A stretch of DNA of 64,000 nt from Dehalococcoidia bacterium. GTDB taxonomy: Bacteria > Chloroflexota > Dehalococcoidia > Bin125. Shown one piece after another: positions 1 to 64,000 of the stretch. The notes under the pieces were generated by a model. That model saw only the letters and a list, made by a program, of their open reading frames with translations. It had not been told where the DNA came from and did not search any database. The stretch lies in the NCBI GenBank assembly GCA_965203995.1, contig OZ241962.1, positions 971,463 to 1,035,462 of the forward strand. Direction: 5' to 3'. Numbering within the stretch: the first letter of the stretch is position 1; each line of letters opens with the position of its first letter. The translations under genes were made by a program, and so were the position numbers.

Positions 1-697
1 GCACTTCCACGGCGTCCCCTTCCAGCCCGCTTTCAAGCGCATGCGCGAGACCGTCGAGATCATGAAGATCCTCTTCTCCGGCGAGCGGCTCAACTACGAC
101 GGCGACATCTTCAAGCTGCAGCGAGGCTTCACGCTGCGCTTCGACACCTACCGCAAGCAACTGCCGATCTACCTGGCCACGCTCAACCCCAGGTCCGTCC
201 AGATGACCGCCGAGATCTCCGACGGCTGGCTGCCGATCATGATCCCCATGGATCGGCTCAAGGAAGAGATCGACCTGGTCAACGACTGGGTCCGTGAGGC
301 AGGCAAGAATCCGGCCGACTTCACCATCCGCGCGCCCGGCGGCGTCACCGTCGCCAACTCGCCCGAGGATCAGGCCCGAGCCCGCGCCGGACAGGCCGGC
401 ACGCTGGCCTTCTACTGCGCCCGCATGGGCGAGTTCTACTACCGCCAGCTCTCGCGCCAGGGTTACGAGGACGAGGCCAACGCCGCCCGTCTGGCCTGGA
501 AAGAGGGCGGCGGCGGCGCGGCGGCCGACTCGATTCCCGGCGAGATGCTCGAGCAGTTCGGCTTCGTCGGCACAACCGAGGAATGCGTCGAGCGCCTCGA
601 ACAGGAACAGGCCGCCGGCGCTCTCCTCCACTCCGTCAACGTGATGGAACCCAACCCCAACGAGTTCGCCAAGATCCTCGACGCACTCAAGGGGTAA
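1..697 (+). CDS. LLM-class flavin/F420-dependent oxidoreductase (5'-truncated by window edge)
   Basis: LPIYLATLNPRSVQMTAEISDGWLP and GTTEECVERL luciferase-like motifs; frame open to window start. Confidence 0.85.
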   Translation, partial: HFHGVPFQPAFKRMRETVEIMKILFSGERLNYDGDIFKLQRGFTLRFDTYRKQLPIYLATLNPRSVQMTAEISDGWLPIMIPMDRLKEEIDLVNDWVREAGKNPADFTIRAPGGVTVANSPEDQARARAGQAGTLAFYCARMGEFYYRQLSRQGYEDEANAARLAWKEGGGGAAADSIPGEMLEQFGFVGTTEECVERLEQEQAAGALLHSVNVMEPNPNEFAKILDALKG

Positions 698-783
698 GGG
701 CTACGGCTTCCGCCCCGCGCGGCGCCGATTCCAGCGAGCTACGCTCGACATATCGGCATGGGACCGCACGCTAGGAAGCATCG

Positions 784-1035
784 ATGAACGAAGCTGAGTT
801 GCTCGATCGGATCACCGTGAATCCAGGCATCTTCCGCGGTAAGCCAATCATCCGCGGCATGCGGATGGCCGTTGAGCATGTCCTGGCAAAGATGGCCGCC
901 GGAGACACAGCCGAACGGATTCTGGAAGAGTATCCGTTTCTGGAGCCGGCCGACATCCAGGCGTGCCTGTTGTTCGCCCACAGAGTGGTTGCCGGGGAGG
1001 ACGTTTACGAACGCGTTGCAAACGGTTCCGAATGA
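784..1035 (+). CDS. DUF433 family putative antitoxin
   Basis: RITVNPGIFRGKPIIRGMRMAV...EYPFLEPADIQACL signature. Confidence 0.9.
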   Translation: MNEAELLDRITVNPGIFRGKPIIRGMRMAVEHVLAKMAAGDTAERILEEYPFLEPADIQACLLFAHRVVAGEDVYERVANGSE

Positions 1036-1385
1036 GATTTCTGCTAGATGCCTGCGTCGCCTCGCGGCGTCTGCACTCGATGCTGCTCAATGAGGGACAC
1101 GATGTCTTATCGGCAATCGAAGTGGGCCCCAAGACAACTGACTCCGAGCTCCTTGCACTTGCCCACACCAACCAACTTGTTGTGATCACTGAGGACAAGG
1201 ACTTCGGCAAGCTCGTTTTCTTGGAGGGACATTCACACTACGGCATCATTCGATTCACTCCGATGTTGGTTGACGAACAGGTCGAGTCGATGCACTTGCT
1301 GCTGGAGCAGTACAGCGACGAGATCGGGGAACAGCGGATCATTGTGGTCACTCCGAGCCGAATTCGCATCCGTCGAGCCAACTAG
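1032..1385 (+). CDS. DUF5615 PIN-like putative toxin
   Basis: MRFLLDACV...DSELL...VITEDKDFG; ATGA overlap with DUF433 stop (start moved from 963 to 1032). Confidence 0.88.
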   Translation: MRFLLDACVASRRLHSMLLNEGHDVLSAIEVGPKTTDSELLALAHTNQLVVITEDKDFGKLVFLEGHSHYGIIRFTPMLVDEQVESMHLLLEQYSDEIGEQRIIVVTPSRIRIRRAN

Positions 1386-1404
1386 GAGAGTCCTCTTGGC
1401 TCGC

Positions 1405-2502
1405 TCACGCCGCCCACTCGATCCACCAGCCGTGTGGGGACGACTTCGCCAGCACCTGACGCTCGGCGGCGCCGTTGGCGAAGCGGGTGATCGACAGGCT
1501 CGGCATCTGGACTTCCTCGACATCCTCCATGCGCAGCTCGAGCGTGACCAGCCAGACCGGCCGATCTCGACTGGTCTGCGCGAGCGTGCGGAAGATCCGT
1601 TCCCGCCCTTCGGAAGGAATCTGATACAGCGCGACCGTCGAGTAGACCGTCAAGGCCGCTTCGGGCGGCGCGTCGGCGATCATCTCGGGCAGCAGCTCGA
1701 CGGCGTCGCCTCCGCGTAAGTCAACCGGCGAGCGCCGCAGTTCGGCGGCGGCGTCAATCAGTCGTTGATGACGTTCGACGTGCTCGGGCCAGATCAATGC
1801 CCGCAGCCAGAGCAACTCGTCCTCGTTGCGCAGGTCGATCGGGTTGACGTCGATCCCGCCGCGGAACTCGATGGCCAGCTCGTCTGACAGCTCCGGCATC
1901 GCGCCTCGCCCCAGCAACTCGGCCTCGAGCGCCACGGTCGCCTCGGGACGTCCCCAGACCGTCTCCTCGCGACCGCCGCGCAGGTAGCGGTAGCGGTAGC
2001 GATCGACGTTGAGGTTCAGTCCTGCGCTCGCTCCAACATCGATCAGCGCCAACGGCATCCCCGACTCCCGCTGCACGATCGAGAACGCAGGCAGCAGGCA
2101 GGTGCAGCGACGCACGACATTGGTCTGCGTGCGATGCGCGCGGACGAGCTCCACGATCTCGTCGGCATGAGAGAGGCAAAAGTCCCGGAACGCCGGAAAG
2201 GCCGGCTCCATTGGACGGTCCTCGCCCGAGACGATGGGGTAATGCAAGGCCAGAGGATGTTCCCGGTTCCGGCCGCCGCTCAGCAACAGGTACTGCACGG
2301 CGGCAAAGAGCATGTTCGGCGCCGGCTGCCGCCGGCGTTTCTGCGCCGCGATCTCCAACAACTCGCGATCAAGCGATATGCCGTAGGAGAGCTCCGCATA
2401 CAGAGGCGACGCCAGGTCGGGCGCCTCGACCCGGGCAAAGCGATGAAACACATCGCGGTAGCGCGCCGCCGTCGGCGCGTCGAGCAGGTTCCGCGATGAC
2501 AT
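1405..2502 (-). CDS. DUF2332 family protein
   Basis: SPLYAEL, TQTNVVRR, DVGASAGLNL, LRALIWPE, PHGWWIEW motifs. Confidence 0.85.
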   Translation of the reverse strand: MSSRNLLDAPTAARYRDVFHRFARVEAPDLASPLYAELSYGISLDRELLEIAAQKRRRQPAPNMLFAAVQYLLLSGGRNREHPLALHYPIVSGEDRPMEPAFPAFRDFCLSHADEIVELVRAHRTQTNVVRRCTCLLPAFSIVQRESGMPLALIDVGASAGLNLNVDRYRYRYLRGGREETVWGRPEATVALEAELLGRGAMPELSDELAIEFRGGIDVNPIDLRNEDELLWLRALIWPEHVERHQRLIDAAAELRRSPVDLRGGDAVELLPEMIADAPPEAALTVYSTVALYQIPSEGRERIFRTLAQTSRDRPVWLVTLELRMEDVEEVQMPSLSITRFANGAAERQVLAKSSPHGWWIEWAA

Positions 2503-2511
2503 CTCCCGGCC

Positions 2512-3297
2512 TCAGGCGTTCAGGAACTCACCGATTTTGCCGAGCAGCGCTTCCGGCTCCTCGACCTGCGGCATGTGACCCGAGGCCGAGAACATCGCGA
2601 CTTCCGAATTGGCGATCGCGTTGTTGAAATCGTCCGCGTACTGCGGCGGGATCAAGCCGTCCGAGGCGCCCCAGCAGATCAGCGTCGGTGAGCTGACCCG
2701 GTGAATCCGCTCCGAGAGCCGCTTGTCGGGAATCGGCCACATGAAGCGCGCCGCCGTCTGCATCATCTTGGCCCGCTCGACCGTCACCGTGCGCAACTCG
2801 TCCGGGTCTTCCGGCGGCGGCGCGGTCATCATCTGCGCGCCGGGGTGGTTGGTGTCGTGGAACAGCGCCGGGACGAGTTCGTTCGGCATCATCGCAAAGA
2901 AGTCGGCGACCGGGTAGTCGTCGTTCCACAGACCGGCCGGCGCGATCAGCACCAGCTTGGACACGCGGCCCGGCTGCATCGCCGCGACCTCGGCCGCAAA
3001 CCAGCCGCCCATTGAATGGCCGACCACGACCACCTCGTCAACGCCCAGCGCGTCGAGGAAGTCCCAGTAGAAGTAGAACACGTCGTGGTGGTCCATCAGC
3101 CACTCGACGCCGGTCGAGTTGGCCGTGCCCGGCAGCTTCGGCGCGATCACTCGATGGTGCTGCGAGAGCTGCTCCAGGAACGGGTCCCAGATCAGTCCGC
3201 CGGCGCCGTGGATAAAGAGCAGGTCGGGTCCCGATCCGGCTTCCATGTAGCCGACGTTGAATCGTCCATTGACGAGCGAGATGGTCTTGTCTTCCAT
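2512..3297 (-). CDS. alpha/beta fold hydrolase
   Basis: HGAGG oxyanion motif, GHSMGG nucleophile elbow, GHMP catalytic His. Confidence 0.9.
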   Translation of the reverse strand: MEDKTISLVNGRFNVGYMEAGSGPDLLFIHGAGGLIWDPFLEQLSQHHRVIAPKLPGTANSTGVEWLMDHHDVFYFYWDFLDALGVDEVVVVGHSMGGWFAAEVAAMQPGRVSKLVLIAPAGLWNDDYPVADFFAMMPNELVPALFHDTNHPGAQMMTAPPPEDPDELRTVTVERAKMMQTAARFMWPIPDKRLSERIHRVSSPTLICWGASDGLIPPQYADDFNNAIANSEVAMFSASGHMPQVEEPEALLGKIGEFLNA

Positions 3298-3421
3298 CTG
3301 GATACCTCCAGGAACGCGCGCGCATCAGGCAGCCCGCCAATCCCGCGGGCGCACGTACAGAGGCTATGAGTCACCCGCGATCAGTGTCAATCGACCGGAT
3401 GCGGATCAGGCGCGCTCGACA

Positions 3422-6115
3422 TCAGCTCGCGTCGCGCATGCCGGAGCCGAATCGCAGGGCAAGGATGAGCAAGCCGTACAGCACCGTCCAGGCCGCCCCG
3501 GCGCCGACGCCCTCCACATTCTGCACCACGATGATCAGCGGGACCGCGTAACAGGCGACGCCGCCCAACCCGACTGGGAGTCTGCGCCGCACCGACCGGC
3601 CCGACCAGACGACGGCCAGCGACCAGGGCAGGGTCAGCAGACCATAGTGCACGTCGTGAATCGTCAGCACCACCGCGCTGCAAATCCCGCCAACCAGCAG
3701 CGCCGCCTCCCAGATCGGCCTCAGCGGCTGATCGGTCACCCGCTTCAACCCATACAGGCGGGCGACTGACGGCGGCCGGCTGATGATCGTCGTGGTCGCC
3801 AGGTTGACCGCCAGAAACGCGCCGGCGAGACCCAGCCAGAGCGATTCGTCTACATCGGCGCCTTCGGCCAGACCGCCCAACAGCAGCAGCGCTGTCGCCG
3901 GCAGGAACTCGCCGCGCCCAGTGCGGAACATCCAGAGCGTCAACGCCGCGCCGGCCAGCAGCATGGCCCAGCCGACTAGCAGGTCGGGCGAGACGACCCC
4001 GACCACCAGCGCCACCACGGCTGCGCCGAGCGCGGCCGACAGGCGAACCAGGGAGCCGGCCGACGGGGCCGGCAATGTGGCATCCGCCGGGTCCGCAGGC
4101 GGCCTCCACCAACGCCGCGCCCAGGACGCCCCGGCAATCAGCGCAACGCTCACACCCGCCGCCAGACCCAGCGCCGACCACTGCCGCCACGCATCCAGAG
4201 GCGGGGGTTCGCCGAACGGCGTGTTGGCGCTGTCCGACACGATCTGCTCCGGCGGAATCTGGCCGAAGACGATCGACAGCGGGACCAGCGCCAGTCCGGC
4301 GGCCGCCAGCATCAGCGACAGACCCGACGCCGTCCATCGATGGAGCGCCAGGCCCGCCGCGCAAGCAACCAGGCAGACGATCAGCCAACCCAGCCACACC
4401 TCGCGGTCGCTGCCGATCTGCTCCAGCAGGTAGACCAGGCCGATCGAGATGAGAACGACGGCAGCCGCCGAACCGGCATCGCCGAGCGCCCGATATCCGT
4501 GTCGCACTGCGAGCAGCGCAACCGCGATTGCCGTTGCCGAGACCGCCCAGGCCAACCCGGCCGCGGTCCAACCGGAGTCCACTGACGACGCGAACAGCGC
4601 CATGCCGACCACTACGACAGAAGCGCCAAGGTACGCGCCGATGTCGGTAACTCGAAGCAGCGCGAAGCGATCCACGCCGGGATGCGCGTCGTTCCACTCA
4701 CGTATCGCCGTTTCGACGTCGGCGCCGATCAACTCAGCCTCCCGCCAGCGGCCGAGCGCAGCGTCCAATCGGCCCGCGCCGCCGGACGCTCCGATCCCGC
4801 GCGCCCAGCGGACCAGCCGGGGACGCCGGAAGTAGCCGCTCAACGCAAGAATCAGCAAGCCAACCGATACCGTCGCCGCCGCAGCGCCGGTAACGGAGTC
4901 CAGTTGCGTGCTGGCCAGCGTGAGCAAGGCGGCGTAGAAACCCAGGGCGCCGAACGCCGCCGACAGCGGGCGCTCGTACACCAGCCCGGCCGCCAGCAAG
5001 GTCAACCCCCAGACCATACCCAGCGCCGAGAGCTCCGCCTGGTACAGGGTCAACCCCACCCCCGCGCCTACGCCGCTGAACACCAGCAACAGTTCCCAGA
5101 GCGGCAGCAACCAGGAGTTGGACAGCTTGTCTCGCCAGCGCGGCGCGCAGAGTCCCAACGCGACCACCAGGGTCGTTCCCAGAGAGCTCACCGTCAGCGC
5201 CAGCCGCAACGCATGATCGAGGTCGGGCAGCCCGACCGCCGGTCCGACCACTAGCAGCGCGGAGCCGGGCAGCAGCTCCGCTTGACTGGCGCTCCAGGCA
5301 CGGGCGGTGATCACGAGGCCCACCGCAAACGCAACCCAGTCGATCTCGGGAGGAACCAGCACCAGCGCGACAATCGTCAGCCCGATCGCGACGCCCAGGC
5401 TCGCGCCCAGCCGCAGCCAGACCCGCGTCGACGCTCGCAGCCGGCGCGCGAAGAGCTGCACGCCGGCCAGAATCCCGACTCCGACCCCAGTGACCAGTGC
5501 GATCGTGGTCCATTGCGCCCAGGGCGGGACGGCGCGCTGGCCGTCGAAGAGATCGCCGCAGTCGAGCTCCGGCACCACGAAGCCGAGGCTCAACGGGATT
5601 AGCGGCAGCGCCGCCGTGGCCAGACTCAGCGTGATGCCCAGCTCCCACTCCGACCGCCGGTAGAGCGTGAAACCCAGCCCGGCCGCAACCCCGCTGATCA
5701 CGATCCAGGCAAACCACGGATCGGCGCCGGCACTGAGATCGGCAAGCAGGTATCCGAGCCCGATCGAAATCAGGGCGATCGAGGCGGCCCCGAACGCGTC
5801 CGGCACCGAACGGCTCTCGAACCAGACAGTCGACTGCGACGCCATCGCGACGAGTCCCGCGACCACCAGCGACATGGCAAACGCGCCCGTGCCCGACTCC
5901 ATCAGCGCGATCAGCAGCCACATGCCGAACGTGGCGACGGCCGTCCCGAGATATGCGCCGGCGTCGACTGCGTAGCGGCGCAACTCCGCAGCGCGGCTCT
6001 CGCGCTGCTGCTCCCATTCGCGAATCGCCGCTTCCGCCTCGACGTCGATCAGCTCCGCCGACCGCCATCGATCGAGCGCCCAGTCCCAATCCACGCGGAC
6101 CCAACGAGACGTCAC
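3422..6115 (-). CDS. large polytopic membrane protein with two DUF2157-like N-terminal repeats
   Basis: Many hydrophobic helices; repeated WRxAELI...AIREW motif; GTG start at 6115 estimated because the 6301 start overlaps the next gene. Confidence 0.7.
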   Translation of the reverse strand: MTSRWVRVDWDWALDRWRSAELIDVEAEAAIREWEQQRESRAAELRRYAVDAGAYLGTAVATFGMWLLIALMESGTGAFAMSLVVAGLVAMASQSTVWFESRSVPDAFGAASIALISIGLGYLLADLSAGADPWFAWIVISGVAAGLGFTLYRRSEWELGITLSLATAALPLIPLSLGFVVPELDCGDLFDGQRAVPPWAQWTTIALVTGVGVGILAGVQLFARRLRASTRVWLRLGASLGVAIGLTIVALVLVPPEIDWVAFAVGLVITARAWSASQAELLPGSALLVVGPAVGLPDLDHALRLALTVSSLGTTLVVALGLCAPRWRDKLSNSWLLPLWELLLVFSGVGAGVGLTLYQAELSALGMVWGLTLLAAGLVYERPLSAAFGALGFYAALLTLASTQLDSVTGAAAATVSVGLLILALSGYFRRPRLVRWARGIGASGGAGRLDAALGRWREAELIGADVETAIREWNDAHPGVDRFALLRVTDIGAYLGASVVVVGMALFASSVDSGWTAAGLAWAVSATAIAVALLAVRHGYRALGDAGSAAAVVLISIGLVYLLEQIGSDREVWLGWLIVCLVACAAGLALHRWTASGLSLMLAAAGLALVPLSIVFGQIPPEQIVSDSANTPFGEPPPLDAWRQWSALGLAAGVSVALIAGASWARRWWRPPADPADATLPAPSAGSLVRLSAALGAAVVALVVGVVSPDLLVGWAMLLAGAALTLWMFRTGRGEFLPATALLLLGGLAEGADVDESLWLGLAGAFLAVNLATTTIISRPPSVARLYGLKRVTDQPLRPIWEAALLVGGICSAVVLTIHDVHYGLLTLPWSLAVVWSGRSVRRRLPVGLGGVACYAVPLIIVVQNVEGVGAGAAWTVLYGLLILALRFGSGMRDAS

Positions 6116-6159
6116 CCTCGCACGCTGCCGCTCTACCGCCCGCGGCCTAAAGTTACTCC

Positions 6160-7605
6160 ATGCCCGCCACTGAAATTCCCGCCGACATCGTCCGCGCCTA
6201 CGACATGCGCGGCACGACCCCCGGTCAGATCGATGCCCGGGTCGCGTCGCGAGTCGGCCACGCCTTCGCCCAGTGGCTCCTCGATCGCGGCGCGACCTCA
6301 ATCGTCGTCGGACACGACACCCGCGCCAGCTCGCCCGACCTCTACGAAGCAGCCGTCGACGGCGCGCTGGCGGCCGGCATCGACGTCCACGCCGCCGGTC
6401 TCGCGCCCACGCCCGTGATCGGCTGGTCCGTCGACCGCGAATCGCTGGGCGGCGGCCTGATCGTCACCGCCAGTCACAACCCGCCCGAGTTCAACGGCTT
6501 CAAGCTGCTCGCCGAGCAGGCCCAACCGCTCCTGCCCGAAGAAATCCTGCACGTCGCGAGCCATCCGTTCAGAACCGGGTCCGCGGCCGGCGCGCGGCAC
6601 GCGTTCGATGCCGCGGGACCCTATCTCGCGCTGCTGCGGCGCCGCTTCGGCGACACCGCCGGCCCGGGCATGCGCGTCGCCATCGACGCCGGCAATGGGG
6701 CCGCGGCGGTCACCGCGCCCGCTGCCCTGCTCAACGCAGGCGCTCGACTGCATGCCCTACGCACGACCTCGAGACCGACCCTCAAGATCGCCGCCGACCC
6801 GCAGAATCCGGAGACGATGCGCGAGCTGGCCCGCGTCGTGCGCACCACCGGCGCGGAACTCGGGATCGCCTGGGACGGCGACGGCGACCGCATCGGCGTG
6901 CTCGACCACCTGGGCCGGCGCTACGAGGCCGACTGGCTCACGGCCGTCCTCGCTCGGCCGCTCCTGGCCCGCGTGCCCGGATCGGAAATCCTGCTCGACC
7001 TCAAGACCAGCAGCAGCGCCATCGACGATCTGCGCCGCCGCGGCGGACGCCCCCTCAGCGCCCGGACCGGCTATTCCTTCTTCCGCCGCATGATGCGCGA
7101 GCAGCGAATCGCCTTCGGCGGCGAGACCAGCGGACACATCATGTTCGGACCGGAGTACCGAGCAGGCGAGGACGCGCCCTGGATCGACGACGGCGTCTAC
7201 GCCGCCTGCGCGCTGCTCGCGCACCTGTCGGCCGCGGGACGAACGCTGGCCGAGGAGATGTCGGAAATCGAACCGCGCCCGATCTCGCCCGAGCTGCGCC
7301 TGCCCTGCCCCGACGCCGACAAGACACAGGTCGCGAGCGCGTTGGGCGATTGGTTCGCGGAGCGCTATCCAATGTCCGAAATCGACCGCAGCGACGGCGC
7401 CCGCGTACTGCTCGACGACGGTTGGCTCCACGCCCGTGCCTCGAACACCGCCCCGGCCCTGAGCCTGCGCTTCGAGGCCCGCGACGAACCCGGCTACCGG
7501 CGCCTGGCGGAACAACTGCACGTCGCGCTGCGCCTGCATCCGCAGGTCGAAGACACGGCTCAGTTGCAGCATCCGCCGATCGTCGGCCCACAGACCCTCA
7601 CCTGA
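6160..7605 (+). CDS. phosphomannomutase/phosphoglucomutase family protein (paralog 1)
   Basis: RAYDMRG, TASHNP, DGDGDR, GGETSGH, RASNT motifs. Confidence 0.92.
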   Translation: MPATEIPADIVRAYDMRGTTPGQIDARVASRVGHAFAQWLLDRGATSIVVGHDTRASSPDLYEAAVDGALAAGIDVHAAGLAPTPVIGWSVDRESLGGGLIVTASHNPPEFNGFKLLAEQAQPLLPEEILHVASHPFRTGSAAGARHAFDAAGPYLALLRRRFGDTAGPGMRVAIDAGNGAAAVTAPAALLNAGARLHALRTTSRPTLKIAADPQNPETMRELARVVRTTGAELGIAWDGDGDRIGVLDHLGRRYEADWLTAVLARPLLARVPGSEILLDLKTSSSAIDDLRRRGGRPLSARTGYSFFRRMMREQRIAFGGETSGHIMFGPEYRAGEDAPWIDDGVYAACALLAHLSAAGRTLAEEMSEIEPRPISPELRLPCPDADKTQVASALGDWFAERYPMSEIDRSDGARVLLDDGWLHARASNTAPALSLRFEARDEPGYRRLAEQLHVALRLHPQVEDTAQLQHPPIVGPQTLT

Positions 7606-8287
7606 CGAACAGCCCGACGCCGAGCCGCCGGGCCAGTTGCTCAACCTCATCCGACGGCGCTTCCTCCACCACTAACGTGGCCCGCACCGTTCCCGATTGG
7701 CCGTCTCGCGTCCGGTCGGCCAGAGATTGTTCCGCCTCGAGCACGGCGCGCATCTTGACCAACGCGAACAGCGTCTGCCGCAGCTCGTGCGGCTCTGCGC
7801 CTCGCGGACGGACCTCGATGATCAAGGCGTCCGACTCGCCGATGAACGCCGCGTCCGACTCGTCGCCCGACGGAAACCAGCGCTCGGTCGTGCCGGCAGA
7901 CCCGTCCGGCGCGCCCAGGGCCTCCCCGTTGGCCGCCGCCCACTCCTTCAGCCCCCGATGGGCCGAACTCTCCGCCGTGCCCGAGCGCGTCTTGGTCGGC
8001 GGCAAACCGAAGGCGTAGATGCCCGCCGTCACCCAGTCGTACGTCTGCAGGGCCGCGAGCTGATCGGCCGTGGGACTGCCGGCGAGCAGCGTCCGCAGAT
8101 CGGGCGCGTCGGGATACATCTCAGACAGCCGCTGCTGCATCCCGTCCGCAACGCCACTCAACTCCGACGCGTCCGACAATACCAACCGCGCCAGCGCCGC
8201 GCCGGCGTCGGCCGCCTCGCCTTTGCGCGCGGACTTGGTCAGGAAGCGGTAGAGGCTGCGTTGGCGGTCGATCTCGGTAGGCGGCAT
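7598..8287 (-). CDS. hypothetical protein, probable degenerate PD-(D/E)xK nuclease fold
   Basis: ESSAHRGLKEW...FPSGDESD...IIEVR...LVKMRAVL pattern; TACCCT -10 six nt upstream of ATG. Confidence 0.6.
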   Translation of the reverse strand: MPPTEIDRQRSLYRFLTKSARKGEAADAGAALARLVLSDASELSGVADGMQQRLSEMYPDAPDLRTLLAGSPTADQLAALQTYDWVTAGIYAFGLPPTKTRSGTAESSAHRGLKEWAAANGEALGAPDGSAGTTERWFPSGDESDAAFIGESDALIIEVRPRGAEPHELRQTLFALVKMRAVLEAEQSLADRTRDGQSGTVRATLVVEEAPSDEVEQLARRLGVGLFVR

Positions 8288-8306
8288 GGGCGTAGGGTAG
8301 GGAGCG

Positions 8307-9740
8307 ATGATCGCCGCCGTGCCCCGCGAGATCTTCCACGCCTACGACATTCGCGGCCGCGCCGTCGGCGCCGGCGCGTCGCTCACGCCCGACCTCGCCT
8401 TGCGCGTCGGCTTGGCCTTCGGCGAGCTGGTCAGGACAGACGAACAGGCCGAGCAGGTCGTGGTCGGCGGCGACCTGCGCCGCTCCACGCCCGCCCTGCA
8501 ACAGGCCGCCGTCGCCGGACTGCTCGACGCCGGTCTCGACATCGTCGACATCGGCCGGGCGCCGTCGCCGCTCGTCTACTGGACCACGGCATTGCTGACC
8601 CGGGAGCGACCCACCGCCGGACTCGTCGTCACCGCCTCGCACAATCCGCCCGACGACAACGGGATCAAGCTGCTTCATACCGACGCCATGCCGCTCACGC
8701 CGGAGCAGATCCAGTCGGTCGCCGACCGCGTGGCGTCGGGAGTCGCCGCCGCCAATCGTCAGGGCGAGCGCAGGCTCTGGAGCCCGCGACCGGACTACAT
8801 CCGCAGCCTGGCCGAGTCGTTCTCTCTGCCGCGTCCGCTGCGGGTCGCCATCGATCCCGGCAACGGCGCCGCCACCGTGACGGCAGCCGCGGCGTTGCGG
8901 GCGATCGGCTGCGAAGTATTCGCGATCAACGACGATCCGGAGGAGACCGAACCGGCCCATCCCGCCGATCCGCAGCATGCTCGCAACGTCGCGGAGCTGG
9001 CCTCGTTCGTCTCCGACTCAGCCGCCGACCTGGGCTTCGCCTTCGACGGCGACGGCGATCGGCTCGGCCTCGTCGACGAGCTGGGACGCCGCGCCCCGCC
9101 CGACCGGGTGCTCGCCTTGCTCGCCCAGGACTGGCTCGCGTCGCATCCCGGGGCCGCCATGCATGTCGACGTGAAGACCTCGCAGGCAGTCGTCGACCAC
9201 ATCCACCGTCTGGGCGGCCGCGCCGTCTTCGGACCCGTCGGACACTCGCTCGGCAAGTACGCCATGCGCGACGCGGGAATCGACTTCGGCGGCGAGGCCT
9301 CGACCCACTACTTCTACCGGATCGACGACCCGCCCCACATCAGCGACGACGCCGTCCGCACGGCCTGCCGCCTGGCGCGCCTCGCGTCCGGGTCGCCGCT
9401 CGCGCCGCTGCTCGACTCGATTCCCCGCTTCGTCACCTCGCCCGAAGTGAAGATCGACTGCCCCGACCCGATCAAACACCGCACCGCGCGGGCCATCGCC
9501 GACGCCGCCCGCAGGCGCTGGCCGCTCAACGAGATCGACGGCGCGCGGATCGACCTCTCAGGCGAGGCCGAGGGCGCGTGGTGCCTCGTCCGAGCCTCCA
9601 ACACGACGCCCGTCCTGACCGTGGTGGTCGAAGCGGCGACCGACGACGGCTACGACACCGCGCGGCGGATCGCGGCCGATCTGCTCGCCGACCGGCAGCT
9701 CGATCCCGCGCCGCTGCTCAGTCAACCGCCGCTTGACTGA
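8307..9740 (+). CDS. phosphomannomutase/phosphoglucomutase family protein (paralog 2)
   Basis: HAYDIRG, TASHNP, DGDGDR, GGEASTH, RASNT motifs. Confidence 0.92.
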   Translation: MIAAVPREIFHAYDIRGRAVGAGASLTPDLALRVGLAFGELVRTDEQAEQVVVGGDLRRSTPALQQAAVAGLLDAGLDIVDIGRAPSPLVYWTTALLTRERPTAGLVVTASHNPPDDNGIKLLHTDAMPLTPEQIQSVADRVASGVAAANRQGERRLWSPRPDYIRSLAESFSLPRPLRVAIDPGNGAATVTAAAALRAIGCEVFAINDDPEETEPAHPADPQHARNVAELASFVSDSAADLGFAFDGDGDRLGLVDELGRRAPPDRVLALLAQDWLASHPGAAMHVDVKTSQAVVDHIHRLGGRAVFGPVGHSLGKYAMRDAGIDFGGEASTHYFYRIDDPPHISDDAVRTACRLARLASGSPLAPLLDSIPRFVTSPEVKIDCPDPIKHRTARAIADAARRRWPLNEIDGARIDLSGEAEGAWCLVRASNTTPVLTVVVEAATDDGYDTARRIAADLLADRQLDPAPLLSQPPLD

Positions 9741-10761
9741 GGTCCGCGGCCGGGAGTTCGAACACGTCGGCCAGCAACTCGTAGGACCGGATCCGCGCCG
9801 CGAAGTCGTAGGTGATCGTCAGCACGATGAACTCGTCCACGTCGTAGGCCGCCGCCAGGCCTTCCAGCTTCTCGCGCACGCGCCTGGGCGACCCGTGGAT
9901 GCTGCGGTTCTGCATGTAGCCGATGTAGTCCAGCTCGGGCTGCGAGTAGGGGAAGTTCAGCGCTTCCTCAACCGACGGGATGCCCCCGCGCGCGCCGCGA
10001 TTGCCCTTGATCCGCCAGCACCAGCGGCTCCAGCAGAGTTGCTCCGCCTCTTCGTCGGTCTCGGCCACGGTCACCGAGACGCCCAGCGAGGCTCGCGGCT
10101 CCGAGCTGACCGGCGAGGGCTGAAACCGCTCGCGATACTTGCGCACCACCTGCTCGCCGCCCTCGGGTGAGATGAAGTGGGCGAAACAGTGCGACCAGCC
10201 CAGCTCGGCCGCGACGTGGCCGCCGTAGTGGGACGAGCCCAGCAGCCACAGCTCGGGCATCGGCGCGTCGGGCGGCGACGCGCGCACCTCGCGGTACTGG
10301 TGGTCGTGGGGCAGGTCGTCGGCCAACCAGCCGTACAGGTCAAGTAACTGCTCCGGAAAGTGGTCGATGCCCAGCGCCCCGGGACCATGCACCAGGGCTC
10401 GAGCCGTGCGGCCGTCGGAGCCCGGCGCGCGCCCCACACCGAGGTCAATCCGGCCCGGAAACTGGGTCGTGATCGTGCGGAAGTTCTCGGCCACCTTCAG
10501 CGAGCTGTAGTGCGGCAGCATGATCCCGCCCGAGCCGACCCGGATCTGCGAGGTGCGCCAGGCGACCTGCGGAATCAGCACTTCCGGCGAGGCGCAGGCC
10601 AGCGAGCCGGCGTTGTGATGCTCGGCCAGCCAGTAGCGCGAATAGCCGAGCCGGTCGGTGGTCTGGGCCAATTCGAAGGTCTCGCCGATCGCCGTCGCCG
10701 CCGTGCCGCCGTCGCGGATCGGAATCTGATCGAGCACGCCGAGTCGGATGTCGGAGGACAT
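9718..10761 (-). CDS. LLM-class flavin-dependent oxidoreductase (group 1 luciferase-like)
   Basis: RYWLAEHHN, GSGGIMLPHY, GRIDLGVGRAPG, WLLGSS. Confidence 0.92.
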   Translation of the reverse strand: MSSDIRLGVLDQIPIRDGGTAATAIGETFELAQTTDRLGYSRYWLAEHHNAGSLACASPEVLIPQVAWRTSQIRVGSGGIMLPHYSSLKVAENFRTITTQFPGRIDLGVGRAPGSDGRTARALVHGPGALGIDHFPEQLLDLYGWLADDLPHDHQYREVRASPPDAPMPELWLLGSSHYGGHVAAELGWSHCFAHFISPEGGEQVVRKYRERFQPSPVSSEPRASLGVSVTVAETDEEAEQLCWSRWCWRIKGNRGARGGIPSVEEALNFPYSQPELDYIGYMQNRSIHGSPRRVREKLEGLAAAYDVDEFIVLTITYDFAARIRSYELLADVFELPAADLSQAAVD

Positions 10762-10842
10762 GGCACGATCCTACAGCCGCGCCGATCCTCACTTCCCAGT
10801 CGCGCGGCAACGTCGCCTTCGACACATCGCGACTGTCACACC

Positions 10843-10863
10843 GAACGTGTGTACCAATACAAT
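10843..10863 (+). promoter_or_regulatory. LexA-type box GAACGTGTGTAC followed by -10 TACAAT
   Basis: One mismatch to GAAC-N4-GTTC, directly upstream of TACAAT (10858-10863). Confidence 0.6.
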
Positions 10864-10970
10864 GAGTAATGCCCGCCAACCTGCGAGGACTCAGGAACAA
10901 GTCATGAACCCGACAACCCGCCCAACATCACCCGACCTCCATGGCCCGTTCGCCGACATTCCTCACCCTC

Positions 10971-11020
10971 ATCTGACCTCAATCAGACAAAATCTGACCG
11001 GATCTGACCAAATCTGACAT
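10971..11020 (+). repeat. five degenerate 10-bp tandem repeats (consensus AATCTGACNN)
   Basis: ATCTGACCTC AATCAGACAA AATCTGACCG GATCTGACCA AATCTGACAT. Confidence 0.8.
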
Positions 11021-11199
11021 CATGAGGCCCGAATTCCCCGTCCACAGCACAAAATTCGCGCAATCCAACCAACACTCGCCGTGTTCTTGCCGCTTCACGC
11101 TTTTCTCCGGCGGGCTGATCGGGTTGGCGAGCAGGTCTCCGCAATCCAGGCGCTGGCCTAAGCTGGAGATTCACGCGTTGCGCGACAGGTCTGGAGACG

Positions 11200-12495
11200 A
11201 TGATGTCTGAGCCGCTTGCACCGATCAGCAGCCGCGCCGCCGACGCCGCCCGCGACGCCTGGGGCAGCTTTCCGGCGCTGCACAACGCCAACTCGGCCAG
11301 CCGCGGACTGACCGCAGGCACTGCGACCGCCTGGGGGCTCTCGGATCGCGCGCCGCTCACCCAGCGTCCGCCGATCTCCCTCGGCGGCGGCATCCCCGAC
11401 GCCGACACCCAACCGCGCGCTGAACTGCTCGCCGCCATGGAGCGCGTGCTGAGCCAGCCGGGCGACGCGCCCCTGGTCTACGGCGGGCCGCTGGGTTACG
11501 AACCCTTGCGCGACGAGGTCGCGCGCTTCTTCGCCCGCAACCATCCCGCCGCTCCAACCGCCGACTGGTACCTGCTGACCAACGGCGCCGCCGGTGCGAT
11601 CGAATCGATCTGCGCCGCCTTCGTCAACCCCGGCGACATCATTATCTCGGAGATTCCGACCTTCACCGGATCGCTGCGCACCATGCGCGGCAAGCAGGCG
11701 ACCGTCGTCGGCGTCAGCATGGACGACGAAGGCATCCGCCTGGACGAGCTTGAAGCGACCATCGATCGGCTGGAGGCCGAGGGCAAGACGGTCAAGCTGA
11801 TCTACACCCAGCCGACCTTTCACAACCCCACCGGCCTGACCATGACCCTGCAGCGCCGCCTCGACCTGATCGAACTCGCGGCCCGGCGCCAGGTGCTGCT
11901 GATGGAGGACCACGCCTACTCCGAGCTCTACTTCGACGCGCCGCCGCCGCCCACGCTCTCGGAGTTGACCGACGGCTGGGGCGTGCTCACGGTCGGCACC
12001 TTCTCCAAGGTGATCGCGACCGGGCTCCGCGTCGGCTGGGTGCAGGCCCGGCCGGAGTGGATCCAGGCGATGGTCCCCTCCCGCTTCGACATGGGCAACA
12101 GCCCGCTCCTGCATCGGATGCTGCACGAGTACATCGTGCGCGGCAACTTCCACGAGCACGTGGACCAGATGCGCCGCCTCTACGCGCTCAAGATGCAAAC
12201 CCTGACCGGGGCGCTGGAGCCGTTCGGCGAGCCCTACTTCAACGTGACCGAGCCGACCGGCGGCTTCTTCCTCTGGCTCAAGCTGCGCGACGGTCTGAAC
12301 GGCGATCAGGTGCGCGACTGCGCCGCCGAGGACGGGCTGACCTTCGCCTCGGGCAACCGCTTCTATCCCGCCAACGAATCCGGAGACGACGGCGAGTCGC
12401 TGCGGCTCTCCTACTCATGGCCGCCCGTGGATGCGCTGGAGCAGGCCGCCGAGCGTCTCGGCCGCGCCTTCCATCGGGCCGCCAACGGCGGCTGA
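11200..12495 (+). CDS. PLP-dependent aminotransferase, class I/II (2-aminoadipate transaminase-like)
   Basis: LGGGIP, YTQPTFHNPTG, EDHAY, GTFSKVIATGLRVGW, GGFFLW. Confidence 0.9.
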   Translation: MMSEPLAPISSRAADAARDAWGSFPALHNANSASRGLTAGTATAWGLSDRAPLTQRPPISLGGGIPDADTQPRAELLAAMERVLSQPGDAPLVYGGPLGYEPLRDEVARFFARNHPAAPTADWYLLTNGAAGAIESICAAFVNPGDIIISEIPTFTGSLRTMRGKQATVVGVSMDDEGIRLDELEATIDRLEAEGKTVKLIYTQPTFHNPTGLTMTLQRRLDLIELAARRQVLLMEDHAYSELYFDAPPPPTLSELTDGWGVLTVGTFSKVIATGLRVGWVQARPEWIQAMVPSRFDMGNSPLLHRMLHEYIVRGNFHEHVDQMRRLYALKMQTLTGALEPFGEPYFNVTEPTGGFFLWLKLRDGLNGDQVRDCAAEDGLTFASGNRFYPANESGDDGESLRLSYSWPPVDALEQAAERLGRAFHRAANGG

Positions 12496-12516
12496 GCGGC
12501 CCGACGAGGCCGGCGG

Positions 12517-13689
12517 TTAGTCCGACGCCGCCTCGGCCGGAGCCTGGAGGAAGTCGGGCACGTCCTGGCCGGCGTCGGTGAAGGCCTTGGCCAGGACGTC
12601 GTTGCGGCTGAAGGAAACCGCCCCGCCGCCCGAGGCGACCCACTCCTGGGTGCCGCGCACGGACTCGAGCTGACCCTGGAAGCGCGGCGCGACGTAGCGC
12701 GCGAACAGCTCGTAGGACTTGCGGATGCCCTCGCGGTTGGCCCACTCGTGGGCGAGCATCATCAAGCCTCCGAAGCCGCCCGAGTTCTCCTGCAGGATCT
12801 CGATCGCCTTGACCGCGTCGTCGGGGTCGCCAATGATCGCGCCGCCCGTCTCGACCGCGCCCTCGGGCGTCTCGGCCGTCCCGGGCAGGACCGCCTGCAG
12901 CGTGTCGCGGAAGTAGTCGATCTGCCACGCGCGCCAGCCCTCGCGGGCTTCGGCAAACGCCTGCTCGCGGGTCTCGGCGATGTACATCGGAATGACCAGA
13001 CGCCACTTGTTGCGGTCCACGACCTGGCCCTCGCGCTCGGCGACCTCCTCGACCTCGGTCCACTGGCCCTCGAGGTTCGAGCGTCCGCCGGGCAGGTAGA
13101 CGCCGATGCTGAGCATGCCCATCCCGTACTTGCCGGCCATCTGCCGTCCGGCCGGCGACACGGTCGAGGCGACCGCCATCTCGAAGTGCGGCTTGGTGTA
13201 GGGCGAGACCTGCAGCCGCGCGTCGGTCAGCTCGAACCAGTCCGTCTTCATGTTGACCGGACCGTCCTGCTTGAGCAGCGCCAGGATCGCGCGCAGCGAT
13301 TCGTCCATGCGCTGCCGCTGGTAGAGCGGATCGATGCCCATCATCCGCGCGTCCGACGAGAGCGCGCCGGGTCCGACGCCCATCATCGCCCGGCCGCGGG
13401 TCATGTGGTCGAGTTGGATCATGCGGTCGACGACCATCAGCGGGTGGTGATAGGGCAGCGAGATCACGCCCGTGCCGAGGCGGATATTGCTGGTTCGCTC
13501 GGCGGCCGCAGCGATGAACACCTCGGGCGACGCGATCAGCTCCCAGCCGGCCGAGTGATGCTCGCCGATCCAGGCCTCGTCGTAGCCAAGCTGATCGAGC
13601 CACTCGACCAGCTCCAGGTCGCGGTGGATCGCCAGCGACGGGTTCTCGCCGACGCGGTGGAACGGCGCCATGAAGATGCCAAAGTCCAT
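12517..13689 (-). CDS. LLM-class flavin-dependent monooxygenase (limonene 1,2-monooxygenase-like)
   Basis: MDFGIFMAPFH, WIGEHHSAGWE, GVGPGALSSD, SYELFARYVAP; start moved to 13689. Confidence 0.9.
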   Translation of the reverse strand: MDFGIFMAPFHRVGENPSLAIHRDLELVEWLDQLGYDEAWIGEHHSAGWELIASPEVFIAAAAERTSNIRLGTGVISLPYHHPLMVVDRMIQLDHMTRGRAMMGVGPGALSSDARMMGIDPLYQRQRMDESLRAILALLKQDGPVNMKTDWFELTDARLQVSPYTKPHFEMAVASTVSPAGRQMAGKYGMGMLSIGVYLPGGRSNLEGQWTEVEEVAEREGQVVDRNKWRLVIPMYIAETREQAFAEAREGWRAWQIDYFRDTLQAVLPGTAETPEGAVETGGAIIGDPDDAVKAIEILQENSGGFGGLMMLAHEWANREGIRKSYELFARYVAPRFQGQLESVRGTQEWVASGGGAVSFSRNDVLAKAFTDAGQDVPDFLQAPAEAASD

Positions 13690-13810
13690 TCGTCCTGCAC
13701 TTGCCACGATGTCCCCCCAGACTGCTTGCCCGGCCGCGTCGCCGGTCGGCGTTACCTTAATCGCGAGTCTAACCACCAGCCCATTCGCCGGGCAGCCGAC
13801 AGGGACCGCG

Positions 13811-15172
13811 ATGACGAACTCCTTCTATCTGCAGAACCGAGCATCGAGGTTCGATCCCACGATCAACTGGCGCGATGTCTACGCCGAGCGTCTGGCGACT
13901 CCGGAGATGGCGGCCCAACTGTTCAACTCGGGCGACCACCTCTGGATCCCTCCGGGGCACGCGTCGCTGCCGATTCTGCAGGCGCTGGTCGCCCGCAGCG
14001 ACGAGCTCGAGGGCGTCGAGGTGCGCGGCATCGTCGTGCCCGACGCGGGCTGGTTTACCGAGGAGATGATGTCGGCGTTCAAGGTCGCGCCGCAGTTCGG
14101 CACGCTGTTTGATCGCGACGCGGTCAACGCCGGAATCGCCGACTACCACCCGTACTGGCTGGTCGGAATTCACAAGGCTTGGGACGCGGGACGGGAGGAC
14201 GAAGCCTGGCCGATCGACGTGCTTCAGATTCGCTGCACGCCGCCGAACGAGGCTGGGTTCGTCTCGCTGGGCAGCTCGGTCTGGGACGGGGTGACCTCGG
14301 CCAAGCGGGCCAAGACGGTGATCGCCGAGGTCAACGAGAACGTGGTCGAGACCTTCGGCGATTCGTGGCTGCACGTGTCGGAGATCGACTGTTTCGTGCC
14401 GGGCGACACACCGGTCATGGTCAACCTCGAACATCCCGAACCGAACCAGGTCGACCTCGGGCTCGCTCACTACGTCTCGCAGCTCGTCCAGGACGGCGAC
14501 ACGATCCAGGTCGGCGTCGGCTCGCACTCGGGCGCGCTGGCGCGCCTGGGCGCGTTCGACGAGCGCGAGAATCTGTCCTACTTCGCCGAGCTGACGACCG
14601 AGGGGCTGGTCCCGCTGGTCGAGCGGGGGGTCATCACCGGTAAGTACTCGCAGACGCACCCCGACAAGTTCGTCGCCACGGTGATCGGCAACACCCCGGA
14701 CGAGATTGCGACCGTGCACCGAAATCCGGCGTTCGAGGCGTATTCGATCGAATATCTGCTCGATCCGCGTCAGATTGCACGCAACGAGAACATCGTCGCA
14801 ATCAATGGCGCATTGACGGCCGACCTGACCGGTCAGCTCGGCGTGCACACGATCGGTCCTCGCGTCTACGCCGGCGTCGGCGGTCACCTGGCCTTTGCGC
14901 TGGGCGCGTACCTGGCGCCCAAGGGCCGCTCGGTGACGGTGCTGCCCTCGACCAACCGCGACGGCACCATCTCCACGATCATGGCCCAGTTCGACCCCGG
15001 CCAAATCGTCACGGTCCCGCGAGACATCGCGGATACGGTCGTGACGGAGTACGGGATCGCGCGGCTACTTGGCAAGACAGTGCGCGCCAGGGCAGAGGAG
15101 CTCATCTCGGTCGCCCATCCCGACTTCCGGGCAGAGTTGCGTCGGCAAGCCCAGAAGCTGTTCTATCCGTAG
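13811..15172 (+). CDS. acetyl-CoA hydrolase/4-hydroxybutyrate CoA-transferase family
   Basis: DGDTIQVGVG, INGALTADLTGQ, GVGGHLAF, VVTEYGIA, AHPDFRAEL. Confidence 0.9.
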   Translation: MTNSFYLQNRASRFDPTINWRDVYAERLATPEMAAQLFNSGDHLWIPPGHASLPILQALVARSDELEGVEVRGIVVPDAGWFTEEMMSAFKVAPQFGTLFDRDAVNAGIADYHPYWLVGIHKAWDAGREDEAWPIDVLQIRCTPPNEAGFVSLGSSVWDGVTSAKRAKTVIAEVNENVVETFGDSWLHVSEIDCFVPGDTPVMVNLEHPEPNQVDLGLAHYVSQLVQDGDTIQVGVGSHSGALARLGAFDERENLSYFAELTTEGLVPLVERGVITGKYSQTHPDKFVATVIGNTPDEIATVHRNPAFEAYSIEYLLDPRQIARNENIVAINGALTADLTGQLGVHTIGPRVYAGVGGHLAFALGAYLAPKGRSVTVLPSTNRDGTISTIMAQFDPGQIVTVPRDIADTVVTEYGIARLLGKTVRARAEELISVAHPDFRAELRRQAQKLFYP

Positions 15173-15188
15173 TACCGTCGAACGTCGG

Positions 15189-15638
15189 ATGAAGCTCTAC
15201 ACGATCGGATTCACGAAGAAGTCGGCGCGCACATTCTTTGACGAGCTGCTGGGCTCGACTGATGCGCGGCGGGTGGTGGATGTGCGGTTGCGGCCGTCTT
15301 CTCAGCTCTCGGGGTTTGCCAGGGTGTCGAAGTCGGGCGGGGACCTGGAGTTCCTGCTCGAGCGGTTGTGCGGAATGGACTACGTCCACGTCCCGGAGCT
15401 GGCACCCTCGGTGGACCTGTTCACGAGCTACCGCGGCGGCGAAATCGCGTGGGACGACTATGCCGAGCGCTACACGGCATTGCTGGGCCAACGCGGGGTG
15501 GAGTCGCAACTCGATCCGTCTGTGTTCGCGGACGGAGTGTTGCTGTGCAGCGAGGACACGCCGGAGCGGTGCCACCGGCGGCTGGCGGCGGAGTATCTAC
15601 GTCGGCACTGGGGCGAGGTTGAGATTGTCCACCTCTAG
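15189..15638 (+). CDS. DUF488 family protein
   Basis: LYTIGFTKK, DVRLRPSSQLSGFA, LLCSEDTPERCHRRL. Confidence 0.88.
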   Translation: MKLYTIGFTKKSARTFFDELLGSTDARRVVDVRLRPSSQLSGFARVSKSGGDLEFLLERLCGMDYVHVPELAPSVDLFTSYRGGEIAWDDYAERYTALLGQRGVESQLDPSVFADGVLLCSEDTPERCHRRLAAEYLRRHWGEVEIVHL

Positions 15639-15645
15639 CAGTGCG

Positions 15646-16566
15646 CTAGGCGTGCTCGCGGATCCAGGCGCCGATCCGGTCGATGGCTTGTTGGCCCTCG
15701 GGCAGCATGGGGGCGAAGCCCTGCCAGACGTGGAACATGTCGTCCCAGATCTCCTCAACGACCTCGACGCCGGCTTCGCGGGCTCGGGCGGCGACCCGCT
15801 CGGTGTCGCGGCAGATCATCTCGACGGAGCCAGCCTGCAGGAGCAGCGGGCAGATGCCGTCGTAATCGGCGAAGACCGGGGAGACCAGCGGATCACGGCG
15901 GTCGGCGTCACCCGCGTACATCGCGGCCCAACCCTGCGAGGCGGTAATCGCGACGGTGTTGTCGGGGATGGTGGGATCCTCAAGTCCGAACGCCGCGAGT
16001 TCCTCGGGGCCGGCGGCGAGGTCGGCCCAGGGGGAGAGGCCGATGCCGCCGGTGGGCATGCGCACGCCGCGCTCGCGCGCGGCGAGCAGCGTGGCCAGCA
16101 TCAGGCCGCCGCCGGCGGAGTCGCCGCCGACAAAGACGGCGCTTGCCTCGCCCGGCTCGACCGGTCCGTTGGCCCAGATGTATTCGAGGCCGGTGATGGC
16201 GTCGTCAAGGGCGGCGGGGAAGGGGTGTTCCGGGGCCAACCGGTAGTCCAGGTTGAGCGCCACGCAGCCGGAGGCCCGGCAGATATCGGCGACCAGGCGA
16301 CGGTGCGTCCCGATCGATCCGAGCACGTAGCCGCCGCCGTGCACGTAGAGCAGGCGGCGGTTGGGGTCGGAACCGGGCAACACCGTCCACTCACCCAGCA
16401 CGCCGTTGATGTCAACCGCCGTGAGCGAGATGTCGTCCTGGAGCGGGAAGCTGAAGCCGGCTTCCATCGCTGCGCGTTGCTCGGCAATGCTGAGCTCGGC
16501 GCCAATCATGCCGGCGGCCTGGGCCTGCATGGCCTCGACAACCTGGGCGTACTGCTCCGATGGCAT
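15646..16566 (-). CDS. HSL-family alpha/beta hydrolase (esterase)
   Basis: HGGG, YRLAPEHPFP, GDSAGG, MFHVW. Confidence 0.92.
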   Translation of the reverse strand: MPSEQYAQVVEAMQAQAAGMIGAELSIAEQRAAMEAGFSFPLQDDISLTAVDINGVLGEWTVLPGSDPNRRLLYVHGGGYVLGSIGTHRRLVADICRASGCVALNLDYRLAPEHPFPAALDDAITGLEYIWANGPVEPGEASAVFVGGDSAGGGLMLATLLAARERGVRMPTGGIGLSPWADLAAGPEELAAFGLEDPTIPDNTVAITASQGWAAMYAGDADRRDPLVSPVFADYDGICPLLLQAGSVEMICRDTERVAARAREAGVEVVEEIWDDMFHVWQGFAPMLPEGQQAIDRIGAWIREHA

Positions 16567-16602
16567 GGACTCCGCTCCTGACTTCCGAACCGGTGGATCC
16601 GG

Positions 16603-17502
16603 TCAGGCGTGCTGGTTGATGAACTCGCCGATCCGCTCGATGGCGGCCTGTCCTTCGGGCAGCATCGGGGCGAAGGCGTGCCAGACGTGGAACATCTCGT
16701 CCCAGACTTCCTCGACGACGTCAACGCCGGCGGCGCGGGCCTTCTCGGTCACTCGGGTCGTGTCCGAGAGCAGGACCTCGGCGTCGCCGACCTGGAGCAG
16801 CAGCGGCGGCAGACCGGCGTAGTCGGCGTAGAGCGGCGAGGCGAGGGGATCGGTCGCGTCGGTCGAGCCGAGGTAGGCGGTGGCCATGCCCTGGACCATC
16901 GATGCGTCGGTGATCAGCGGGTCGGCGTCGGCCCGGGTCTGGATCGATTCGCCGGTGATGGCGAGGTCGGTCCAGGCGGAGATGCCGATGGCCGCGTTGG
17001 GCTGGTCGACGCCGCGTTCGCGCGCGGCGAGCAGCGTGGCCAGGGTCAGGCCGCCGCCGGCGGAGTCTCCGGCGACGAAGACGGAGTCGGCGGCGCCCGC
17101 GCCGTTGGGGCCGTTCCCCTGGATGAACTTCAGGCCTTCGATGGCGTCGTCGACGGCTGCGGGGTAGGGATTCTGGGGCGCGAGGCGGTAGTCGAGGTTG
17201 AGCACGGCGCATCCGGCCGCCCGGGCGATGTCCTCGCACAGCCGCCGGTGGGTGACCGGCGAACCGATCACATAGCCGCCGCCGTGGACATAGAGCAGGC
17301 GGCGATTGGGGTCGGACTCGGCGACGGTGACCCACTCGCCGGGCACGCCGTTGGCGTCGACCGGCGCGACGGTCGCGGCGTCGGTGGCGGGGAAGGAGCC
17401 CGCCTCCATGCCGGCGCGCATTTCCTCAAGGGTGGGGTTGCCCTGGCCGAGCGGTCGTTCCGCCAGCAATCCGAGGACCTTCTGCAATTCTTGCGATGCC
17501 AC
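16603..17502 (-). CDS. HSL-family alpha/beta hydrolase (esterase), tandem paralog
   Basis: HGGG, YRLAPQNPYP, GDSAGG, MFHVW; GTG start at 17502 after AAGGA. Confidence 0.9.
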   Translation of the reverse strand: MASQELQKVLGLLAERPLGQGNPTLEEMRAGMEAGSFPATDAATVAPVDANGVPGEWVTVAESDPNRRLLYVHGGGYVIGSPVTHRRLCEDIARAAGCAVLNLDYRLAPQNPYPAAVDDAIEGLKFIQGNGPNGAGAADSVFVAGDSAGGGLTLATLLAARERGVDQPNAAIGISAWTDLAITGESIQTRADADPLITDASMVQGMATAYLGSTDATDPLASPLYADYAGLPPLLLQVGDAEVLLSDTTRVTEKARAAGVDVVEEVWDEMFHVWHAFAPMLPEGQAAIERIGEFINQHA

Positions 17503-17616
17503 TTGTCTGTTCCTTGCCGTGTGAGCGCTTCCTGTCGCGTTGCAGGTTAACGACTCCGGTGCGCGATACTGGGCACATTCCGATCTCCCCCGAGCTGTGT
17601 CGAGAGGAAGTCCGAC

Positions 17617-18519
17617 ATGCGTGTACTCGCTCCGCCCAACGCCGCCACGCTGGCCGGCAAGATTGAAGCCGTCAAACAGTTGGAAGCCGACGGATTTGCC
17701 GGCGCATTCCTGCCGTCGATGGCGCACGACGCGATGACCGTGCTGGCCCTGGCGGCGGGCGAGACATCGGAGATCGAACTCGGCACCTACGTGATTCCGA
17801 CCTACACGCGACATCCCGTGGCGATGGCGCAGCAGGCGCTGGCCGTCAATGCCGCGGCGGGCGGCCGGTTCACGCTCGGCCTGGGACTCTCGCATGAGGT
17901 GGTGATTGCGGACTCCTGGGGGCTCGATTTCAGCAACGTCGTGCGGCACATGCGCGAGTACCTGGAGATTCTCGTCCCGCTGATGCGCGGCGAGGTGGTG
18001 CATCACCAGGGCGAGGCATTCGAGGTCCACTCCCAGGTCGAGCTGCCCGACTGCGAGGCGCCGCCGGTGATCGTCGCGGCGCTGGGACCGCAGATGCTGC
18101 GGGTCACCGGCCGGCTGGCCGACGGGACGGCGCTCTGGCTGGCGGGGCCGAAGTGGATCGAGGAAGTGGTGATCCCGGAGATGGGCGGCGCGGCCCGCGA
18201 GGCTGGCAGGCCCGCGCCCCGCGTGATCGCCGGTGTGCCGATTTCGGTGACTGCAGACCCCGATGGGACACGCGAGCGGATCTCCAAGGCGTTCGCGATG
18301 TACAACACGCTGCCCTCGTATCAGCGCGTGATCCAGGGATCTGGGGCCGACGACCCGGCGGGTGTGTCGATCGTGGGCAGCGAGGAGGAGGTCGAGCGTG
18401 AGTTGCTGCGCTGGCGGGAGATCGGCGTGACCGATTTCTACGCGGCCTTCGAGGGCGTCGACGCCGACGAGCGGCAGCGGACGCGGGAGTTCATCGCGGC
18501 GCTGGCGCCGAGCCTCTAG
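17617..18519 (+). CDS. LLM-class F420-dependent oxidoreductase
   Basis: PTYTRHPVAMAQQA, GRFTLGLGLSH, AALGPQML, LPSY. Confidence 0.9.
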   Translation: MRVLAPPNAATLAGKIEAVKQLEADGFAGAFLPSMAHDAMTVLALAAGETSEIELGTYVIPTYTRHPVAMAQQALAVNAAAGGRFTLGLGLSHEVVIADSWGLDFSNVVRHMREYLEILVPLMRGEVVHHQGEAFEVHSQVELPDCEAPPVIVAALGPQMLRVTGRLADGTALWLAGPKWIEEVVIPEMGGAAREAGRPAPRVIAGVPISVTADPDGTRERISKAFAMYNTLPSYQRVIQGSGADDPAGVSIVGSEEEVERELLRWREIGVTDFYAAFEGVDADERQRTREFIAALAPSL

Positions 18520-18556
18520 CCTGCGCACGACTCGACAGACGCTATTGGAGTCCGAC

Positions 18557-19228
18557 ATGGCTGTGTTTCTTGAAGTTCGACACCGGATCACGCCGATCAC
18601 GAACACCGCGTTCGACCTGTTCGTCGACTTCTACGCCGACACGGTGGTTTCGGCGATGGAGCGGCACGGGATTGACCTGGTCGGGGCGTGGAAGCTGACC
18701 GGCGGCGAGATGGGCTGGGACATGTCGCTGCAGCGGTACGAGAGCATGGCGCACGCGGAGGAGTGCCTGGCTTCGCTGGGTCAGGATCAGGCGCTGTGGT
18801 CGGCGGTCGAGAAGCTGCGCGGCGAGATTGAGATTGAAGAGGTGACGAAGTTCACGCAGAGCGTCTCCTACGGGAGCGCCGAGCGGCTGGAGGCGGCGCT
18901 GGAGGCGTCGCCCGAGCAGCCGCGTCAGTACATGCTGGCGGTGCTGCAGACGGCGACGGGCGGTCTGCTGCCTGCGATTGAGGCGATCGGCGGGCTGGTC
19001 GAGACGATGGACTCGGCCGGCGCGCTGCAACTGGTGACGGCGTATGCGTCGCGGATCGGGCGCTCGGGCGAGCTGACCGACCTGTGGATCATGCCGCACG
19101 GTCCGGGCGGGATGATGGAGTACCGGGCGGGCGATCCGCTCAGGGAGATCATCGAGCCGTTGCGCGAACACGCGCCGGAGGAGTCGATCTACTTCATGAA
19201 TCCTCTGCCGTACTCGAAGTTGCAGTAA
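18557..19228 (+). CDS. NIPSNAP-like dimeric alpha/beta-barrel protein
   Basis: Two repeats of an LVGAW/LVTAY-type module; C-terminal PLPYSKLQ typical of NIPSNAP. Confidence 0.65.
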   Translation: MAVFLEVRHRITPITNTAFDLFVDFYADTVVSAMERHGIDLVGAWKLTGGEMGWDMSLQRYESMAHAEECLASLGQDQALWSAVEKLRGEIEIEEVTKFTQSVSYGSAERLEAALEASPEQPRQYMLAVLQTATGGLLPAIEAIGGLVETMDSAGALQLVTAYASRIGRSGELTDLWIMPHGPGGMMEYRAGDPLREIIEPLREHAPEESIYFMNPLPYSKLQ

Positions 19229-19235
19229 GGGGAGG

Positions 19236-19267
19236 GCCCTCACCCTAACCCTCTCCCTCGGGGAGAG
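19236..19267 (+). repeat. REP-like palindrome copy A (CCCTCACCCTAACCCTCTCCC-TCG-GGGAGAG)
   Basis: Hairpin; essentially identical in reverse complement to 60403-60434. Confidence 0.85.
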
Positions 19268-19272
19268 AGAAT

Positions 19273-20583
19273 TCAGGTGACCATGCGGCGGACGATTTCG
19301 TAGGTGAGTTCGACGCCCATGTTGAAGTTCTCGACGGTCATGTGCTCGTCGTTGCCGTGGAAGCCGGAGGCCTCCTCTGGGCTGAGCAGGACGGGGATGA
19401 AGCCGTAGGCGGGGATGCCCTGCTGGCGGAGGAAGCGGTTGTCGGTGCCGCCGACGCAGGTGGAGGGGACGACGGTGGCGTCCTCGACCGCTTCGGTGAC
19501 GACGGCCTCGATCGTGTGATAGAGCTCGGTGTCCCAATCGACCTCGACCGGCTGATCCTGGTCCCAGCCCGAGAACTCGACCTCGATGCGGTCGTCGTCG
19601 ATTACGTCGATCACCTGCTGGCGCCAGTCCTCGCGGTCCTGACCGGGCAGCAGCCGGCAGTCGATGGTCGCCTCCGACCTGGCCGGGATCACGTTGGCCT
19701 TGATCCCGCTGTTGACCATGGTCACGTTGAGCGTGTTGATGAACATCGCGTGGATGTGGGGGTGTTCGGTGATCAGCGCGGCCAACTCGTCCTCGCTGTC
19801 GAAGGCGGGGATGTGGCCCTCGTCGACGAGGCGGTCGAGCCAGATGCGGGTCGAGGGCGTGATCGTGACGGGGCGTTCCCAGGCGGCCAGTCTGGAGAGC
19901 GCGTTGACGAGGTGGACGGCGGAGTTGTCGTAGTGGGGTCGCGAGCCGTGTCCGGGCGTGCCGATCGAGGTGAGCTGCAGCCAGCAGATGTCTTTTTCGT
20001 TGGTGGCGACGGAGAAAATGTCGGCTTCCTTACCCATGAGCTGGGTCGAGCCGCTCCCGCCCTCGGAGAGCTCGAACTCGACATCGACGAGGTCGGGGCG
20101 GTTCTTGCAGAGCCACTCCATGCCCCAGACCGAGCCGGCCTCTTCGTCGGGCACGCCGCAAAAGACGAGGTCGCGCTTGAGCGAGGCGCTGTGGCGCTGG
20201 AGCAGCAGCATCGTCATCAGGTGCATGATGCCGCAACCCTTCATGTCGACGGCGCCGCGGCCGTAGATCTTGCCGTCCTCGATCAGGCCCTCGAAGGCGG
20301 GCTTGGTCCAGTAGGCCTCCTCGACCGGGACGACGTCAAGGTGGTTGCAGAGCATCATCGGGCGCTTGGAGCCGTCGCCGCGCAGCCAGGCGAAAATGGC
20401 CTCGCGCTCGGGCTGGATCTCGACGTACTCGACCTCCATGCCGGCGTCGGAGAGGATCTTGCCCATCCAGCGAGCGGCGGGCTTCTCGTTGCCGGGCGGG
20501 TTGGTGGTGTTGATTTGCAGGTAGTTGACGAAGTAGTCGAGGGCCTCGTCGAAGACGGGCTGCCAGTTGATGTTGTTGGTCAT
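19273..20583 (-). CDS. M20/M25/M40 family metallopeptidase/deacylase
   Basis: HLDVVP, GRGAVDMKG, DEEAG, GHGS, GGTD, HGNDE. Confidence 0.92.
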   Translation of the reverse strand: MTNNINWQPVFDEALDYFVNYLQINTTNPPGNEKPAARWMGKILSDAGMEVEYVEIQPEREAIFAWLRGDGSKRPMMLCNHLDVVPVEEAYWTKPAFEGLIEDGKIYGRGAVDMKGCGIMHLMTMLLLQRHSASLKRDLVFCGVPDEEAGSVWGMEWLCKNRPDLVDVEFELSEGGSGSTQLMGKEADIFSVATNEKDICWLQLTSIGTPGHGSRPHYDNSAVHLVNALSRLAAWERPVTITPSTRIWLDRLVDEGHIPAFDSEDELAALITEHPHIHAMFINTLNVTMVNSGIKANVIPARSEATIDCRLLPGQDREDWRQQVIDVIDDDRIEVEFSGWDQDQPVEVDWDTELYHTIEAVVTEAVEDATVVPSTCVGGTDNRFLRQQGIPAYGFIPVLLSPEEASGFHGNDEHMTVENFNMGVELTYEIVRRMVT

Positions 20584-20689
20584 GGCTCGGCGCTCCTCTT
20601 ATGGGGGGATGGTAGCGGTGGTCGGGTGGTTGGCGGGAAATTTTTTCCTGCGCCGAACACAACGGAAACCCAGTGTTTTGCGGGGTCTG

Positions 20690-20800
20690 AGTGGTTGGAA
20701 GTGGTTAGGTTTGGTTGGGTTTGGTTGCCCCTGGTTGTTCGATTTTGTTCGATTCTGTTCGATTTTGTACGGATTTGGACGGGATTTGTGCGGGATATGA
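20690..20800 (-). repeat. AT-rich degenerate 10-bp-period repeats (AAATCGAACA-like and AACCAAACCY-like units)
   Basis: + strand GATTTTGTTC GATTCTGTTC GATTTTGTAC and GTGGTTGGAA GTGGTTAGGT TTGGTTGGGT TTGGTTG. Confidence 0.75.
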
Positions 20801-20965
20801 CCGGGGTTGAACGACAGTGTGCGGTCGTGGACGGCCTGGATGGGGAGGCCGCATCTTGCCGCAGATCGAGGGATCGAGGACGGTGGTTCACCGGGTCATC
20901 CGTTCGTGTCTGTCAACAGCACGGACATTCTAGCTCGAAAACGGATGCTTGCTGCCGGCATGGCG

Positions 20966-20986
20966 TAAGCTACGGAACATATGAGC
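20966..20986 (+). promoter_or_regulatory. -10 TAAGCT and LexA-type box GAACATATGAGC overlapping the lhr start codon
   Basis: Two mismatches to GAAC-N4-GTTC at a DNA-repair helicase start; TTGCTG -35-like hexamer upstream. Confidence 0.5.
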
Positions 20987-23900
20987 AATGGCGTTGCCGC
21001 GGCATCCGTGCTTGAGGACTTTCACCCGCTGGTGCGGGACTGGTTTGTCGATCGCTTTGGCGCTCCGACGTATGCGCAGGAGGACGGCTGGCCGGCGATC
21101 CGGACGGGGGAGGATTGCCTGATTGCGGCGCCGACGGGGTCGGGCAAGACGCTGACGGCGTTTCTGGCCGGGATCGACGAGCTGATCCGCGAGGGCGAAG
21201 GCACCGGCGGAGCGCTGCCGGACGAGGTGCGGATCCTGTACGTGTCGCCGCTGAAGGCGTTGTCGAACGACATCCGGCGCAACCTGGAGGAGCCGCTGAG
21301 CGAGATCCGGCAACTGGCGGAGCAGCGCGGGGTTGCGCTGCCGCGCATCCGCATGGGGCTGCGCACGGGCGACACGACGCAGGCCGAGCGACGGGCGATC
21401 GTCAAGCGGCCGCCGCAGATCCTGATCACGACGCCGGAGTCGCTGTACCTGATGCTGACGGCGAAGCAGTCGCGGGAGATCCTGCGCACGGTTCGGACGG
21501 TGATCCTGGACGAGATCCACGCGGTCGTGCGGGACAAGCGAGGATCGCACCTGTCCTTGACGCTGGCGCGGCTGGATCATGTGGCGGAACGGCGGCCGAC
21601 GCGGATCGGGCTGTCGGCGACGCAGAAGCCGATGTCGGAGATTGCCGCCTTCCTGACGGGTCTGGACGCGGCCGGCCAGCCGTTGCCCTGCCGGATTCTG
21701 GATCTGGGCCATCGGCGGGAACTGAAGCTGTGGATCGAGACGACGGACGCGCCGCTGCAGGCGCTGGCCACGCACGACCACTGGGGCGCGGTCTACGACC
21801 GGTTGGCGGAGCTGATCCTGCAGCACCGCACGACGCTGATCTTCGTCAACCGGCGCTCGCTGGCCGAGCGGGTGGCGCACGAGCTGGGCATCCGGGTGGG
21901 CAAGGAGCACGTGTCGGGGCACCACGGATCGCTGTCCAAGGAGCGGCGGCACGTGATGGAGCAGCGGCTGAAGACGGGCGATCTCAAGGCGGTGGTGGCG
22001 ACGGCGTCGCTGGAGCTGGGGATCGACATCGGCTCGGTCGACCTGGTCTGCCAGGTCGGGTCGCCGCGGCGAATCGCGACGTTCCTGCAGCGCGTCGGGC
22101 GCTCGGGTCACGCGCTGGGGCTGGTGCCGCACGGGGCGCTGTTCCCGACGGCGCTGGACGAACTGGTGGAGTTCGCGGCGATGGTGCGGGCGGTCGAGGG
22201 CGGCGATCTGGATCGGATCTGCCAGCCCAGGGCGCCGATCGAGATTCTGGCGCAGCAGATCGTGGCGGAGGCGGCGTCGGAAGAGGAATGGCGCGAAGAC
22301 GAGCTGTTCCGGCTGATGCGGCGGGCGGCTCCGTACGCCGGGCTGGAGCGGGCGGCGTTCGACGAGACGATGGAGATGCTGGCCACGGGGATCGGCGAGG
22401 CGGGCGGACGCTCGCAGCCGCTGGTCCACCGCGACCGGATCAACGGCGTGGTCAGACCGCGCCGGGCGGCGCGGATGACGGCGATCCTGAACGGCGGCAC
22501 GATTCCCGAGACCGGGGATTACCGCGTGATCAAGGAGCCCGAGGGCGCGTTCATCGGCACGGTCAACGAGGACTTTGCGATCGAGACGGCGGCGGGCGAC
22601 ATCTTCCTGCTGGGCAGCACCTCATGGAGGATCAGGCGGGTCGAGAACAAGGGCATCGTGCGGGTCGAGGACGCGCACGGCGCGCCGCCGACGATTCCCT
22701 TCTGGCTGGGCGAGGCGCCGGGCCGGAGCATGGAGCTGTCGGCGGCGGTGGGCGAGCTGCGGCGCGACGTGGGCGCGATGGCAGACGACGTCGAGGGCGC
22801 GGCGCGCAGGCTGCAGCGCGAGTGTCACATGCAGGCGATCGCGGCCGAACAGATCGTGGAGTACCTGTCGGAGACGCAGGATTCGCTGCAGGTGATGCCG
22901 TCGGACACCGACGTGGTGTTCGAGCGGTTCTTCGACGAGGGCGGCGGGCAGCAGCTGGTGGTGCACGCGCCGTTCGGGTCGGGGGTCAACCGGGCCTGGG
23001 GACTGGCGCTGCGCAAGCGCTTCTGCGTGCGCTTCGACTTCGAACTGCAGGCGGCGGCAAACGAGGAGGGGATTTTGCTCTCGCTGGGTCCGACGCAGTC
23101 GTTCCCGCTGGAGGAGGCGTTCGAGTACCTGAAGGCGGACAACGCGGAGCAGTCGCTGCGCCAGGCGGTGCTGTATGCGCCGTTCTGGAACACGCGCTGG
23201 CGCTGGGCGGCGACGCGGGCGCTGGCGGTGCCCCGGCGTCGGGCGGGCAAGGAAGTCCCGCCCTACCTGCAACGGATGATTGCCGACGACCTGCTGGCCG
23301 CGGTGTTCCCGGCGCAGGTCGGTTGCCAGGAGAACCTGGCCGGACCGCTCGAGGTGCCCGACCATCCGTTGATCGCGCAGACGATGGACGATTGCCTGCA
23401 CGAGGCGGTCAATACGGATGCATTGATCGGCGTGCTGGAACGGATCGAGCGGGGCGAGATCCGGCTGCATGCGCGGGACACCGTGACGCCCTCGGCGATG
23501 GCGCAGAGCATCATCAACATCAACCCGTTCGGCTTCCTCGACGACGCGCCGCTGGAGGAGCGGCGGGCGCGGGCGGTGATGACACGGCGCACGCTGCCCA
23601 ACGAACAGCGCGACCTGGGCAAGCTGGATATCGACGCGATCGAGCGGGTGCAGGAGGAGGCGTTCCCGCCGATCCGCGACGCGGACGAACTGCATGAGTT
23701 GCTGCACTCGGTCGTGGCCTGGCGCGAGGGCGCGCTGCCGGCGCTCGATCCGGCGATGCTGGCCGAGCTTCGCGAGAGCGGGCGCGCGGCGCGCGCGGAG
23801 GGTCCGGAGGGCGCGGTCTGGTTCGCGGCCGAGCACCTGGAGTCGATCCGCCAGTTGCTCCCCGATCACGCGGTTGAGCCGGGCTTCAGCGTGCCGGAGT

Positions 23901-25285
23901 CGGCGCTGGCCCTGCCCGACGACCGCGAGGACGCGCGGCTGAGGCTGGTGCGGGGACACCTGGAGATTTCGGGTCCGATCACGGCGGAACAGCTCTCGCG
24001 GCGCTGCGGTCTGCAGGCGCCGGACTGCGGCTACGGACTGGCGCAGCTTGAGGCCTACGGCGAGGTCATGCGCGGACAGTTCACGCCGACGCTGGCAGAG
24101 GACGACGCGGAGGAGTACTGCGACCGCCGACTGCTGGCGCGGATTCACCGCTACACGATTGCGCGGTTGCGGGCGGAGATTGAGCCGGTCACGGTGCAGC
24201 ACTACCTGCGCTTCCTGCTTCGCTGGCAGCATCTGACGCCGGACACGCGGCTGGCGGGCAAGGCCGGGGTGCGGGCGGTGATCGAGCAGTTGCAGGGCTT
24301 CGAGGCGCCGGCGGCGTCGTGGGAGCGCGACCTGATCGCGGCGCGGGTGTCGGACTACCGCGAGGCCTGGCTGGACGAGCTGTGCCTGGCCGGAGACATC
24401 GCCTGGGCGCGTCTGACGACGCGATCGGCGCGGCGGGCGCCGACCAAGACGACGCCGGTGGCGCTGGCGCTGCGTCGTGACTTCCGCTCGCTGCTGGCGG
24501 CGGTGCGTCGGCCGGCGCCGATTCCCGCCGCTCGCGGACGATCGGCGCCTGAGCCAGCGCCCGATGTCGCCGAACAACTGCACGCCGACGGCGGCGCGGC
24601 GAGCCAGATTTTGCGGCTGCTGGAAGATCGCGGGGCGCTGTTCTTCGACGAACTGGTGGACGGGACGCGGCGGATCGCGACCGATGTCGAGGGCGGGCTG
24701 CGCGAACTGGTCGCCTCGGGTCTGGCCCACGCGGACGGATTCCAGGGTCTGCGGCAACTGATCCGCCCGAACCGCAAGTCGAGGCGGCCGCGCTACGGCG
24801 GCGGCGGAGTGTTCATCGGCGAGGGACCGGCCGGGCGCTGGGCGGCGCTGCCGCCGTCAGTTGCGCCGACAGCGGATCCCGAGGAGGCGGACGAGCTGGC
24901 CGAGCGGATCGCGCGGATCCTGCTGCATCGCTACGGGGTCGTCTCGCGGGAGCTGGCGACTCGGGAGAGCCTGACGATCCAGTGGCGGGACGTGCTGCGG
25001 GCACTGAGACGGCTGGAAGCGCGGGGTGAGATTCGCGGCGGGCGGTTCATCCAGGGTCTGATCGGCGAGCAGTTTGCGTTGCCGGAGGCGATCGATCGTC
25101 TGCGGGCGGTGCGTCGGTCGGCGACGACGGGCGAAGAGGTCACGATCGCGGCCAGCGACCCGTGCAACCTGGTCGGGATCCTGCTGCCGGGTCAGAAGGT
25201 GCCGTCGCGGTTGGGGGCGAAGCTGACATTGGTCGATGGGGTGTTGGAGGCGGAGGCGGCTGTCGGGGTTGCTGCGGCGGATTAG
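20981..25285 (+). CDS. lhr: Lhr-like ATP-dependent SF2 helicase (long form)
   Basis: APTGSGKT, SPLKALSND, DEIH, GLSAT, HHGSLS, SLELGIDIG, QRVGRSGH, C-terminal RYGVV...GEIRGGRF...GEQFALP. Confidence 0.92.
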   Translation: MSNGVAAASVLEDFHPLVRDWFVDRFGAPTYAQEDGWPAIRTGEDCLIAAPTGSGKTLTAFLAGIDELIREGEGTGGALPDEVRILYVSPLKALSNDIRRNLEEPLSEIRQLAEQRGVALPRIRMGLRTGDTTQAERRAIVKRPPQILITTPESLYLMLTAKQSREILRTVRTVILDEIHAVVRDKRGSHLSLTLARLDHVAERRPTRIGLSATQKPMSEIAAFLTGLDAAGQPLPCRILDLGHRRELKLWIETTDAPLQALATHDHWGAVYDRLAELILQHRTTLIFVNRRSLAERVAHELGIRVGKEHVSGHHGSLSKERRHVMEQRLKTGDLKAVVATASLELGIDIGSVDLVCQVGSPRRIATFLQRVGRSGHALGLVPHGALFPTALDELVEFAAMVRAVEGGDLDRICQPRAPIEILAQQIVAEAASEEEWREDELFRLMRRAAPYAGLERAAFDETMEMLATGIGEAGGRSQPLVHRDRINGVVRPRRAARMTAILNGGTIPETGDYRVIKEPEGAFIGTVNEDFAIETAAGDIFLLGSTSWRIRRVENKGIVRVEDAHGAPPTIPFWLGEAPGRSMELSAAVGELRRDVGAMADDVEGAARRLQRECHMQAIAAEQIVEYLSETQDSLQVMPSDTDVVFERFFDEGGGQQLVVHAPFGSGVNRAWGLALRKRFCVRFDFELQAAANEEGILLSLGPTQSFPLEEAFEYLKADNAEQSLRQAVLYAPFWNTRWRWAATRALAVPRRRAGKEVPPYLQRMIADDLLAAVFPAQVGCQENLAGPLEVPDHPLIAQTMDDCLHEAVNTDALIGVLERIERGEIRLHARDTVTPSAMAQSIININPFGFLDDAPLEERRARAVMTRRTLPNEQRDLGKLDIDAIERVQEEAFPPIRDADELHELLHSVVAWREGALPALDPAMLAELRESGRAARAEGPEGAVWFAAEHLESIRQLLPDHAVEPGFSVPESALALPDDREDARLRLVRGHLEISGPITAEQLSRRCGLQAPDCGYGLAQLEAYGEVMRGQFTPTLAEDDAEEYCDRRLLARIHRYTIARLRAEIEPVTVQHYLRFLLRWQHLTPDTRLAGKAGVRAVIEQLQGFEAPAASWERDLIAARVSDYREAWLDELCLAGDIAWARLTTRSARRAPTKTTPVALALRRDFRSLLAAVRRPAPIPAARGRSAPEPAPDVAEQLHADGGAASQILRLLEDRGALFFDELVDGTRRIATDVEGGLRELVASGLAHADGFQGLRQLIRPNRKSRRPRYGGGGVFIGEGPAGRWAALPPSVAPTADPEEADELAERIARILLHRYGVVSRELATRESLTIQWRDVLRALRRLEARGEIRGGRFIQGLIGEQFALPEAIDRLRAVRRSATTGEEVTIAASDPCNLVGILLPGQKVPSRLGAKLTLVDGVLEAEAAVGVAAAD

Positions 25286-25395
25286 GTGTGCTGCCGGCTG
25301 TAGGGTGAAGCGCGGCTGATCGAGTGACGCGGCGTGCTGATAAGCGACGGCCGACGCATCGCCGCGTTGAGTCGTCAGGCGGAGGATCGTCCCTC

Positions 25396-26127
25396 ATGGT
25401 ACAACGGGCTGAGAGGTTGGAGAGACTGCTCGGAAATTTGCCGGCGTTCCTGCTCTTGGTGTTCATCCTCGCTACTTTCACTGTGCTGCTTGGCAACGCC
25501 AACATCCTCAGTTTGTATTTTGGTCAATTCCCAGAAACTGGCGTCCTAGATCTTGGCAAGCGAGTCGAGGTGGCTCCACTGAAGGGCATTGAACTCTTAC
25601 TGATTCCACTGACGGCGTACGTCGTCGCGCGCTGGAGCGTCGGATCTGACAGGTTCCGGCGCTGGGCGAGGGACATAGGCCCGATGCGGCCAATCTTGTT
25701 CTTTGCGACGATGCTCGCGGTGTTGGTGTACTTCTTGTTCTCAGTACAAGAGCCTATGGTCAGCTTCGGTCCGGATCACTTCGGCGTGCCGCGCTGGTTC
25801 GGCGCTCTCTTACTCGTCCTGTTCACCTGGCTCTGGCAACCGTTATTCCCCAGGACGATCGCGAATCTCGCCGCAATGGTGGTGGGCCCCACCGCGATCG
25901 CCGTGTTCGGCTACGCGTTTTTTGATTCGTACGCGCGGTACTTCTACTATGAAGCGTGTGACGGCTGTGAACTCCGGGGAGTTCTGCTCGCGATCCTAGT
26001 CATGCTGGTTGAGGCGCCGCTGTTGTTTATCTCGTCGCCTCGCGCCCATGCAATCTGGACCGGCACCGTGATGACGTGTACTGCACTGTTTGGTCTTGCC
26101 TGGCTGTCAGCTTGGGTATCAGCTTGA
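25396..26127 (+). CDS. hypothetical membrane protein (visibly lower GC)
   Basis: About seven hydrophobic segments; GGAGG upstream of ATG 25396. Confidence 0.55.
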   Translation: MVQRAERLERLLGNLPAFLLLVFILATFTVLLGNANILSLYFGQFPETGVLDLGKRVEVAPLKGIELLLIPLTAYVVARWSVGSDRFRRWARDIGPMRPILFFATMLAVLVYFLFSVQEPMVSFGPDHFGVPRWFGALLLVLFTWLWQPLFPRTIANLAAMVVGPTAIAVFGYAFFDSYARYFYYEACDGCELRGVLLAILVMLVEAPLLFISSPRAHAIWTGTVMTCTALFGLAWLSAWVSA

Positions 26128-26149
26128 GCCACAAGCATCGGCGCGAGTG

Positions 26150-28315
<2,166 letters not shown>

Positions 28316-28388
28316 GGCAACCTATTCGTCTCGCTTCAGCGCGCGGCCAGAGAGCGGAGCGTAACAACAGTGTTCGGGCACGGCGAGT

Positions 28389-29717
28389 CTATGGTCGCTC
28401 GCCGGCGAGGTAGGCGGTGGCGTAGCCGAGGCCCTGGGCGCCGCCGGGTTTGCGGGTTTGCTGACCCCAGGTGGGACCGTCGATCCAGAACCCCTCGGGA
28501 ATGATGAAGCCGCGCATCATCAACAGCGGTTGATCGCCCACCTCCGCGATTCGGTGGCCGATCTGCAGCAGGGCCTGGCCCAGGGCGGTCTGCTCGAAGA
28601 TCCAGGTGTGCATGTCGTGCTGCGACGGCGGGCTGGTGCCGGGTCGCGAGGTGACCGCCTCCTGGTAGAAGGCGCGCAGGTCCTCGACGGCGTAGCGCAG
28701 CAGCATCGGCATCCGGTGGATCCAGTTTGGTTCGGAGGCCGCCGCCGGGATGTCCGAGAATCCCTCGCCTTGGGCGCAGGCGACGACGAGGGAGACGACG
28801 GCATCGATCTGCTCGGGAGTCGCGCCGCTCATGCCGATCGTGGTCCGGCCACGGTGGCGGCGGGTCTCTTCGTACCAGGGCGTGAGCAGGTCGACTTCGC
28901 GCCGCAGCGCGGACTCAAGGTCGCTGACATCGGGCTCGGGCATCGCGATCGAGCAGGCCCAGACGCCGTCGCCGTTGCCGTCCGGCGCTTCGCGGGGGAA
29001 GTCGGCGATCGTCGGTTCGGTCGCCGTTTCAAAGAGGCGCAGGGCGCTGCGCAGGACATCGGTCTGGAACTCGGGATCGTCGGCGACGCCGAGCGGTCGA
29101 CCGAGCGGGAACGGCACCCAGAGCGCGCGCGGCGGGTTGACGACTTCGGTGTGCTCGCGAATCAGGCTGATGCCGGTGGTCGCGATGCCTTCGGCTTCGA
29201 GCAGCCAGGAGAGGGTACCGACGGTACCCGTGCAGGCCGGTCAAACGGGAGTCAGCATGGCGCAGTCGACGCCGGAGCCGCGCATGCGCTGGGCCAGGTC
29301 GGCGGCCGCGTCCTTGAGCAGGTAGGGATTGGGGTTGGAGCCGAGCACGGAGTAGTGCCACTCGGAGACCGCGCCGATCTCGCCGGCCTGGGCCAGTTCG
29401 CGCATCCGATCGAGCGGGAGGACGACGTTGACGTCGCGCTGGTAGTGGGTGCGGTCGAAGTTGACGCTGACCTGGGTCTGGACGAGGTCGGCGGGGTTTA
29501 CGTCGTTGGGGATGACGCGATAGCCCTGGTCGCCGAAGCGGAACGGCCGGTCGTCGCGGCGATGCAGGCCGGCGGAGGTGATCAGGGCGATCGTCGCCTC
29601 GGCCAGCGGCGGCGGCGTGACGAACGGCGTGCCGTCGAGCGGCATCTGCGCGAAGCGCTTGCCCATGTTGCGCATGTGATGCGCTTCTTCGGGATGCAAC
29701 TCACTGAGGCGAACCAT
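28389..29717 (-). CDS. PrdB/GrdB-like (glycine/sarcosine/betaine/D-proline reductase B) selenoprotein with C-terminal extension; Sec at TGA 29243-29241
   Basis: ALITSAGLH, DVNVVLPLDRMREL, MLTPV-U-PAC, PPRALWVPFPLGRPLG; both called ORFs are in one frame joined by TGA; hairpin follows. Confidence 0.88.
29213..29229 (-). promoter_or_regulatory. putative bacterial SECIS hairpin GGGTACC-GTC-GGTACCC
   Basis: Perfect 7-bp stem starting 11 nt after the in-frame UGA, G in the apical loop. Confidence 0.7.
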
Positions 29718-29746
29718 GCCGCAATCCTTCCCGTCTCAGCCCGAGG

Positions 29747-30091
29747 CTAGGGCGCTTCCTCGATGGTCGCCGAGAGCGACCCCTGGCAGTGGGGGATCCT
29801 GGGGTCCGGGCCCCAACTGTGGATCTGATCCTGGTGCTTCTTGACCGTCTCGTAGTCGGCCGTCTCGACGATGCCGCGGCCGTGGCCGTCAATCATCGAG
29901 GCGATCGCGAACGCCTTCTCACGCGAGTATCCTAACACGCCGCCGAGCATTTCGATCACGTACTCGTAGGAGTGGTCGTCCGAGTCGTGCAGGAAGAGGT
30001 GATAACGCTTCTCCAGCTCGCTGCCGCGTTCGGCGTCGACATCATCCTCGACAACGACATCGGGTCGCGGGACCGAAGGTTGCGAGGTCAT
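29747..30091 (-). CDS. clpS: ATP-dependent Clp protease adaptor ClpS
   Basis: YHLFLHDSDDHSYEYVIEML...GRGIV...LSATIEEA. Confidence 0.85.
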   Translation of the reverse strand: MTSQPSVPRPDVVVEDDVDAERGSELEKRYHLFLHDSDDHSYEYVIEMLGGVLGYSREKAFAIASMIDGHGRGIVETADYETVKKHQDQIHSWGPDPRIPHCQGSLSATIEEAP

Positions 30092-31518
30092 GCGGCGGCC
30101 TCGTGCAGGGCGCGCAGTTCCGGCGCGTCGGAGTCGGCGCCGGCCCAGCGCTCGGCGGCGCGGCGGAAGGATTGCTTCGCGTCGGCCATGTCGCCCTTCG
30201 CCGATTGGGCCCGGCCCCAGCGGAAGAGGTCGCGGGCGGTCGCGCCTCGGTCGAGGCGCTCGCGCAAGAGATCGAGCGCTGCCTCGCTGCGGCCGGCGCG
30301 CAGGTTGGCCTCGACCAGAGTCTCTTCGAAGACGTCGCGTTGAGCGTTAGAACCGCCCAGGGTGACCAGCAGCTCGCGAACGTCCGACAAGCCATCGGCC
30401 GCCGCCTCGTAGTCGCCCTGCCCGAAGGCGGAAAGCGCTTCGACCACGGGCGCAACCACCGAGCCGGCGGTCGGATGCCCTCGGTCCGCCGCCTCGCGCA
30501 ATCCATCGATCAGCGCGCCCAGCCCGACCTCGTCGCCGAGCGCCGCCAGCGCCATGGCGCGATGCACATCCACCCAGGCCGTGCCCGCTCGCGGAAAGGC
30601 CTGATCGGCGACCTCGGCAATCGCACGCCAACCGTGATCATCCGCCCGGTTCCCGGCGACGCTGTCGTGCAATCGACAGCGCCAGAGCAGGGACGCGCCG
30701 TCGGCAACCGCGCCCAGGGCGTCGCCGTGTTCGTCGGCGCCGGGACGGATCGTGTCGTCGTGCAAGGCCAACGCCTCCGAGCGCTTGCCGTTGGCGAGCA
30801 GGAACAGGGCCTGGTGCCAGGTCAGATGGCGGAAGAAGCCCGCTCGCTCGGGAAAGTCGGTCAGCCATTCACCGAGGAACCCCGCGCCGCCGTCGATGTC
30901 GTGCTCCTCGAAGAAGACGTGCGACATCGCGTGGGCCGCCTGGCCGTTCTGCCGGCGCAGGTCGAGCGAGCGCTGGACCAGTACGCGAGCTCGTTCGAGC
31001 TCGTCCATTTCGTGGTTGGCGAACGCGTGCCAGCTCAGGAACCACCAGTCGTCGCCGAAGGCGGGCGCAAGGCGGTCGAACTGCTCCAGCATCCGCTCGC
31101 GCTTCTCGACGCCGCCGCCGTAGAAGTTGCCGCCCAGCCACTGCAAGACGATCGGCGCGTCGCGCGGCGTGTCGTGAAGATGCGCGTCGATCAATGCCGG
31201 CGCCTCCGACGCCTTGCCCCGCGCCGCCGCGCCGAGGATCGCGGCGTGCCGCTGCTCGCGCGGGCTCGCCTGCTCGGCCAGTTCGTGGGCCTGGTTGGCG
31301 AGTTCGGCTGCCAGCTTGCCGTTGCCGCGGAAGAGGTGGAACAGTCCAAGTTGCGAATGGGCCAGCGCGAAGTTCGGATCCAGCTCGATCGCCCGGCCCA
31401 ACGCCTCGTCCACTCCCAGGCGGTACGAGAGCATCCGGTCGACGCCCAGGCGATAGGCCTCTGCAGCTTCCTCCGAGGTGGTCAGCGGCAGGCCCCAGGC
31501 ATCGTTGGGCAAGGTCAT
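30088..31518 (-). CDS. TPR repeat protein (TTC38-like)
   Basis: AHAMSHVFFE, HLTWHQALF, LGGSNAQRDVF motifs. Confidence 0.85.
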   Translation of the reverse strand: MTLPNDAWGLPLTTSEEAAEAYRLGVDRMLSYRLGVDEALGRAIELDPNFALAHSQLGLFHLFRGNGKLAAELANQAHELAEQASPREQRHAAILGAAARGKASEAPALIDAHLHDTPRDAPIVLQWLGGNFYGGGVEKRERMLEQFDRLAPAFGDDWWFLSWHAFANHEMDELERARVLVQRSLDLRRQNGQAAHAMSHVFFEEHDIDGGAGFLGEWLTDFPERAGFFRHLTWHQALFLLANGKRSEALALHDDTIRPGADEHGDALGAVADGASLLWRCRLHDSVAGNRADDHGWRAIAEVADQAFPRAGTAWVDVHRAMALAALGDEVGLGALIDGLREAADRGHPTAGSVVAPVVEALSAFGQGDYEAAADGLSDVRELLVTLGGSNAQRDVFEETLVEANLRAGRSEAALDLLRERLDRGATARDLFRWGRAQSAKGDMADAKQSFRRAAERWAGADSDAPELRALHEAAA

Positions 31519-31615
31519 CGGGTACTCCTCGCGCGGTTGCGTTCAGGCTTCAGCCTAGTCAGGCTAGTCGTCAGCGGGCGTTGGTGTCGCCCGGGCCAGC
31601 GCCTAGGCTGGCCGC

Positions 31616-32602
31616 ATGACGACGAGCGACGAACCGGGCATCGTGCGCCGGGCGCCCCATCTAGCGGCACTGATCGAACGCTCCGGCGGCGGGCCGATCG
31701 ACCCCGATCGGGCGCGCGGGGTGCTGCTCGGACTGGCTGTGGGCAACCTCTTGGGACTGCCGGTCGAGGGCGTCGGCCGGGAGGCGATCGAGAGCCGCTA
31801 TCCGCAGGGCATCCGCGAGATCGACCCGCGCGAGGTTCAGCGTCCGCTGGACGACGATCTCGCCCAGGCCGTCGACCTGGCGGAAGCGCTGGTCCATGAC
31901 GCAGATCCGGTTGCAGGATTCACGGAGCGGCTGGTCAGGTGGCGCAGCGAGAACGGCCGCGGGATCGGGATCATGACCTCGACCGTGATCGATTATCTCG
32001 AAGTGGGACTGGGCGTCCCGGGCGCGGCGCGAGCGTTCTGGCAGGAGCGCGGCAGCCCGGAGACTCAGCCCAACGGCGCGCTGATGCGCTGCGCGCCGGC
32101 GGCGCTCAGGTACGCGCGGCAGCCGGAGCAACTGATCGAGCAGACGGCCGCGACCTGCGCCGTCACGCACTTCGCGCCCGGCGCTCAGTGGTCCTGCATC
32201 CTGGTCAATGCCGCCATCGCGATGCTGCTGCAGGGAGCCGAGCCGAGCCGCGACGACCTCGTGCTCGCCGCCAGCCAGGACGGAGCGCCGGCCGAGATGA
32301 TCGCCTGGTCGCTGGCAGTCCCCGAAGATATCGGCCGGCGGATCGATGAGGAGCGGGTCAGCGGTCACACCTACCTGTGCATGCAGGCCGCGCTCTGGTG
32401 CTTGGATACTGCCGACAGCCTGGAGGCGGCGCTGATCCGGATCGTCAGCGCCGGCGGCGACACCGACACCAACGGAGCCGTGGCCGGCGCCGTCCTGGGC
32501 GCGCGCTACGGGGCCTCGGCGATCCCGGGGCGCTGGCTGGAGTGTGTTCCGCAGCGGGAACGGATTGACGGGGCGACCCGAGCGCTGCTGAGCGGCGGAT
32601 AG
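31616..32602 (+). CDS. ADP-ribosylglycohydrolase family protein
   Basis: GLAVGNLLG, DDDLAQ, NGALMR, TH, GGDTDTNGAVAGAVLGA. Confidence 0.9.
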   Translation: MTTSDEPGIVRRAPHLAALIERSGGGPIDPDRARGVLLGLAVGNLLGLPVEGVGREAIESRYPQGIREIDPREVQRPLDDDLAQAVDLAEALVHDADPVAGFTERLVRWRSENGRGIGIMTSTVIDYLEVGLGVPGAARAFWQERGSPETQPNGALMRCAPAALRYARQPEQLIEQTAATCAVTHFAPGAQWSCILVNAAIAMLLQGAEPSRDDLVLAASQDGAPAEMIAWSLAVPEDIGRRIDEERVSGHTYLCMQAALWCLDTADSLEAALIRIVSAGGDTDTNGAVAGAVLGARYGASAIPGRWLECVPQRERIDGATRALLSGG

Positions 32603-32605
32603 CGA

Positions 32606-33412
32606 TCAGACGCGAGCGGTGGCCGCGCCGTCGACGGCGATCGTCTCGCCGGTGATGAAACCGGAGTCAGCCGCGAGACCGACCACGGCGGCGGCGACAT
32701 CCTCGGGCTTGACCAATGCCTTGGCCGGCAGCATGCGGGCGAGGTTGCGGACGGAGTCGGCGTCGTCGCCGAAGCCGTGCTGGCCCTCGTAGATGCCGAC
32801 CTGCAGCGCGTTGACCGTGATCCCGGCGCGGGCCCATTCCTGCGAGAGCGAGCGAGTGATGGCCAGCACTCCGGCGTGCGCAGCGGCATAGGCCGACGTG
32901 TTGGCGACGCCCCGGGCGGCCAGCACCGAGACGACGTTGACGATCCGGCCGTAACCGTTGACTCGCATGACGCGCGCGGCAGCGCTGGCGACTATCGCCG
33001 GAGCGAGCAGATTGGCGGCCAGAATCGCTTGCCAGTCGGCCGGGCTCAGCTCGTCGATCGGCGCGGCGACCGGCAGGTCGGCCGCGTTGACCAGGATGTC
33101 CAGCCGGCCCAGCTCGGAAGCGGCGCGCGTGATCGCCGCGTCAACGCTGTTCTGGTCGGTCGCGTCGAGCGTAATCGCCGCGTTCTTGCGGCCCAGCGAC
33201 CAGATCTCGTTGGCCACCGAGTTGACCCGGACCACTTCCTGCGGTCCGGCGCGGAGGCCGGCGACGGCGACATCGGCGCCTGCTTCGGCCAGCGCCACCG
33301 CTGAGGCGCGGCCCAGCGGATCGCCGGCGCCGACGACCAGAGCGGCCCGATCCTTGAGCAGGAACGGATCCGCAGGCTCTTCGGGATTGGGAGTCGGGAC
33401 GAAGTCGGACAC
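32606..33412 (-). CDS. SDR-family oxidoreductase, atypical (GAGDPLG, YxxxH)
   Basis: GRLDILVNAA, GRIVNVVS, ITGETIAVDG. Confidence 0.85.
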   Translation of the reverse strand: MSDFVPTPNPEEPADPFLLKDRAALVVGAGDPLGRASAVALAEAGADVAVAGLRAGPQEVVRVNSVANEIWSLGRKNAAITLDATDQNSVDAAITRAASELGRLDILVNAADLPVAAPIDELSPADWQAILAANLLAPAIVASAAARVMRVNGYGRIVNVVSVLAARGVANTSAYAAAHAGVLAITRSLSQEWARAGITVNALQVGIYEGQHGFGDDADSVRNLARMLPAKALVKPEDVAAAVVGLAADSGFITGETIAVDGAATARV

Positions 33413-33421
33413 GGCGGCCCC

Positions 33422-34228
33422 TTATGTCGGCTCGGTCAGGCGGACGCGCGGCGCCCAACCGGTGGGACCGATCGCCGCCAGACCGCCGCCGTCCTGGGCG
33501 ATCGTCTCGCCGCTAATCCCGGCGCCGGCGTCGGACGAGAGGAAGACCGCGAGGGGTCCCATCTCCCAGGCCACACCGGCGCGGCCGACGGGAATGTAGC
33601 GGCCGCCGCGCCAGCGCTCCAGCGCCTGCGGCGTGTGCGGGAAGATGCCCGGCGCGATGCAATTGGTGCGCACGCCGGCGGGTCCGTAGGTGACGGCCAG
33701 CGAACGGGTCAGGTTGACCACACCGGCCTTGGCCGAGACGTACATCCAGTTGTCGCGACCGCCGCGCAAACCGAATCCGCTGGCCACGTTGATGATCACC
33801 CCCGAACCGCGCTCGGTCATGTGCGGCAGGACGGCGCGAGCGCAGAGCATCTGCGAGGTGAGGTTCATGTCGATGCCCCAGCGCCACTGCTCGTCGGTGA
33901 GCTGCTCCAGCGGCGAGCCGTCGCCTTCGGCGCCGCCGCCGGCGTTGTTCATCAGAATGTCGATGCGGCCGAAGCGGTCAATCGTCTCGGCCACCATCGC
34001 CTCGACGGCGGCGGGATCGGTGACGTCGGTCGCGATCGAGATCGCCTCGCCGCCGCGCTCGGCGACCAGTTCGGCCGTCTCATCGAGTTGCGACAGCGTG
34101 CGCGAAGCGCCGGCGATCCTGGCGCCGGCGTCGGCGTAGGAGAGCGCCATGGCCCGACCCAGGCCGCGTCCCGCTCCGGTGAGCAGGACGACCTGACCGT
34201 CGAGCCGGAATCGATCGGGAGTAGCCAT
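33422..34228 (-). CDS. SDR-family oxidoreductase, classical
   Basis: TGAGRGLG, NNAG, YVSAK; start at 34228. Confidence 0.9.
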   Translation of the reverse strand: MATPDRFRLDGQVVLLTGAGRGLGRAMALSYADAGARIAGASRTLSQLDETAELVAERGGEAISIATDVTDPAAVEAMVAETIDRFGRIDILMNNAGGGAEGDGSPLEQLTDEQWRWGIDMNLTSQMLCARAVLPHMTERGSGVIINVASGFGLRGGRDNWMYVSAKAGVVNLTRSLAVTYGPAGVRTNCIAPGIFPHTPQALERWRGGRYIPVGRAGVAWEMGPLAVFLSSDAGAGISGETIAQDGGGLAAIGPTGWAPRVRLTEPT

Positions 34229-34233
34229 CGTTG

Positions 34234-35115
34234 CTAGGTCGCGGCGGCTTTGCGTTGCTGGGCTGCGGAGGAGCCGCGGCCGTCGCCGAAGCGGTTGTCC
34301 CGCCACTCGAGCGCTGCCTTGAGCCCCTTCTCGCGGGACATCTTGCCGAACTCCTGGACCGCGGGCGCGAGGTGCGCCCGGGCGTCGTTCTCGGAGGCGA
34401 GCCGTTGCAACGTGCGCGCGCCCATGATCTCGAGACCAAGGTTGACGATCCGCTTGTTGGCCGAGAGCAGCTCGTGGTCGATCATCGCCATCTTGTTGGC
34501 CAGCTCCTCGACCTCGTCGTCGAGCCGGTCGGCGGGGACGGCGTCGTAGACCAGTCCGCGCTGGGCCGCCTCGGCGCCGGAAATGCTGTCGCCGGTGAGC
34601 AGCATGCGCTTGGCGAACTGCGGACCGCCGTGGTAGAGCCACATGTGAGCCGGCGGCGCGCCCATGGCGCGGACCGGCGGGAAGCCGATGATGGCGTCCT
34701 CGGCGGCGATGATGATGTCGGAGAGCAGGACCAGATCGGTGCCGCCGGCGAGGCAGTAGCCGTGCACCTTGCCGATCACCGGCTTGTGCATGTCGAAGAT
34801 CGCCATCCGCGCGCGCTGGGCCTTTTCCATGCCCCAGGTGTCGTCGTCGAACGTGACGCGGCCGCGGTAGACCTTGTCGTAGGTCTCCTGCGAGTCGCGG
34901 GTCGAACCCGTCAGGTCGTAGCCGGCCGAGAAGGCGCGACCGGCGCCGCTGAGGATCACGCAGTGGACGCCGGTGTCGTTGTCGGCCTCCCACATCGCCT
35001 GGGACAGCTCGTCCTGCAGCGCGATCGAGAGCGCGTTCAGCTTCTCCGGACGGTTGAGCGTGACATAGGCCTTGCGGTCCTCGACGCGGTAGAGAATGTT
35101 CTCAAAGTCGGTCAT
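34234..35115 (-). CDS. enoyl-CoA hydratase/crotonase family
   Basis: LNRPEKLNAL, FSAGYDL, GYCLAGG. Confidence 0.92.
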   Translation of the reverse strand: MTDFENILYRVEDRKAYVTLNRPEKLNALSIALQDELSQAMWEADNDTGVHCVILSGAGRAFSAGYDLTGSTRDSQETYDKVYRGRVTFDDDTWGMEKAQRARMAIFDMHKPVIGKVHGYCLAGGTDLVLLSDIIIAAEDAIIGFPPVRAMGAPPAHMWLYHGGPQFAKRMLLTGDSISGAEAAQRGLVYDAVPADRLDDEVEELANKMAMIDHELLSANKRIVNLGLEIMGARTLQRLASENDARAHLAPAVQEFGKMSREKGLKAALEWRDNRFGDGRGSSAAQQRKAAAT

Positions 35116-35154
35116 CGGATGGTCTCCTGGAAGGTGAAGGTTGGCAGCGCCAGT

Positions 35155-36366
35155 CTAGGGGACCAGTCCAGCGAGGCGGCCGAAGGTCGGTTGCGAGTCG
35201 AGCCGGATGATCAGATCGAGCAGTCCCGACGGCTCCCAGCTGCGGCGGCTGGGCGGCTGATCGTGAATCGGGACCAGGACGCCGGCGGCTTCGAGTTGCC
35301 GCAGGCCGTGATCGACCGCCGGCAGCGAGCGCCCGCTGAACTCTGCGGCGTCGGCCCGATTCAGGACCGGGTAGGCGGGCAGTTGATCGAGGATGAGCCA
35401 GGCGGCGGCGTCCGCGCGGGGATTCGCGTGATCGCGCAGACGCTGCCGCCACTCAGCCGCCAGTTCGGCGACTGAGGTCCGATAGCGCTCGGCCAGCGCC
35501 ACGCTGTTCAGCACGGCCACCGCGAGCGTCCCGAGCCATTCTTCGAGGTCGTCTTCGCGGTACGAAGTCAGTCCCCGGATGTAGGCGTCCCTGGCGTGTG
35601 AGAGCGCCACGCTGATCGGCGGAATCACGCGCGGCGCCAGACCGCGCCGGCGCAAGAGGATGTGGATCAGCGCCCGGCCGGTGCGTCCGTTGCCGTCGTC
35701 GAAGGGGTGAATCGTCTCGAACTGCGCGTGGGCAACGGCGGCCTGAAACAGCGGCGGCGCCTGGTCGGAGTTGCAGAAGTCGCACAGGTTCTCGATCAGA
35801 GCTGGCACCTGCTCGGGCGGCGGAGGCACGAAGTCGGCGCCGCACGGGTTGTAGTCGTTGCCGCCGATCCAGTTCTGCACCGTGCGCAGTTGCCCCGCCG
35901 TCTGCAGGTGTCCGCGCATGAGCACGTCGTGGATGTCGAGCAACTCGCGCGGACCCAGCCGTGCTACTGCCGCGGCGCGCCCGATCGCGAGCTGCATCGC
36001 CTCGACGTTGCCGATCACTTCTCGCGCCCGCGAACCGACGCGCCGACCGACCCGCCGTCTCGCCTCTGCGCGTGCGAGCGCTCGGGCATCGAGCTGAATG
36101 CCTTCGATTCGTGAAGACGCAATCGACTCGCTGCGCATGAGCAGATGGGTGAGCGGGTCGAGCAGCCGGTCGGCGGGATACTGCAGACGCTGCAGCGCGG
36201 CCTCCGCGTCGGCCAGATCGGCGGCAAGATCGACCGGCAGTCGGAAGGCGGCATCGTCGATCGCGGCCGGGATGAATGCGTCGTAGTCGCACGGTCGGCG
36301 AAAGCGTCGCGGCGCCAGGGTGTCCGTCCTGGGCTGCCAGACTCGATGGACGTATGCGCCTCGCAT
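35155..36366 (-). CDS. Fic family protein
   Basis: HPFDDGNGRTGR Fic motif; inhibitory SSRIEG motif. Confidence 0.92.
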   Translation of the reverse strand: MRGAYVHRVWQPRTDTLAPRRFRRPCDYDAFIPAAIDDAAFRLPVDLAADLADAEAALQRLQYPADRLLDPLTHLLMRSESIASSRIEGIQLDARALARAEARRRVGRRVGSRAREVIGNVEAMQLAIGRAAAVARLGPRELLDIHDVLMRGHLQTAGQLRTVQNWIGGNDYNPCGADFVPPPPEQVPALIENLCDFCNSDQAPPLFQAAVAHAQFETIHPFDDGNGRTGRALIHILLRRRGLAPRVIPPISVALSHARDAYIRGLTSYREDDLEEWLGTLAVAVLNSVALAERYRTSVAELAAEWRQRLRDHANPRADAAAWLILDQLPAYPVLNRADAAEFSGRSLPAVDHGLRQLEAAGVLVPIHDQPPSRRSWEPSGLLDLIIRLDSQPTFGRLAGLVP

Positions 36367-36394
36367 GGATTCGTTGCCTCCCGCTTCCTGAAGG

Positions 36395-36458
36395 CAAAGG
36401 TTAGCTCATATCCTTTGCTTTAAGTGGCATGAAGACAAAGGATACACACGATCCTTTG
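36395..36458. promoter_or_regulatory. two palindromic CAAAGG-N11-CCTTTG operators upstream of the fic gene
   Basis: 36395-36417 and 36436-36458, same arms and same spacer length, in an AT-rich gap. Confidence 0.7.
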
Positions 36459-36491
36459 TGTTCACAAAACGGCAGACAATGGATATGCGGC

Positions 36492-37286
36492 CTACAGGTG
36501 CTTGAGCACGCCGCCGTCGACCTGGATGGTCTGACCGGTGATGTACCCGCTCGCCTCGGACGCGAGGTAGACGGCCAGCGGCGCCGCCTCCCAGGCCTCG
36601 CCGAAGCGGCGCATGGGGATGTAGCGCAGGAGCAGGTTCTCGTCAACGCTCGACGGCCCGCGGCCGGGCGTGGAGTCGGTCCAGCCGAGCACGACCGCAT
36701 TGACCGTCGTCCCTGTCGGAGCCAGCTCCTGGCTCAGCGCCCGGACCAGGCCGATCACGCCCGACTGCGCGGCGCTGTAGATGCTGAGGTTGGTCAGACC
36801 GCGCACCGCCGAGGCGTCCAGCACGGCGATCAGCCGTCCCGGCCTGCCGCGGAACTCGCGGCTGGCGCTGCGGAAGGCGGCGTAGGTCCCGCCCAGGTTC
36901 GCCATCAGGACACGCTGGATGTCGGCGTCGAGCGTCTTGCGGATTGGCGCCGCGTGATAGAGCTGCGGGACGACGACCGCCGCGTCGAGACCGCCCAGTT
37001 CCTTGCTGATCTTGCGGGTGGCGACCTGGATGTTGGTTCCGTTGGACAGGTCGACGGACTCGTTGGGCCCGCCATCGGCCGCTTTCTTGAGCCGGAAGAG
37101 CGAAGTGCCGTCGGTGTTGGCGCTGGTTACGCCGACGGCGGCGCCGGCCTCGCGCAGCCCCTGCACGATCGCCGTGGCGGCCGGCTTCTCCGCGCCGTAG
37201 ACGATCACGCGGCGTCCGCCCAGGTCGAAGCCCTGCAGCGCGCCTTCCCCGACCTCGGGCGGTGGGAGCGGATTCTCCAGACTCAC
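36492..37286 (-). CDS. SDR-fold protein, atypical (no GxxxGxG, YxxxQ)
   Basis: LSQELAP, IPMRRFGEAWE, YITGQTIQVDGG; GTG start overlapping the upstream TGA. Confidence 0.82.
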   Translation of the reverse strand: MSLENPLPPPEVGEGALQGFDLGGRRVIVYGAEKPAATAIVQGLREAGAAVGVTSANTDGTSLFRLKKAADGGPNESVDLSNGTNIQVATRKISKELGGLDAAVVVPQLYHAAPIRKTLDADIQRVLMANLGGTYAAFRSASREFRGRPGRLIAVLDASAVRGLTNLSIYSAAQSGVIGLVRALSQELAPTGTTVNAVVLGWTDSTPGRGPSSVDENLLLRYIPMRRFGEAWEAAPLAVYLASEASGYITGQTIQVDGGVLKHL

Positions 37287-38110
37287 GAGGCCACGCCCCC
37301 GATTCCCGACTGCACGTCCCAGCCGGTCGGCGCGAGCCCGCCCGCCAGCCCGCCGCCGTCGATGATGAACGCCTCGCCGGTCATGTAAGCCGAGGCGTCG
37401 GAGGCGAGATAGACCGCCAGCGGACCCAGCTCCCAGGCCTCGCCGACGCGGCGAATCGGAATCCGCGAACCCCGGTTGCGGGCCACTGCGATCTCTTCCT
37501 GATCTTCCAGAGTCTGCTGCAGGACGAAGCCGGGCACGATGCAGTTGGCGCGGATGTCGTCCCGCGCGAGCTGCACGGCCAGAGACTGGGTCATGTTGAT
37601 CACCCCGGCCTTGGCCGCGCCGTCGACGAAGTAGACGGGGCCGCTGCCTCGCAGCGACGTGCCGGAGGAGACGGTGATGATGTTGCCCGGCTTGCCTTCC
37701 GCGAGGAAGTGCCGCACGGCGGCGCGGGCGCTGTAGAAGACGCTGGAGAAGTTGATGTCGACGGTCTCGCGCCAGTCGTCGTCGCTGATCTCGGTGACGT
37801 GCTTCATCGAGGCGGGACCGCTCGCGCCGGCGTTGGCGAGCATCACCTCGAAGCCGCCCCACTCGTCGATCGTCTGCTGCACCATCGCGTCGACCTGGGC
37901 CGAGACGCTCACGTCGGTCGGAATCGCGAGGGCGCGGCGGCCTTTGGCTTCGATCTCTGCCGCCACGCTGGCAATCTGCGACTGCGTCCGCGCCGCGCAG
38001 ACGATGTCGGCGCCAGCCTCGGCGAGGTGCAGCGCCATCTGCCGCCCGAGCCCACGGCCCGCGCCGGTGACGATCACCCGTTTGCCGTCCATCCGCAGCG
38101 ATTCCAGCAT
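37283..38110 (-). CDS. SDR-family oxidoreductase (catalytic Tyr position is Asp)
   Basis: TGAGRGLG, ANAG, VDGAAK; TACACT six nt before ATG 38110. Confidence 0.88.
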   Translation of the reverse strand: MLESLRMDGKRVIVTGAGRGLGRQMALHLAEAGADIVCAARTQSQIASVAAEIEAKGRRALAIPTDVSVSAQVDAMVQQTIDEWGGFEVMLANAGASGPASMKHVTEISDDDWRETVDINFSSVFYSARAAVRHFLAEGKPGNIITVSSGTSLRGSGPVYFVDGAAKAGVINMTQSLAVQLARDDIRANCIVPGFVLQQTLEDQEEIAVARNRGSRIPIRRVGEAWELGPLAVYLASDASAYMTGEAFIIDGGGLAGGLAPTGWDVQSGIGGVAS

Positions 38111-38232
38111 GCCGGCAGTGTACGGCGTACTTGCGCGTGCTCGGGGCCGGCGAGCGCTAACATGTTGCCCGAACACGTCCACACTCGAGGCGGCGCTCGC
38201 CGCTTCGCGCAGAGTCCTGAATGGAGCTGAAT

Positions 38233-38523
38233 ATGGCAATCGGTTTGACGGTGGAATTCACGATCGGCGAGGGCCAGAACGACGCCTTCGAGGCCTTCAT
38301 GGCCGGCGCCACGGCCAAGGTCAAGGCGGAAGACGCGGGTTGCAACAACTACGACCTGTTCCGCTCGGTCGAGGACGACACCCGCTATCTGCTCTTCGAG
38401 AACTGGGCGACCGAGGAGGACCTCACCGCCCACGGCACCTCCGAAGCGATGGCGGGCATGGCCGGCATTCGCGAGTTCACCACCGCGCGACCGGTCCTGC
38501 ACCGCTACGAGGTGCCCGACTAG
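38233..38523 (+). CDS. antibiotic biosynthesis monooxygenase (ABM) family protein
   Basis: EDAGCNNYDL...YLLFENWATEEDLTAH. Confidence 0.85.
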   Translation: MAIGLTVEFTIGEGQNDAFEAFMAGATAKVKAEDAGCNNYDLFRSVEDDTRYLLFENWATEEDLTAHGTSEAMAGMAGIREFTTARPVLHRYEVPD

Positions 38524-38553
38524 CTCAGGATCAGTAGGCAACAGGCAGAGGAT

Positions 38554-38591
38554 CCCCTCAGCCTTCGGCAGCTCCCCCTGGAAGGGGGAGC
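38554..38591 (+). repeat. REP-like palindrome copy D (CCCCTCA-GCCTTCGGC-A-GCTCCCCCT-GGA-AGGGGGAGC)
   Basis: Two hairpins after CCCCTCA; same architecture as the copy at 62146-62192. Confidence 0.7.
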
Positions 38592-38616
38592 GGGATTTCT
38601 TGGAAAGGACCACCAC

Positions 38617-40260
38617 ATGCCTGAGCAGATGGGTTCCGAACTGCTCGCCCGACAAATGGTCAATGAAGGCGTCGAGGACCTCTTCTACATCATGGGCGGA
38701 CCGATCATCGAAGCGGCCGGCTTTGCCGCCGAGCACGGCATCCGCACGATTGACTGCCGGCACGAACAGGGCGCGGCGATGGCCGCGCACGGCTACGCGC
38801 GGGTCAAGCGCCTGCCCGGCGTCTGCATGGCCGCCTCCGGACCGGCGACAACCAACCTGCTGACCGGCGTCGCCAACGCCTATCTCGATGGCGTGCCGAT
38901 GGTCGCCCTGGGCGGCGCGGCGGCGTTCTCGTCGTTCGAGCGCGACGACTTCCAGGAGTACGACCAGCTCGCGATGGCGGTGCCGGTCACGCGCTGGGCC
39001 AGCCGCGTCACGCACTCGGCGCGGATGCCGGAGTTCTTCAACCTCGCCTACCGCGAGTCGCAAGGACCGAAGCCCGGACCGACCTACCTCGACCTGCCCG
39101 GCGACACGCTCTATCAGCAGTCGGACGACGAGGCCGTCTGGTTCCCGGATGCGGGCACGGCGCGCTCGCGGCCCGGCGCCGACCCGGACGAAGTCAAGCA
39201 GGCAATCGAATTGCTGTCCAATGCCCAGCGCCCCATCGTGCTGACCGGCACCGGCATCTTCTGGTCCGACGCCTCGGCCGAGCTGCAGGAATTCGTCGAA
39301 GCGACGGGCATCCCCTTCTATACGACGCCGCAGGGCCGCGGCGTGGTACCCGAGGACCACGACCTGTGCTTCATCGCCGCCCGTTCAAAGGCCTTCCGCG
39401 AGGCCGATGTGGCGCTGGTCGTGGGCACGAGGCTCAACTTCGTCGTCGGCTCGGGCCTGCCGCCGCGCTGGGCGCCGGACCTCAAGGTGATCCACGTCGA
39501 CACCGACCCGACCGAGATCGGCCACAACAAGGAGGCGGCGGTCGGCATGGTTGCCGACGCCAAGCGCGCGCTGGTCGCGCTGACGGCTGCGGCCAGGGAA
39601 GCCAACCTCTCGCCGCCGACCGACTGGGTGGCCGACCTGCGCGAGTCGGACGACAACCGACGCCAGCAATCGCTTGAGATTGCGCATTCGTCGACCGTGC
39701 CGATCCATCCGCTGCGCCTGGCCGACGAGGTCGTGCAGCGCATGGACCGCGACGCGATCGTCTGTGTCGACGGCAACGCGACGCTCGCCTTTGCCCGGCA
39801 GTACATCCCCTCCTACGCCGAGGGCGGCCGGCTCAACCCCGGCCCCAACGGCTGCATGGGCGTGGGGCTGCCCTTTGTGCTCGGCGCCAAGGCGGCCGCG
39901 CCGGAGCGGCAGGTGATCGGCTTCGTCGGCGACGGCTCGTTCCTGATGAACGTCCAGGAGATCGACACGATGGTCCGGCACAACCTGCCCGGCGTGATCG
40001 TGATCTCCAACAACGCCGGCTGGACGGCGGGTTCGAACGACACGCCGGGTCGGCCGTTGGGCTACGGCCAGCGCTACGAGGACATCGCGGTCGCCCTGGG
40101 CGGTCACGGCGAGCACGTGACCGAGCCCGAGGAGATCGGTCCGGCGATCGAGCGCGCGATGGAATCCGGCCTGCCGGCCGTGGTCAACGTCGAGGTCGAG
40201 CAGCACGCAATGCCCGGCCAGGCCCGCTTCGGCGGATACTCGGCCACCCTCAGCCGATAG
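38617..40260 (+). CDS. thiamine-diphosphate enzyme (oxalyl-CoA decarboxylase/2-hydroxyacyl-CoA lyase-like)
   Basis: RHEQGA, GPTYLDLPGD, GCMGVG, GDGSF...NN ThDP motif. Confidence 0.9.
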   Translation: MPEQMGSELLARQMVNEGVEDLFYIMGGPIIEAAGFAAEHGIRTIDCRHEQGAAMAAHGYARVKRLPGVCMAASGPATTNLLTGVANAYLDGVPMVALGGAAAFSSFERDDFQEYDQLAMAVPVTRWASRVTHSARMPEFFNLAYRESQGPKPGPTYLDLPGDTLYQQSDDEAVWFPDAGTARSRPGADPDEVKQAIELLSNAQRPIVLTGTGIFWSDASAELQEFVEATGIPFYTTPQGRGVVPEDHDLCFIAARSKAFREADVALVVGTRLNFVVGSGLPPRWAPDLKVIHVDTDPTEIGHNKEAAVGMVADAKRALVALTAAAREANLSPPTDWVADLRESDDNRRQQSLEIAHSSTVPIHPLRLADEVVQRMDRDAIVCVDGNATLAFARQYIPSYAEGGRLNPGPNGCMGVGLPFVLGAKAAAPERQVIGFVGDGSFLMNVQEIDTMVRHNLPGVIVISNNAGWTAGSNDTPGRPLGYGQRYEDIAVALGGHGEHVTEPEEIGPAIERAMESGLPAVVNVEVEQHAMPGQARFGGYSATLSR

Positions 40261-40285
40261 CTCGGCCGGTCGATTGGCATAGGCT

Positions 40286-40313
40286 CAGGGGCGGGACACC
40301 GGTCCCGCCCCTG
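40286..40313. terminator. 12-bp perfect hairpin (terminator or REP-like)
   Basis: CAGGGGCGGGAC-ACCG-GTCCCGCCCCTG; no U tract. Confidence 0.5.
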
Positions 40314-40343
40314 TCACGTTTCACGCAGCACTGGAGTCGAGTC

Positions 40344-41168
40344 ATGGCCTCCGTCCCCGCCGAACACGCCGACCTGGTCGGCGCGCCCAACTTTGCCCAC
40401 CTCGTCACGGTCAACCGCGACGGCTCGCCCCAGTCCTCGCCGATCTGGATCCGGCCGGAGCGAGTCTCGGCCGACGGCGCGGTCGAGTCGATCTTCTTCG
40501 TCACCGGACTGCGCTACCGCAAGTCGCTGAACATGCAGCGCGAGCCGCGCGTGGCGCTTTCGATCCACGGCGCAGAGGATCCGTACCGGATGCTGGAAAT
40601 CGTCGGCACGGCGTCGTTCGAGCCGCGCAGCTCATGGGACGAGCTCGACGCGATCTCCAACCAGTACATGGGCCGCGACTACCCGTTCAAGGGCGACGAC
40701 CCGGCTGGCTGGCACGTGACCGTCGAGATCGACCGCGTGACGTTGCCCAACGGCGGCGAGCAGCCGCCCTCGGTTGAGACGCCCGCCGCCGGCTCCGACC
40801 TGCTGATGCCGCCGCACTTCGCTCACGTTGCTACGGTCAGCTCGACCGGTCAGCCGCGCTCGTCGGTCGTCTGGCACCGCCGGCCCGAAGGCGGCGGCGA
40901 GCACGACATCGAGTTCTGGACCGGCGCCGAGACGCTCAAGACCCGGCACCTGCGCAACAACCCCGCAATCGCGGTCAGCATCCACGACGAGGCTGACCCC
41001 TACCGCTACACGGAAATCCGCGGCCAGGCGCAGATCACGCCGATCGACGGGCGTCAGATGGCGAACGAACTGACCCGGCTCTACTGGAAGCTGGACGAGT
41101 TCCCCATGGACGTCAGCGAGATGAACAGCGTCGCGATCCGCGTGGAGACCACGCACCGGGTCGGCTGA
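40344..41168 (+). CDS. two-domain PPOX-class (pyridoxamine oxidase-like) F420-dependent oxidoreductase
   Basis: FAHLVTVNRDGSPQSSPIW...K..N...EPRVALSI...PYR motif present twice. Confidence 0.85.
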   Translation: MASVPAEHADLVGAPNFAHLVTVNRDGSPQSSPIWIRPERVSADGAVESIFFVTGLRYRKSLNMQREPRVALSIHGAEDPYRMLEIVGTASFEPRSSWDELDAISNQYMGRDYPFKGDDPAGWHVTVEIDRVTLPNGGEQPPSVETPAAGSDLLMPPHFAHVATVSSTGQPRSSVVWHRRPEGGGEHDIEFWTGAETLKTRHLRNNPAIAVSIHDEADPYRYTEIRGQAQITPIDGRQMANELTRLYWKLDEFPMDVSEMNSVAIRVETTHRVG

Positions 41169-41204
41169 TCGTGCGCTGAGGGTCGGCCGAACGTCGACTG
41201 AGGG

Positions 41205-41666
41205 TCACTCCATCGCGTCGATCGCAGCCTGCGCTTCCTCGCTGCTGACGACTGTTACCTCCTGGTGGAACCACCAGTTGCCGCCCTCGGGATCGACGGC
41301 GCGGTAGGTGCGGTCGCCGTAGAACTGATCCTCGGGCTCCTGCAGGATCGTCGCGCCTTCGGCCGCGGCCTGGGCGTGATGCGCGTCGACGTCGTCGACG
41401 TAGACCATCACGCTCGCGTGCAGGTGCGGCAGCCGGCCGGGACCGCCGAGTCCGCCCTCCGGATAGGCCGTGGCCAGCGTCACCTCTTCGCCGCCGTAGA
41501 CCAGTGAGGCGTGGCCGACGCTGCCGTCGGGCATGTCGAGACGAAAGCGCTCTTCGAATCCAAAGGCGCGGCAGAGGAACTCGATGATCGCCGGCGCATC
41601 GTCGTAGGAAAGCGCTGGGACGATTCGCTGTCGTCGCCCGGCGCTCAGGTCAGGTTGTTCCGCCAT
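41205..41666 (-). CDS. VOC/glyoxalase/bleomycin-resistance family protein 4
   Basis: PALSYDDA...AFGFEE, VYVDDVDAH, DQFYG, DPEGGNWWF. Confidence 0.9.
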   Translation of the reverse strand: MAEQPDLSAGRRQRIVPALSYDDAPAIIEFLCRAFGFEERFRLDMPDGSVGHASLVYGGEEVTLATAYPEGGLGGPGRLPHLHASVMVYVDDVDAHHAQAAAEGATILQEPEDQFYGDRTYRAVDPEGGNWWFHQEVTVVSSEEAQAAIDAME

Positions 41667-41670
41667 TGTG

Positions 41671-42132
41671 TTACTCCCTTGAATCCATGTCGGCCATCGC
41701 TGCGGCCATTTCTTCCGGCGTTACGTCGCGCACGTGCTGGTGGAAGTCCCAGCCGACGCCCTCCGGATCGACCGCGCGGTAGGTGCGGTCGCCGTAGAAC
41801 TGGTCGGCGGGCTCCTGCGTAATCTCGGCGCCGGCCGCGCGCGCCCGTTCGCAATGCGCGTCGAGATCGTCCACATAGACGACCACCTGCGCGTGGACGC
41901 CGCCGAGCGCCTGCGGGCTGCTCAGGCCGATCTCGGGGAAGGCGCTGGCGAGCATCAGCGTCTCGCCGTTCATCTGCAGTTCGCAGTGTCCGACCGTGCC
42001 GTCGGGCATCTCCAGCAACAGCCCTTGCTCGAAGCCGAAGGCGGTCTTGAGAAACTCGATCACGGCCGGCGCGTCGGCGTAGCTCAGGTAGGGCAGGATG
42101 CGTTGGCTGCCCTCCGGTGGGTTCTGGACCAT
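41671..42132 (-). CDS. VOC/glyoxalase/bleomycin-resistance family protein 3
   Basis: PYLSYADA...AFGFEQ, VYVDDLDAH, DQFYG, DPEG; start 42132. Confidence 0.9.
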   Translation of the reverse strand: MVQNPPEGSQRILPYLSYADAPAVIEFLKTAFGFEQGLLLEMPDGTVGHCELQMNGETLMLASAFPEIGLSSPQALGGVHAQVVVYVDDLDAHCERARAAGAEITQEPADQFYGDRTYRAVDPEGVGWDFHQHVRDVTPEEMAAAMADMDSRE

Positions 42133-42161
42133 GGTTGCCGCCTTTCGTTGCGGTGTGCGTG

Positions 42162-42626
42162 CTAGTCCCGGTCGCTGGCGATCTTCAGCATCTCGGCCGC
42201 CGACTCGTGATCCGGCACCTGCCTGAGCTGCTGCTGGAAGGTCCAACGATGACCCTCGAGGTCCTGGACCCAATAGTTGCGCGCGCCCCAGAACTGGTCC
42301 GCCGGCTCGGCCAGGATGTCGGCGCCCTCGGCCTGCGCACGGGCGAAGTGCGCGTCGACATCGTCCACGTAGACCGTGATCTGTTGATGCAGTGCCGCTA
42401 ACTCGCTGGGCGACTTGGTGCCCGCTTCGTCGAACGGCGAGGCGAGCATGATCTGCTCGCCGTTGAAGCTGAGCGCGGCATTGCCGATGCGGCCGTCGCC
42501 GACCTCCATCCTCCGAATCTCCTCGAACCCGAACACGCGGCAGAGCCATTCAATCGCCGCCGGCGCATCCGCATAAGTGAGCGCCGGCACGATGCGCTGA
42601 TGACCCAACTCCCCGTAGTCCGCCAT
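42162..42626 (-). CDS. VOC/glyoxalase/bleomycin-resistance family protein 2
   Basis: PALTYADA...FGFEE, VYVDDVDAH, DQFWG, DLEGHRWTF; start 42626. Confidence 0.9.
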   Translation of the reverse strand: MADYGELGHQRIVPALTYADAPAAIEWLCRVFGFEEIRRMEVGDGRIGNAALSFNGEQIMLASPFDEAGTKSPSELAALHQQITVYVDDVDAHFARAQAEGADILAEPADQFWGARNYWVQDLEGHRWTFQQQLRQVPDHESAAEMLKIASDRD

Positions 42627-42680
42627 CGCGTGCCCCACATCCTCGAGTCCTCGGATCGCGCAATCGCGATCTACGGTAGC

Positions 42681-42692
42681 GCATATATGTTC
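42681..42692 (-). promoter_or_regulatory. LexA-type box GAACATATATGC upstream of VOC 2
   Basis: Partial match to GAAC-N4-GTTC followed by TACCGT -10 on the minus strand. Confidence 0.45.
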
Positions 42693-42720
42693 GGATAGGC
42701 AAGCGGTTCGGGATATGCCC

Positions 42721-43203
42721 TCACCACCTGAGCAACTCTTTCCGGACTTCCTCCTGGGGCACCGACCGGATCCGCTCGAAGAAGCTCCACCAGTGGCCTT
42801 CCAGGTCCAGCGCGTGATACTCGCGCAGACCCCAGAACTGGTCGTCGAGCGGCAAGATGATCCCGGCTCCTTCGGACACCGCGCGTTCGTAGTGCGCGTC
42901 GACATTGTCGACCCGGACGTGAATCCGCGAGATCGAGTACGCGCCCGGCTTGGCGGCTCGGTTGACGTACTGCTCCAGCCTGGACGAGAGCATCACGACC
43001 TGGCCGTCCAGCGAGAGCGCGGCGTGGGCGACCCGGCCGTCGGGGATCGACAGGACCTCGTCGGGAGTGAACCCGAACGCGCGGCCGAGCCAGTCGATCG
43101 CCTCGGGAGCGTGCTTGTAGATCAGGTAGGGGAACACGCCCTGGCGGTCGACTTCCGCTTCGACGGCGGTCCGTTCCCGGCTCACGACTTGTGCATCGAC
43201 CAT
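42721..43203 (-). CDS. VOC/glyoxalase/bleomycin-resistance family protein 1
   Basis: PYLIYKHA...AFGF, VDNVDAH, DQFWG, DLEGHWWSF; start 43203 or 43221. Confidence 0.88.
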   Translation of the reverse strand: MVDAQVVSRERTAVEAEVDRQGVFPYLIYKHAPEAIDWLGRAFGFTPDEVLSIPDGRVAHAALSLDGQVVMLSSRLEQYVNRAAKPGAYSISRIHVRVDNVDAHYERAVSEGAGIILPLDDQFWGLREYHALDLEGHWWSFFERIRSVPQEEVRKELLRW

Positions 43204-43230
43204 GTCATTGCCCTTTCCCATTGCAAGATC

Positions 43231-43242
43231 GAGCAGGTGCTC
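43231..43242 (-). promoter_or_regulatory. palindrome GAGC-N4-GCTC (LexA-type) upstream of VOC 1
   Basis: Symmetric variant of GAAC-N4-GTTC, five nt before TGCAAT. Confidence 0.4.
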
Positions 43243-43403
43243 TGGGATCGAATGTAGTGGGCTGTTCCGCCGGTCAATTCGTGAGTCGAATCACAAGTTC
43301 ACAAGGTCTCAGACAGCATGTAACCCACTTGCCGCTTCGCGTCCGCCGTCTCACCGAAGTGATGAATCGAAGACATCAGCGCGTCGCCACCACTCACCTG
43401 CGA

Positions 43404-45563
43404 TCACTCGGACTGCCCGCCGACGCCCAGGAACTCCAGAATGCCCGCGGCGACCGCCTGAGCGATCACCTCGCGCGCGTCGGGATCGCGCAGAATCCGC
43501 GCGTCGCGCTCGTGGGAGACGTACAACAGCTCCAGCAGCGTTGTCGGCATCAGGTTGCCGCGCACGATCTTGCCCGGCCCGATCTGCGTCTCGCGCCGGA
43601 TCAGGTCGATCGGCGGCTCGCCGACCGTGATGTCGTTGCGCCAGAGCCAGTCGTTCTCGGCCGCGCCGTAGGGGTCCAGCGACAGGCCCAGCTCGGCCGG
43701 GTCAATGCCCCAGCGCCGCGCCGCATCGGCGTCGATCTGCAGGAACGGCGCCAGCACGTAGATCGGATCGCAGGCGCCGTTGACCACTTCCCAGCAGGAC
43801 GCGTCATAGGTCAGGCTGGTCGTCCGGTATCCGTACTCGGCCAGCGCCTCCTCCACGTGCGCCAGGAGCGTCTCCGAGAGCCGCAGGTTGGCTCCGTCTC
43901 CGTTCCAGCGCGGCATGTACCACGCCTCGAGGCCGTTGATCGGGAAGAGGTAGTTGGCGTTCGAGTGAATGGAGACGAAGACGTCCGCCCTGGCCAGGTG
44001 CGCGAGTTCCGCCCGAGCCTGGTAGTCGGGACGCCAGAAGGCGCGGTCCAGATTCAGATAGGGCCGGCCGCCGGACCGTCGCGTCTGCACGACCGTAATG
44101 CCGCGCGCTTCCAGGATCTCCTCGATCCGCAGGGCAAAGGCCAGGTTCGAGTCGGCCTCGCGCACGCCGTGGTCCCAGGCGCCGGACTCCACGCCGTGTC
44201 CGGCGTCGAGCGCAACCACGATCGCGTCGTCGTCGAGGTCGGCCACCACGCCGGCGGCCCTGAGCTCCCGCTGCCAGCGCGGATCCTCGGAGCCGGTGCG
44301 TTCGCGCTGGAACCAGGGTTCCGGCAGCGCCGGCGGCGGGTGAGGCACCTGCAGGAGCCTCGGCCGGGAGAGCGTCCACTGTTCGTCCGAGTTCTTGACG
44401 CTGGCCTGCCAGCGAATCTGCTCGTTTGCGGTGCGGCCCTGCCACGCCAGCACGAGCGTGTCGAAGCCGCGAGCCGCCACATGGGCGCTCGAGATCCAGC
44501 GGCCCTGGGCGAACGACCAGACCGACATCCGCCGCCCGTCGTTGGATCGCAGCAGGTACTCCCACTCCTGCTCGTCGCCGACGCCGGGATCGGTGTCGAT
44601 CCAGACGCGCAGCCCGCTGTTCGTCCGGATCGGTCCCCAGCTTCCCTGGATTCCGAACTCTGCGCCGCCGCTCGTCGACCAGGCTGCGATCGATTCGATC
44701 TGCAACTCCGACGCGTCGTCGGCAGGAAGTCGGACGACCGGCTCCGGCTCCGATCCCCAGCGCGTGACGCCGAAGGCGTAGCTGCCCTGCATCCAGGTCT
44801 CCCGGCCCCTGATCGCGAGCACCGCCAGACCGCTCTCCCCGACTTCGACCACGTCGCTGAACGCCTCCGCCTTGGTTCCCAGATCGCGGAACGACTCCGC
44901 CGCCGGTTCCCGCAGCGCCGCCGAGATCGCCGACACCGATCCGGTCAGCGACCAGACCAGGTAACGATTGCCGGCCGCTATCGGGATCGCGAACCAGTCG
45001 ACATCGCCCGGAGCGTCGATGGCCGACCGCTCGATCAGCGTGCCGTCGTCGGCAAACGACGACAGCCGCGCCGTCGCCAGGTTGGCGCCGATCGCGTCCG
45101 CGTGCGGCTGGATCGTCAGCCGGTACTGGCCGACGGCGCCATTCAGCCCGACCACTCGAGCCCGCCAGGCCCCGCTCTCCGGGGCCGTCCAGATCAGCGG
45201 GACCCCCTCGCTGGTCCAGCGCGCCGCCAGTTGCGCCGGCTCGCCGTCGTGCGCTGGCTTCCAGATCGACAGCTCGGCCGCCGGCAGCGTCAGCCGTTGC
45301 AGCGTCAGCGAGAAGGTCTGCTCGGCCAGCGCGAACAGCGGGTACCAGTCCGCGTCCTGCGCATCGCCGATCTCGCCCTCGCGCACCATCGCTGTGGACG
45401 ACTGAGCCGATGCCCGCTCTTGCCCGCCGAACCATCCCGGCGCCGCGCCCGACGCCGCCAGGCAGACCAGGCCGACCGCGCAGACCAGCGCGAGCCTGCC
45501 CAGCCGCGCTCTGGACGGCTGCTGCCGCTCAATCGCTCGCCTCGTGATCATGCTGCCGGACAC
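43404..45563 (-). CDS. exported N-acetylmuramoyl-L-alanine amidase (Amidase_3) with N-terminal PPC-like beta domains
   Basis: ALDAGHG, EADSNL, VSIHSNA, LLELLYV catalytic motifs; signal peptide; two D-x-DW(Y/F) modules; TAGGAT six nt before GTG. Confidence 0.8.
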   Translation of the reverse strand: MSGSMITRRAIERQQPSRARLGRLALVCAVGLVCLAASGAAPGWFGGQERASAQSSTAMVREGEIGDAQDADWYPLFALAEQTFSLTLQRLTLPAAELSIWKPAHDGEPAQLAARWTSEGVPLIWTAPESGAWRARVVGLNGAVGQYRLTIQPHADAIGANLATARLSSFADDGTLIERSAIDAPGDVDWFAIPIAAGNRYLVWSLTGSVSAISAALREPAAESFRDLGTKAEAFSDVVEVGESGLAVLAIRGRETWMQGSYAFGVTRWGSEPEPVVRLPADDASELQIESIAAWSTSGGAEFGIQGSWGPIRTNSGLRVWIDTDPGVGDEQEWEYLLRSNDGRRMSVWSFAQGRWISSAHVAARGFDTLVLAWQGRTANEQIRWQASVKNSDEQWTLSRPRLLQVPHPPPALPEPWFQRERTGSEDPRWQRELRAAGVVADLDDDAIVVALDAGHGVESGAWDHGVREADSNLAFALRIEEILEARGITVVQTRRSGGRPYLNLDRAFWRPDYQARAELAHLARADVFVSIHSNANYLFPINGLEAWYMPRWNGDGANLRLSETLLAHVEEALAEYGYRTTSLTYDASCWEVVNGACDPIYVLAPFLQIDADAARRWGIDPAELGLSLDPYGAAENDWLWRNDITVGEPPIDLIRRETQIGPGKIVRGNLMPTTLLELLYVSHERDARILRDPDAREVIAQAVAAGILEFLGVGGQSE

Positions 45564-45733
45564 GCGCTGATCCTAACGCTGAGCGGCGATTTGCCGGCTC
45601 CAATGTCTATCCGGCTGTCTGGCGCAATCGACGGCTATCCGATAGCCTCAGTACCGCTGCGCGAATGCGCGTGCCCAACTCAGGCATACACGCGGACCCG
45701 ATCAACGGACCACGGGCCGCGACGGAGGATGAC

Positions 45734-46864
45734 ATGGACCTCGGACTGACTGAAGAACAGGAACTGCTGAAGAACTTCGCCCGCGACTTCCTCACCAACG
45801 AGTGCACGGAAAAGCTCGTCCGCGACATGGAAGAAGACGAGCGCGGCTACACCGACGACCTCTGGAACGGCATGGCCAACCAGGGCTGGATGGGCCTGAT
45901 CACCGCTGAGGAGCTCGGCGGCGCGGGCCTCAACTTCCTCGACCTCTGCGTGTTGCTGGAAGAGTTCGGCCGCGCACTGGTTCCGGGACCGTTCATCAAC
46001 ACCGTGCTCAGCTCCGGCCTCGTCGAGGCCGTCGGCAGCGACGCGCAGAAGCAGCAATACTGCAGCGCCGTCGCCGCCGGTCAGCACGTGATGACGCTCG
46101 CCCTGACCGAACCCTCGGCCCGCTTCGACAGCGACGGCGTCGAGGCGACCTGCGCCCCCGACGGTGACGGCTACGTGCTCAACGGCACCAAGCTGTTCGT
46201 GCCCGACGCCCACGTCAGCGACACGATTGTCGTGGTCGCCCGCGCGGCCGGCTCCGAGGGCGACGAGGGCGTCTCGATGTTCCTCGTGCCCGGCAACGCC
46301 GAGGGCCTCTCGACCACCGTCCTGCAGACCATCGCCGCCGACAAGCAGTGCGAAGTCACGCTGAACAACGTCCGCGTCGGCGGCGACGCGCTGCTCGGCC
46401 CCGAGGGCGGCGCCTGGCCGATCATCGAGATCGCCAAGCGCTACTACACCGTCGCCTACTGCGCGTACATGGTCGGTCTGGCCCAGCGCGACTTCGAGAT
46501 CTCGGTCGACTACGCCAAGGAGCGCATCCAGTTCGGCCGCCCGATCGGCTCCTTCCAGGCGATCCAGCACAAGGCCGCCGACATGATCACCGACGTCGAC
46601 GGCTCGCGCTTCATCATGTACCGCGCCGCCTGGGCCGTGACCGAGGGCGAAGACGACGCCGACCTGCAGGTCGCCATGGCCAAGGCCTGGTGCTCCGACG
46701 CGACTCGCCGCGTGGTCGCCCACGGCCAGCAGATCCACGGCGGCATCGGCTTCACCAAGGAGTACATCATCCAGCTCTACTTCCGCCGCCAGAAGATGGC
46801 CGAGCTGATGTGGGGCGACGCCGACCACCACCGCGAGAAGGTCGCCGATCTGCTCGGCATCTAA
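45734..46864 (+). CDS. acyl-CoA dehydrogenase family protein
   Basis: LALTEP, LNGTKLFV, RIQFGRPIGSFQAIQH, QIHGGIGFT. Confidence 0.93.
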   Translation: MDLGLTEEQELLKNFARDFLTNECTEKLVRDMEEDERGYTDDLWNGMANQGWMGLITAEELGGAGLNFLDLCVLLEEFGRALVPGPFINTVLSSGLVEAVGSDAQKQQYCSAVAAGQHVMTLALTEPSARFDSDGVEATCAPDGDGYVLNGTKLFVPDAHVSDTIVVVARAAGSEGDEGVSMFLVPGNAEGLSTTVLQTIAADKQCEVTLNNVRVGGDALLGPEGGAWPIIEIAKRYYTVAYCAYMVGLAQRDFEISVDYAKERIQFGRPIGSFQAIQHKAADMITDVDGSRFIMYRAAWAVTEGEDDADLQVAMAKAWCSDATRRVVAHGQQIHGGIGFTKEYIIQLYFRRQKMAELMWGDADHHREKVADLLGI

Positions 46865-46885
46865 ACCCGCATCGTCCGAACCGAC

Positions 46886-46917
46886 CAGAGGCGCTCTCCC
46901 GCGGGAGGGCGCCTCTG
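46886..46917. terminator. hairpin between convergent genes
   Basis: CAGAGGCGCTCTCCC-GC-GGGAGGGCGCCTCTG. Confidence 0.6.
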
Positions 46918-46971
46918 TCGTATGCGCGATGACAGTCGGCGGCGATGGCGCCGGCCGATGCTCGGAGACCG

Positions 46972-47196
46972 CTAGTCCGAGCCGTCCAGCCGCGATTTCT
47001 TGCGCAGGAACCACCAGCCGATCAGCAGCCCGGCCAGGCTCAGCCCGACCGCCACAGCGATCGCCGCGATCCAGGTCCAGAGCGGCGCGGCGTAGCGGCT
47101 GTGCGAGTCGGCCAGGGCCGGCGCGGTGACGGCCAGCCAGGCCGCCAGCGAGACGACCGCGGCTATCGGGCGGCCTATCCGATAGCCTCTGCTCAT
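46972..47196 (-). CDS. small membrane protein (signal-like segment, TM helix, basic tail)
   Basis: APALA-DSH cleavage-like site, hydrophobic helix, WWFLRKKSR; start uncertain. Confidence 0.4.
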   Translation of the reverse strand: MSRGYRIGRPIAAVVSLAAWLAVTAPALADSHSRYAAPLWTWIAAIAVAVGLSLAGLLIGWWFLRKKSRLDGSD

Positions 47197-47800
47197 GGCA
47201 CGCAGACGACGACGGCGGCACGCCGAGGCCCAGGAGCCCAACCAGCCAACCACTCGCTCCTCCATCGTGCGGCTCTCCTACCCCGATCAGGATACGTTGC
47301 GCCTGCGCACCTTCTGGTCGCCGCTGCCCAACTGGGCCTATGGCGCGATTCCCGGCGTGATCGCCGCCCTGATCGCGGTCGCCACGATCGGCGAAGGCGA
47401 CACGCTGGGCACGGCCGTGATCGGTCTCGCCGCCGGCTACTTCGGCGGCGGCATTCTCTGGGCCGTCCTCGGCGTCGTCGGCGGCGACGTCCTCGAAGTC
47501 GACTTCAACCTCTCCGACGATATGGCCCGCGTGCGGCAATCGGTGCTCTGGGTGATCAACCGCAACTGGGACTTCGATCTCTACGACGTCGAGTCGATCA
47601 CCATGACCGAGAAGCGCGCGCGTCCGCTGCTGCTCCAGTTCGGCGGGTCGCACAGCGCCCACGTCGCCTTCGCCGACGGCGGCCAGTTGCGCATCGGTCG
47701 CTTCCCCACCCACCAGGAAGCGCTCGACCTGGGCAAGGCGGTCTCCGAGTTTATCGGCGTGGACCTCGAACGGCCCGACGACCGCGGAGCCCGCAAGTGA
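47195..47800 (+). CDS. hypothetical membrane protein
   Basis: Two TM helices, host-like codon use, TAGCCT six nt before ATG, stop overlaps next start. Confidence 0.7.
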   Translation: MARRRRRRHAEAQEPNQPTTRSSIVRLSYPDQDTLRLRTFWSPLPNWAYGAIPGVIAALIAVATIGEGDTLGTAVIGLAAGYFGGGILWAVLGVVGGDVLEVDFNLSDDMARVRQSVLWVINRNWDFDLYDVESITMTEKRARPLLLQFGGSHSAHVAFADGGQLRIGRFPTHQEALDLGKAVSEFIGVDLERPDDRGARK

Positions 47801-48393
47801 CCGCGGTGCTGACGGATCCGCAGGAGATCCGGGGGGCATTCGCCGCCGAGATGGCCGACCGGCCGAAGAAGCTGCAACGACACGTCAAGCGCGTCGAACT
47901 CGGCGCCCGGCACCTCGCCGCCGTGCACGAACTCGACCGTGACGTCTGCGTCGCCGCCGCCGCCGGACACGACCTCTTCCGGCACTGCAGCGACGCCGAG
48001 CTGCTCGCCCTCTCCCGCCACTACCGCGTGCCCATCGGCCGCGATGAAGAGGACGCGCCGATCGTCCTGCACGGCCCCCTGGCCAGCGCCTACTCGCGCG
48101 ACGTGCTCGGCGTCGACCATGAGATCATCCTCGACGCCATCGCCTACCACACGACCGCGCATCCCGACTACTCCCCAGAGTCCCTGGCGGTGTTCCTGGC
48201 CGACAAGATCGACCCGAAGAAGGTCCAGGCCGATCCCGGACTCGCGGCCGTCGCGGCCGCCGCCGAGCAGGACCTGTACGCCGCCGCCGCGCTCTTCCTC
48301 GAACGGCGCCTCTCGGCCCAGCTCAACAGCGGCCGGCCGCTGCATCCGCTGGCGGTTGCCAGCCGCAACGCCTTCATGCGGCGCATGACATGA
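47797..48393 (+). CDS. yqeK: HD-domain YqeK-like Ap4A hydrolase
   Basis: HVKRV, GHDLFR, LHGP, YHTT, ADKID; GTG start 47797. Confidence 0.8.
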
Positions 48394-49469
48394 CCACCGC
48401 GGACGAGGATCCGGGCGCACACAGCGACGAGGGCGCGGCCGTCGGACGCGTAATCGACGGGTCCGAGTCGGAACCAGATGTCCAGGATCGCGCCCTGCGC
48501 CCCTCGCGGCTCGAGGACTTCGTCGGCCAGGCGACCGTGCACGAGTCGATCCGGATCGCCGTCGACGCCGCCCGCGGGCGCGACGAAGCGCTCGACCACC
48601 TGCTGCTCTACGGACCGCCCGGACTGGGCAAGACGACCCTGGCGCGGATCGTCGCCCGCGAACTCGGCGTCAACCTGCGGCCGACCAGCGGCCCCGCGAT
48701 CCAGCGCGCCGGCGACATCGCCGCCATCCTCACCACCATGCAGACCCACGACGTGCTCTTCATCGACGAGATTCACCGCGTCCCGCGCTCGGCCGAGGAG
48801 GTGCTCTACTCGGCCATGGAGGACTTTCAGCTCTTCATGATGATCGGCAGTGGACCCGCCGCCCGCAGCGTCCAACTCTCGGTCAAGCCCTTCACCCTGA
48901 TCGGCGCGACCACACGCTACGCGATGATCTCGCCGCCCTTGCGCGATCGCTTCGGCATGGTCCAGCGGCTCGACTTCTATAACACCGCGGAACTCGAACA
49001 GGTCATCGTCCGCTCCGCCGACGCGCTCGAAGTCGAGCTGCAGCCCGCCGGCGCGCGCACGCTGGCCGAGCGCGCCCGCGGCACGCCGAGGGTCGCCAAC
49101 CGCTTGCTGCGCCGCGTGCGCGACTACGCCGAGGTCCGCGCCGACGGCGTCATCACCCGGCAAGTCGCGGACGAAGCGCTGCGCGGTCTGCGCGTGGACG
49201 AGCTCGGCCTCGACGAGCACGACCGCAACCTGCTGCGCTCCCTGATCGAGGGCTTCAACGGCGGCCCCGTCGGCCTCGACACGCTGGCCGCCTCGATCGC
49301 CGAGGACGCCGATACCGTCATGGACGTCTACGAGCCCTACCTGATCCAGCTCGGCTTCCTCGCCCGAACCCCACGAGGCCGCGTCGCCATGCCCGCCGCC
49401 TGGACTCACCTCGGTCTGACGCAGAGGAACTCGCCGCCCGACCAGGGAGCCCTGTTCGAGTCGGTCTAA
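48390..49469 (+). CDS. ruvB: Holliday junction branch migration ATPase RuvB
   Basis: [44 protein letters not shown]...TPRGR. Confidence 0.97.
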
Positions 49470-51478
49470 TCCAACGCCAGCGCCGGCTCGCTGGAATCCG
49501 CCCGCGATCCCGTCCCGTTCGTCCCGTTGCGGCCGTTCGCGCTCGTCCGCTCCCGCATCCGATCGAGCACCGCCAGCGCCGCCTCCTCGTCGAACTCCAC
49601 CGACTCCTGCGCCGCGTACATCATCCGGTAGAGCTTCGCGTAGTAGCCGTCGACCTGGAGCAGCTCCTCGTGCGTGCCCTGCTCCATGATCCGGCCGTAC
49701 TCCAGCACGATGATCCGGTCGACCGAGCGAATCGTCGACAGCCGGTGCGCAATCACGAACGCCGTCCGACCGCGCAGCACGCGCGCGATCGCCTGCTGGA
49801 TCAGCGCCTCGGTCTGCGAGTCCACGTTCGCCGTCGCCTCGTCCAGGATCAGGATGCGCGGATCGCTGAGGATCGCCCGCGCGAACGCCACGAGTTGTCG
49901 CTGCCCGATCGAGAGGTTCTGCGCCCGCTCCGCCAGCGGCGTGTCGTAGCTCTGCGGGAGACGCTCGATCCACTCGTCGGCGCCGACCACCCGCGCCGCG
50001 TCAATCGCCTGTTCGCGCGTCGCCCCGAGGTTGCCGTACATGATGTTGTCCAGCACCGTGCCCGAGAACAGGAACGGATCTTGCAGGACCACGCCCACCC
50101 GCTGCACCAGCGACGCCCGCGTGACCTCGCGCACGTCGTGCCCGTCGATCCGCACCGCGCCCTCGGTCACCTCGTAGTTGCGCGTGATCAGCGAGGTGAT
50201 CGACGTCTTGCCCGCGCCGGTCTCTCCGACCAGCGCGACCGTCTCGCCCGGCTGCACTTCCAGATCGAGGTCGAACAACACCCGCACGCCGTCGACGTAT
50301 TCGAGCGACACATTGTCGAAGTGGACGTGCCCCGCGATGTCCGGCAGATCCTCCGCGCCGGGCGAGTCTTCGATCTCGGGCTCGGTGTCGAGCACCTCGA
50401 AGACCCGCTCCGCTCCGGCCATCGCGCGCTGGAACATCGTGTACTGCAGCACCAGGTCGCGGACTGGGTCGAAGAACCGCTGGATGCCGATCGCAAACGC
50501 GATGATCGCCGCCACGCCGACCGCCTCCTCAAGATTCCCGCCGCTCAGACGCGCCGCCGCGACCACGATGATCAGCGCCGTCGCCAGCGCGATCAGGATC
50601 TCCACCAGCGGCATGATCGCCGCCGACAGCAGGCCGGCCCGACGAGTCGCGCGCAGGTTCCAGTTGTTGATCCGGTCGAAGCGCTTGGCGTTCTCCGACT
50701 CGCGGTTCAGACTCTGCACCACGCGGACCCCGTTCAGGTCCTCGTTCAAGGTCGAGTTCACGGCCGCAATCGCCACGCGCGTCTCCAGGAACGCCATCCG
50801 CGCCCGCTTGCTCCAGAACGCCATCGAAACGATCAGGATCGGCAGCACGGCAAACGCCACCAGCGCCAGTTGCCAGTCGATAAACAGCATCACCGCCATG
50901 ATGATCGCCAGGCCGAAGATGTCGCCGATCACCGTCAGCACGCCGGAGGTCAACATCTCCTGCAGCACCTGCACGTCCGACGTCACCCGGGACATGATCG
51001 CCCCGACTTCACCCCGGTCGTAGAAGCGGTGCTCCAGCTTCATCAGGTGATCGAACACTTCCTGGCGCATCCGTCTCAGAATCGGATGGCCCACATTCGC
51101 CATCAGCCATTGACGCAAGAACTCGGCGGCCCAGGAGACCAGCACGATCGCGCCAAAGGCAATCGCAATCCGGTCCAGCTCCGAGCGAATCCCGTTCTCC
51201 AGCGCGCCTTGCAGCGCCTGGTAGACCACCAGCACCTGGATGTTGAACGCCACCGCAAAAGACGCGTTGGCCACAATCGCCGCGGCCAGGCGCTTCTTGT
51301 GCGGGCCGATGTAGCGGCCGAAGCGGCGCACCAGCCGCGGATTGTAGAGCGAGCCGTATTCCTTGTCCCAGCCGTCGGCCATTGACGCCGACGACGCCCA
51401 GGCGCTGCGCGGACCGCTGCCGCCGCCGCCCAGGTTGGAGGTCCAGCCTCCGGCCATGCCGCCGCCCATCATGCCCAT
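49466..51478 (-). CDS. ABC exporter subunit (TMD + NBD)
   Basis: [29 protein letters not shown]. Confidence 0.93.
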
Positions 51479-53353
51479 CTAGCCGCTCCCGCCCGCTGCC
51501 GCGATCGCTTCGGCCGGCTCGCCCTCGTGAGCGCTCGCCGACTCCTGATCGCGCAGCTCCAACTCGTAGATCTCGCGGTACAGCCCGCCTTGCTGCAGCA
51601 GCTCGTCGTGCTTGCCCCGCTGCACGATCCGGCCCTGGTCCAGCACCAGGATCTGGTCGGCCTCGCGCAGCGAGCGCAGCCGGTGAGCAATCACGAACGT
51701 CGTCCGACCGCGCATCAGCGCCGCCATCGCCTGCTGAATCTCGAACTCCGTCGCCGCGTCCACCGACGAGGTCGAGTCGTCGAAGATCAGCACGCGCGGG
51801 TCCATCAGCAACGCCCGCGCAATCGCGATCCGCTGCTTCTGTCCGCCCGAGAAGTTCGCCCCGCGCTCACCGACCCAGGTGTCGTACTGCTCCGGCAGAC
51901 GGTTGATGAAGTTGTGGATCCGGGCCAGCTTGGCCGCCGCTTCGATCTCCTCGTCCGTCGCGTCGGGCCGCCCGTAGGCGATGTTCTCCTTCAGCGTTGC
52001 CGCAAACAGGAAGACCTCCTGCTGGACAATCGCCACCTGCCGACGCAGCGCCTCCAGCGGCCAGTCGCGCACGTCCTGGTCGTCGAAGGTCACCCGGCCG
52101 GTGCTCACGTCGTAGAAGCGCGGAATCAGGTTGACCACCGTGGTCTTGCCGCTGCCGGTCAGGCCCAACAGCGCGATTAGCTCGCCAGGCCTGGCCTCGA
52201 AGTCGATGTTGCCCAGCACCGGCGAGCGCGGATCGTAGGCGAAGCTGACGCCGTCGAACTTGACGTGTCCCTGGGGCCGCTCCGGGGCGACCGCCTCGGG
52301 GTTGTCCTGCACTTCCGATTCCTGGTCGAGGATCTCGAAGATGCGCATCCCCGCCGTGGCCGCGCGCGGGACCATCATCACCATCCAGCCCAGACCGCGA
52401 ATCGGCATCTGCAGGATGGTCAGGAACATCAGGAACATGGTCAGCTCGCCGACCGTGAAGCTGCCGTTCACCACCTCGCGGCCGCCGTACCAGATCGTCA
52501 GCACGATCGCCGCCGCGCCGAGCATCGTCATCAGCGGCATGTTGACCGCCTGCACCATCGAGGCGTCGTAGGACCGCTGCTGCAACCAACCCGCCGCGCG
52601 GCCGAACTTCTGTCCCTCGAACTCGGCCCGCCCGAACGCCTTGACCACGCGAATCCCCGAAAGCGCCTCCTGCAGCACCGTGCCCAGTTGCGCCTGTGAC
52701 TCCTGCACGTCGTTCCAGATCGGCCGCAGCCGCCGCGCCACAAAGGCCGAGCGCGCCGCGATCAGGACCATGATCCCCCAGACCATCAAGGCCAGCGGCC
52801 AGTTAATCAGCAGCATGATGATCAGCGTGCCGACCCCCAGCACCAGCGTGAACGAGAGCTGGACGCCGCCGAAGTTGATGAACATCCGCACCACTTCCAC
52901 GTCCTGCGTCGCGCGGACCATGATCTGGCCCGTCTCGGCGCCGTCGTGAAAGCGAAACGAGAGCGTCTGCAAGCGCTGGTAGATCGCGTTGCGCAGGTCG
53001 TAAGCCACCGTCTGCCCGACCCACTCGGCCAGGTAGCGCTGGACGAACATCGAGGTCCCGCGCAGCACCGCCGCGCCGACCAGCGCCAGACCGGCCACCG
53101 CGACCAGCCAGCCGGTGATCGCGATCACCGTGTCGCCGTTGACGATCTCCGTCGAAATCGCGGTGTCAATCGCCCAGCGCAGCAGCCAGGGCGTCGCAAT
53201 CGCGAACGCCGCCGTCGCCAGGATCGCGATCGCCGTGACCGACAGGCCCTTCCAGTAGGGCAGCGCGAAGCGCAGCACACGGCCGATGATCACGATCGAG
53301 ACCGGAACCCGCAGGCCCCGGCGAGGTTCGACGTCGGCAGTCAGTGCGGTCAA
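51479..53353 (-). CDS. ABC exporter subunit (TMD + NBD, degenerate Walker B FDDS), heterodimer partner
   Basis: GLTGSGKT, FSGGQKQR, IFDDSTS, IAHRL. Confidence 0.92.
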   Translation of the reverse strand: MTALTADVEPRRGLRVPVSIVIIGRVLRFALPYWKGLSVTAIAILATAAFAIATPWLLRWAIDTAISTEIVNGDTVIAITGWLVAVAGLALVGAAVLRGTSMFVQRYLAEWVGQTVAYDLRNAIYQRLQTLSFRFHDGAETGQIMVRATQDVEVVRMFINFGGVQLSFTLVLGVGTLIIMLLINWPLALMVWGIMVLIAARSAFVARRLRPIWNDVQESQAQLGTVLQEALSGIRVVKAFGRAEFEGQKFGRAAGWLQQRSYDASMVQAVNMPLMTMLGAAAIVLTIWYGGREVVNGSFTVGELTMFLMFLTILQMPIRGLGWMVMMVPRAATAGMRIFEILDQESEVQDNPEAVAPERPQGHVKFDGVSFAYDPRSPVLGNIDFEARPGELIALLGLTGSGKTTVVNLIPRFYDVSTGRVTFDDQDVRDWPLEALRRQVAIVQQEVFLFAATLKENIAYGRPDATDEEIEAAAKLARIHNFINRLPEQYDTWVGERGANFSGGQKQRIAIARALLMDPRVLIFDDSTSSVDAATEFEIQQAMAALMRGRTTFVIAHRLRSLREADQILVLDQGRIVQRGKHDELLQQGGLYREIYELELRDQESASAHEGEPAEAIAAAGGSG

Positions 53354-53526
53354 TTTCGGCTCCCGAGCGGGCGGCTGTCGGACGCCGCCACGGCGTCGGT
53401 ACGCCGCTCAGACTCAGTCATAGTTCACCCGCAGTATAGTGATGCGCCCGGTACGCGACACTGGACGCCGCCGCTCCCCGTTAACTCGGACGCAAACATG
53501 CTGCCCGCCAACACCGCCCCAGGCCC

Positions 53527-54096
53527 ATGACCGCATCGCTCCGACTCCGGCCGATGACGCTCGACGATGTTGATGCCGTCACCGCCCTCGACCGCCGCGC
53601 CTTCGGCGAATCGGGCTGGAGCCGCCGCTACTTCGTCGGCGAACTGACCGAGTCGCCGATCAGCGTCTTCTACGTGCTGATCGACCACGACCGGAGGCTG
53701 CTCGGCTACTTCGGCACCTGGCACGTCGTCGATCAGCTCCAGCTCTGCACGTTCGCCGTCGACCCCGACGCGCACGGCCTGGGACTGGGCGCCGTCCTGC
53801 TCAACTGCGTCTTCCGCCTCGCCCAGCGCCTCGGCTGCGAACTCGTCCAGCTCGAGGTGCGAGAGTCCAACGCCGCCGCCCGCGGGCTCTACCGCAGCCG
53901 CGGCTTCAACGAAGACGCCAAGCGCCCCAACTTCTACGCACATCCCCGCGAAGACGGCATCCTCATGAGCGCCCCGACGCCGTCCGCGCTGGAGACCGGC
54001 TTCGGCCGATCCGCCGCCGCCCGCTGGCCGTCCGGTCTCGCCCTCGACTGGGACGATCGCGGCGGCCGCGCCGCCGAACACTGGCCGGCGCGCTAG
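53527..54096 (+). CDS. rimI: RimI-like GNAT N-acetyltransferase
   Basis: FAVDP..HGLGLG, LEVRESNAAARGLY...GF...RPNFY..PREDG. Confidence 0.8.
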   Translation: MTASLRLRPMTLDDVDAVTALDRRAFGESGWSRRYFVGELTESPISVFYVLIDHDRRLLGYFGTWHVVDQLQLCTFAVDPDAHGLGLGAVLLNCVFRLAQRLGCELVQLEVRESNAAARGLYRSRGFNEDAKRPNFYAHPREDGILMSAPTPSALETGFGRSAAARWPSGLALDWDDRGGRAAEHWPAR

Positions 54097-54120
54097 CCGG
54101 GCTGCGATACACTCTGCGCC

Positions 54121-54396
54121 ATGGACCTCAATCAACAGATCGACCAACTTCTCGAGCGCTCCCGCTACATCCGCTCGATCGGACCCACGACCGAGGACTT
54201 CATGCGCTGGCGCGACGCCGCCGAGGAACTGCTGCGCGACGCCGTCGGCGAGGATCACCCGGTCATGGCCAGCTACCGCGACGCGATCGGCCCCCGCGAG
54301 CGGCTCGACGCCGAAGGCCTGCAGATCCACGGTCAGTTCGGCATGGCCCCGCGCCTGATCGCCGCCGAAGACGTCCTCCGCGGCCTCGTCGCCTGA
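54121..54396 (+). CDS. hypothetical protein (91 aa)
   Basis: Host-like codon bias; TACACT seven nt before ATG. Confidence 0.65.
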   Translation: MDLNQQIDQLLERSRYIRSIGPTTEDFMRWRDAAEELLRDAVGEDHPVMASYRDAIGPRERLDAEGLQIHGQFGMAPRLIAAEDVLRGLVA

Positions 54397-54425
54397 CCGC
54401 AACGTCCGACCACGTTGTCCGCCCG

Positions 54426-55127
54426 CTACACCGCGGCCCCGGCCTTCTTCTCCATCACCGCCGCCACCAGCTCCGCCGCCTGCACATAGGTCAGGTGCGT
54501 CGTGTTGATCACCACGTCGTAGTGCAGCGGCGACCAGACGTCCACCTTCCAGAACTTCTGGTGGAAGTCGGCCCGGCCCTTGTTGAATTCCTCGATGCTG
54601 CGCGCCGCCGACACTTCGTCGACGCCCTCCCACTCCTGAACCCGCGCCAGCGCCACCTGGGGCTCGGCCACGAGCTGCACGTGCGTCGCGTCGGGCATGT
54701 CCTTGAGGATCATCTGGCTGCCCCGGCCGATGATCACCACGTTGCCGCGCTGCGCGATCGACTCGATAATCTGCGACGTCGTCGCCAGGATCGCGCGGTC
54801 GTCAACCACGCCCGAACCCGAGTCCGACAGCTCCTGGTAGCTCTGCGAGAGCATCAGCTCCAGGTTGCCCGAACCCAGCATCGGATCGATCGCCCCGCCC
54901 GCCGCCGAGCGCTCCAGCGCCCGCTGCAGAAAGTGTCCCAGGCGCGCCCGCAGCGAGTCGGTCCGCTCGTCCTTCTCCGCCACCTCCGACACCGTCCGGC
55001 CCAACTGCCGGGAGGCGTCGACCAGCACCGTCTGGTCGATGTATTCGAGCCCCAGCGTGCGGCTCAACCGGCGCGACACATCGCGCGCGCCTGCGCCGTA
55101 CTGGCTGGATACGGTCACGACCGGCAT
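54426..55127 (-). CDS. cytidylate kinase-like family protein
   Basis: VVTVSSQYGAGA, VVIIGRG, YDVVINT; start 55127. Confidence 0.85.
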   Translation of the reverse strand: MPVVTVSSQYGAGARDVSRRLSRTLGLEYIDQTVLVDASRQLGRTVSEVAEKDERTDSLRARLGHFLQRALERSAAGGAIDPMLGSGNLELMLSQSYQELSDSGSGVVDDRAILATTSQIIESIAQRGNVVIIGRGSQMILKDMPDATHVQLVAEPQVALARVQEWEGVDEVSAARSIEEFNKGRADFHQKFWKVDVWSPLHYDVVINTTHLTYVQAAELVAAVMEKKAGAAV

Positions 55128-55238
55128 CGCACACCTCCGGATTCGCCTGTCTGCCGCCGACCTGATACGGGGCAGGCACGCCCAGAGTACTCCAACGCCG
55201 GAGCGCAAGATCGCCGGACCGTGAGCGGTCGGCTGACC

Positions 55239-55802
55239 CTAGAGTTCCGCCATCATCGTGCCCAGCGGCAAGGATTTGCGCAGCGACCAGCCCGCCGGCC
55301 CCTCGGTCTGCTCCACCGCGTCGAACACGCCCACGTGCGTCACGACCAGGAAGTAGCGCTGCGCCGCCAGCGACTCCGCTGCGTTCTGCGCCTCCGCCTC
55401 GCGGTTGAACCGGCCGACCGTCAGCGCCGTCCGTTCCAGCGGCGAGCGCGAGCGCACCAGCGCATCCGGCGCCTGCTCGGGATACAGGTCCCGGTAGACG
55501 ATCGACGAGATCCGCTGCGCGTCCTCGGCCCCCTGCTCGGCCACCATCTGCAGCAGGTGCTCGCCGTCGTCGTACCACGACTGCGGCGCGCCCAGCTCCA
55601 GCATGAACGGATGGAACAGGCCCAGGATCACCTCCAGCATCTGCTCCAGATCGCCCAGTCCGTAGTGATCGTCGAACTGGTCGGTCAGCGGAATGTGCGG
55701 CGGCGTCGCATCGACCTGTTCGCGGTCGTAGAGCGCGCGCACCAGATCGATCTGCGCGCGCGCCTGCTCGTCGGGCACCAGGGCCAGCATCCGTTGCACC
55801 AT
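55239..55802 (-). CDS. 2H phosphoesterase/2'-5' RNA ligase-like protein (degenerate motifs)
   Basis: RALYD...PPHIPL and TALTVG at the two HxT positions. Confidence 0.55.
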   Translation of the reverse strand: MVQRMLALVPDEQARAQIDLVRALYDREQVDATPPHIPLTDQFDDHYGLGDLEQMLEVILGLFHPFMLELGAPQSWYDDGEHLLQMVAEQGAEDAQRISSIVYRDLYPEQAPDALVRSRSPLERTALTVGRFNREAEAQNAAESLAAQRYFLVVTHVGVFDAVEQTEGPAGWSLRKSLPLGTMMAEL

Positions 55803-55878
55803 GAGATCAGGTTAAACCACAACGGCTCCCCCGCCCGAGGGAGCCGCACGTGGAGCGCTGATGTTTCCGCCCTCTACT

Positions 55879-55911
55879 CCCTCTCCCTTTGGGAGAGGGC
55901 TGGGGTGAGGG
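55879..55911 (-). repeat. REP-like palindrome copy C
   Basis: CCCTCTCCC-TTT-GGGAGAGGG-CTGGGGTGAGGG. Confidence 0.8.
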
Positions 55912-55935
55912 TCCGGCGGCAGAGGGGGAACGCCC

Positions 55936-56439
55936 CTAGTCGCCGTCCTCAACGACCTCGGCGACCGCCTCGCTGACCGCGCCGGTGTTGATCGCGATCT
56001 GCTGCGGCGCGGGCTCATCGCCCTTGGGCAGCGACAGCTCCAGCACGCCGTTGGCCAGGTGGGCCGAGATCTTCGTAGCGTCGTAGGCCGGGTCCAGCCG
56101 GAAGCTGCGGCTCAGCACCGTGCGCGTCACCTCGCGCCGGCGGTACCTGCGATCCTCGCCCGAGCCCGGCTCCGAGCGCTCATCGCTCGCGTGCTCGGCG
56201 TGGATCCGCAGGTGACCGTCGTCGACCGTCACCGCGATCTCGTCCTCGGCGAAGCCGGGCACCCAGGCCTCGATGCCGATCCCCTCGTCGTGCTCGTAGA
56301 CGTTGACCGGAAGCTGCCAGGAAGTGGCCGGCCTGCTGCCCGCCGCCGCCGACGCGGCCCGACGCGGGCGGCGCCCAAACGCGCTGCCGAAGAGGCTGTC
56401 GAATTCGGCGAACGGGTCGCGAATCAGGATCTTGCTCAT
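55936..56439 (-). CDS. Hsp20/alpha-crystallin small heat-shock protein
   Basis: RDPF, PVNVYE, PG, RSFRL, AHLANGVLELSLPK. Confidence 0.92.
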   Translation of the reverse strand: MSKILIRDPFAEFDSLFGSAFGRRPRRAASAAAGSRPATSWQLPVNVYEHDEGIGIEAWVPGFAEDEIAVTVDDGHLRIHAEHASDERSEPGSGEDRRYRRREVTRTVLSRSFRLDPAYDATKISAHLANGVLELSLPKGDEPAPQQIAINTGAVSEAVAEVVEDGD

Positions 56440-56534
56440 CTCGTGCTCCTCACTGCCGATGGCGCTGTGCTTGGTTCGGACTGCTCCCATCGGCTCTCAG
56501 GAAACCTTATAGAGATGATGTCAAGATTGCAAGA

Positions 56535-56609
56535 CTTGTGTGTCACCCACTCAACTTTCCTCCACCCGGGTTGTCCACACGGGAGATAGTTGATAGCATC
56601 GGACTCAAG
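56535..56609. promoter_or_regulatory. two HAIR (HspR operator) sites
   Basis: CTTGTGT-N7-ACTCAAC (56535-56555) and GTTGATA-N7-ACTCAAG (56589-56609) versus consensus CTTGAGT-N7-ACTCAAG. Confidence 0.8.
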
Positions 56610-56625
56610 ATAGGAGCCACAAAAT

Positions 56626-57570
56626 ATGGCTCAGGACTTCTACCAAACCCTCGGCGTGACCCGCGATGCCTCCGAGAAGGACATCTCCTCCGCCTACCGC
56701 CGCCTGGCTCGACAGTACCACCCCGACGTCACCGGCGGGGACAAGGACGCCGAGCAGCGCTTCAAGCAGGTCAACGCCGCCAACGACGTCCTCTCCGACC
56801 CCGACAAGCGCGCCGCCTACGACCGCTGGGGCGACCAGTGGGAGCACGCAGAGCAGTTGGAGGAGATGCAGCGCCAGAACGGCGGCGGCTTCGGCTTCGC
56901 CGGCTTCGGCAACCCGTCCTTCCGCGGCGACCCCAACGTCCGCGTCGAGTTCGGCGGCGCCGACTTCGCGGACGCCGGCGATCTCGGCGACATCTTCGGC
57001 AGCTTCTTCGGCGGTCAGCGCGCCGGCGCGCCGCACCGTCCCGCCCGCGGCCGCGACATCGAGCACAGCGTCAACGTCTCCCTGCGCGAAGCCTTTCACG
57101 GCACCACCCGCACCCTCCAGCGCGGCGCCGGCGGATCGCGGCTCGAACTCACGATCCCGCCCGGCGTCCGCGACGGTCAGCGGATCAAGTTCACCGGCAA
57201 GGGCGAGGAACAGCCCGACGGACGCAGCGGCGACCTCTACCTGGTCGTCAACGTCGACGACGACCCCGTCTTCGAGCGCCGCGGCGACGATCTGCTCGTC
57301 CCCGTCGACGTCCCGATCACGACCGCCGCGCTGGGCGGCGAGGTCGCCGTGCGCTCGCTCGGCGGCAGCGGACGGCTCGCCCTGCGCATTCCCGCCGGCA
57401 CCCAGAACGGCCGCGTCTTCCGCCTCGCCGGACAGGGCATGCCCCGCTTCCAGCGCGACGGCCGCGGCGACATCCTCGCCGAAGCCCGGCTGCGCATGCC
57501 CGACCCGCTCTCAGAGGAACAGACCGAACTCTTCCGCCGCCTGCGCGAGCTGGAAAGCGACGACCCATGA
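56626..57570 (+). CDS. DnaJ/CbpA-type co-chaperone (no Zn finger)
   Basis: J domain with HPD, G/F-rich region, GDLYL and C-terminal domain. Confidence 0.93.
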   Translation: MAQDFYQTLGVTRDASEKDISSAYRRLARQYHPDVTGGDKDAEQRFKQVNAANDVLSDPDKRAAYDRWGDQWEHAEQLEEMQRQNGGGFGFAGFGNPSFRGDPNVRVEFGGADFADAGDLGDIFGSFFGGQRAGAPHRPARGRDIEHSVNVSLREAFHGTTRTLQRGAGGSRLELTIPPGVRDGQRIKFTGKGEEQPDGRSGDLYLVVNVDDDPVFERRGDDLLVPVDVPITTAALGGEVAVRSLGGSGRLALRIPAGTQNGRVFRLAGQGMPRFQRDGRGDILAEARLRMPDPLSEEQTELFRRLRELESDDP

Positions 57571-57940
57571 GCGACCAGCCCGTCTACACCATCCGCATCG
57601 CCGCGCAGATGGTCGGCGTGCACCAGCAGACCCTGCGCACCTACGAGCGCGAAGGCCTGCTCACGCCCGCCCGCTCGGCCGGCCGCCAGCGCCTCTACAG
57701 CGACGACGACATCGCCCGCCTGCGCGTGATTCGCCGGCTGATCGACGAACTCGGCGTCAACCTCGCCGGCGCCGACATCATCCTCCGCCTCCGCCAGCGG
57801 ATCGGCCAGCTTGAACGCGAGAACCAGCAACTACGCAACGAGATCCAGCGCCGCCGCGACCAGCAACTGCCCACCGTCCGGCCGCCGCGCCCCGAACGGC
57901 ATGAGCGCCTCGAACGGCATGAACGACAGGAGCGACGACG

Positions 57941-57944
<4 letters not shown>
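57567..57944 (+). CDS. hspR: HspR-like MerR-family heat-shock repressor
   Basis: YTIRIAAQMVGVHQQTLRTYEREGLL...RLYS...LGVNLAG. Confidence 0.88.
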
Positions 57945-60373
<2,429 letters not shown>

Positions 60374-60400
60374 CCGCCCGCGCCCGACTCCCTTCCGATC

Positions 60401-60434
60401 CCCTCTCCCCGAGGGAGAGGGTTAGGGTGAGGGC
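60401..60434 (-). repeat. REP-like palindrome copy B
   Basis: CCCTCTCCC-CGA-GGGAGAGGGTTAGGGTGAGGGC; reverse complement of copy A. Confidence 0.85.
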
Positions 60435-60566
60435 CCCTCCGAGGTTAGGCGTGGAAGACCGGACTTCGCGCTCGGGGAGGGGCGGAAGCTGGGTATGCGG
60501 TGGCCGGGTTCGCTTGATGGCTGGGACCTGGGGTGCGCGCGGAGAGAAAAAAACCGCGGACGGGGA

Positions 60567-60929
60567 TTAGGGAGGTTCGTCCTCGTCGGGGTTGGAGGCT
60601 TCGTCGTCTTCCTCGTCCTGCTCGGACTCGGCCTTGGCTTCCGCTTCGGCCTTGGCCCTGGCTTCGGCCCTGGCCTTGGCTCTGACTTCCTCGCGGGCGA
60701 TCAGGGCGTCGATCTGTTCATCGCTCAGAGAGGCCATCAGAAGGGCGGGATCCATCGGTTCGGGCGGCTGCTGGGCGTCAGTCGGGTGCTGACCGCGTGG
60801 GAAGAGGTCGAGCAAGCGGCTGAGCGAATCGAGCGCCCGGACCTGGACGTAGCCGCGCTCCTCCGGGTCGTTGGCGATCTCCCAATAGCGGTCATGGATG
60901 GTTTGGCGGGTTGCCTGTGGGGTGGTCAT
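60567..60929 (-). CDS. small protein with terminase-small-subunit-like motif and acidic tail
   Basis: WEIA...VRALDSLSRLLDLF resembles TerS helix ALELLGKHLGMF; LSDEQID; AAAGGA RBS; TACCAT -10. Confidence 0.55.
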   Translation of the reverse strand: MTTPQATRQTIHDRYWEIANDPEERGYVQVRALDSLSRLLDLFPRGQHPTDAQQPPEPMDPALLMASLSDEQIDALIAREEVRAKARAEARAKAEAEAKAESEQDEEDDEASNPDEDEPP

Positions 60930-60945
60930 GGGCGGTCCTTTCCGT

Positions 60946-61069
60946 GAACATGCGTTTGCGTTGATGGTATAGGAACGGGCGTTCTGTGGTTGTGTCCTGG
61001 TTGGCGATCAGTGTTGGGGGATGCAGATTGGGACAGAGGCGAACGCAGACGAGACACGAACTGATGTAC
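60946..61069. promoter_or_regulatory. three LexA-type boxes in the divergent promoter region
   Basis: GAACATGCGTTT 60946-57, perfect GAACGGGCGTTC 60973-84, GAACTGATGTAC 61058-69. Confidence 0.75.
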
Positions 61070-61133
61070 TGTTGAACATTCGACGCGGTTGCCGTGAGGA
61101 TGCGGCCGGCGGAAGTGTTGAGAGGATTGGACC

Positions 61134-62693
61134 ATGGGTGATGTCGACGACAAGCGGATCGATTGGCGGATCACGGGATTTCAGAACTATCGGGAGTTCG
61201 TCCCGACCGAGCGCCAGCGTCAGCTCTACGACGCGCTTCTGAGCGGGCCGTGCCCGGGCGACGACGAGGACGTGGGGGCGGATTCCCTCACCCTGCTCGG
61301 ATACGGCGGAGCGATGGGCGGGGGGAAGACCCGGGCGATTGCCGAGTTGGCGATCGACGCGGCGCTGGCCTTCCCCGGCAACAACGTGCTGGTCGCGCGG
61401 CACCACCTTTCGGACCTCTCCTCGACCACGATGAAGGAGTTCTTCGCGGTCTGCCCGCCCGAGATGATCGAGCGGCGGCAGCAGGCGCCGACCACGCTGG
61501 TACAACTGCGGCTGCCGGGCTGGAAGTCCGGCCAGCACTCAACCGTCAACTTCCGACACCTCTCCGACTGGCAGGGTCTCGGCTCGCAGCAGTACGGCGC
61601 GGTGCTCATAGACGAGGCCGGTCAGGTCGACGAGGACGCCGCGCTGATGCTGCTCACCCGCCTGCGCCACCCGGCTCAGCCGCAGCGCTGGTTCGTGGCC
61701 GCCTCCAACCCCTGGCCGGGCTGGTTCCAGCGCTGGTTCGTGCGGCGCGAACTGCCCGAGGACGCGCTCAGAGCGGCGAGCGGACAGGTCGAGTTCATCC
61801 CGGCCAGGATCGCCGACAACCCGCACCTGCCCGACAACTACGCCGAGATCAACCACGCCCTGATGCCGCCCTCCTGGCGAGAGCGTTTCATCGAGGGCCG
61901 CTTCGACTCGCTGATGAACCGCGTCTACCCCGACTTCGACCCCGAGCGCCATCTGTGGCACGCGCCCCTGCCCAGGTTCAAGTACTTCATCGGCGGCCTC
62001 GACTTCGGCGGCCAGACCGAGACCGCCCATCACACCGCCGCCATCGTCGCCGGCCTCGCCCGGAACCCCCTTTCCGACCATCTTGTCGACCATCTTGTCG
62101 ACCCATTTGCCGACCCGTATGCCGACCCGTTCTCCGACTTCCCTCGCTTCCCCCCTGCGGGGGGAAGCTCCCGCGCAGCGGGTGAAGGGGGGATCGGAAC
62201 CGACCCACGCCACCGGTTCACCCTGATCCGCCTGGCCGAGTTCGAGGACCGCGGCCCCGGCGTGATCCAGCGGCTGGAACAATGGCAGCGAGCCTGCACG
62301 AAGCGTTTCGGCCGCATCCGCTGGGCCGCCGACCGCTCCCAATCGGCCTGGATCGACCACCAGAAGCGCCAGCGCATGAACGTCGTGCCGGCTTCGGGCG
62401 CGCCGGGCTCGGTGCTCTACGGCGTCAACCTGGTCTACGAATACCTCGCCGCCGACCCGCCCGTGTCCTTCTACACGCCCGAACTCACGCAGTTCCCGCT
62501 GCGCATGAGCGAGTACGTCTGGCAAACCGGCGACGACCCCGATCCGAAGCCCAGGAAGCGAAACGACGACCTGCTCGACGCCGACCGCTACATGCACGAA
62601 CTCGTCCAGCAGCTCCCCCGCCCCTTCCGCCCCCGCCGGATCAAGAACACCCCCCTCCAGTTCGGCCGCGCCGCCCTGATGACCGACCACTGA
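61134..62693 (+). CDS. phage terminase large subunit (PBSX/Terminase_3/6-like)
   Basis: Q motif PTERQ, Walker A GGAMGGGKT, Walker B VLIDEAG, coupling motif ASNP, nuclease GLDFG, ADRS and NDDLLDADRY. Confidence 0.88.
   Translation: MGDVDDKRIDWRITGFQNYREFVPTERQRQLYDALLSGPCPGDDEDVGADSLTLLGYGGAMGGGKTRAIAELAIDAALAFPGNNVLVARHHLSDLSSTTMKEFFAVCPPEMIERRQQAPTTLVQLRLPGWKSGQHSTVNFRHLSDWQGLGSQQYGAVLIDEAGQVDEDAALMLLTRLRHPAQPQRWFVAASNPWPGWFQRWFVRRELPEDALRAASGQVEFIPARIADNPHLPDNYAEINHALMPPSWRERFIEGRFDSLMNRVYPDFDPERHLWHAPLPRFKYFIGGLDFGGQTETAHHTAAIVAGLARNPLSDHLVDHLVDPFADPYADPFSDFPRFPPAGGSSRAAGEGGIGTDPRHRFTLIRLAEFEDRGPGVIQRLEQWQRACTKRFGRIRWAADRSQSAWIDHQKRQRMNVVPASGAPGSVLYGVNLVYEYLAADPPVSFYTPELTQFPLRMSEYVWQTGDDPDPKPRKRNDDLLDADRYMHELVQQLPRPFRPRRIKNTPLQFGRAALMTDH
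62073..62192 (+). repeat. six 12-bp tandem repeats plus REP-like palindrome copy E, in-frame within the terminase gene
   Basis: TCCGACCATCTT GTCGACCATCTT GTCGACCCATTT GCCGACCCGTAT GCCGACCCGTTC TCCGACTTCCCT, then GCTTCCCCCC-TGC-GGGGGGAAGC. Confidence 0.8.
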
Positions 62694-62844
62694 GCTGAAG
62701 ATGAGGGAGTGCGTTCTTGCAGAGGTCGAGGTCTGGGCCCCGCGTCGGAGCGCGGGGCGACGGAAGTTGGGGAGTGGCTACAGACCACTGACCCGGGCAC
62801 GTGCAGATGTACACTCGGTTCGAGACCAACGACCTGGAGGACCC

Positions 62845-63654
62845 ATGACCACCCTGACCGCCCCGGCGACGGAGACGCTGCTCTACGAGGAGCGCGGCCA
62901 CGTCGCGATCATCACCCTCAACCGGCCCGAGCGGCTCAACGCGATTTCCAACGACATGCTGGAAGCGCTCTCGGCCCAGCTCATCGCCTGTCAGCGCGAG
63001 CCGGAGATTCGCGTCATCGTCCTGACCGGCGCGGGACGCGGTTTCTGCTCCGGGCTCGACCTCGTCGACCAGCAGCAGCGCATGTCGACCGGCGAGGGCC
63101 GGCCCGGCTATTCGCTCTTCGACCTGCGCGACGCGCCGCCGGTCGTGCTGCAGAAGATGGACAAGCCGGTGATCTGCGCGCTCAACGGCGCGGCCGCCGG
63201 CTACGGCATGGACATGGCGCTGCTGGCCGACATCCGGATCGCCTCGGAGCAGGCCAAGATGGGCGCCGTCTTCGCCCGCCGCGGCGTGCTGCCCGAGTCG
63301 GGCGGGACCTGGATCCTGCCCCGCCTGCTGGGCTGGGCGCGGGCCGCCGAGGTCGCCTTCCGCGGCCGCGTGCTCGACGCGCAGGAGTCGCTCGAGGTCG
63401 GCCTGGTCAACGAGGTCGTGCCGCACGACGAGCTGATGACGCGCACGCTGGAACTGGCCGACGAGATCGCCGCCAACGCGCCGCTCTCGGTCCAGGCGAC
63501 CAAGCGGATGATGCGCCTGGGCATGGACGAGCCGTTCGAGGCCGCCGTCGACCACATCTACTTGCAACTGCTGCCGCTCTTCGGCTCCGAGGACTTCAAA
63601 GAGGGAGTCCGCTCCTTCATGGAAAAGCGCGACCCCAACTTCCAGGGGAGGTAG
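62845..63654 (+). CDS. enoyl-CoA hydratase/crotonase family
   Basis: LNRPERLNA, FCSGLDL, NGAAAGYG, PESGG, SEDFKEG. Confidence 0.93.
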   Translation: MTTLTAPATETLLYEERGHVAIITLNRPERLNAISNDMLEALSAQLIACQREPEIRVIVLTGAGRGFCSGLDLVDQQQRMSTGEGRPGYSLFDLRDAPPVVLQKMDKPVICALNGAAAGYGMDMALLADIRIASEQAKMGAVFARRGVLPESGGTWILPRLLGWARAAEVAFRGRVLDAQESLEVGLVNEVVPHDELMTRTLELADEIAANAPLSVQATKRMMRLGMDEPFEAAVDHIYLQLLPLFGSEDFKEGVRSFMEKRDPNFQGR

Positions 63655-63660
63655 ATCATC

Positions 63661-63756
63661 TTCGTCATTGCCGAACTTGCTTCGGCAATCTCGCCGCGCC
63701 CGGCACGTGGGTTGCGAATTCGACGAGATACTCGCGGCAAGCGCGGGTATGACGAA
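63661..63756. repeat. REPIN/MITE-like inverted doublet (GTCAT...ATGAC family)
   Basis: Terminal TTCGTCAT/ATGACGAA; two internal hairpins with complementary loops CTTGC and GCAAG. Confidence 0.7.
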
Positions 63757-63776
63757 CGAATCCAAGGAGTGATTCG

Positions 63777-64000
63777 ATGCCCCAACGACCGATCAGCGAC
63801 AACGAGATCGACCGCGTCTCCGGCTACCTGCTGGCGCAGGGCGAGAAGTACACCTGGCTCGAACTCTGGCCGCGCGTCGTCGACGCGCGGATCGACTTCC
63901 TCAACACGCTCAACCGGGTCACGCCCGAACAGGCCGCCTGGAAGCCGGCGCCCGAGGACTGGAGCATCGAGGAGGTCGCGCAGCACGTGCTCGACGGCTC
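63777..64000 (+). CDS. DinB-like protein (3'-truncated by window edge)
   Basis: AAGGAG RBS; PEQAAWKPAPEDWSIEEVAQHV motif. Confidence 0.75.
   Translation, partial: MPQRPISDNEIDRVSGYLLAQGEKYTWLELWPRVVDARIDFLNTLNRVTPEQAAWKPAPEDWSIEEVAQHVLDG

Follow-up and report, generated by a model that had tools for sequence, protein, structure and literature searches.

Two open reading frames on the minus strand of the 64-kb window (the whole stretch of DNA that we analyzed) raise the question of whether the UGA codon that separates them ends a small gene or is read as selenocysteine (Sec) within a larger one, and which kind of enzyme the larger gene would encode. Translated with table 11, the ORFs span 29241..29717 (158 residues, starting with ATG) and 28389..29117 (242 residues, starting with GTG) in one and the same frame. 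The first-pass annotation of this DNA had joined them through the sequence CCC GTT TGA CCG GCC TGC (P-V-U-P-A-C) into a protein of 442 residues. Our read-through translation agrees, running from an ATG at 29717-29715 to a TAG at 28391-28389 with U159 as its single recoded codon. We consider it very probable that the two ORFs represent one selenoprotein gene and that its product is most likely a self-contained reductase. The features discussed below are collected in Table 1.

Table 1. Features of the predicted selenoprotein gene, in window coordinates
Feature	Position	Strand	Evidence
Whole selenoprotein gene	28389..29717	-	442 codons; read-through translation with TGA = U
Shine-Dalgarno-like sequence GGGAAGGA	29725..29732	-	7 nt 5' of the ATG; read from the sequence
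PrdB/GrdB-like domain (~residues 25-245)	28983..29645	-	Pfam, NCBIfam, BLASTP, alignment A5
UGA codon 159 (predicted Sec, U of U-P-A-C)	29241..29243	-	TGA in relatives, Cys in homologues, alignment with PrdB U151
Codon 162 (TGC), presumed resolving Cys of UxxC	29232..29234	-	aligns with PrdB C154
SECIS-like stem-loop	29212..29229	-	17-nt hairpin plus outermost partner base; family covariation
C-terminal extension (~residues 246-442)	28392..28982	-	~197 residues, absent from PrdB and GrdB
Codon 255 (Cys), third conserved Cys, start of extension	28953..28955	-	family alignment

The UGA codon and its stem-loop

We compared codon 159 across related sequences. All of the related loci compared (69/69, comprising 88 gene copies) have an in-frame TGA at the corresponding codon; since these loci correspond to the best 80 of 372 confirmed relatives, and thus to the nearest ones, this ratio overstates the share of Sec forms in the wider family. 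All 18 full-length homologues without the TGA carry a cysteine at position 159, and the 34 database relatives that span this site have Cys in 29 cases, Gly in 2, Ser in 2 and a gap in 1. The first-pass annotation had looked to homologues for Cys or TGA at this codon, which is what both groups contain. Cys-162 is invariant among Sec forms (80/80) and Cys forms (18/18). In the tree, all 80 Sec forms fall on the same side of a branch that has an SH-aLRT value of 99. TGA is not reassigned genome-wide, and 16 of the 36 family-supported genes in the window terminate with an ordinary TGA. Only two TGA codons in the window are flanked on both sides by at least 50 open codons with coding-like GC1/2/3 values. 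The second of these (2514) was rejected as a recoded codon, as it truly ends its gene and precedes the ATG of the next one. We found no other credible gene with an in-frame TGA, either in the window or in high-GC related loci.

A perfect hairpin, GGGTACC-GTC-GGTACCC, is located at 29229-29213 and begins exactly 11 nt past the TGA, with base 29212 providing the outermost pairing partner in a bulged register that is used family-wide. Such a hairpin is not rare by itself, since the window contains 17 perfect 7-bp stems with 3-nt loops as compared with ~10 in shuffled sequences, a control that gives no probability for related sequences; a hairpin of this type at +11 is found for 1 of the 1390 TGA triplets in the window. 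Folding energies are not significant when taken alone (z of -1.4 and -1.97 for the window hairpin, -2.4 to +0.2 for seven relatives), and support for the hairpin thus comes from the comparison with relatives. In the family alignment (A3), 83.9% of cells are paired in the 7-bp register and 92.0% in the bulged register, versus 40-60% in slid controls, those for the bulged register giving 40-58%. In a distant clade (A6), the corresponding value is 89.2%, versus 41-68%. When mapped on the tree, three of the pairs show minimum numbers of 7, 3 and 11 changes in pair type, and the alignments indicate compensatory base changes at the hairpin position across phyla. Within the loop, G and U do not vary in the family alignment. 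The hairpin lies inside a coding sequence, and its conservation is therefore partly protein-level: the codons for Val-166 and Gly-167 supply the GU of the loop and the closing GG. These residues are present in 80/80 and 77/80 Sec forms, respectively, as compared with 10/18 and 4/18 Cys forms, and the hairpin is under extra constraint in TGA forms only. The coordinates thus agree with the perfect hairpin 11 nt after the UGA described in the first-pass annotation, and its designation as SECIS-like is reinforced by the covariation in both alignments and by the changes mapped on the tree.

The SECIS of Escherichia coli is described as a 17-nt upper stem-loop (positions 15-31) located 11 nt from the UGA, with a conserved loop G and U (PMC8659212). 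The element in our gene resembles this fdhF-type SECIS in being a 17-nt stem-loop within the coding sequence, 11 nt past the UGA, and in conserving the loop G and U. It differs in its loop, a GUN triloop that widens to 5 nt in sequences lacking the closing pair, and in the location of the G and U, which occupy positions 22-23 instead of 23-24. Any bulge in the tandem-paralogue clades is located 3' (column 35), whereas that of E. coli, U17, is located 5'. Rfam returned no family at gathering score for the whole window and none at E values up to 10 for positions 29100-29320.

By analogy, SelB carrying Sec-tRNA would recognize the stem-loop in the coding sequence and allow selenocysteine to be inserted at UGA-159. 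A suppressor or SelB-like route could instead insert Cys, Trp or Gly at this codon, or translation could mostly terminate here to give a regulated truncated product. UGA-C is a weak termination context, and the C following the UGA is invariant in the family alignment. Cysteine works at position 159 in homologues, and the Sec machinery was not seen in the 64-kb window, where we found no selA, selB, selD or tRNA-Sec gene; tRNA-Sec was likewise not found in 58 related loci. We nevertheless regard decoding of this kind, or regulated termination, as improbable: the position and size of the hairpin fit a SelB-dependent bacterial SECIS, the extra constraint on it is confined to TGA forms, TGA retains its usual meaning elsewhere in the genome, and the homologous codon of annotated PrdB, described as an established selenoprotein, is a TGA as well. 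As a lead only, selA and selB have been reported in most bins of sponge symbionts from various phyla (PMC5649159).

Relation to PrdB and GrdB

The sequence up to ~residue 245 is related to the selenoprotein subunits PrdB and GrdB. Pfam GRDB (PF07355) matches residues 38-156 with 39.2 bits (gathering cut-off 22). The top NCBIfam match is the PrdB model TIGR04483 (residues 36-233, E = 2.5e-30), with a score of 105.7 bits that lies under the curated equivalog cut-off of 300. TIGR01918 scores 48 bits, under its cut-off of 65.45, and is matched over model positions 221-422 of 431, with residues 38-234 corresponding to the C-terminal half of GrdB-type models. In BLASTP, residues 25-243 align to the annotated Ligilactobacillus salivarius PrdB with 29% identity (E = 1e-29), and U159 and C162 coincide with U151 and C154 of the UxxC motif in two annotated PrdB proteins. 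For each of the 19 family members tested, TIGR04483 is the best family match (lowest E value 7e-44). Another 11 relatives give either scores of 57-175 bits or no match, and we saw no sequence in either set that attained the cut-off. Pfam GRDB is matched by 18 of the 19 members, and no NCBIfam model reaches its cut-off for either the window protein or the family members. A sequence search of the PDB with the protein returned no match, and a likeness to glutaredoxin at the CPxC site, found when comparing the family profile with the PDB, was dismissed as non-significant (E = 0.8-1.6).

The annotated prdB genes of L. salivarius and Peptoclostridium acidaminophilum plasmids likewise specify Sec with an in-frame TGA that precedes a stem-loop, and our protein shares with PrdB the residues D95, N97, P101, E174, G177, T180, P196, R197, G206, G210 and Q218. 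The Sec motif reads U-P-x-C in our family and U-G-T-C in PrdB, and the sequences SVNFDR and FPLGRPLG replace SHGGYDN and VP(I/M)GANAG, respectively. The hosts differ as well, with marine Dehalococcoidia, Actinomycetota and Gammaproteobacteria on one side and amino-acid-fermenting Bacillota on the other. GrdB, GrdF and GrdH (PF07355, TIGR01918) have the GRDB domain and the UxxC Sec motif in common with our protein, which lacks the N-terminal half of GrdB (~220 residues) and has a different C-terminal domain instead.

The two annotated PrdB proteins (237-241 residues) end at ~residue 245 of the alignment, where the extension of our protein starts. No Pfam or NCBIfam model matches this extension in the window protein or in family members. 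Its conservation extends to both Sec and Cys forms, with E274, D346, Y351, W372 and G380 among the conserved residues, and Cys-255 is present in 80/80 Sec forms and 14/18 Cys forms. We detected no similarity between the N- and C-terminal parts that would indicate an internal duplication. In the ESM Atlas, a complete Cys homologue (P0084) retrieves GRDB clusters only, and its C-terminal part only clusters of "hypothetical protein," all scoring <0.9. Longer fused forms were not found in our searches, which we count as weak evidence.

Among the 52 other window ORFs that we scanned, 12 of them re-scanned with Pfam, we found no prdA, prdD, prdE, proline racemase or grd gene. Pfam likewise identified no prd or grd partner in 70 flanking ORFs of 10 distant loci (out of 191 ORFs listed for 11 loci, with locus L058 left out); grdA, grdE, grdC and grdD specifically are absent from the window and from these 70 ORFs, and prd partners are absent from the flank clusters of 29 distant loci. 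In L. salivarius, by contrast, prdA, prdD, prdE and a racemase gene adjoin prdB. We found no partner gene conserved across phyla, the most widespread flank cluster being present in 7 of the 29 distant loci. These comparisons are in line with what the first-pass annotation had claimed from the DNA itself, namely a PrdB/GrdB-like protein with Sec in the UxxC context of PrdB, ~200 additional C-terminal residues and no prdA or grd partners in the window.

ClpS, TPR, RecQ and Lhr genes surround the selenoprotein gene only in Dehalococcoidia loci. We thus read this arrangement as lineage synteny rather than function, and rejected these neighbors as functional partners. An Ldh_2-family dehydrogenase is located within ~2.6 kb in 6 of the 29 distant loci (within 1.4 kb in 5), and an "Ldh family oxidoreductase" is found near prdB in P. 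acidaminophilum, making an Ldh-type dehydrogenase a weak lead for an associated gene.

It could be argued that the protein is a true D-proline reductase PrdB engaged in Stickland-type proline reduction, with its PrdA proprotein encoded elsewhere. Every family member tested has TIGR04483 as best match, the Sec and Cys residues align with the U-x-x-C of PrdB, and marine homologues appear in the literature as "proline reductase PrdB." This assignment is very unlikely, however, given a score of 105.7 bits where the model demands 300, the length of 442 rather than 237-241 residues with an additional conserved domain, the several diverging motifs, and the lack of prdA, prdD, prdE and proline racemase genes in the window and in the scanned flanks of relatives. 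Taken together, these differences indicate that the 442-residue protein is not a true PrdB. Because PrdA, GrdE and GrdA were not found in the lineages examined, and because the protein has its own conserved domain of ~197 residues containing Cys-255, we favor a stand-alone enzyme, most likely a self-contained thiol/selenol-dependent reductase rather than a D-proline reductase subunit. In the scheme proposed for PrdB and GrdB, a nucleophilic Sec is resolved by a Cys to form a selenenylsulfide, which is then re-reduced by thiols. In the stand-alone reductase, Sec-159 would correspondingly act as the nucleophile, Cys-162 would resolve the intermediate via a selenenylsulfide, and a thiol donor would re-reduce the enzyme.

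Coding evidence and database fragments

Coding signals extend across the UGA codon. GC3 values are 0.87-0.90 in both halves of the gene, 5' and 3' of the TGA. The table-11 ORF 3' of the TGA opens at codon 201, and codons 160-200 contain no start codon; residues 160-200 form the best-conserved stretch of the protein, with P160, C162, T180, R187, P196 and R197 invariant in the family alignment. When compared with the closest relative (L013), dN/dS is 0.12 for the N-terminal and 0.167 for the C-terminal half, and values of 0.08-0.24 were obtained for the two halves with five other relatives. Purifying selection thus acts on both halves. The N-terminus MVRLSDLHPEEA is common to the 88 full-length copies from 69 related loci (best 80 of 372 relatives). 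Upstream, a ClpS-like gene ends with a stop codon at 29749-29747, and a scan of positions 28000-31800 yielded no sigma-70-like promoter or terminator, from which we infer that the selenoprotein gene is co-transcribed with the genes upstream. That the TGA is a real stop, so that the locus would be a pseudogene, contain a sequencing error or consist of two small genes of 158 and 242 residues, is barely credible: the frame is interrupted under table 11, public databases mostly hold two fragments and TGA serves as a normal stop in 16/36 window genes, yet the same TGA recurs in 88 copies from 69 loci and three phyla (best 80 of 372 relatives), selection acts on both halves, the segment of highest conservation offers no start codon, and the Cys homologues are continuous and have the same architecture.

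The fragments can be attributed to gene callers, which split the PrdB-like selenoprotein gene at its UGA codon. In public protein sets, 225 of 268 relatives begin just past position 159 and another 6 stop at exactly residue 158, so that 231/268 are cut at the Sec codon, with 34 covering the position and 3 fitting no class. Given these fragments, and given that no NCBIfam cut-off is reached, members of the family are either entered as a pair of "hypothetical proteins" or wrongly named proline reductase. Such misannotation would thus be systematic for one of the commoner selenoproteins of the ocean. The gene would also identify the organism that carries it as one using selenocysteine.

Distribution and published record

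The tree places the window gene within a Sec-containing clade of marine Dehalococcoidia, Actinomycetota and Gammaproteobacteria, and TGA-bearing copies were found in three phyla (88 copies, 69 loci; best 80 of 372). Marine UxxC selenoproteins termed "proline reductase PrdB" (pfam07355) have ranked among the most abundant selenoproteins of the ocean in published lists since 2005, with 42 Sec genes versus 1 Cys homologue reported for the Sargasso Sea and 235 Sec versus 110 Cys genes for the GOS survey (PMC1088965, PMC2398784). The family of Zhang, Fomenko and Gladyshev (2005) and Zhang and Gladyshev (2008) shares with ours the UxxC motif, pfam07355, a marine origin and an excess of Sec over Cys forms, and the two are most probably the same, as likened by description rather than by sequence. 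The survey papers treat the family as proline reductase, the main text of the GOS paper mentions "PrdA" 0 times, and the survey passages on the family contain no discussion of a C-terminal domain, missing partners, tandem copies or failed PrdB membership. Our literature searches returned no work on "PrdB-like" selenoproteins, and none on the PrdB-like family within the SAR202 selenocysteine literature. The first-pass annotation is borne out as to the gene itself, but it implied a greater novelty than a family catalogued since 2005 (PMC1088965, PMC2398784) can have. The window gene is a further member of a family already known from ocean metagenomes.

This family combines a domain without known family with a lineage-specific tandem expansion. 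With a SECIS geometry close to the E. coli one, it should lend itself to expression and to the search for its substrate. A broader proposal would be that the abundant marine "PrdB" selenoproteins are distinct self-contained selenoenzymes, in which the private C-terminal domain with Cys-255 replaces the substrate-binding or electron-relay role of PrdA, GrdE or GrdA. We put this forward as a speculative and rather doubtful extension of our findings. If it were true, marine heterotrophs with an aerobic or microaerobic lifestyle, and sponge symbionts, could reductively cleave a C-N (or C-X) bond of a common dissolved organic compound. Some Dehalococcoidia have tandem paralogues with 3-4 Sec-containing copies per genome, which under the same proposal would mean substrate diversification.

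A single gene with a conserved UGA and a covarying stem-loop

The first-pass annotation had joined two open reading frames across a UGA codon. Translation with TGA read as U confirmed that they share one frame and yield 442 residues from 29717..28389 on the minus strand, with U159 in P-V-U-P-A-C as the sole recoded codon; the 158-aa and 242-aa ORFs are one gene. GC3 is 0.87-0.90 on both sides of the TGA, which is the coding signature of the window. Only one other TGA in the window has coding-like open sequence on both sides, and it is a true stop between adjacent genes. TGA ends 16 of the 36 family-supported window genes and is therefore not reassigned genome-wide. In comparisons with six relatives, dN/dS was 0.08-0.16 over codons 1-158 and 0.13-0.24 over codons 160-442.

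Among species-representative genomes, 372 relatives were confirmed, and the 80 best matches define 69 loci in Dehalococcoidia/Chloroflexota, Acidimicrobiales and other Actinomycetota, and marine Gammaproteobacteria. In agreement with the selenoprotein reading, TGA occupies the aligned codon in 69/69 of these best-match loci, and Cys replaces Sec in 18/18 full-length homologues without TGA, P160 and C162 being invariant. A pattern search found 88 TGA copies (one in 52 loci, two in tandem in 15, three in 2), mostly of 411-453 codons and starting MVRL(S/D)DLHPEEA. In a quick maximum-likelihood tree with 80 Sec and 18 Cys sequences (9 of 89 Sec copies were dropped by a length filter of 400-455 aa), the Sec forms lie on one side of a branch with SH-aLRT 99. 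Copies from Gammaproteobacteria are nested within those from Actinomycetota, suggesting that the gene was transferred between marine lineages.

As noted earlier, a perfect hairpin starts 11 nt past the UGA. On its own it is weak evidence, because the window holds 17 perfect hairpins of such type versus ~10 in shuffles and its folding z-scores are -1.4 and -1.97. Such a hairpin lies at +11 in only 1 of 1390 TGA triplets of the window. An alignment of 89 sequences, covering positions -6 to +60 relative to the TGA, required no gaps. With the window's 7-bp register, 83.9% of cells are paired; sliding the 3' partners gives 42-60%. A register with one 3'-side bulged base reaches 92.0% (slid controls, 40-58%) and suits the tandem-paralogue clades better. 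Its covariation score of 0.418 (slid, at most 0.19) was reached by 0/500 shuffles, a control that does not give a probability, the sequences being related. In the distant clade alone (29 sequences), the unbulged stem is 89.2% paired versus 41-68%. Pair 25:33 connects the first base of codon 165 (Thr/Ala) with the third, synonymous base of Gly167; of 87 distinct rows, 50 have G-C and 29 have A-U at this pair, and the tree requires at least 7 switches of pair type. These data bear out the proposed SECIS-like character of the hairpin. The G and U of the loop do not vary in the 89-sequence alignment. V166 and G167, which they encode, are kept in Sec forms (80/80 and 77/80) and loose in Cys forms (10/18 and 4/18), which points to an RNA-level constraint on these codons in Sec forms. 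According to a review (PMC8659212), the upper stem-loop of the E. coli element measures 17 nt, lies 11 nt from the UGA and spans positions 15-31, with G23 and U24 conserved. Its positions match the element found here, but the conserved bases are G22 and U23 in our alignment. Rfam contained no matching model for the hairpin. Sec would be inserted at UGA159 via SelB; neither Sec machinery nor any tRNA is encoded within the 64-kb window.

A PrdB-like protein with a C-terminal extension

Pfam GRDB (PF07355) matched residues 38-156 with 39.2 bits (cut-off 22). The top NCBIfam match was PrdB (TIGR04483; residues 36-233, E 2.5e-30), whose 105.7 bits do not reach the cut-off of 300; GrdB-type models rank next, each under its own cut-off. 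All 19 members of the family alignment behave likewise. As references we used the annotated prdB genes of P. acidaminophilum and L. salivarius. Both have an in-frame TGA (U151) within A-G-U-G-T-C, and their U151/C154 align with U159/C162. BLASTP against annotated PrdB gave 29% identity over 224 residues (E 1e-29). The earlier description as a PrdB/GrdB-like UxxC protein thus holds, with a PrdB-type U-x-x-C placed by alignment at the homologous site. A tblastn search of a plasmid collection returned 24 records, with every match confined to query residues ~25-243: 16 annotated prdB, 2 'glycine/sarcosine/betaine reductase selenoprotein B family protein', 2 without a feature under the match and 4 in unannotated records.

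PrdB stops at approximately window residue 245, whereas the window protein continues to 442; residues ~246-442 therefore form an extension, in line with the ~200 extra residues reported before. Neither PrdB nor GrdB has a counterpart of it. We found no Pfam or NCBIfam family for the extension, no similarity to the N-terminal part of the protein and no relative in a PDB sequence search. E274, D346, Y351, W372 and G380 are conserved in Sec and Cys forms alike, and Cys255 is kept in 80/80 Sec and 14/18 Cys forms. Judged from sequence comparison, the domain is private to the PrdB-like family.

The scheme proposed for PrdB and GrdB involves a Sec nucleophile and a Cys resolving thiol. Here, Sec159 would be the nucleophile and Cys162 the resolving thiol of what is probably a self-contained reductase. 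PrdB/GrdB enzymes are described in a review.

In a Sargasso Sea survey, 'proline reductase PrdB' (UXXC; 42 selenoprotein genes) ranks as the third most abundant family (PMC1088965), and a GOS survey counts 235 Sec forms and 110 Cys forms for pfam07355, its main text leaving prdA unmentioned (PMC2398784). A 2021 marine survey and two reviews retained the 'PrdB' label. The window gene most probably belongs to this family, and its kind is therefore already known. The accessible portions of the marine-PrdB literature yielded no report of failed PrdB membership (TIGR04483), of the conserved extra C-terminal domain, of prdA absence from the flanks of the loci examined here, of tandem Sec paralogues in Dehalococcoidia or of the extent of mis-annotation. 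Two protein searches gave 268 database relatives, of which 231 are truncated at the Sec codon, 225 being C-terminal fragments that begin just past position 159 and 6 N-terminal ones that stop exactly at position 158. Others cross the site with Cys (29), Gly (2), Ser (2) or a gap (1), and 3 fall in no class. Few bear a source name, which is then 'hypothetical protein'. Such fragmentation leaves this family with a systematic gap in its annotation.

Genomic context and tandem copies

The gene follows TPR-like and ClpS-like genes and precedes recQ, near an ADP-ribosylglycohydrolase, two SDRs and the helicase Lhr. This order is conserved only in Dehalococcoidia loci; across 29 loci of other clades a flank gene recurs in at most 7. 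Pfam models run on 70 of 191 flank ORFs identified transporters, sulfatases, PhyH dioxygenases, enoyl-CoA hydratases, monooxygenases and the like, with no PrdA/GrdE, GrdA, PrdC or thioredoxin reductase among them. Partner genes are absent nearby: the window has no prdA/grd genes, as first stated, and the flanks of the loci examined also lack PrdA/GrdE and GrdA. On an L. salivarius plasmid, by contrast, prdA, prdB, prdD and the genes for a component-B subunit and proline racemase are consecutive, and selB is close by.

Six of the 29 distant loci have an Ldh_2-family gene (malate/L-lactate dehydrogenase type) no more than ~2.6 kb away from the PrdB-like gene, and in 5 of these six the distance is at most 1.4 kb. 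In P. acidaminophilum, an 'Ldh family oxidoreductase' (L070:8289-9389) is found ~2.7 kb away from the true prdB. The specific NCBIfam cut-off was reached by 0/3 Ldh-type genes scanned, and the proximity may be due to chance. A Roseomonas plasmid (L071:4869-7254) encodes a 302-aa Cys-type relative (C-P-V-C) tail to tail with an annotated protein adenylyltransferase SelO gene, past which lies a LysR regulator; prdA is absent there.

Tandem arrays of two or three copies, every copy having an in-frame TGA and a hairpin of its own, occur in 17/69 related loci; the window has a single copy. Four assemblies carry a Sec paralogue at a second locus (L028+L043, L007+L066, L009+L065, L023+L064), and genomes contain up to 4 copies.

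Features of the window and of related loci
Feature	Position	Strand	Remark
N-terminal ORF	29241..29717	-	158 aa; ORF list
C-terminal ORF	28389..29117	-	242 aa; same frame as 29241..29717
In-frame TGA (U159)	29243-29241	-	recoded translation
Perfect hairpin GGGTACC-GTC-GGTACCC	29229-29213	-	starts 11 nt after TGA
Shine-Dalgarno-like GGGAAGGA	7 nt upstream of ATG of PrdB-like gene	-	sequence inspection
267-aa ORF	25324-26127	+	inside low-GC stretch 25300-26150
Phage terminase large-subunit-like gene, lone	61134-62693	+	phrog_2 E 3.7e-26; TIGR01547 under cut-off
Luciferase-like/F420-type oxidoreductases, 4 genes	41-697, 9718-10761, 12517-13776, 17617-18519		window rich in these
Glyoxalase/VOC-fold genes	41205-43221		three consecutive
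Phosphomutase paralogues, two	6160-9740		~0.7 kb apart; 229-aa ORF between, opposite strand
ABC exporter genes, two	49466-53353		adjacent
959-aa ORF	3422-6301	-	GC3 0.82, coding-like
Loci with nearby Ldh_2-family gene	L043, L045, L055, L061, L065, L066		e.g. L055:5493-6665
Tandem-copy loci	L001, L006, L008-L010, L018-L020, L022, L023, L025-L027, L032, L033, L037, L038		e.g. L023:5777-10724

Other features of the window

Between lhr and recQ, ~850 bp have 56-60% GC (window mean 68%). The 267-aa ORF in this stretch matched no Pfam, NCBIfam or PHROG family and has no counterpart in any related locus; recQ adjoins lhr in the closest relative locus (L013). No Pfam or NCBIfam family was found for the 959-aa ORF, and no PHROG family for two small ORFs next to the terminase-like gene, which sits between clpB and an enoyl-CoA hydratase gene.

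Follow-up and report, generated by a model that had tools for sequence, protein, structure and literature searches.

A terminase gene is usually taken as the hallmark of a phage, whether complete or decaying. Known satellites are 5–18 kb long; integrase, regulator, and replication genes are part of them, and the majority use the large terminase (TerL) of their helper. The genes of gene transfer agents (GTAs) may be scattered, and an effect of LexA on RcGTA is known. Satellites that redirect packaging depend, according to the accessible parts of three reports, on the capsids of another phage, and some of them are induced with the phage cycle (PMC6739421, PMC10085698, 10.1101/2024.04.22.590561). 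No paper describing terminase-only cassettes was found in the portion of the literature available to the search.

The window analysed here is a stretch of 64,000 nt from a Dehalococcoidia genome. At 60567–62693 it contains a copy of a two-gene cassette of phage origin, composed of a small terS-like gene and a large terminase gene. The best reading, tentative and at somewhat less than an even chance, is that of a mobile, selected, and SOS-controlled packaging cassette that exploits procapsids of other phages.

Large terminase and its small partner

TerL (P0001) is coded on the plus strand at 61134..62693 and has 519 aa, with an ATPase and an RNase H-like nuclease recognized by motifs, profiles, and AF2 fold. 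All motifs quoted in an earlier sequence-only reading of this stretch are present in the intact, full-length frame: GGAMGGGKT (aa 58–66), IDEAG (aa 159–163), ASNP (aa 190–193), GLDFG (aa 288–292), and DDLLDADRY (aa 478–486). The ATPase is represented by Walker A (aa 58–66), Walker B (aa 157–163), and the coupling (C) motif (aa 190–193), and the nuclease by D290, D400, and the D478–D484 acidic cluster. Walker A, Walker B, ASNP, and the nuclease acidic residues are invariant in 75 of 75 relatives. Pfam Terminase_3 (PF04466) matched the protein with 31.7 bits (cut-off 23.2) and PHROG phrog_2 with E 3.7e-26 over aa 21–496, while TIGR01547, the equivalog of PBSX-family TerL, gave 43.9 bits, which is below its curated cut-off of 105.05 and does not place the protein in that family. 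The AF2 model (pLDDT 80) matched full-length large terminases of D6E (E 3e-21), Sf6, HK97, and T4 in a structure search, and the nuclease domains of P22 and SPP1 matched it with TMt of 0.71–0.72. The closest TerL proteins of cultured phages are 23–29% identical, in the ATPase half only.

The window copy has an in-frame insertion of about 50 codons with REP-like inverted repeats (62070..62219, plus strand), located in a loop of the nuclease domain at aa 313–362. It is predicted to be disordered (AF2 pLDDT below 50 at aa 316–356), and relatives align to the window TerL as two pieces, aa 19–312 and 363–504. This repeat-derived insert of 50 residues may impair the window TerL; copy D of the cassette, for one, is free of it.

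A ClpC-type AAA+ gene is located upstream of the locus, with Hsp20 and DnaJ further upstream, and an enoyl-CoA hydratase (crotonase) gene is located downstream, followed by DinB_2 and a luciferase-like monooxygenase. The position between clpC and a crotonase had been read correctly from the sequence, and it is these two genes that adjoin TerL instead of phage portal or head genes. Codon use is host-like, as had also been noted, with GC3 of 0.89 versus 0.73–0.97 in neighbouring ORFs, which were called by a home-made ORF and GC3 filter, with a few spurious antisense ORFs among them.

The small terS-like gene (P0002) is on the minus strand at 60567..60929. Its product of 120 aa has a two-helix conserved core, a long helix, and an acidic tail ending DEDEPP. 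P0002 and 10 relatives matched no family in Pfam, PHROG, or NCBIfam, and the gene is designated a putative terS by its position, a motif in common, and weak structural similarities. Its AF2 model is all-helical (pLDDT 83, pTM 0.38), and the best structural matches, none of them significant, are TerS of Pam5 (E 0.37), TerS of PaP3 (E 1.6), and an SPP1-like TerS (E 2.6). Complex prediction of TerL with the small protein scored 0.00 against a mark of 0.32 and is uninformative either way.

In most co-directional copies of the cassette, the small gene is directly 5′ of TerL, with its stop codon overlapping the start of TerL. In the window copy, the homologous gene is inverted relative to TerL, and this terS–spacer–TerL layout is present in independent assemblies; sequencing runs containing the stretch number seven, in four studies, and two are labelled sponge metagenome, whereas no RNA run was listed. 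The divergent layout appears to be a derived variant of the ordinary co-directional terS–terL pair.

LexA-type boxes and the search for head genes

The spacer between the two genes (60930–61133, 204 bp) contains three LexA-type boxes, one of them perfect, placed at the −10 elements, as had been noted from the sequence. Box 1, GAACATGCGTTT (60946..60957, one mismatch), is in the terS leader and also occurs in other A-type copies at 103787, 171127, and 1358316. Box 2, GAACGGGCGTTC (60973..60984), is the perfect one; it is 3 nt upstream of TACCAT, the −10-like hexamer of the terS promoter (60964..60969, minus strand), and corresponds to the lexA operator that most of 30 genomes of the genus have in common. 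Box 3, GAACTGATGTAC (61058..61069, one mismatch), overlaps TACTGT, the −10-like hexamer upstream of TerL (61067..61072, plus strand), and its half-sites are identical to those in the own lexA operator of this genome, GTACTGATGTTC. At the place of box 3, GAAC-N4-GTAC is kept in 6 of 9 aligned divergent-type spacers. Another candidate for the third box, GAACATTCGACG, was dropped, as the alignment of divergent spacers revealed GAACTGATGTAC as the conserved box. The lexA promoters of the 30 genomes have GAAC-N4-GTTC at one place in most cases, and GTAC-N4-GTTC in G000 and a few others; the cassette boxes are of the same type as the lexA operator of the genus.

The placement of LexA-type boxes at the cassette promoters is far from chance: a box with at most one mismatch followed by a −10 was found upstream of 54 of 76 cassettes versus 2 of 415 control windows, and perfect boxes upstream of 19 of 76 cassettes versus none of the control windows. 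The remaining 22 of the 76 cassettes, including the five recently copied ones, lack the box-plus-−10 pattern. Over the whole genome, perfect boxes show no enrichment (32 versus about 30 expected), and another of them lies 39 nt upstream of an ORF of 500 aa that, judged by eye, resembles ImuB or a Y-family polymerase. A consensus promoter and terminator scan found no canonical −35 with the cassette −10 hexamers and called no promoter or terminator. Rfam gave nothing above chance for the cassette or for a 7-copy short repeat. A box of the own-LexA type, its overlap with the promoter, and its conservation in orthologs together point to a putative SOS-regulon operator, and DNA damage apparently induces the cassette.

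SOS-type control and host-like codon use would both fit a dispersed GTA, one of the explanations offered in the sequence-only reading, in which the cassettes would be packaging genes of a host-controlled particle with head and tail genes elsewhere in the genome. However, the whole genome, a 96%-complete single contig, gave no match to PF05065 and PF03864 (HK97 and lambda-E capsid) or to PF04860 and PF05133 (Phage_portal and SPP1 portal), in a search that covered these four Pfam families and tblastn with one phage lineage and that very divergent capsids could escape. The Portal_Mu profile was silent in all control genomes, and its search is therefore uninformative. The only integrase-family matches in the genome are two tyrosine recombinases at 2.26 and 2.68 Mb, far from the cassettes; that portal, capsid, and integrase are missing near TerL had been seen correctly.

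Distant TerL relatives, viral and metagenomic with 31–42% identity, adjoin a conserved block of genes resembling a head module. Genes of about 700 aa, 145 aa, and 300 aa found there 3′ of TerL have no homolog in this genome by tblastn, which also speaks against a dispersed GTA; the gene of about 700 aa, a candidate portal, received no name from Pfam or PHROGs. A search of IMG/VR with the single TerL protein gave nothing, and with the TerL alignment it gave one good relative, L122, with 38% identity. Apart from the related TerL (38% identity), this single viral contig has nothing in common with the genome. At the other loci with a box-plus-promoter motif there are terS copies or a short repeat, but no structural genes, contrary to the expectation of scattered portal and capsid genes under the same boxes. 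Furthermore, a GTA would have no need for three or four divergent terminases, or for a copy number from 0 to 5. A dispersed GTA is very improbable on this evidence.

Copies, selection, and repeats

Four terS–terL cassettes are present in this genome, with TerL paralog identities of 100, 90, 70, and 55%, and three diverged types with 50–55% identity coexist there. At least seven lone terS copies were also found, and terS-type promoters are at nine loci, with two further lone terS. The extent common to the window copy and paralog B (60480..62693; A 7347–9560 versus B 7365–9524) is 2235 bp with 83% nt identity. A repeat just 3′ of the TerL stop (62688..62763) recurs in inverted orientation to the left of copies B and D (A 9555–9630 versus B 7323–7248, 89%). 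Five copies in another genome share only 1.9–2.2 kb, with 87–97% identity, at five different sites. The copies at different chromosomal positions have in common a unit of about 2 kb that is copied as a whole; it consists of terS and terL only, with no integrase or replication module within.

Of the 30 loci of the clpC/crotonase site in the genus, 7 are occupied, 21 are empty, one has a remnant, and another is truncated by a contig end. The seven occupied loci show three different cassette orientations. What had been taken for a single captured orphan is instead one of four cassettes, copied within genomes and present at this site in 7 of 29 readable loci. A profile search found the TerL family in 33 of the 36 genus genomes (22 of 24 in a separate count), in 8/9, 2/2, and 1/1 genomes of three sister genera, and in 0/16 of six further genera. 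Nearly all genomes of these four related genera, which are sponge-associated Dehalococcoidia, thus have the cassette, with TerL copies varying from 0 to 5 per genome. The sporadic occurrence that was named as an argument against a captured system thus describes the clpC/crotonase site, not the family.

A single open frame was found in 75 of 76 TerL loci with identities spanning 45–100%, and 75 of 76 near-full-length profile matches have no stop codon; the loci were collected by a scan pattern requiring an intact ASNPxPGW motif, which bears on the open-frame count. The median dN/dS of TerL is 0.136 (range 0.076–0.338, 73 pairs), and TerL appears to be under purifying selection rather than evolving neutrally. 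Fragments, lone terS copies, one frameshifted copy (L065 / G019), one copy with a stop, and repeats that have inserted into TerL ORFs would be expected if the cassettes were inert remains of decayed prophages, open by chance or by recent arrival. This explanation is hardly tenable and largely refuted by the open frames at such divergence, the invariant catalytic motifs, and dN/dS of 0.08–0.34. Also, about 30 genomes have a copy at one and the same site, S1, and the corresponding clade in a FastTree tree of TerL is mostly composed of S1 copies (29 of 35 rows), and no other prophage gene is beside any of the 76 copies, with no recurrent phage neighbour in 72 loci. Nesting among recent prophages, which would have spoken against a host-kept system, is likewise not seen.

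A REP-like hairpin repeat at 60390..60442, with the core CCCTCTCCCCGAGGGAGAGGG at 60401–60421, forms the clpC-side boundary of the cassette. With up to two mismatches, 168 copies are in the genome versus 19 in the reversed control, and 125 copies are exact. Contig depth in the bin of this repeat exceeds that in neighbouring bins by a factor of roughly 20 to several hundred, which confirms that REP is highly repeated. REP is within 400 bp of 9 of 11 terS/terL loci versus 5.6% of random windows. TerL is present in all 31 REP-positive genomes of the genus, and REP is absent in the three TerL-free genomes. REP count and TerL copy number correlate with a Spearman coefficient of 0.66 (n = 25, uncorrected for relatedness), which may reflect only the overall load of mobile DNA and shared ancestry. 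A strict dose dependence of REP on TerL was rejected, as G001, G041, and G044 have TerL without REP, and G050 and G042 have one TerL each with 163 and 189 REPs.

These associations would suit a self-mobilising element, in which the TerL nuclease, guided by the small DNA-binding protein, would cut and move the cassette and perhaps the REP hairpins too, as a terminase-derived transposase. In agreement with this, the copied unit comprises just two genes, and the genome yielded no Y1 or RAYT transposase despite its 125 exact REP copies. Against it, inspection by eye of the five recent copies, and of filled versus empty clpC/crotonase sites, revealed neither inverted repeats at the ends of the unit nor duplicated target sequence, with flanking repeat arrays that blur these ends. 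The dose relation is missing as well. Strand transfer is not known for any terminase. Self-mobilisation is judged quite unlikely.

The cassette could also have a capsid-independent job as an SOS-induced nuclease or translocase acting on naked DNA, either in repair and recombination or in abortive-infection degradation of DNA upon phage-triggered SOS. The strongly purifying selection, the invariance of both ATPase and nuclease residues, the LexA-type boxes, and the lack of any capsid or portal gene among the families searched are in line with such a job. A repair enzyme would, however, be expected as one stable ortholog, and here there are 0–5 copies at patchy sites with recent amplification. 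PADLOC gave no match for the cassette or P0002, and the retained TerS-like partner with its conserved acidic tail points to an ordinary terminase holoenzyme. The capsid-independent job is considered unlikely, but not negligible.

In the favoured reading as a packaging cassette, LexA would hold the cassette silent, and DNA damage, a condition under which temperate phages replicate too, would derepress it. The small protein would mark a nearby chromosomal site, and TerL would cut there. We infer a capsid hijack as the next step, with TerL docking on procapsids of another phage, infecting or resident in the community, and filling these foreign procapsids with host DNA containing or bordering the cassette. 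Capsids diverted from the phage would cause an interference or defence effect, and the cassette with neighbouring DNA could spread by transduction, like a minimal satellite or a lateral-transduction platform. The three diverged cassette types in one genome may serve different helper phages. In the window copy, a rearrangement would have turned terS away from TerL, with each gene keeping or gaining its own box. Known satellites have integrase and replication genes and this unit has neither, which counts against the packaging-cassette reading; the small protein without a TerS family match, the missing canonical −35, the 22 of 76 cassettes without box-plus-−10, and the insert in the nuclease domain of the window TerL are counted against it as well.

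A further claim, possible but rather doubtful, is that the pair represents a new kind of minimal selfish element of 2 kb, an SOS-triggered terS–terL without integrase, replication, or capsid genes that persists and spreads in prophage-free genomes. It would do so either via procapsids of passing phages, the chromosome around the cassettes serving as a lateral-transduction platform, or via the terminase nuclease and the co-occurring REP-like hairpins.

Comparison with known systems

The cassette is an intact terminase pair long kept by selection, in several diverged copies, with no detectable head genes and behind a host-type DNA-damage operator. If foreign capsids are hijacked, it would be the smallest satellite-like element known, and uncultured sponge symbionts would have a route of gene exchange together with a blunting of phage attack. 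If the nuclease moves DNA on its own, it would represent a new origin for a mobilising enzyme. Either way, a lone TerL match in a metagenome bin should not be taken at once for prophage or contamination.

The headful tailed-phage terminase holoenzyme of the Terminase_3 / phrog_2 lineage shares with TerL the two-domain ATPase–nuclease fold and every catalytic motif. The order of phage TerS and TerL is also similar, with a small gene directly upstream and overlapping the TerL start in most copies. Unlike the phage holoenzyme, the cassette is multicopy and chromosomal, has a LexA-type operator, and has no adjacent or detected phage gene. REP/RAYT systems and small insertion sequences are similarly multicopy at variable sites, with close association to hairpin repeats, but the cassette has no Y1/RAYT transposase, no inverted-repeat ends or target duplications were seen, and its enzyme is a terminase.

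Packaging-redirecting satellites (PICI/SaPI TerS, E. coli PICI Rpp, and PLE) are, as far as the accessible parts of the reports describe them, likewise chromosomal elements with their own packaging-specificity gene. In contrast to PICI, P4, PLE, and cf-PICI, the cassette is 2 kb long, codes for its own TerL, and has no integrase, the tyrosine recombinases being far away. RcGTA-type GTAs and PBSX-like defective prophages resemble it in phage-derived packaging genes, host stress control, and host-like composition. They keep a full head–tail cluster, whereas none was found here among the head families searched, and, unlike in them, the copy number and position of the cassette vary between species.

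The terminase gene and its small partner

The large terminase gene (TerL) of the window occupies 61134-62693 on the + strand, encodes 519 aa, and contains every motif on which the sequence-only reading had called it intact. Its product scored above the cut-off for Pfam Terminase_3, matched PHROG phrog_2 over aa 21-496, and matched TIGR01547 under that family's cut-off. In a structure search with an AlphaFold model (pLDDT 80, built on 17 relatives), the predicted fold was placed with full-length large terminases, D6E (E 3e-21) on top followed by Sf6, HK97, and T4, and matches were also found to the P22 and SPP1 nuclease domains in isolation (TMt about 0.71). TerL ORFs carry in-frame repeat-derived insertions, which in the window copy is aa 313-362, predicted to be disordered. 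Ordinary host genes surround the locus (Hsp20, DnaJ, and a ClpC-type ATPase upstream; enoyl-CoA hydratase, a DinB_2 protein, and a luciferase-like monooxygenase downstream), and GC3 of TerL (0.89) is inside the range of its neighbours, so the host setting and host-like codons noted earlier are confirmed. The hydratase (crotonase) ORF spans 62701-63654, but its start is probably about 40 codons downstream of 62701, because the alignment with orthologs begins only at residue 30-46. In relatives with the empty site, the hydratase starts ATGAC[CT]ACCCT, directly after a conserved GATGTACACTCG.

The small gene (60567-60929, - strand) is divergent from TerL across a 204-bp spacer with three LexA-type boxes, as had been read. 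In two other cassettes of this genome, copies C and D, it is co-directional and overlaps the TerL start, a phage-like arrangement. Small proteins of the cassettes are homologous, with a common two-helix core (..A...N.P.YV...A...LAR..GLF) and an acidic tail ending in most of them in DEDEPP or a close variant. Profile searches with the window protein and its relatives gave no family match; the protein is helical in the predicted model, and hints of a small terminase were below significance. The gene is named terS-like because of its position, the TerL overlap in most copies, and the conserved acidic tail. Just beyond its stop, at 60530-60566, CCGCGGTTTTTTTC is found on the terS strand. In co-directional copies the counterpart codes for RRFFPT, with which the TerL core begins, so a short relic of a TerL 5' end seems to lie within the inverted segment of the divergent (A-type) layout.

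Predicted SOS control

The boxes in the spacer are GAACATGCGTTT (60946-60957), the perfect GAACGGGCGTTC (60973-60984), 3 nt from the terS -10 hexamer, and GAACTGATGTAC (61058-61069), which overlaps TACTGT. In aligned lexA upstream regions of 30 genus genomes, the promoter is followed by GAAC-N4-GTTC in most, and the box is GTAC-N4-GTTC in this genome and a few others. Another perfect box, GAACGACTGTTC, is located at G000:C1:1533662 of this genome; 39 nt downstream of it begins a 500-aa ORF resembling, by eye, ImuB or a Y-family polymerase, which would hence be a canonical SOS gene. Because it is conserved at the lexA promoters of the genus and present upstream of this ORF, the Cheo-type box is the predicted LexA operator of this lineage. 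The lexA promoters of loci L018 and L020-L048 have a second conserved palindrome, CCGCACACGTGCGCGG, directly past the LexA box and then an extended -10-like TGTGCTATACT; this may be the site of another regulator or an additional promoter.

Perfect boxes are not enriched genome-wide (32 versus about 30 expected from composition), and terS-type promoters hold nine of the 15 scored as intergenic. Boxes with one mismatch or none that have TAnnnT 1-4 nt after them were present in 54 of 76 cassette upstream regions versus 2 of 415 controls (equal-sized windows drawn from cassette flanks), and perfect boxes in 19 of the 76 versus no control window. The other 22 cassettes are without the box and -10 pattern, and no -35 was evident at cassette promoters in a consensus promoter scan; both observations speak against SOS control. 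Of nine aligned spacers from divergent-type copies, six have a further box, GAAC-N4-GTAC, that overlaps the TerL -10, and its half-sites are those of this genome's own lexA operator. SOS control of the cassette fits this promoter architecture.

A repeat of about 200-300 nt begins with the same box and -10 layout as the terS promoters. Its seven copies lie in G000:C1 near 216545, 252138, 1804444, 1958789, 2455120, 2624469, and 2928824 (loci L245-L249). CGAAT-N4-GTTCGG and then TACAAT or a close variant are found in six of them. An ORF of 30-37 aa comes next in six copies, and behind it ATCTGAC is repeated three or four times. Rfam gave no match, and no REP-like hairpin lies nearby; the repeat may represent a small RNA or peptide under SOS control.

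Copies, selection, and mobility

The host genome, a single contig of 3.10 Mb and 96% complete, has four TerL paralogs: the window copy A, B (90% identical), D (70%), and C (55%), none with phage genes nearby. Copies A and B have 2235 bp in common at 83% nt identity, comprising small gene, spacer, and TerL (window 60480-62693). Nine loci have a terS-type gene behind the terS-type promoter, TerL being absent from five of them, and two further lone terS copies were added by BLAST. The terminase is not the orphan it had been taken for. The TerL protein query matched in 22 of 24 genus genomes and in 0 of 16 genomes belonging to other families within the class. A profile search, following the ortholog search proposed in the sequence-only reading, recovered the TerL family in 33/36 genus genomes, in 8/9, 2/2, and 1/1 genomes of three further genera, and in 0/16 genomes from six more genera within the same taxonomic family; 76 matches were near-full-length (75 without internal stop) and 6 partial. 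A scan of species-representative genomes yielded 73 loci, 71 of them in records titled Dehalococcoidia or Chloroflexota; one of the other two is on a contig of 2.5 kb assigned to a Gammaproteobacteria bin, and the second, a 32% relative, is in Saccharibacteria.

A single open frame was retained in 75 of 76 loci (the first 72 scan loci and the four own copies). Walker A, Walker B, ASNP, GLDFG, ADRSQ, and DDLxDADRY were invariant in 75/75, ASNP not being independent evidence since the scan pattern demanded ASNPxPGW. The median dN/dS was 0.136 (range 0.076-0.338; Nei-Gojobori, 73 pairs of 80-99% identity with usable dS), with 0.16 for A versus B and 0.10-0.16 for recently copied paralogs. Because of the open frames, invariant motifs, and low dN/dS, the cassettes are not neutrally decaying remnants, and the neutral evolution that would have counted against a captured terminase was not observed. 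Some decay exists (one frameshifted copy, one with a stop, short N-terminal fragments) and is what speaks for inert remnants, a reading that is highly improbable against the same three lines of evidence.

Loci were grouped by common flanking genes and their phylogeny was computed in FastTree. Since 29 of 35 rows of the D-type clade occupy one conserved site, long vertical residence is suggested. The 22 rows of the A-type clade come from five sites, and copies from the same genome pair among them (A with B, L053 with L054, L055 with L056); this pairing indicates that copies were recently made or homogenised by gene conversion. In one genome, five copies each occupy a site of their own, and what they have in common, only 1.9-2.2 kb at 87-97% identity, is the two genes and their promoter. 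Among 30 genus genomes, the clpC/crotonase site holds TerL in seven (three orientations, one copy frameshifted) and a remnant in one, is empty in 21, and is interrupted by the end of a contig in one; the genome with the most similar crotonase (95%) is among the empty ones. A filled and an empty site, when compared, differ by an insertion of about 2.4 kb, which lies behind the clpC stop and ahead of the crotonase promoter. Neither inverted-repeat ends nor target duplications were seen in this comparison or in the five recent copies.

The cassette is bounded by a REP-like hairpin, CCTCTCCC-N3-8-GGGAGAGG, located in the window at 19249-19269, 55879-55899, and 60401-60421 and dispersed genome-wide (125 exact copies; 168 at up to two mismatches versus 19 in the reversed control). 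It lies within 400 bp of 9/11 terS/terL loci versus 5.6% of random windows. Despite these copies, no Y1/RAYT transposase was found in the genome. Across 37 genus genomes there are 0-189 hairpins per genome; all 31 positive genomes have TerL, and all three TerL-free genomes lack the hairpin. Hairpin number has no dose relation to TerL copies, and three genomes have TerL without it. The association is a lead, not a result, and that the terminase is its own mobilising enzyme, possibly with these hairpins, is improbable.

Particle genes and possible function

In the whole genome, no match was found to the HK97 and lambda-E capsid families or to the Phage_portal and SPP1 portal families; the Portal_Mu search was silent in every control genome and hence uninformative. 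Only two tyrosine recombinases are encoded, both far from the cassette. Relatives of TerL at 31-42% identity are on one viral and several metagenomic contigs, where three conserved genes follow TerL, encoding in turn proteins of roughly 690-790, 145, and 300 aa. The first of these three lies at L122 6529-8718, L225 2713-4875, L226 2399-4765, L227 9481-11667, L229 10308-12515, L230 10346-12424, and L236 10312-12396. None of the three has a Pfam or PHROG name, and together they probably form the head module of a phage lineage not yet described. The three genes had no tblastn match in this genome, and other loci with box and promoter motif hold only terS copies or the short repeat. The dispersed gene transfer agent (GTA) that had been proposed, with scattered portal and capsid genes under the same boxes, is therefore unsupported, and a GTA with undetected head genes is very unlikely.

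These observations agree with a cassette of phage origin that is under selection, mobile, and SOS-controlled. Titles and abstract openings in the literature yielded no account of cassettes of this kind, and the closest TerL of cultured phages has 23-29% identity, in the ATPase half. A capsid-independent SOS nuclease or translocase is an unlikely function. DNA packaging by terminase requires a portal-capped procapsid. Because apparently none is encoded by this genome, exploitation of the capsids of other phages is tentatively preferred as the most economical mechanism, at somewhat less than even probability; the cassette would use foreign capsids, with interference and transduction as the consequences.
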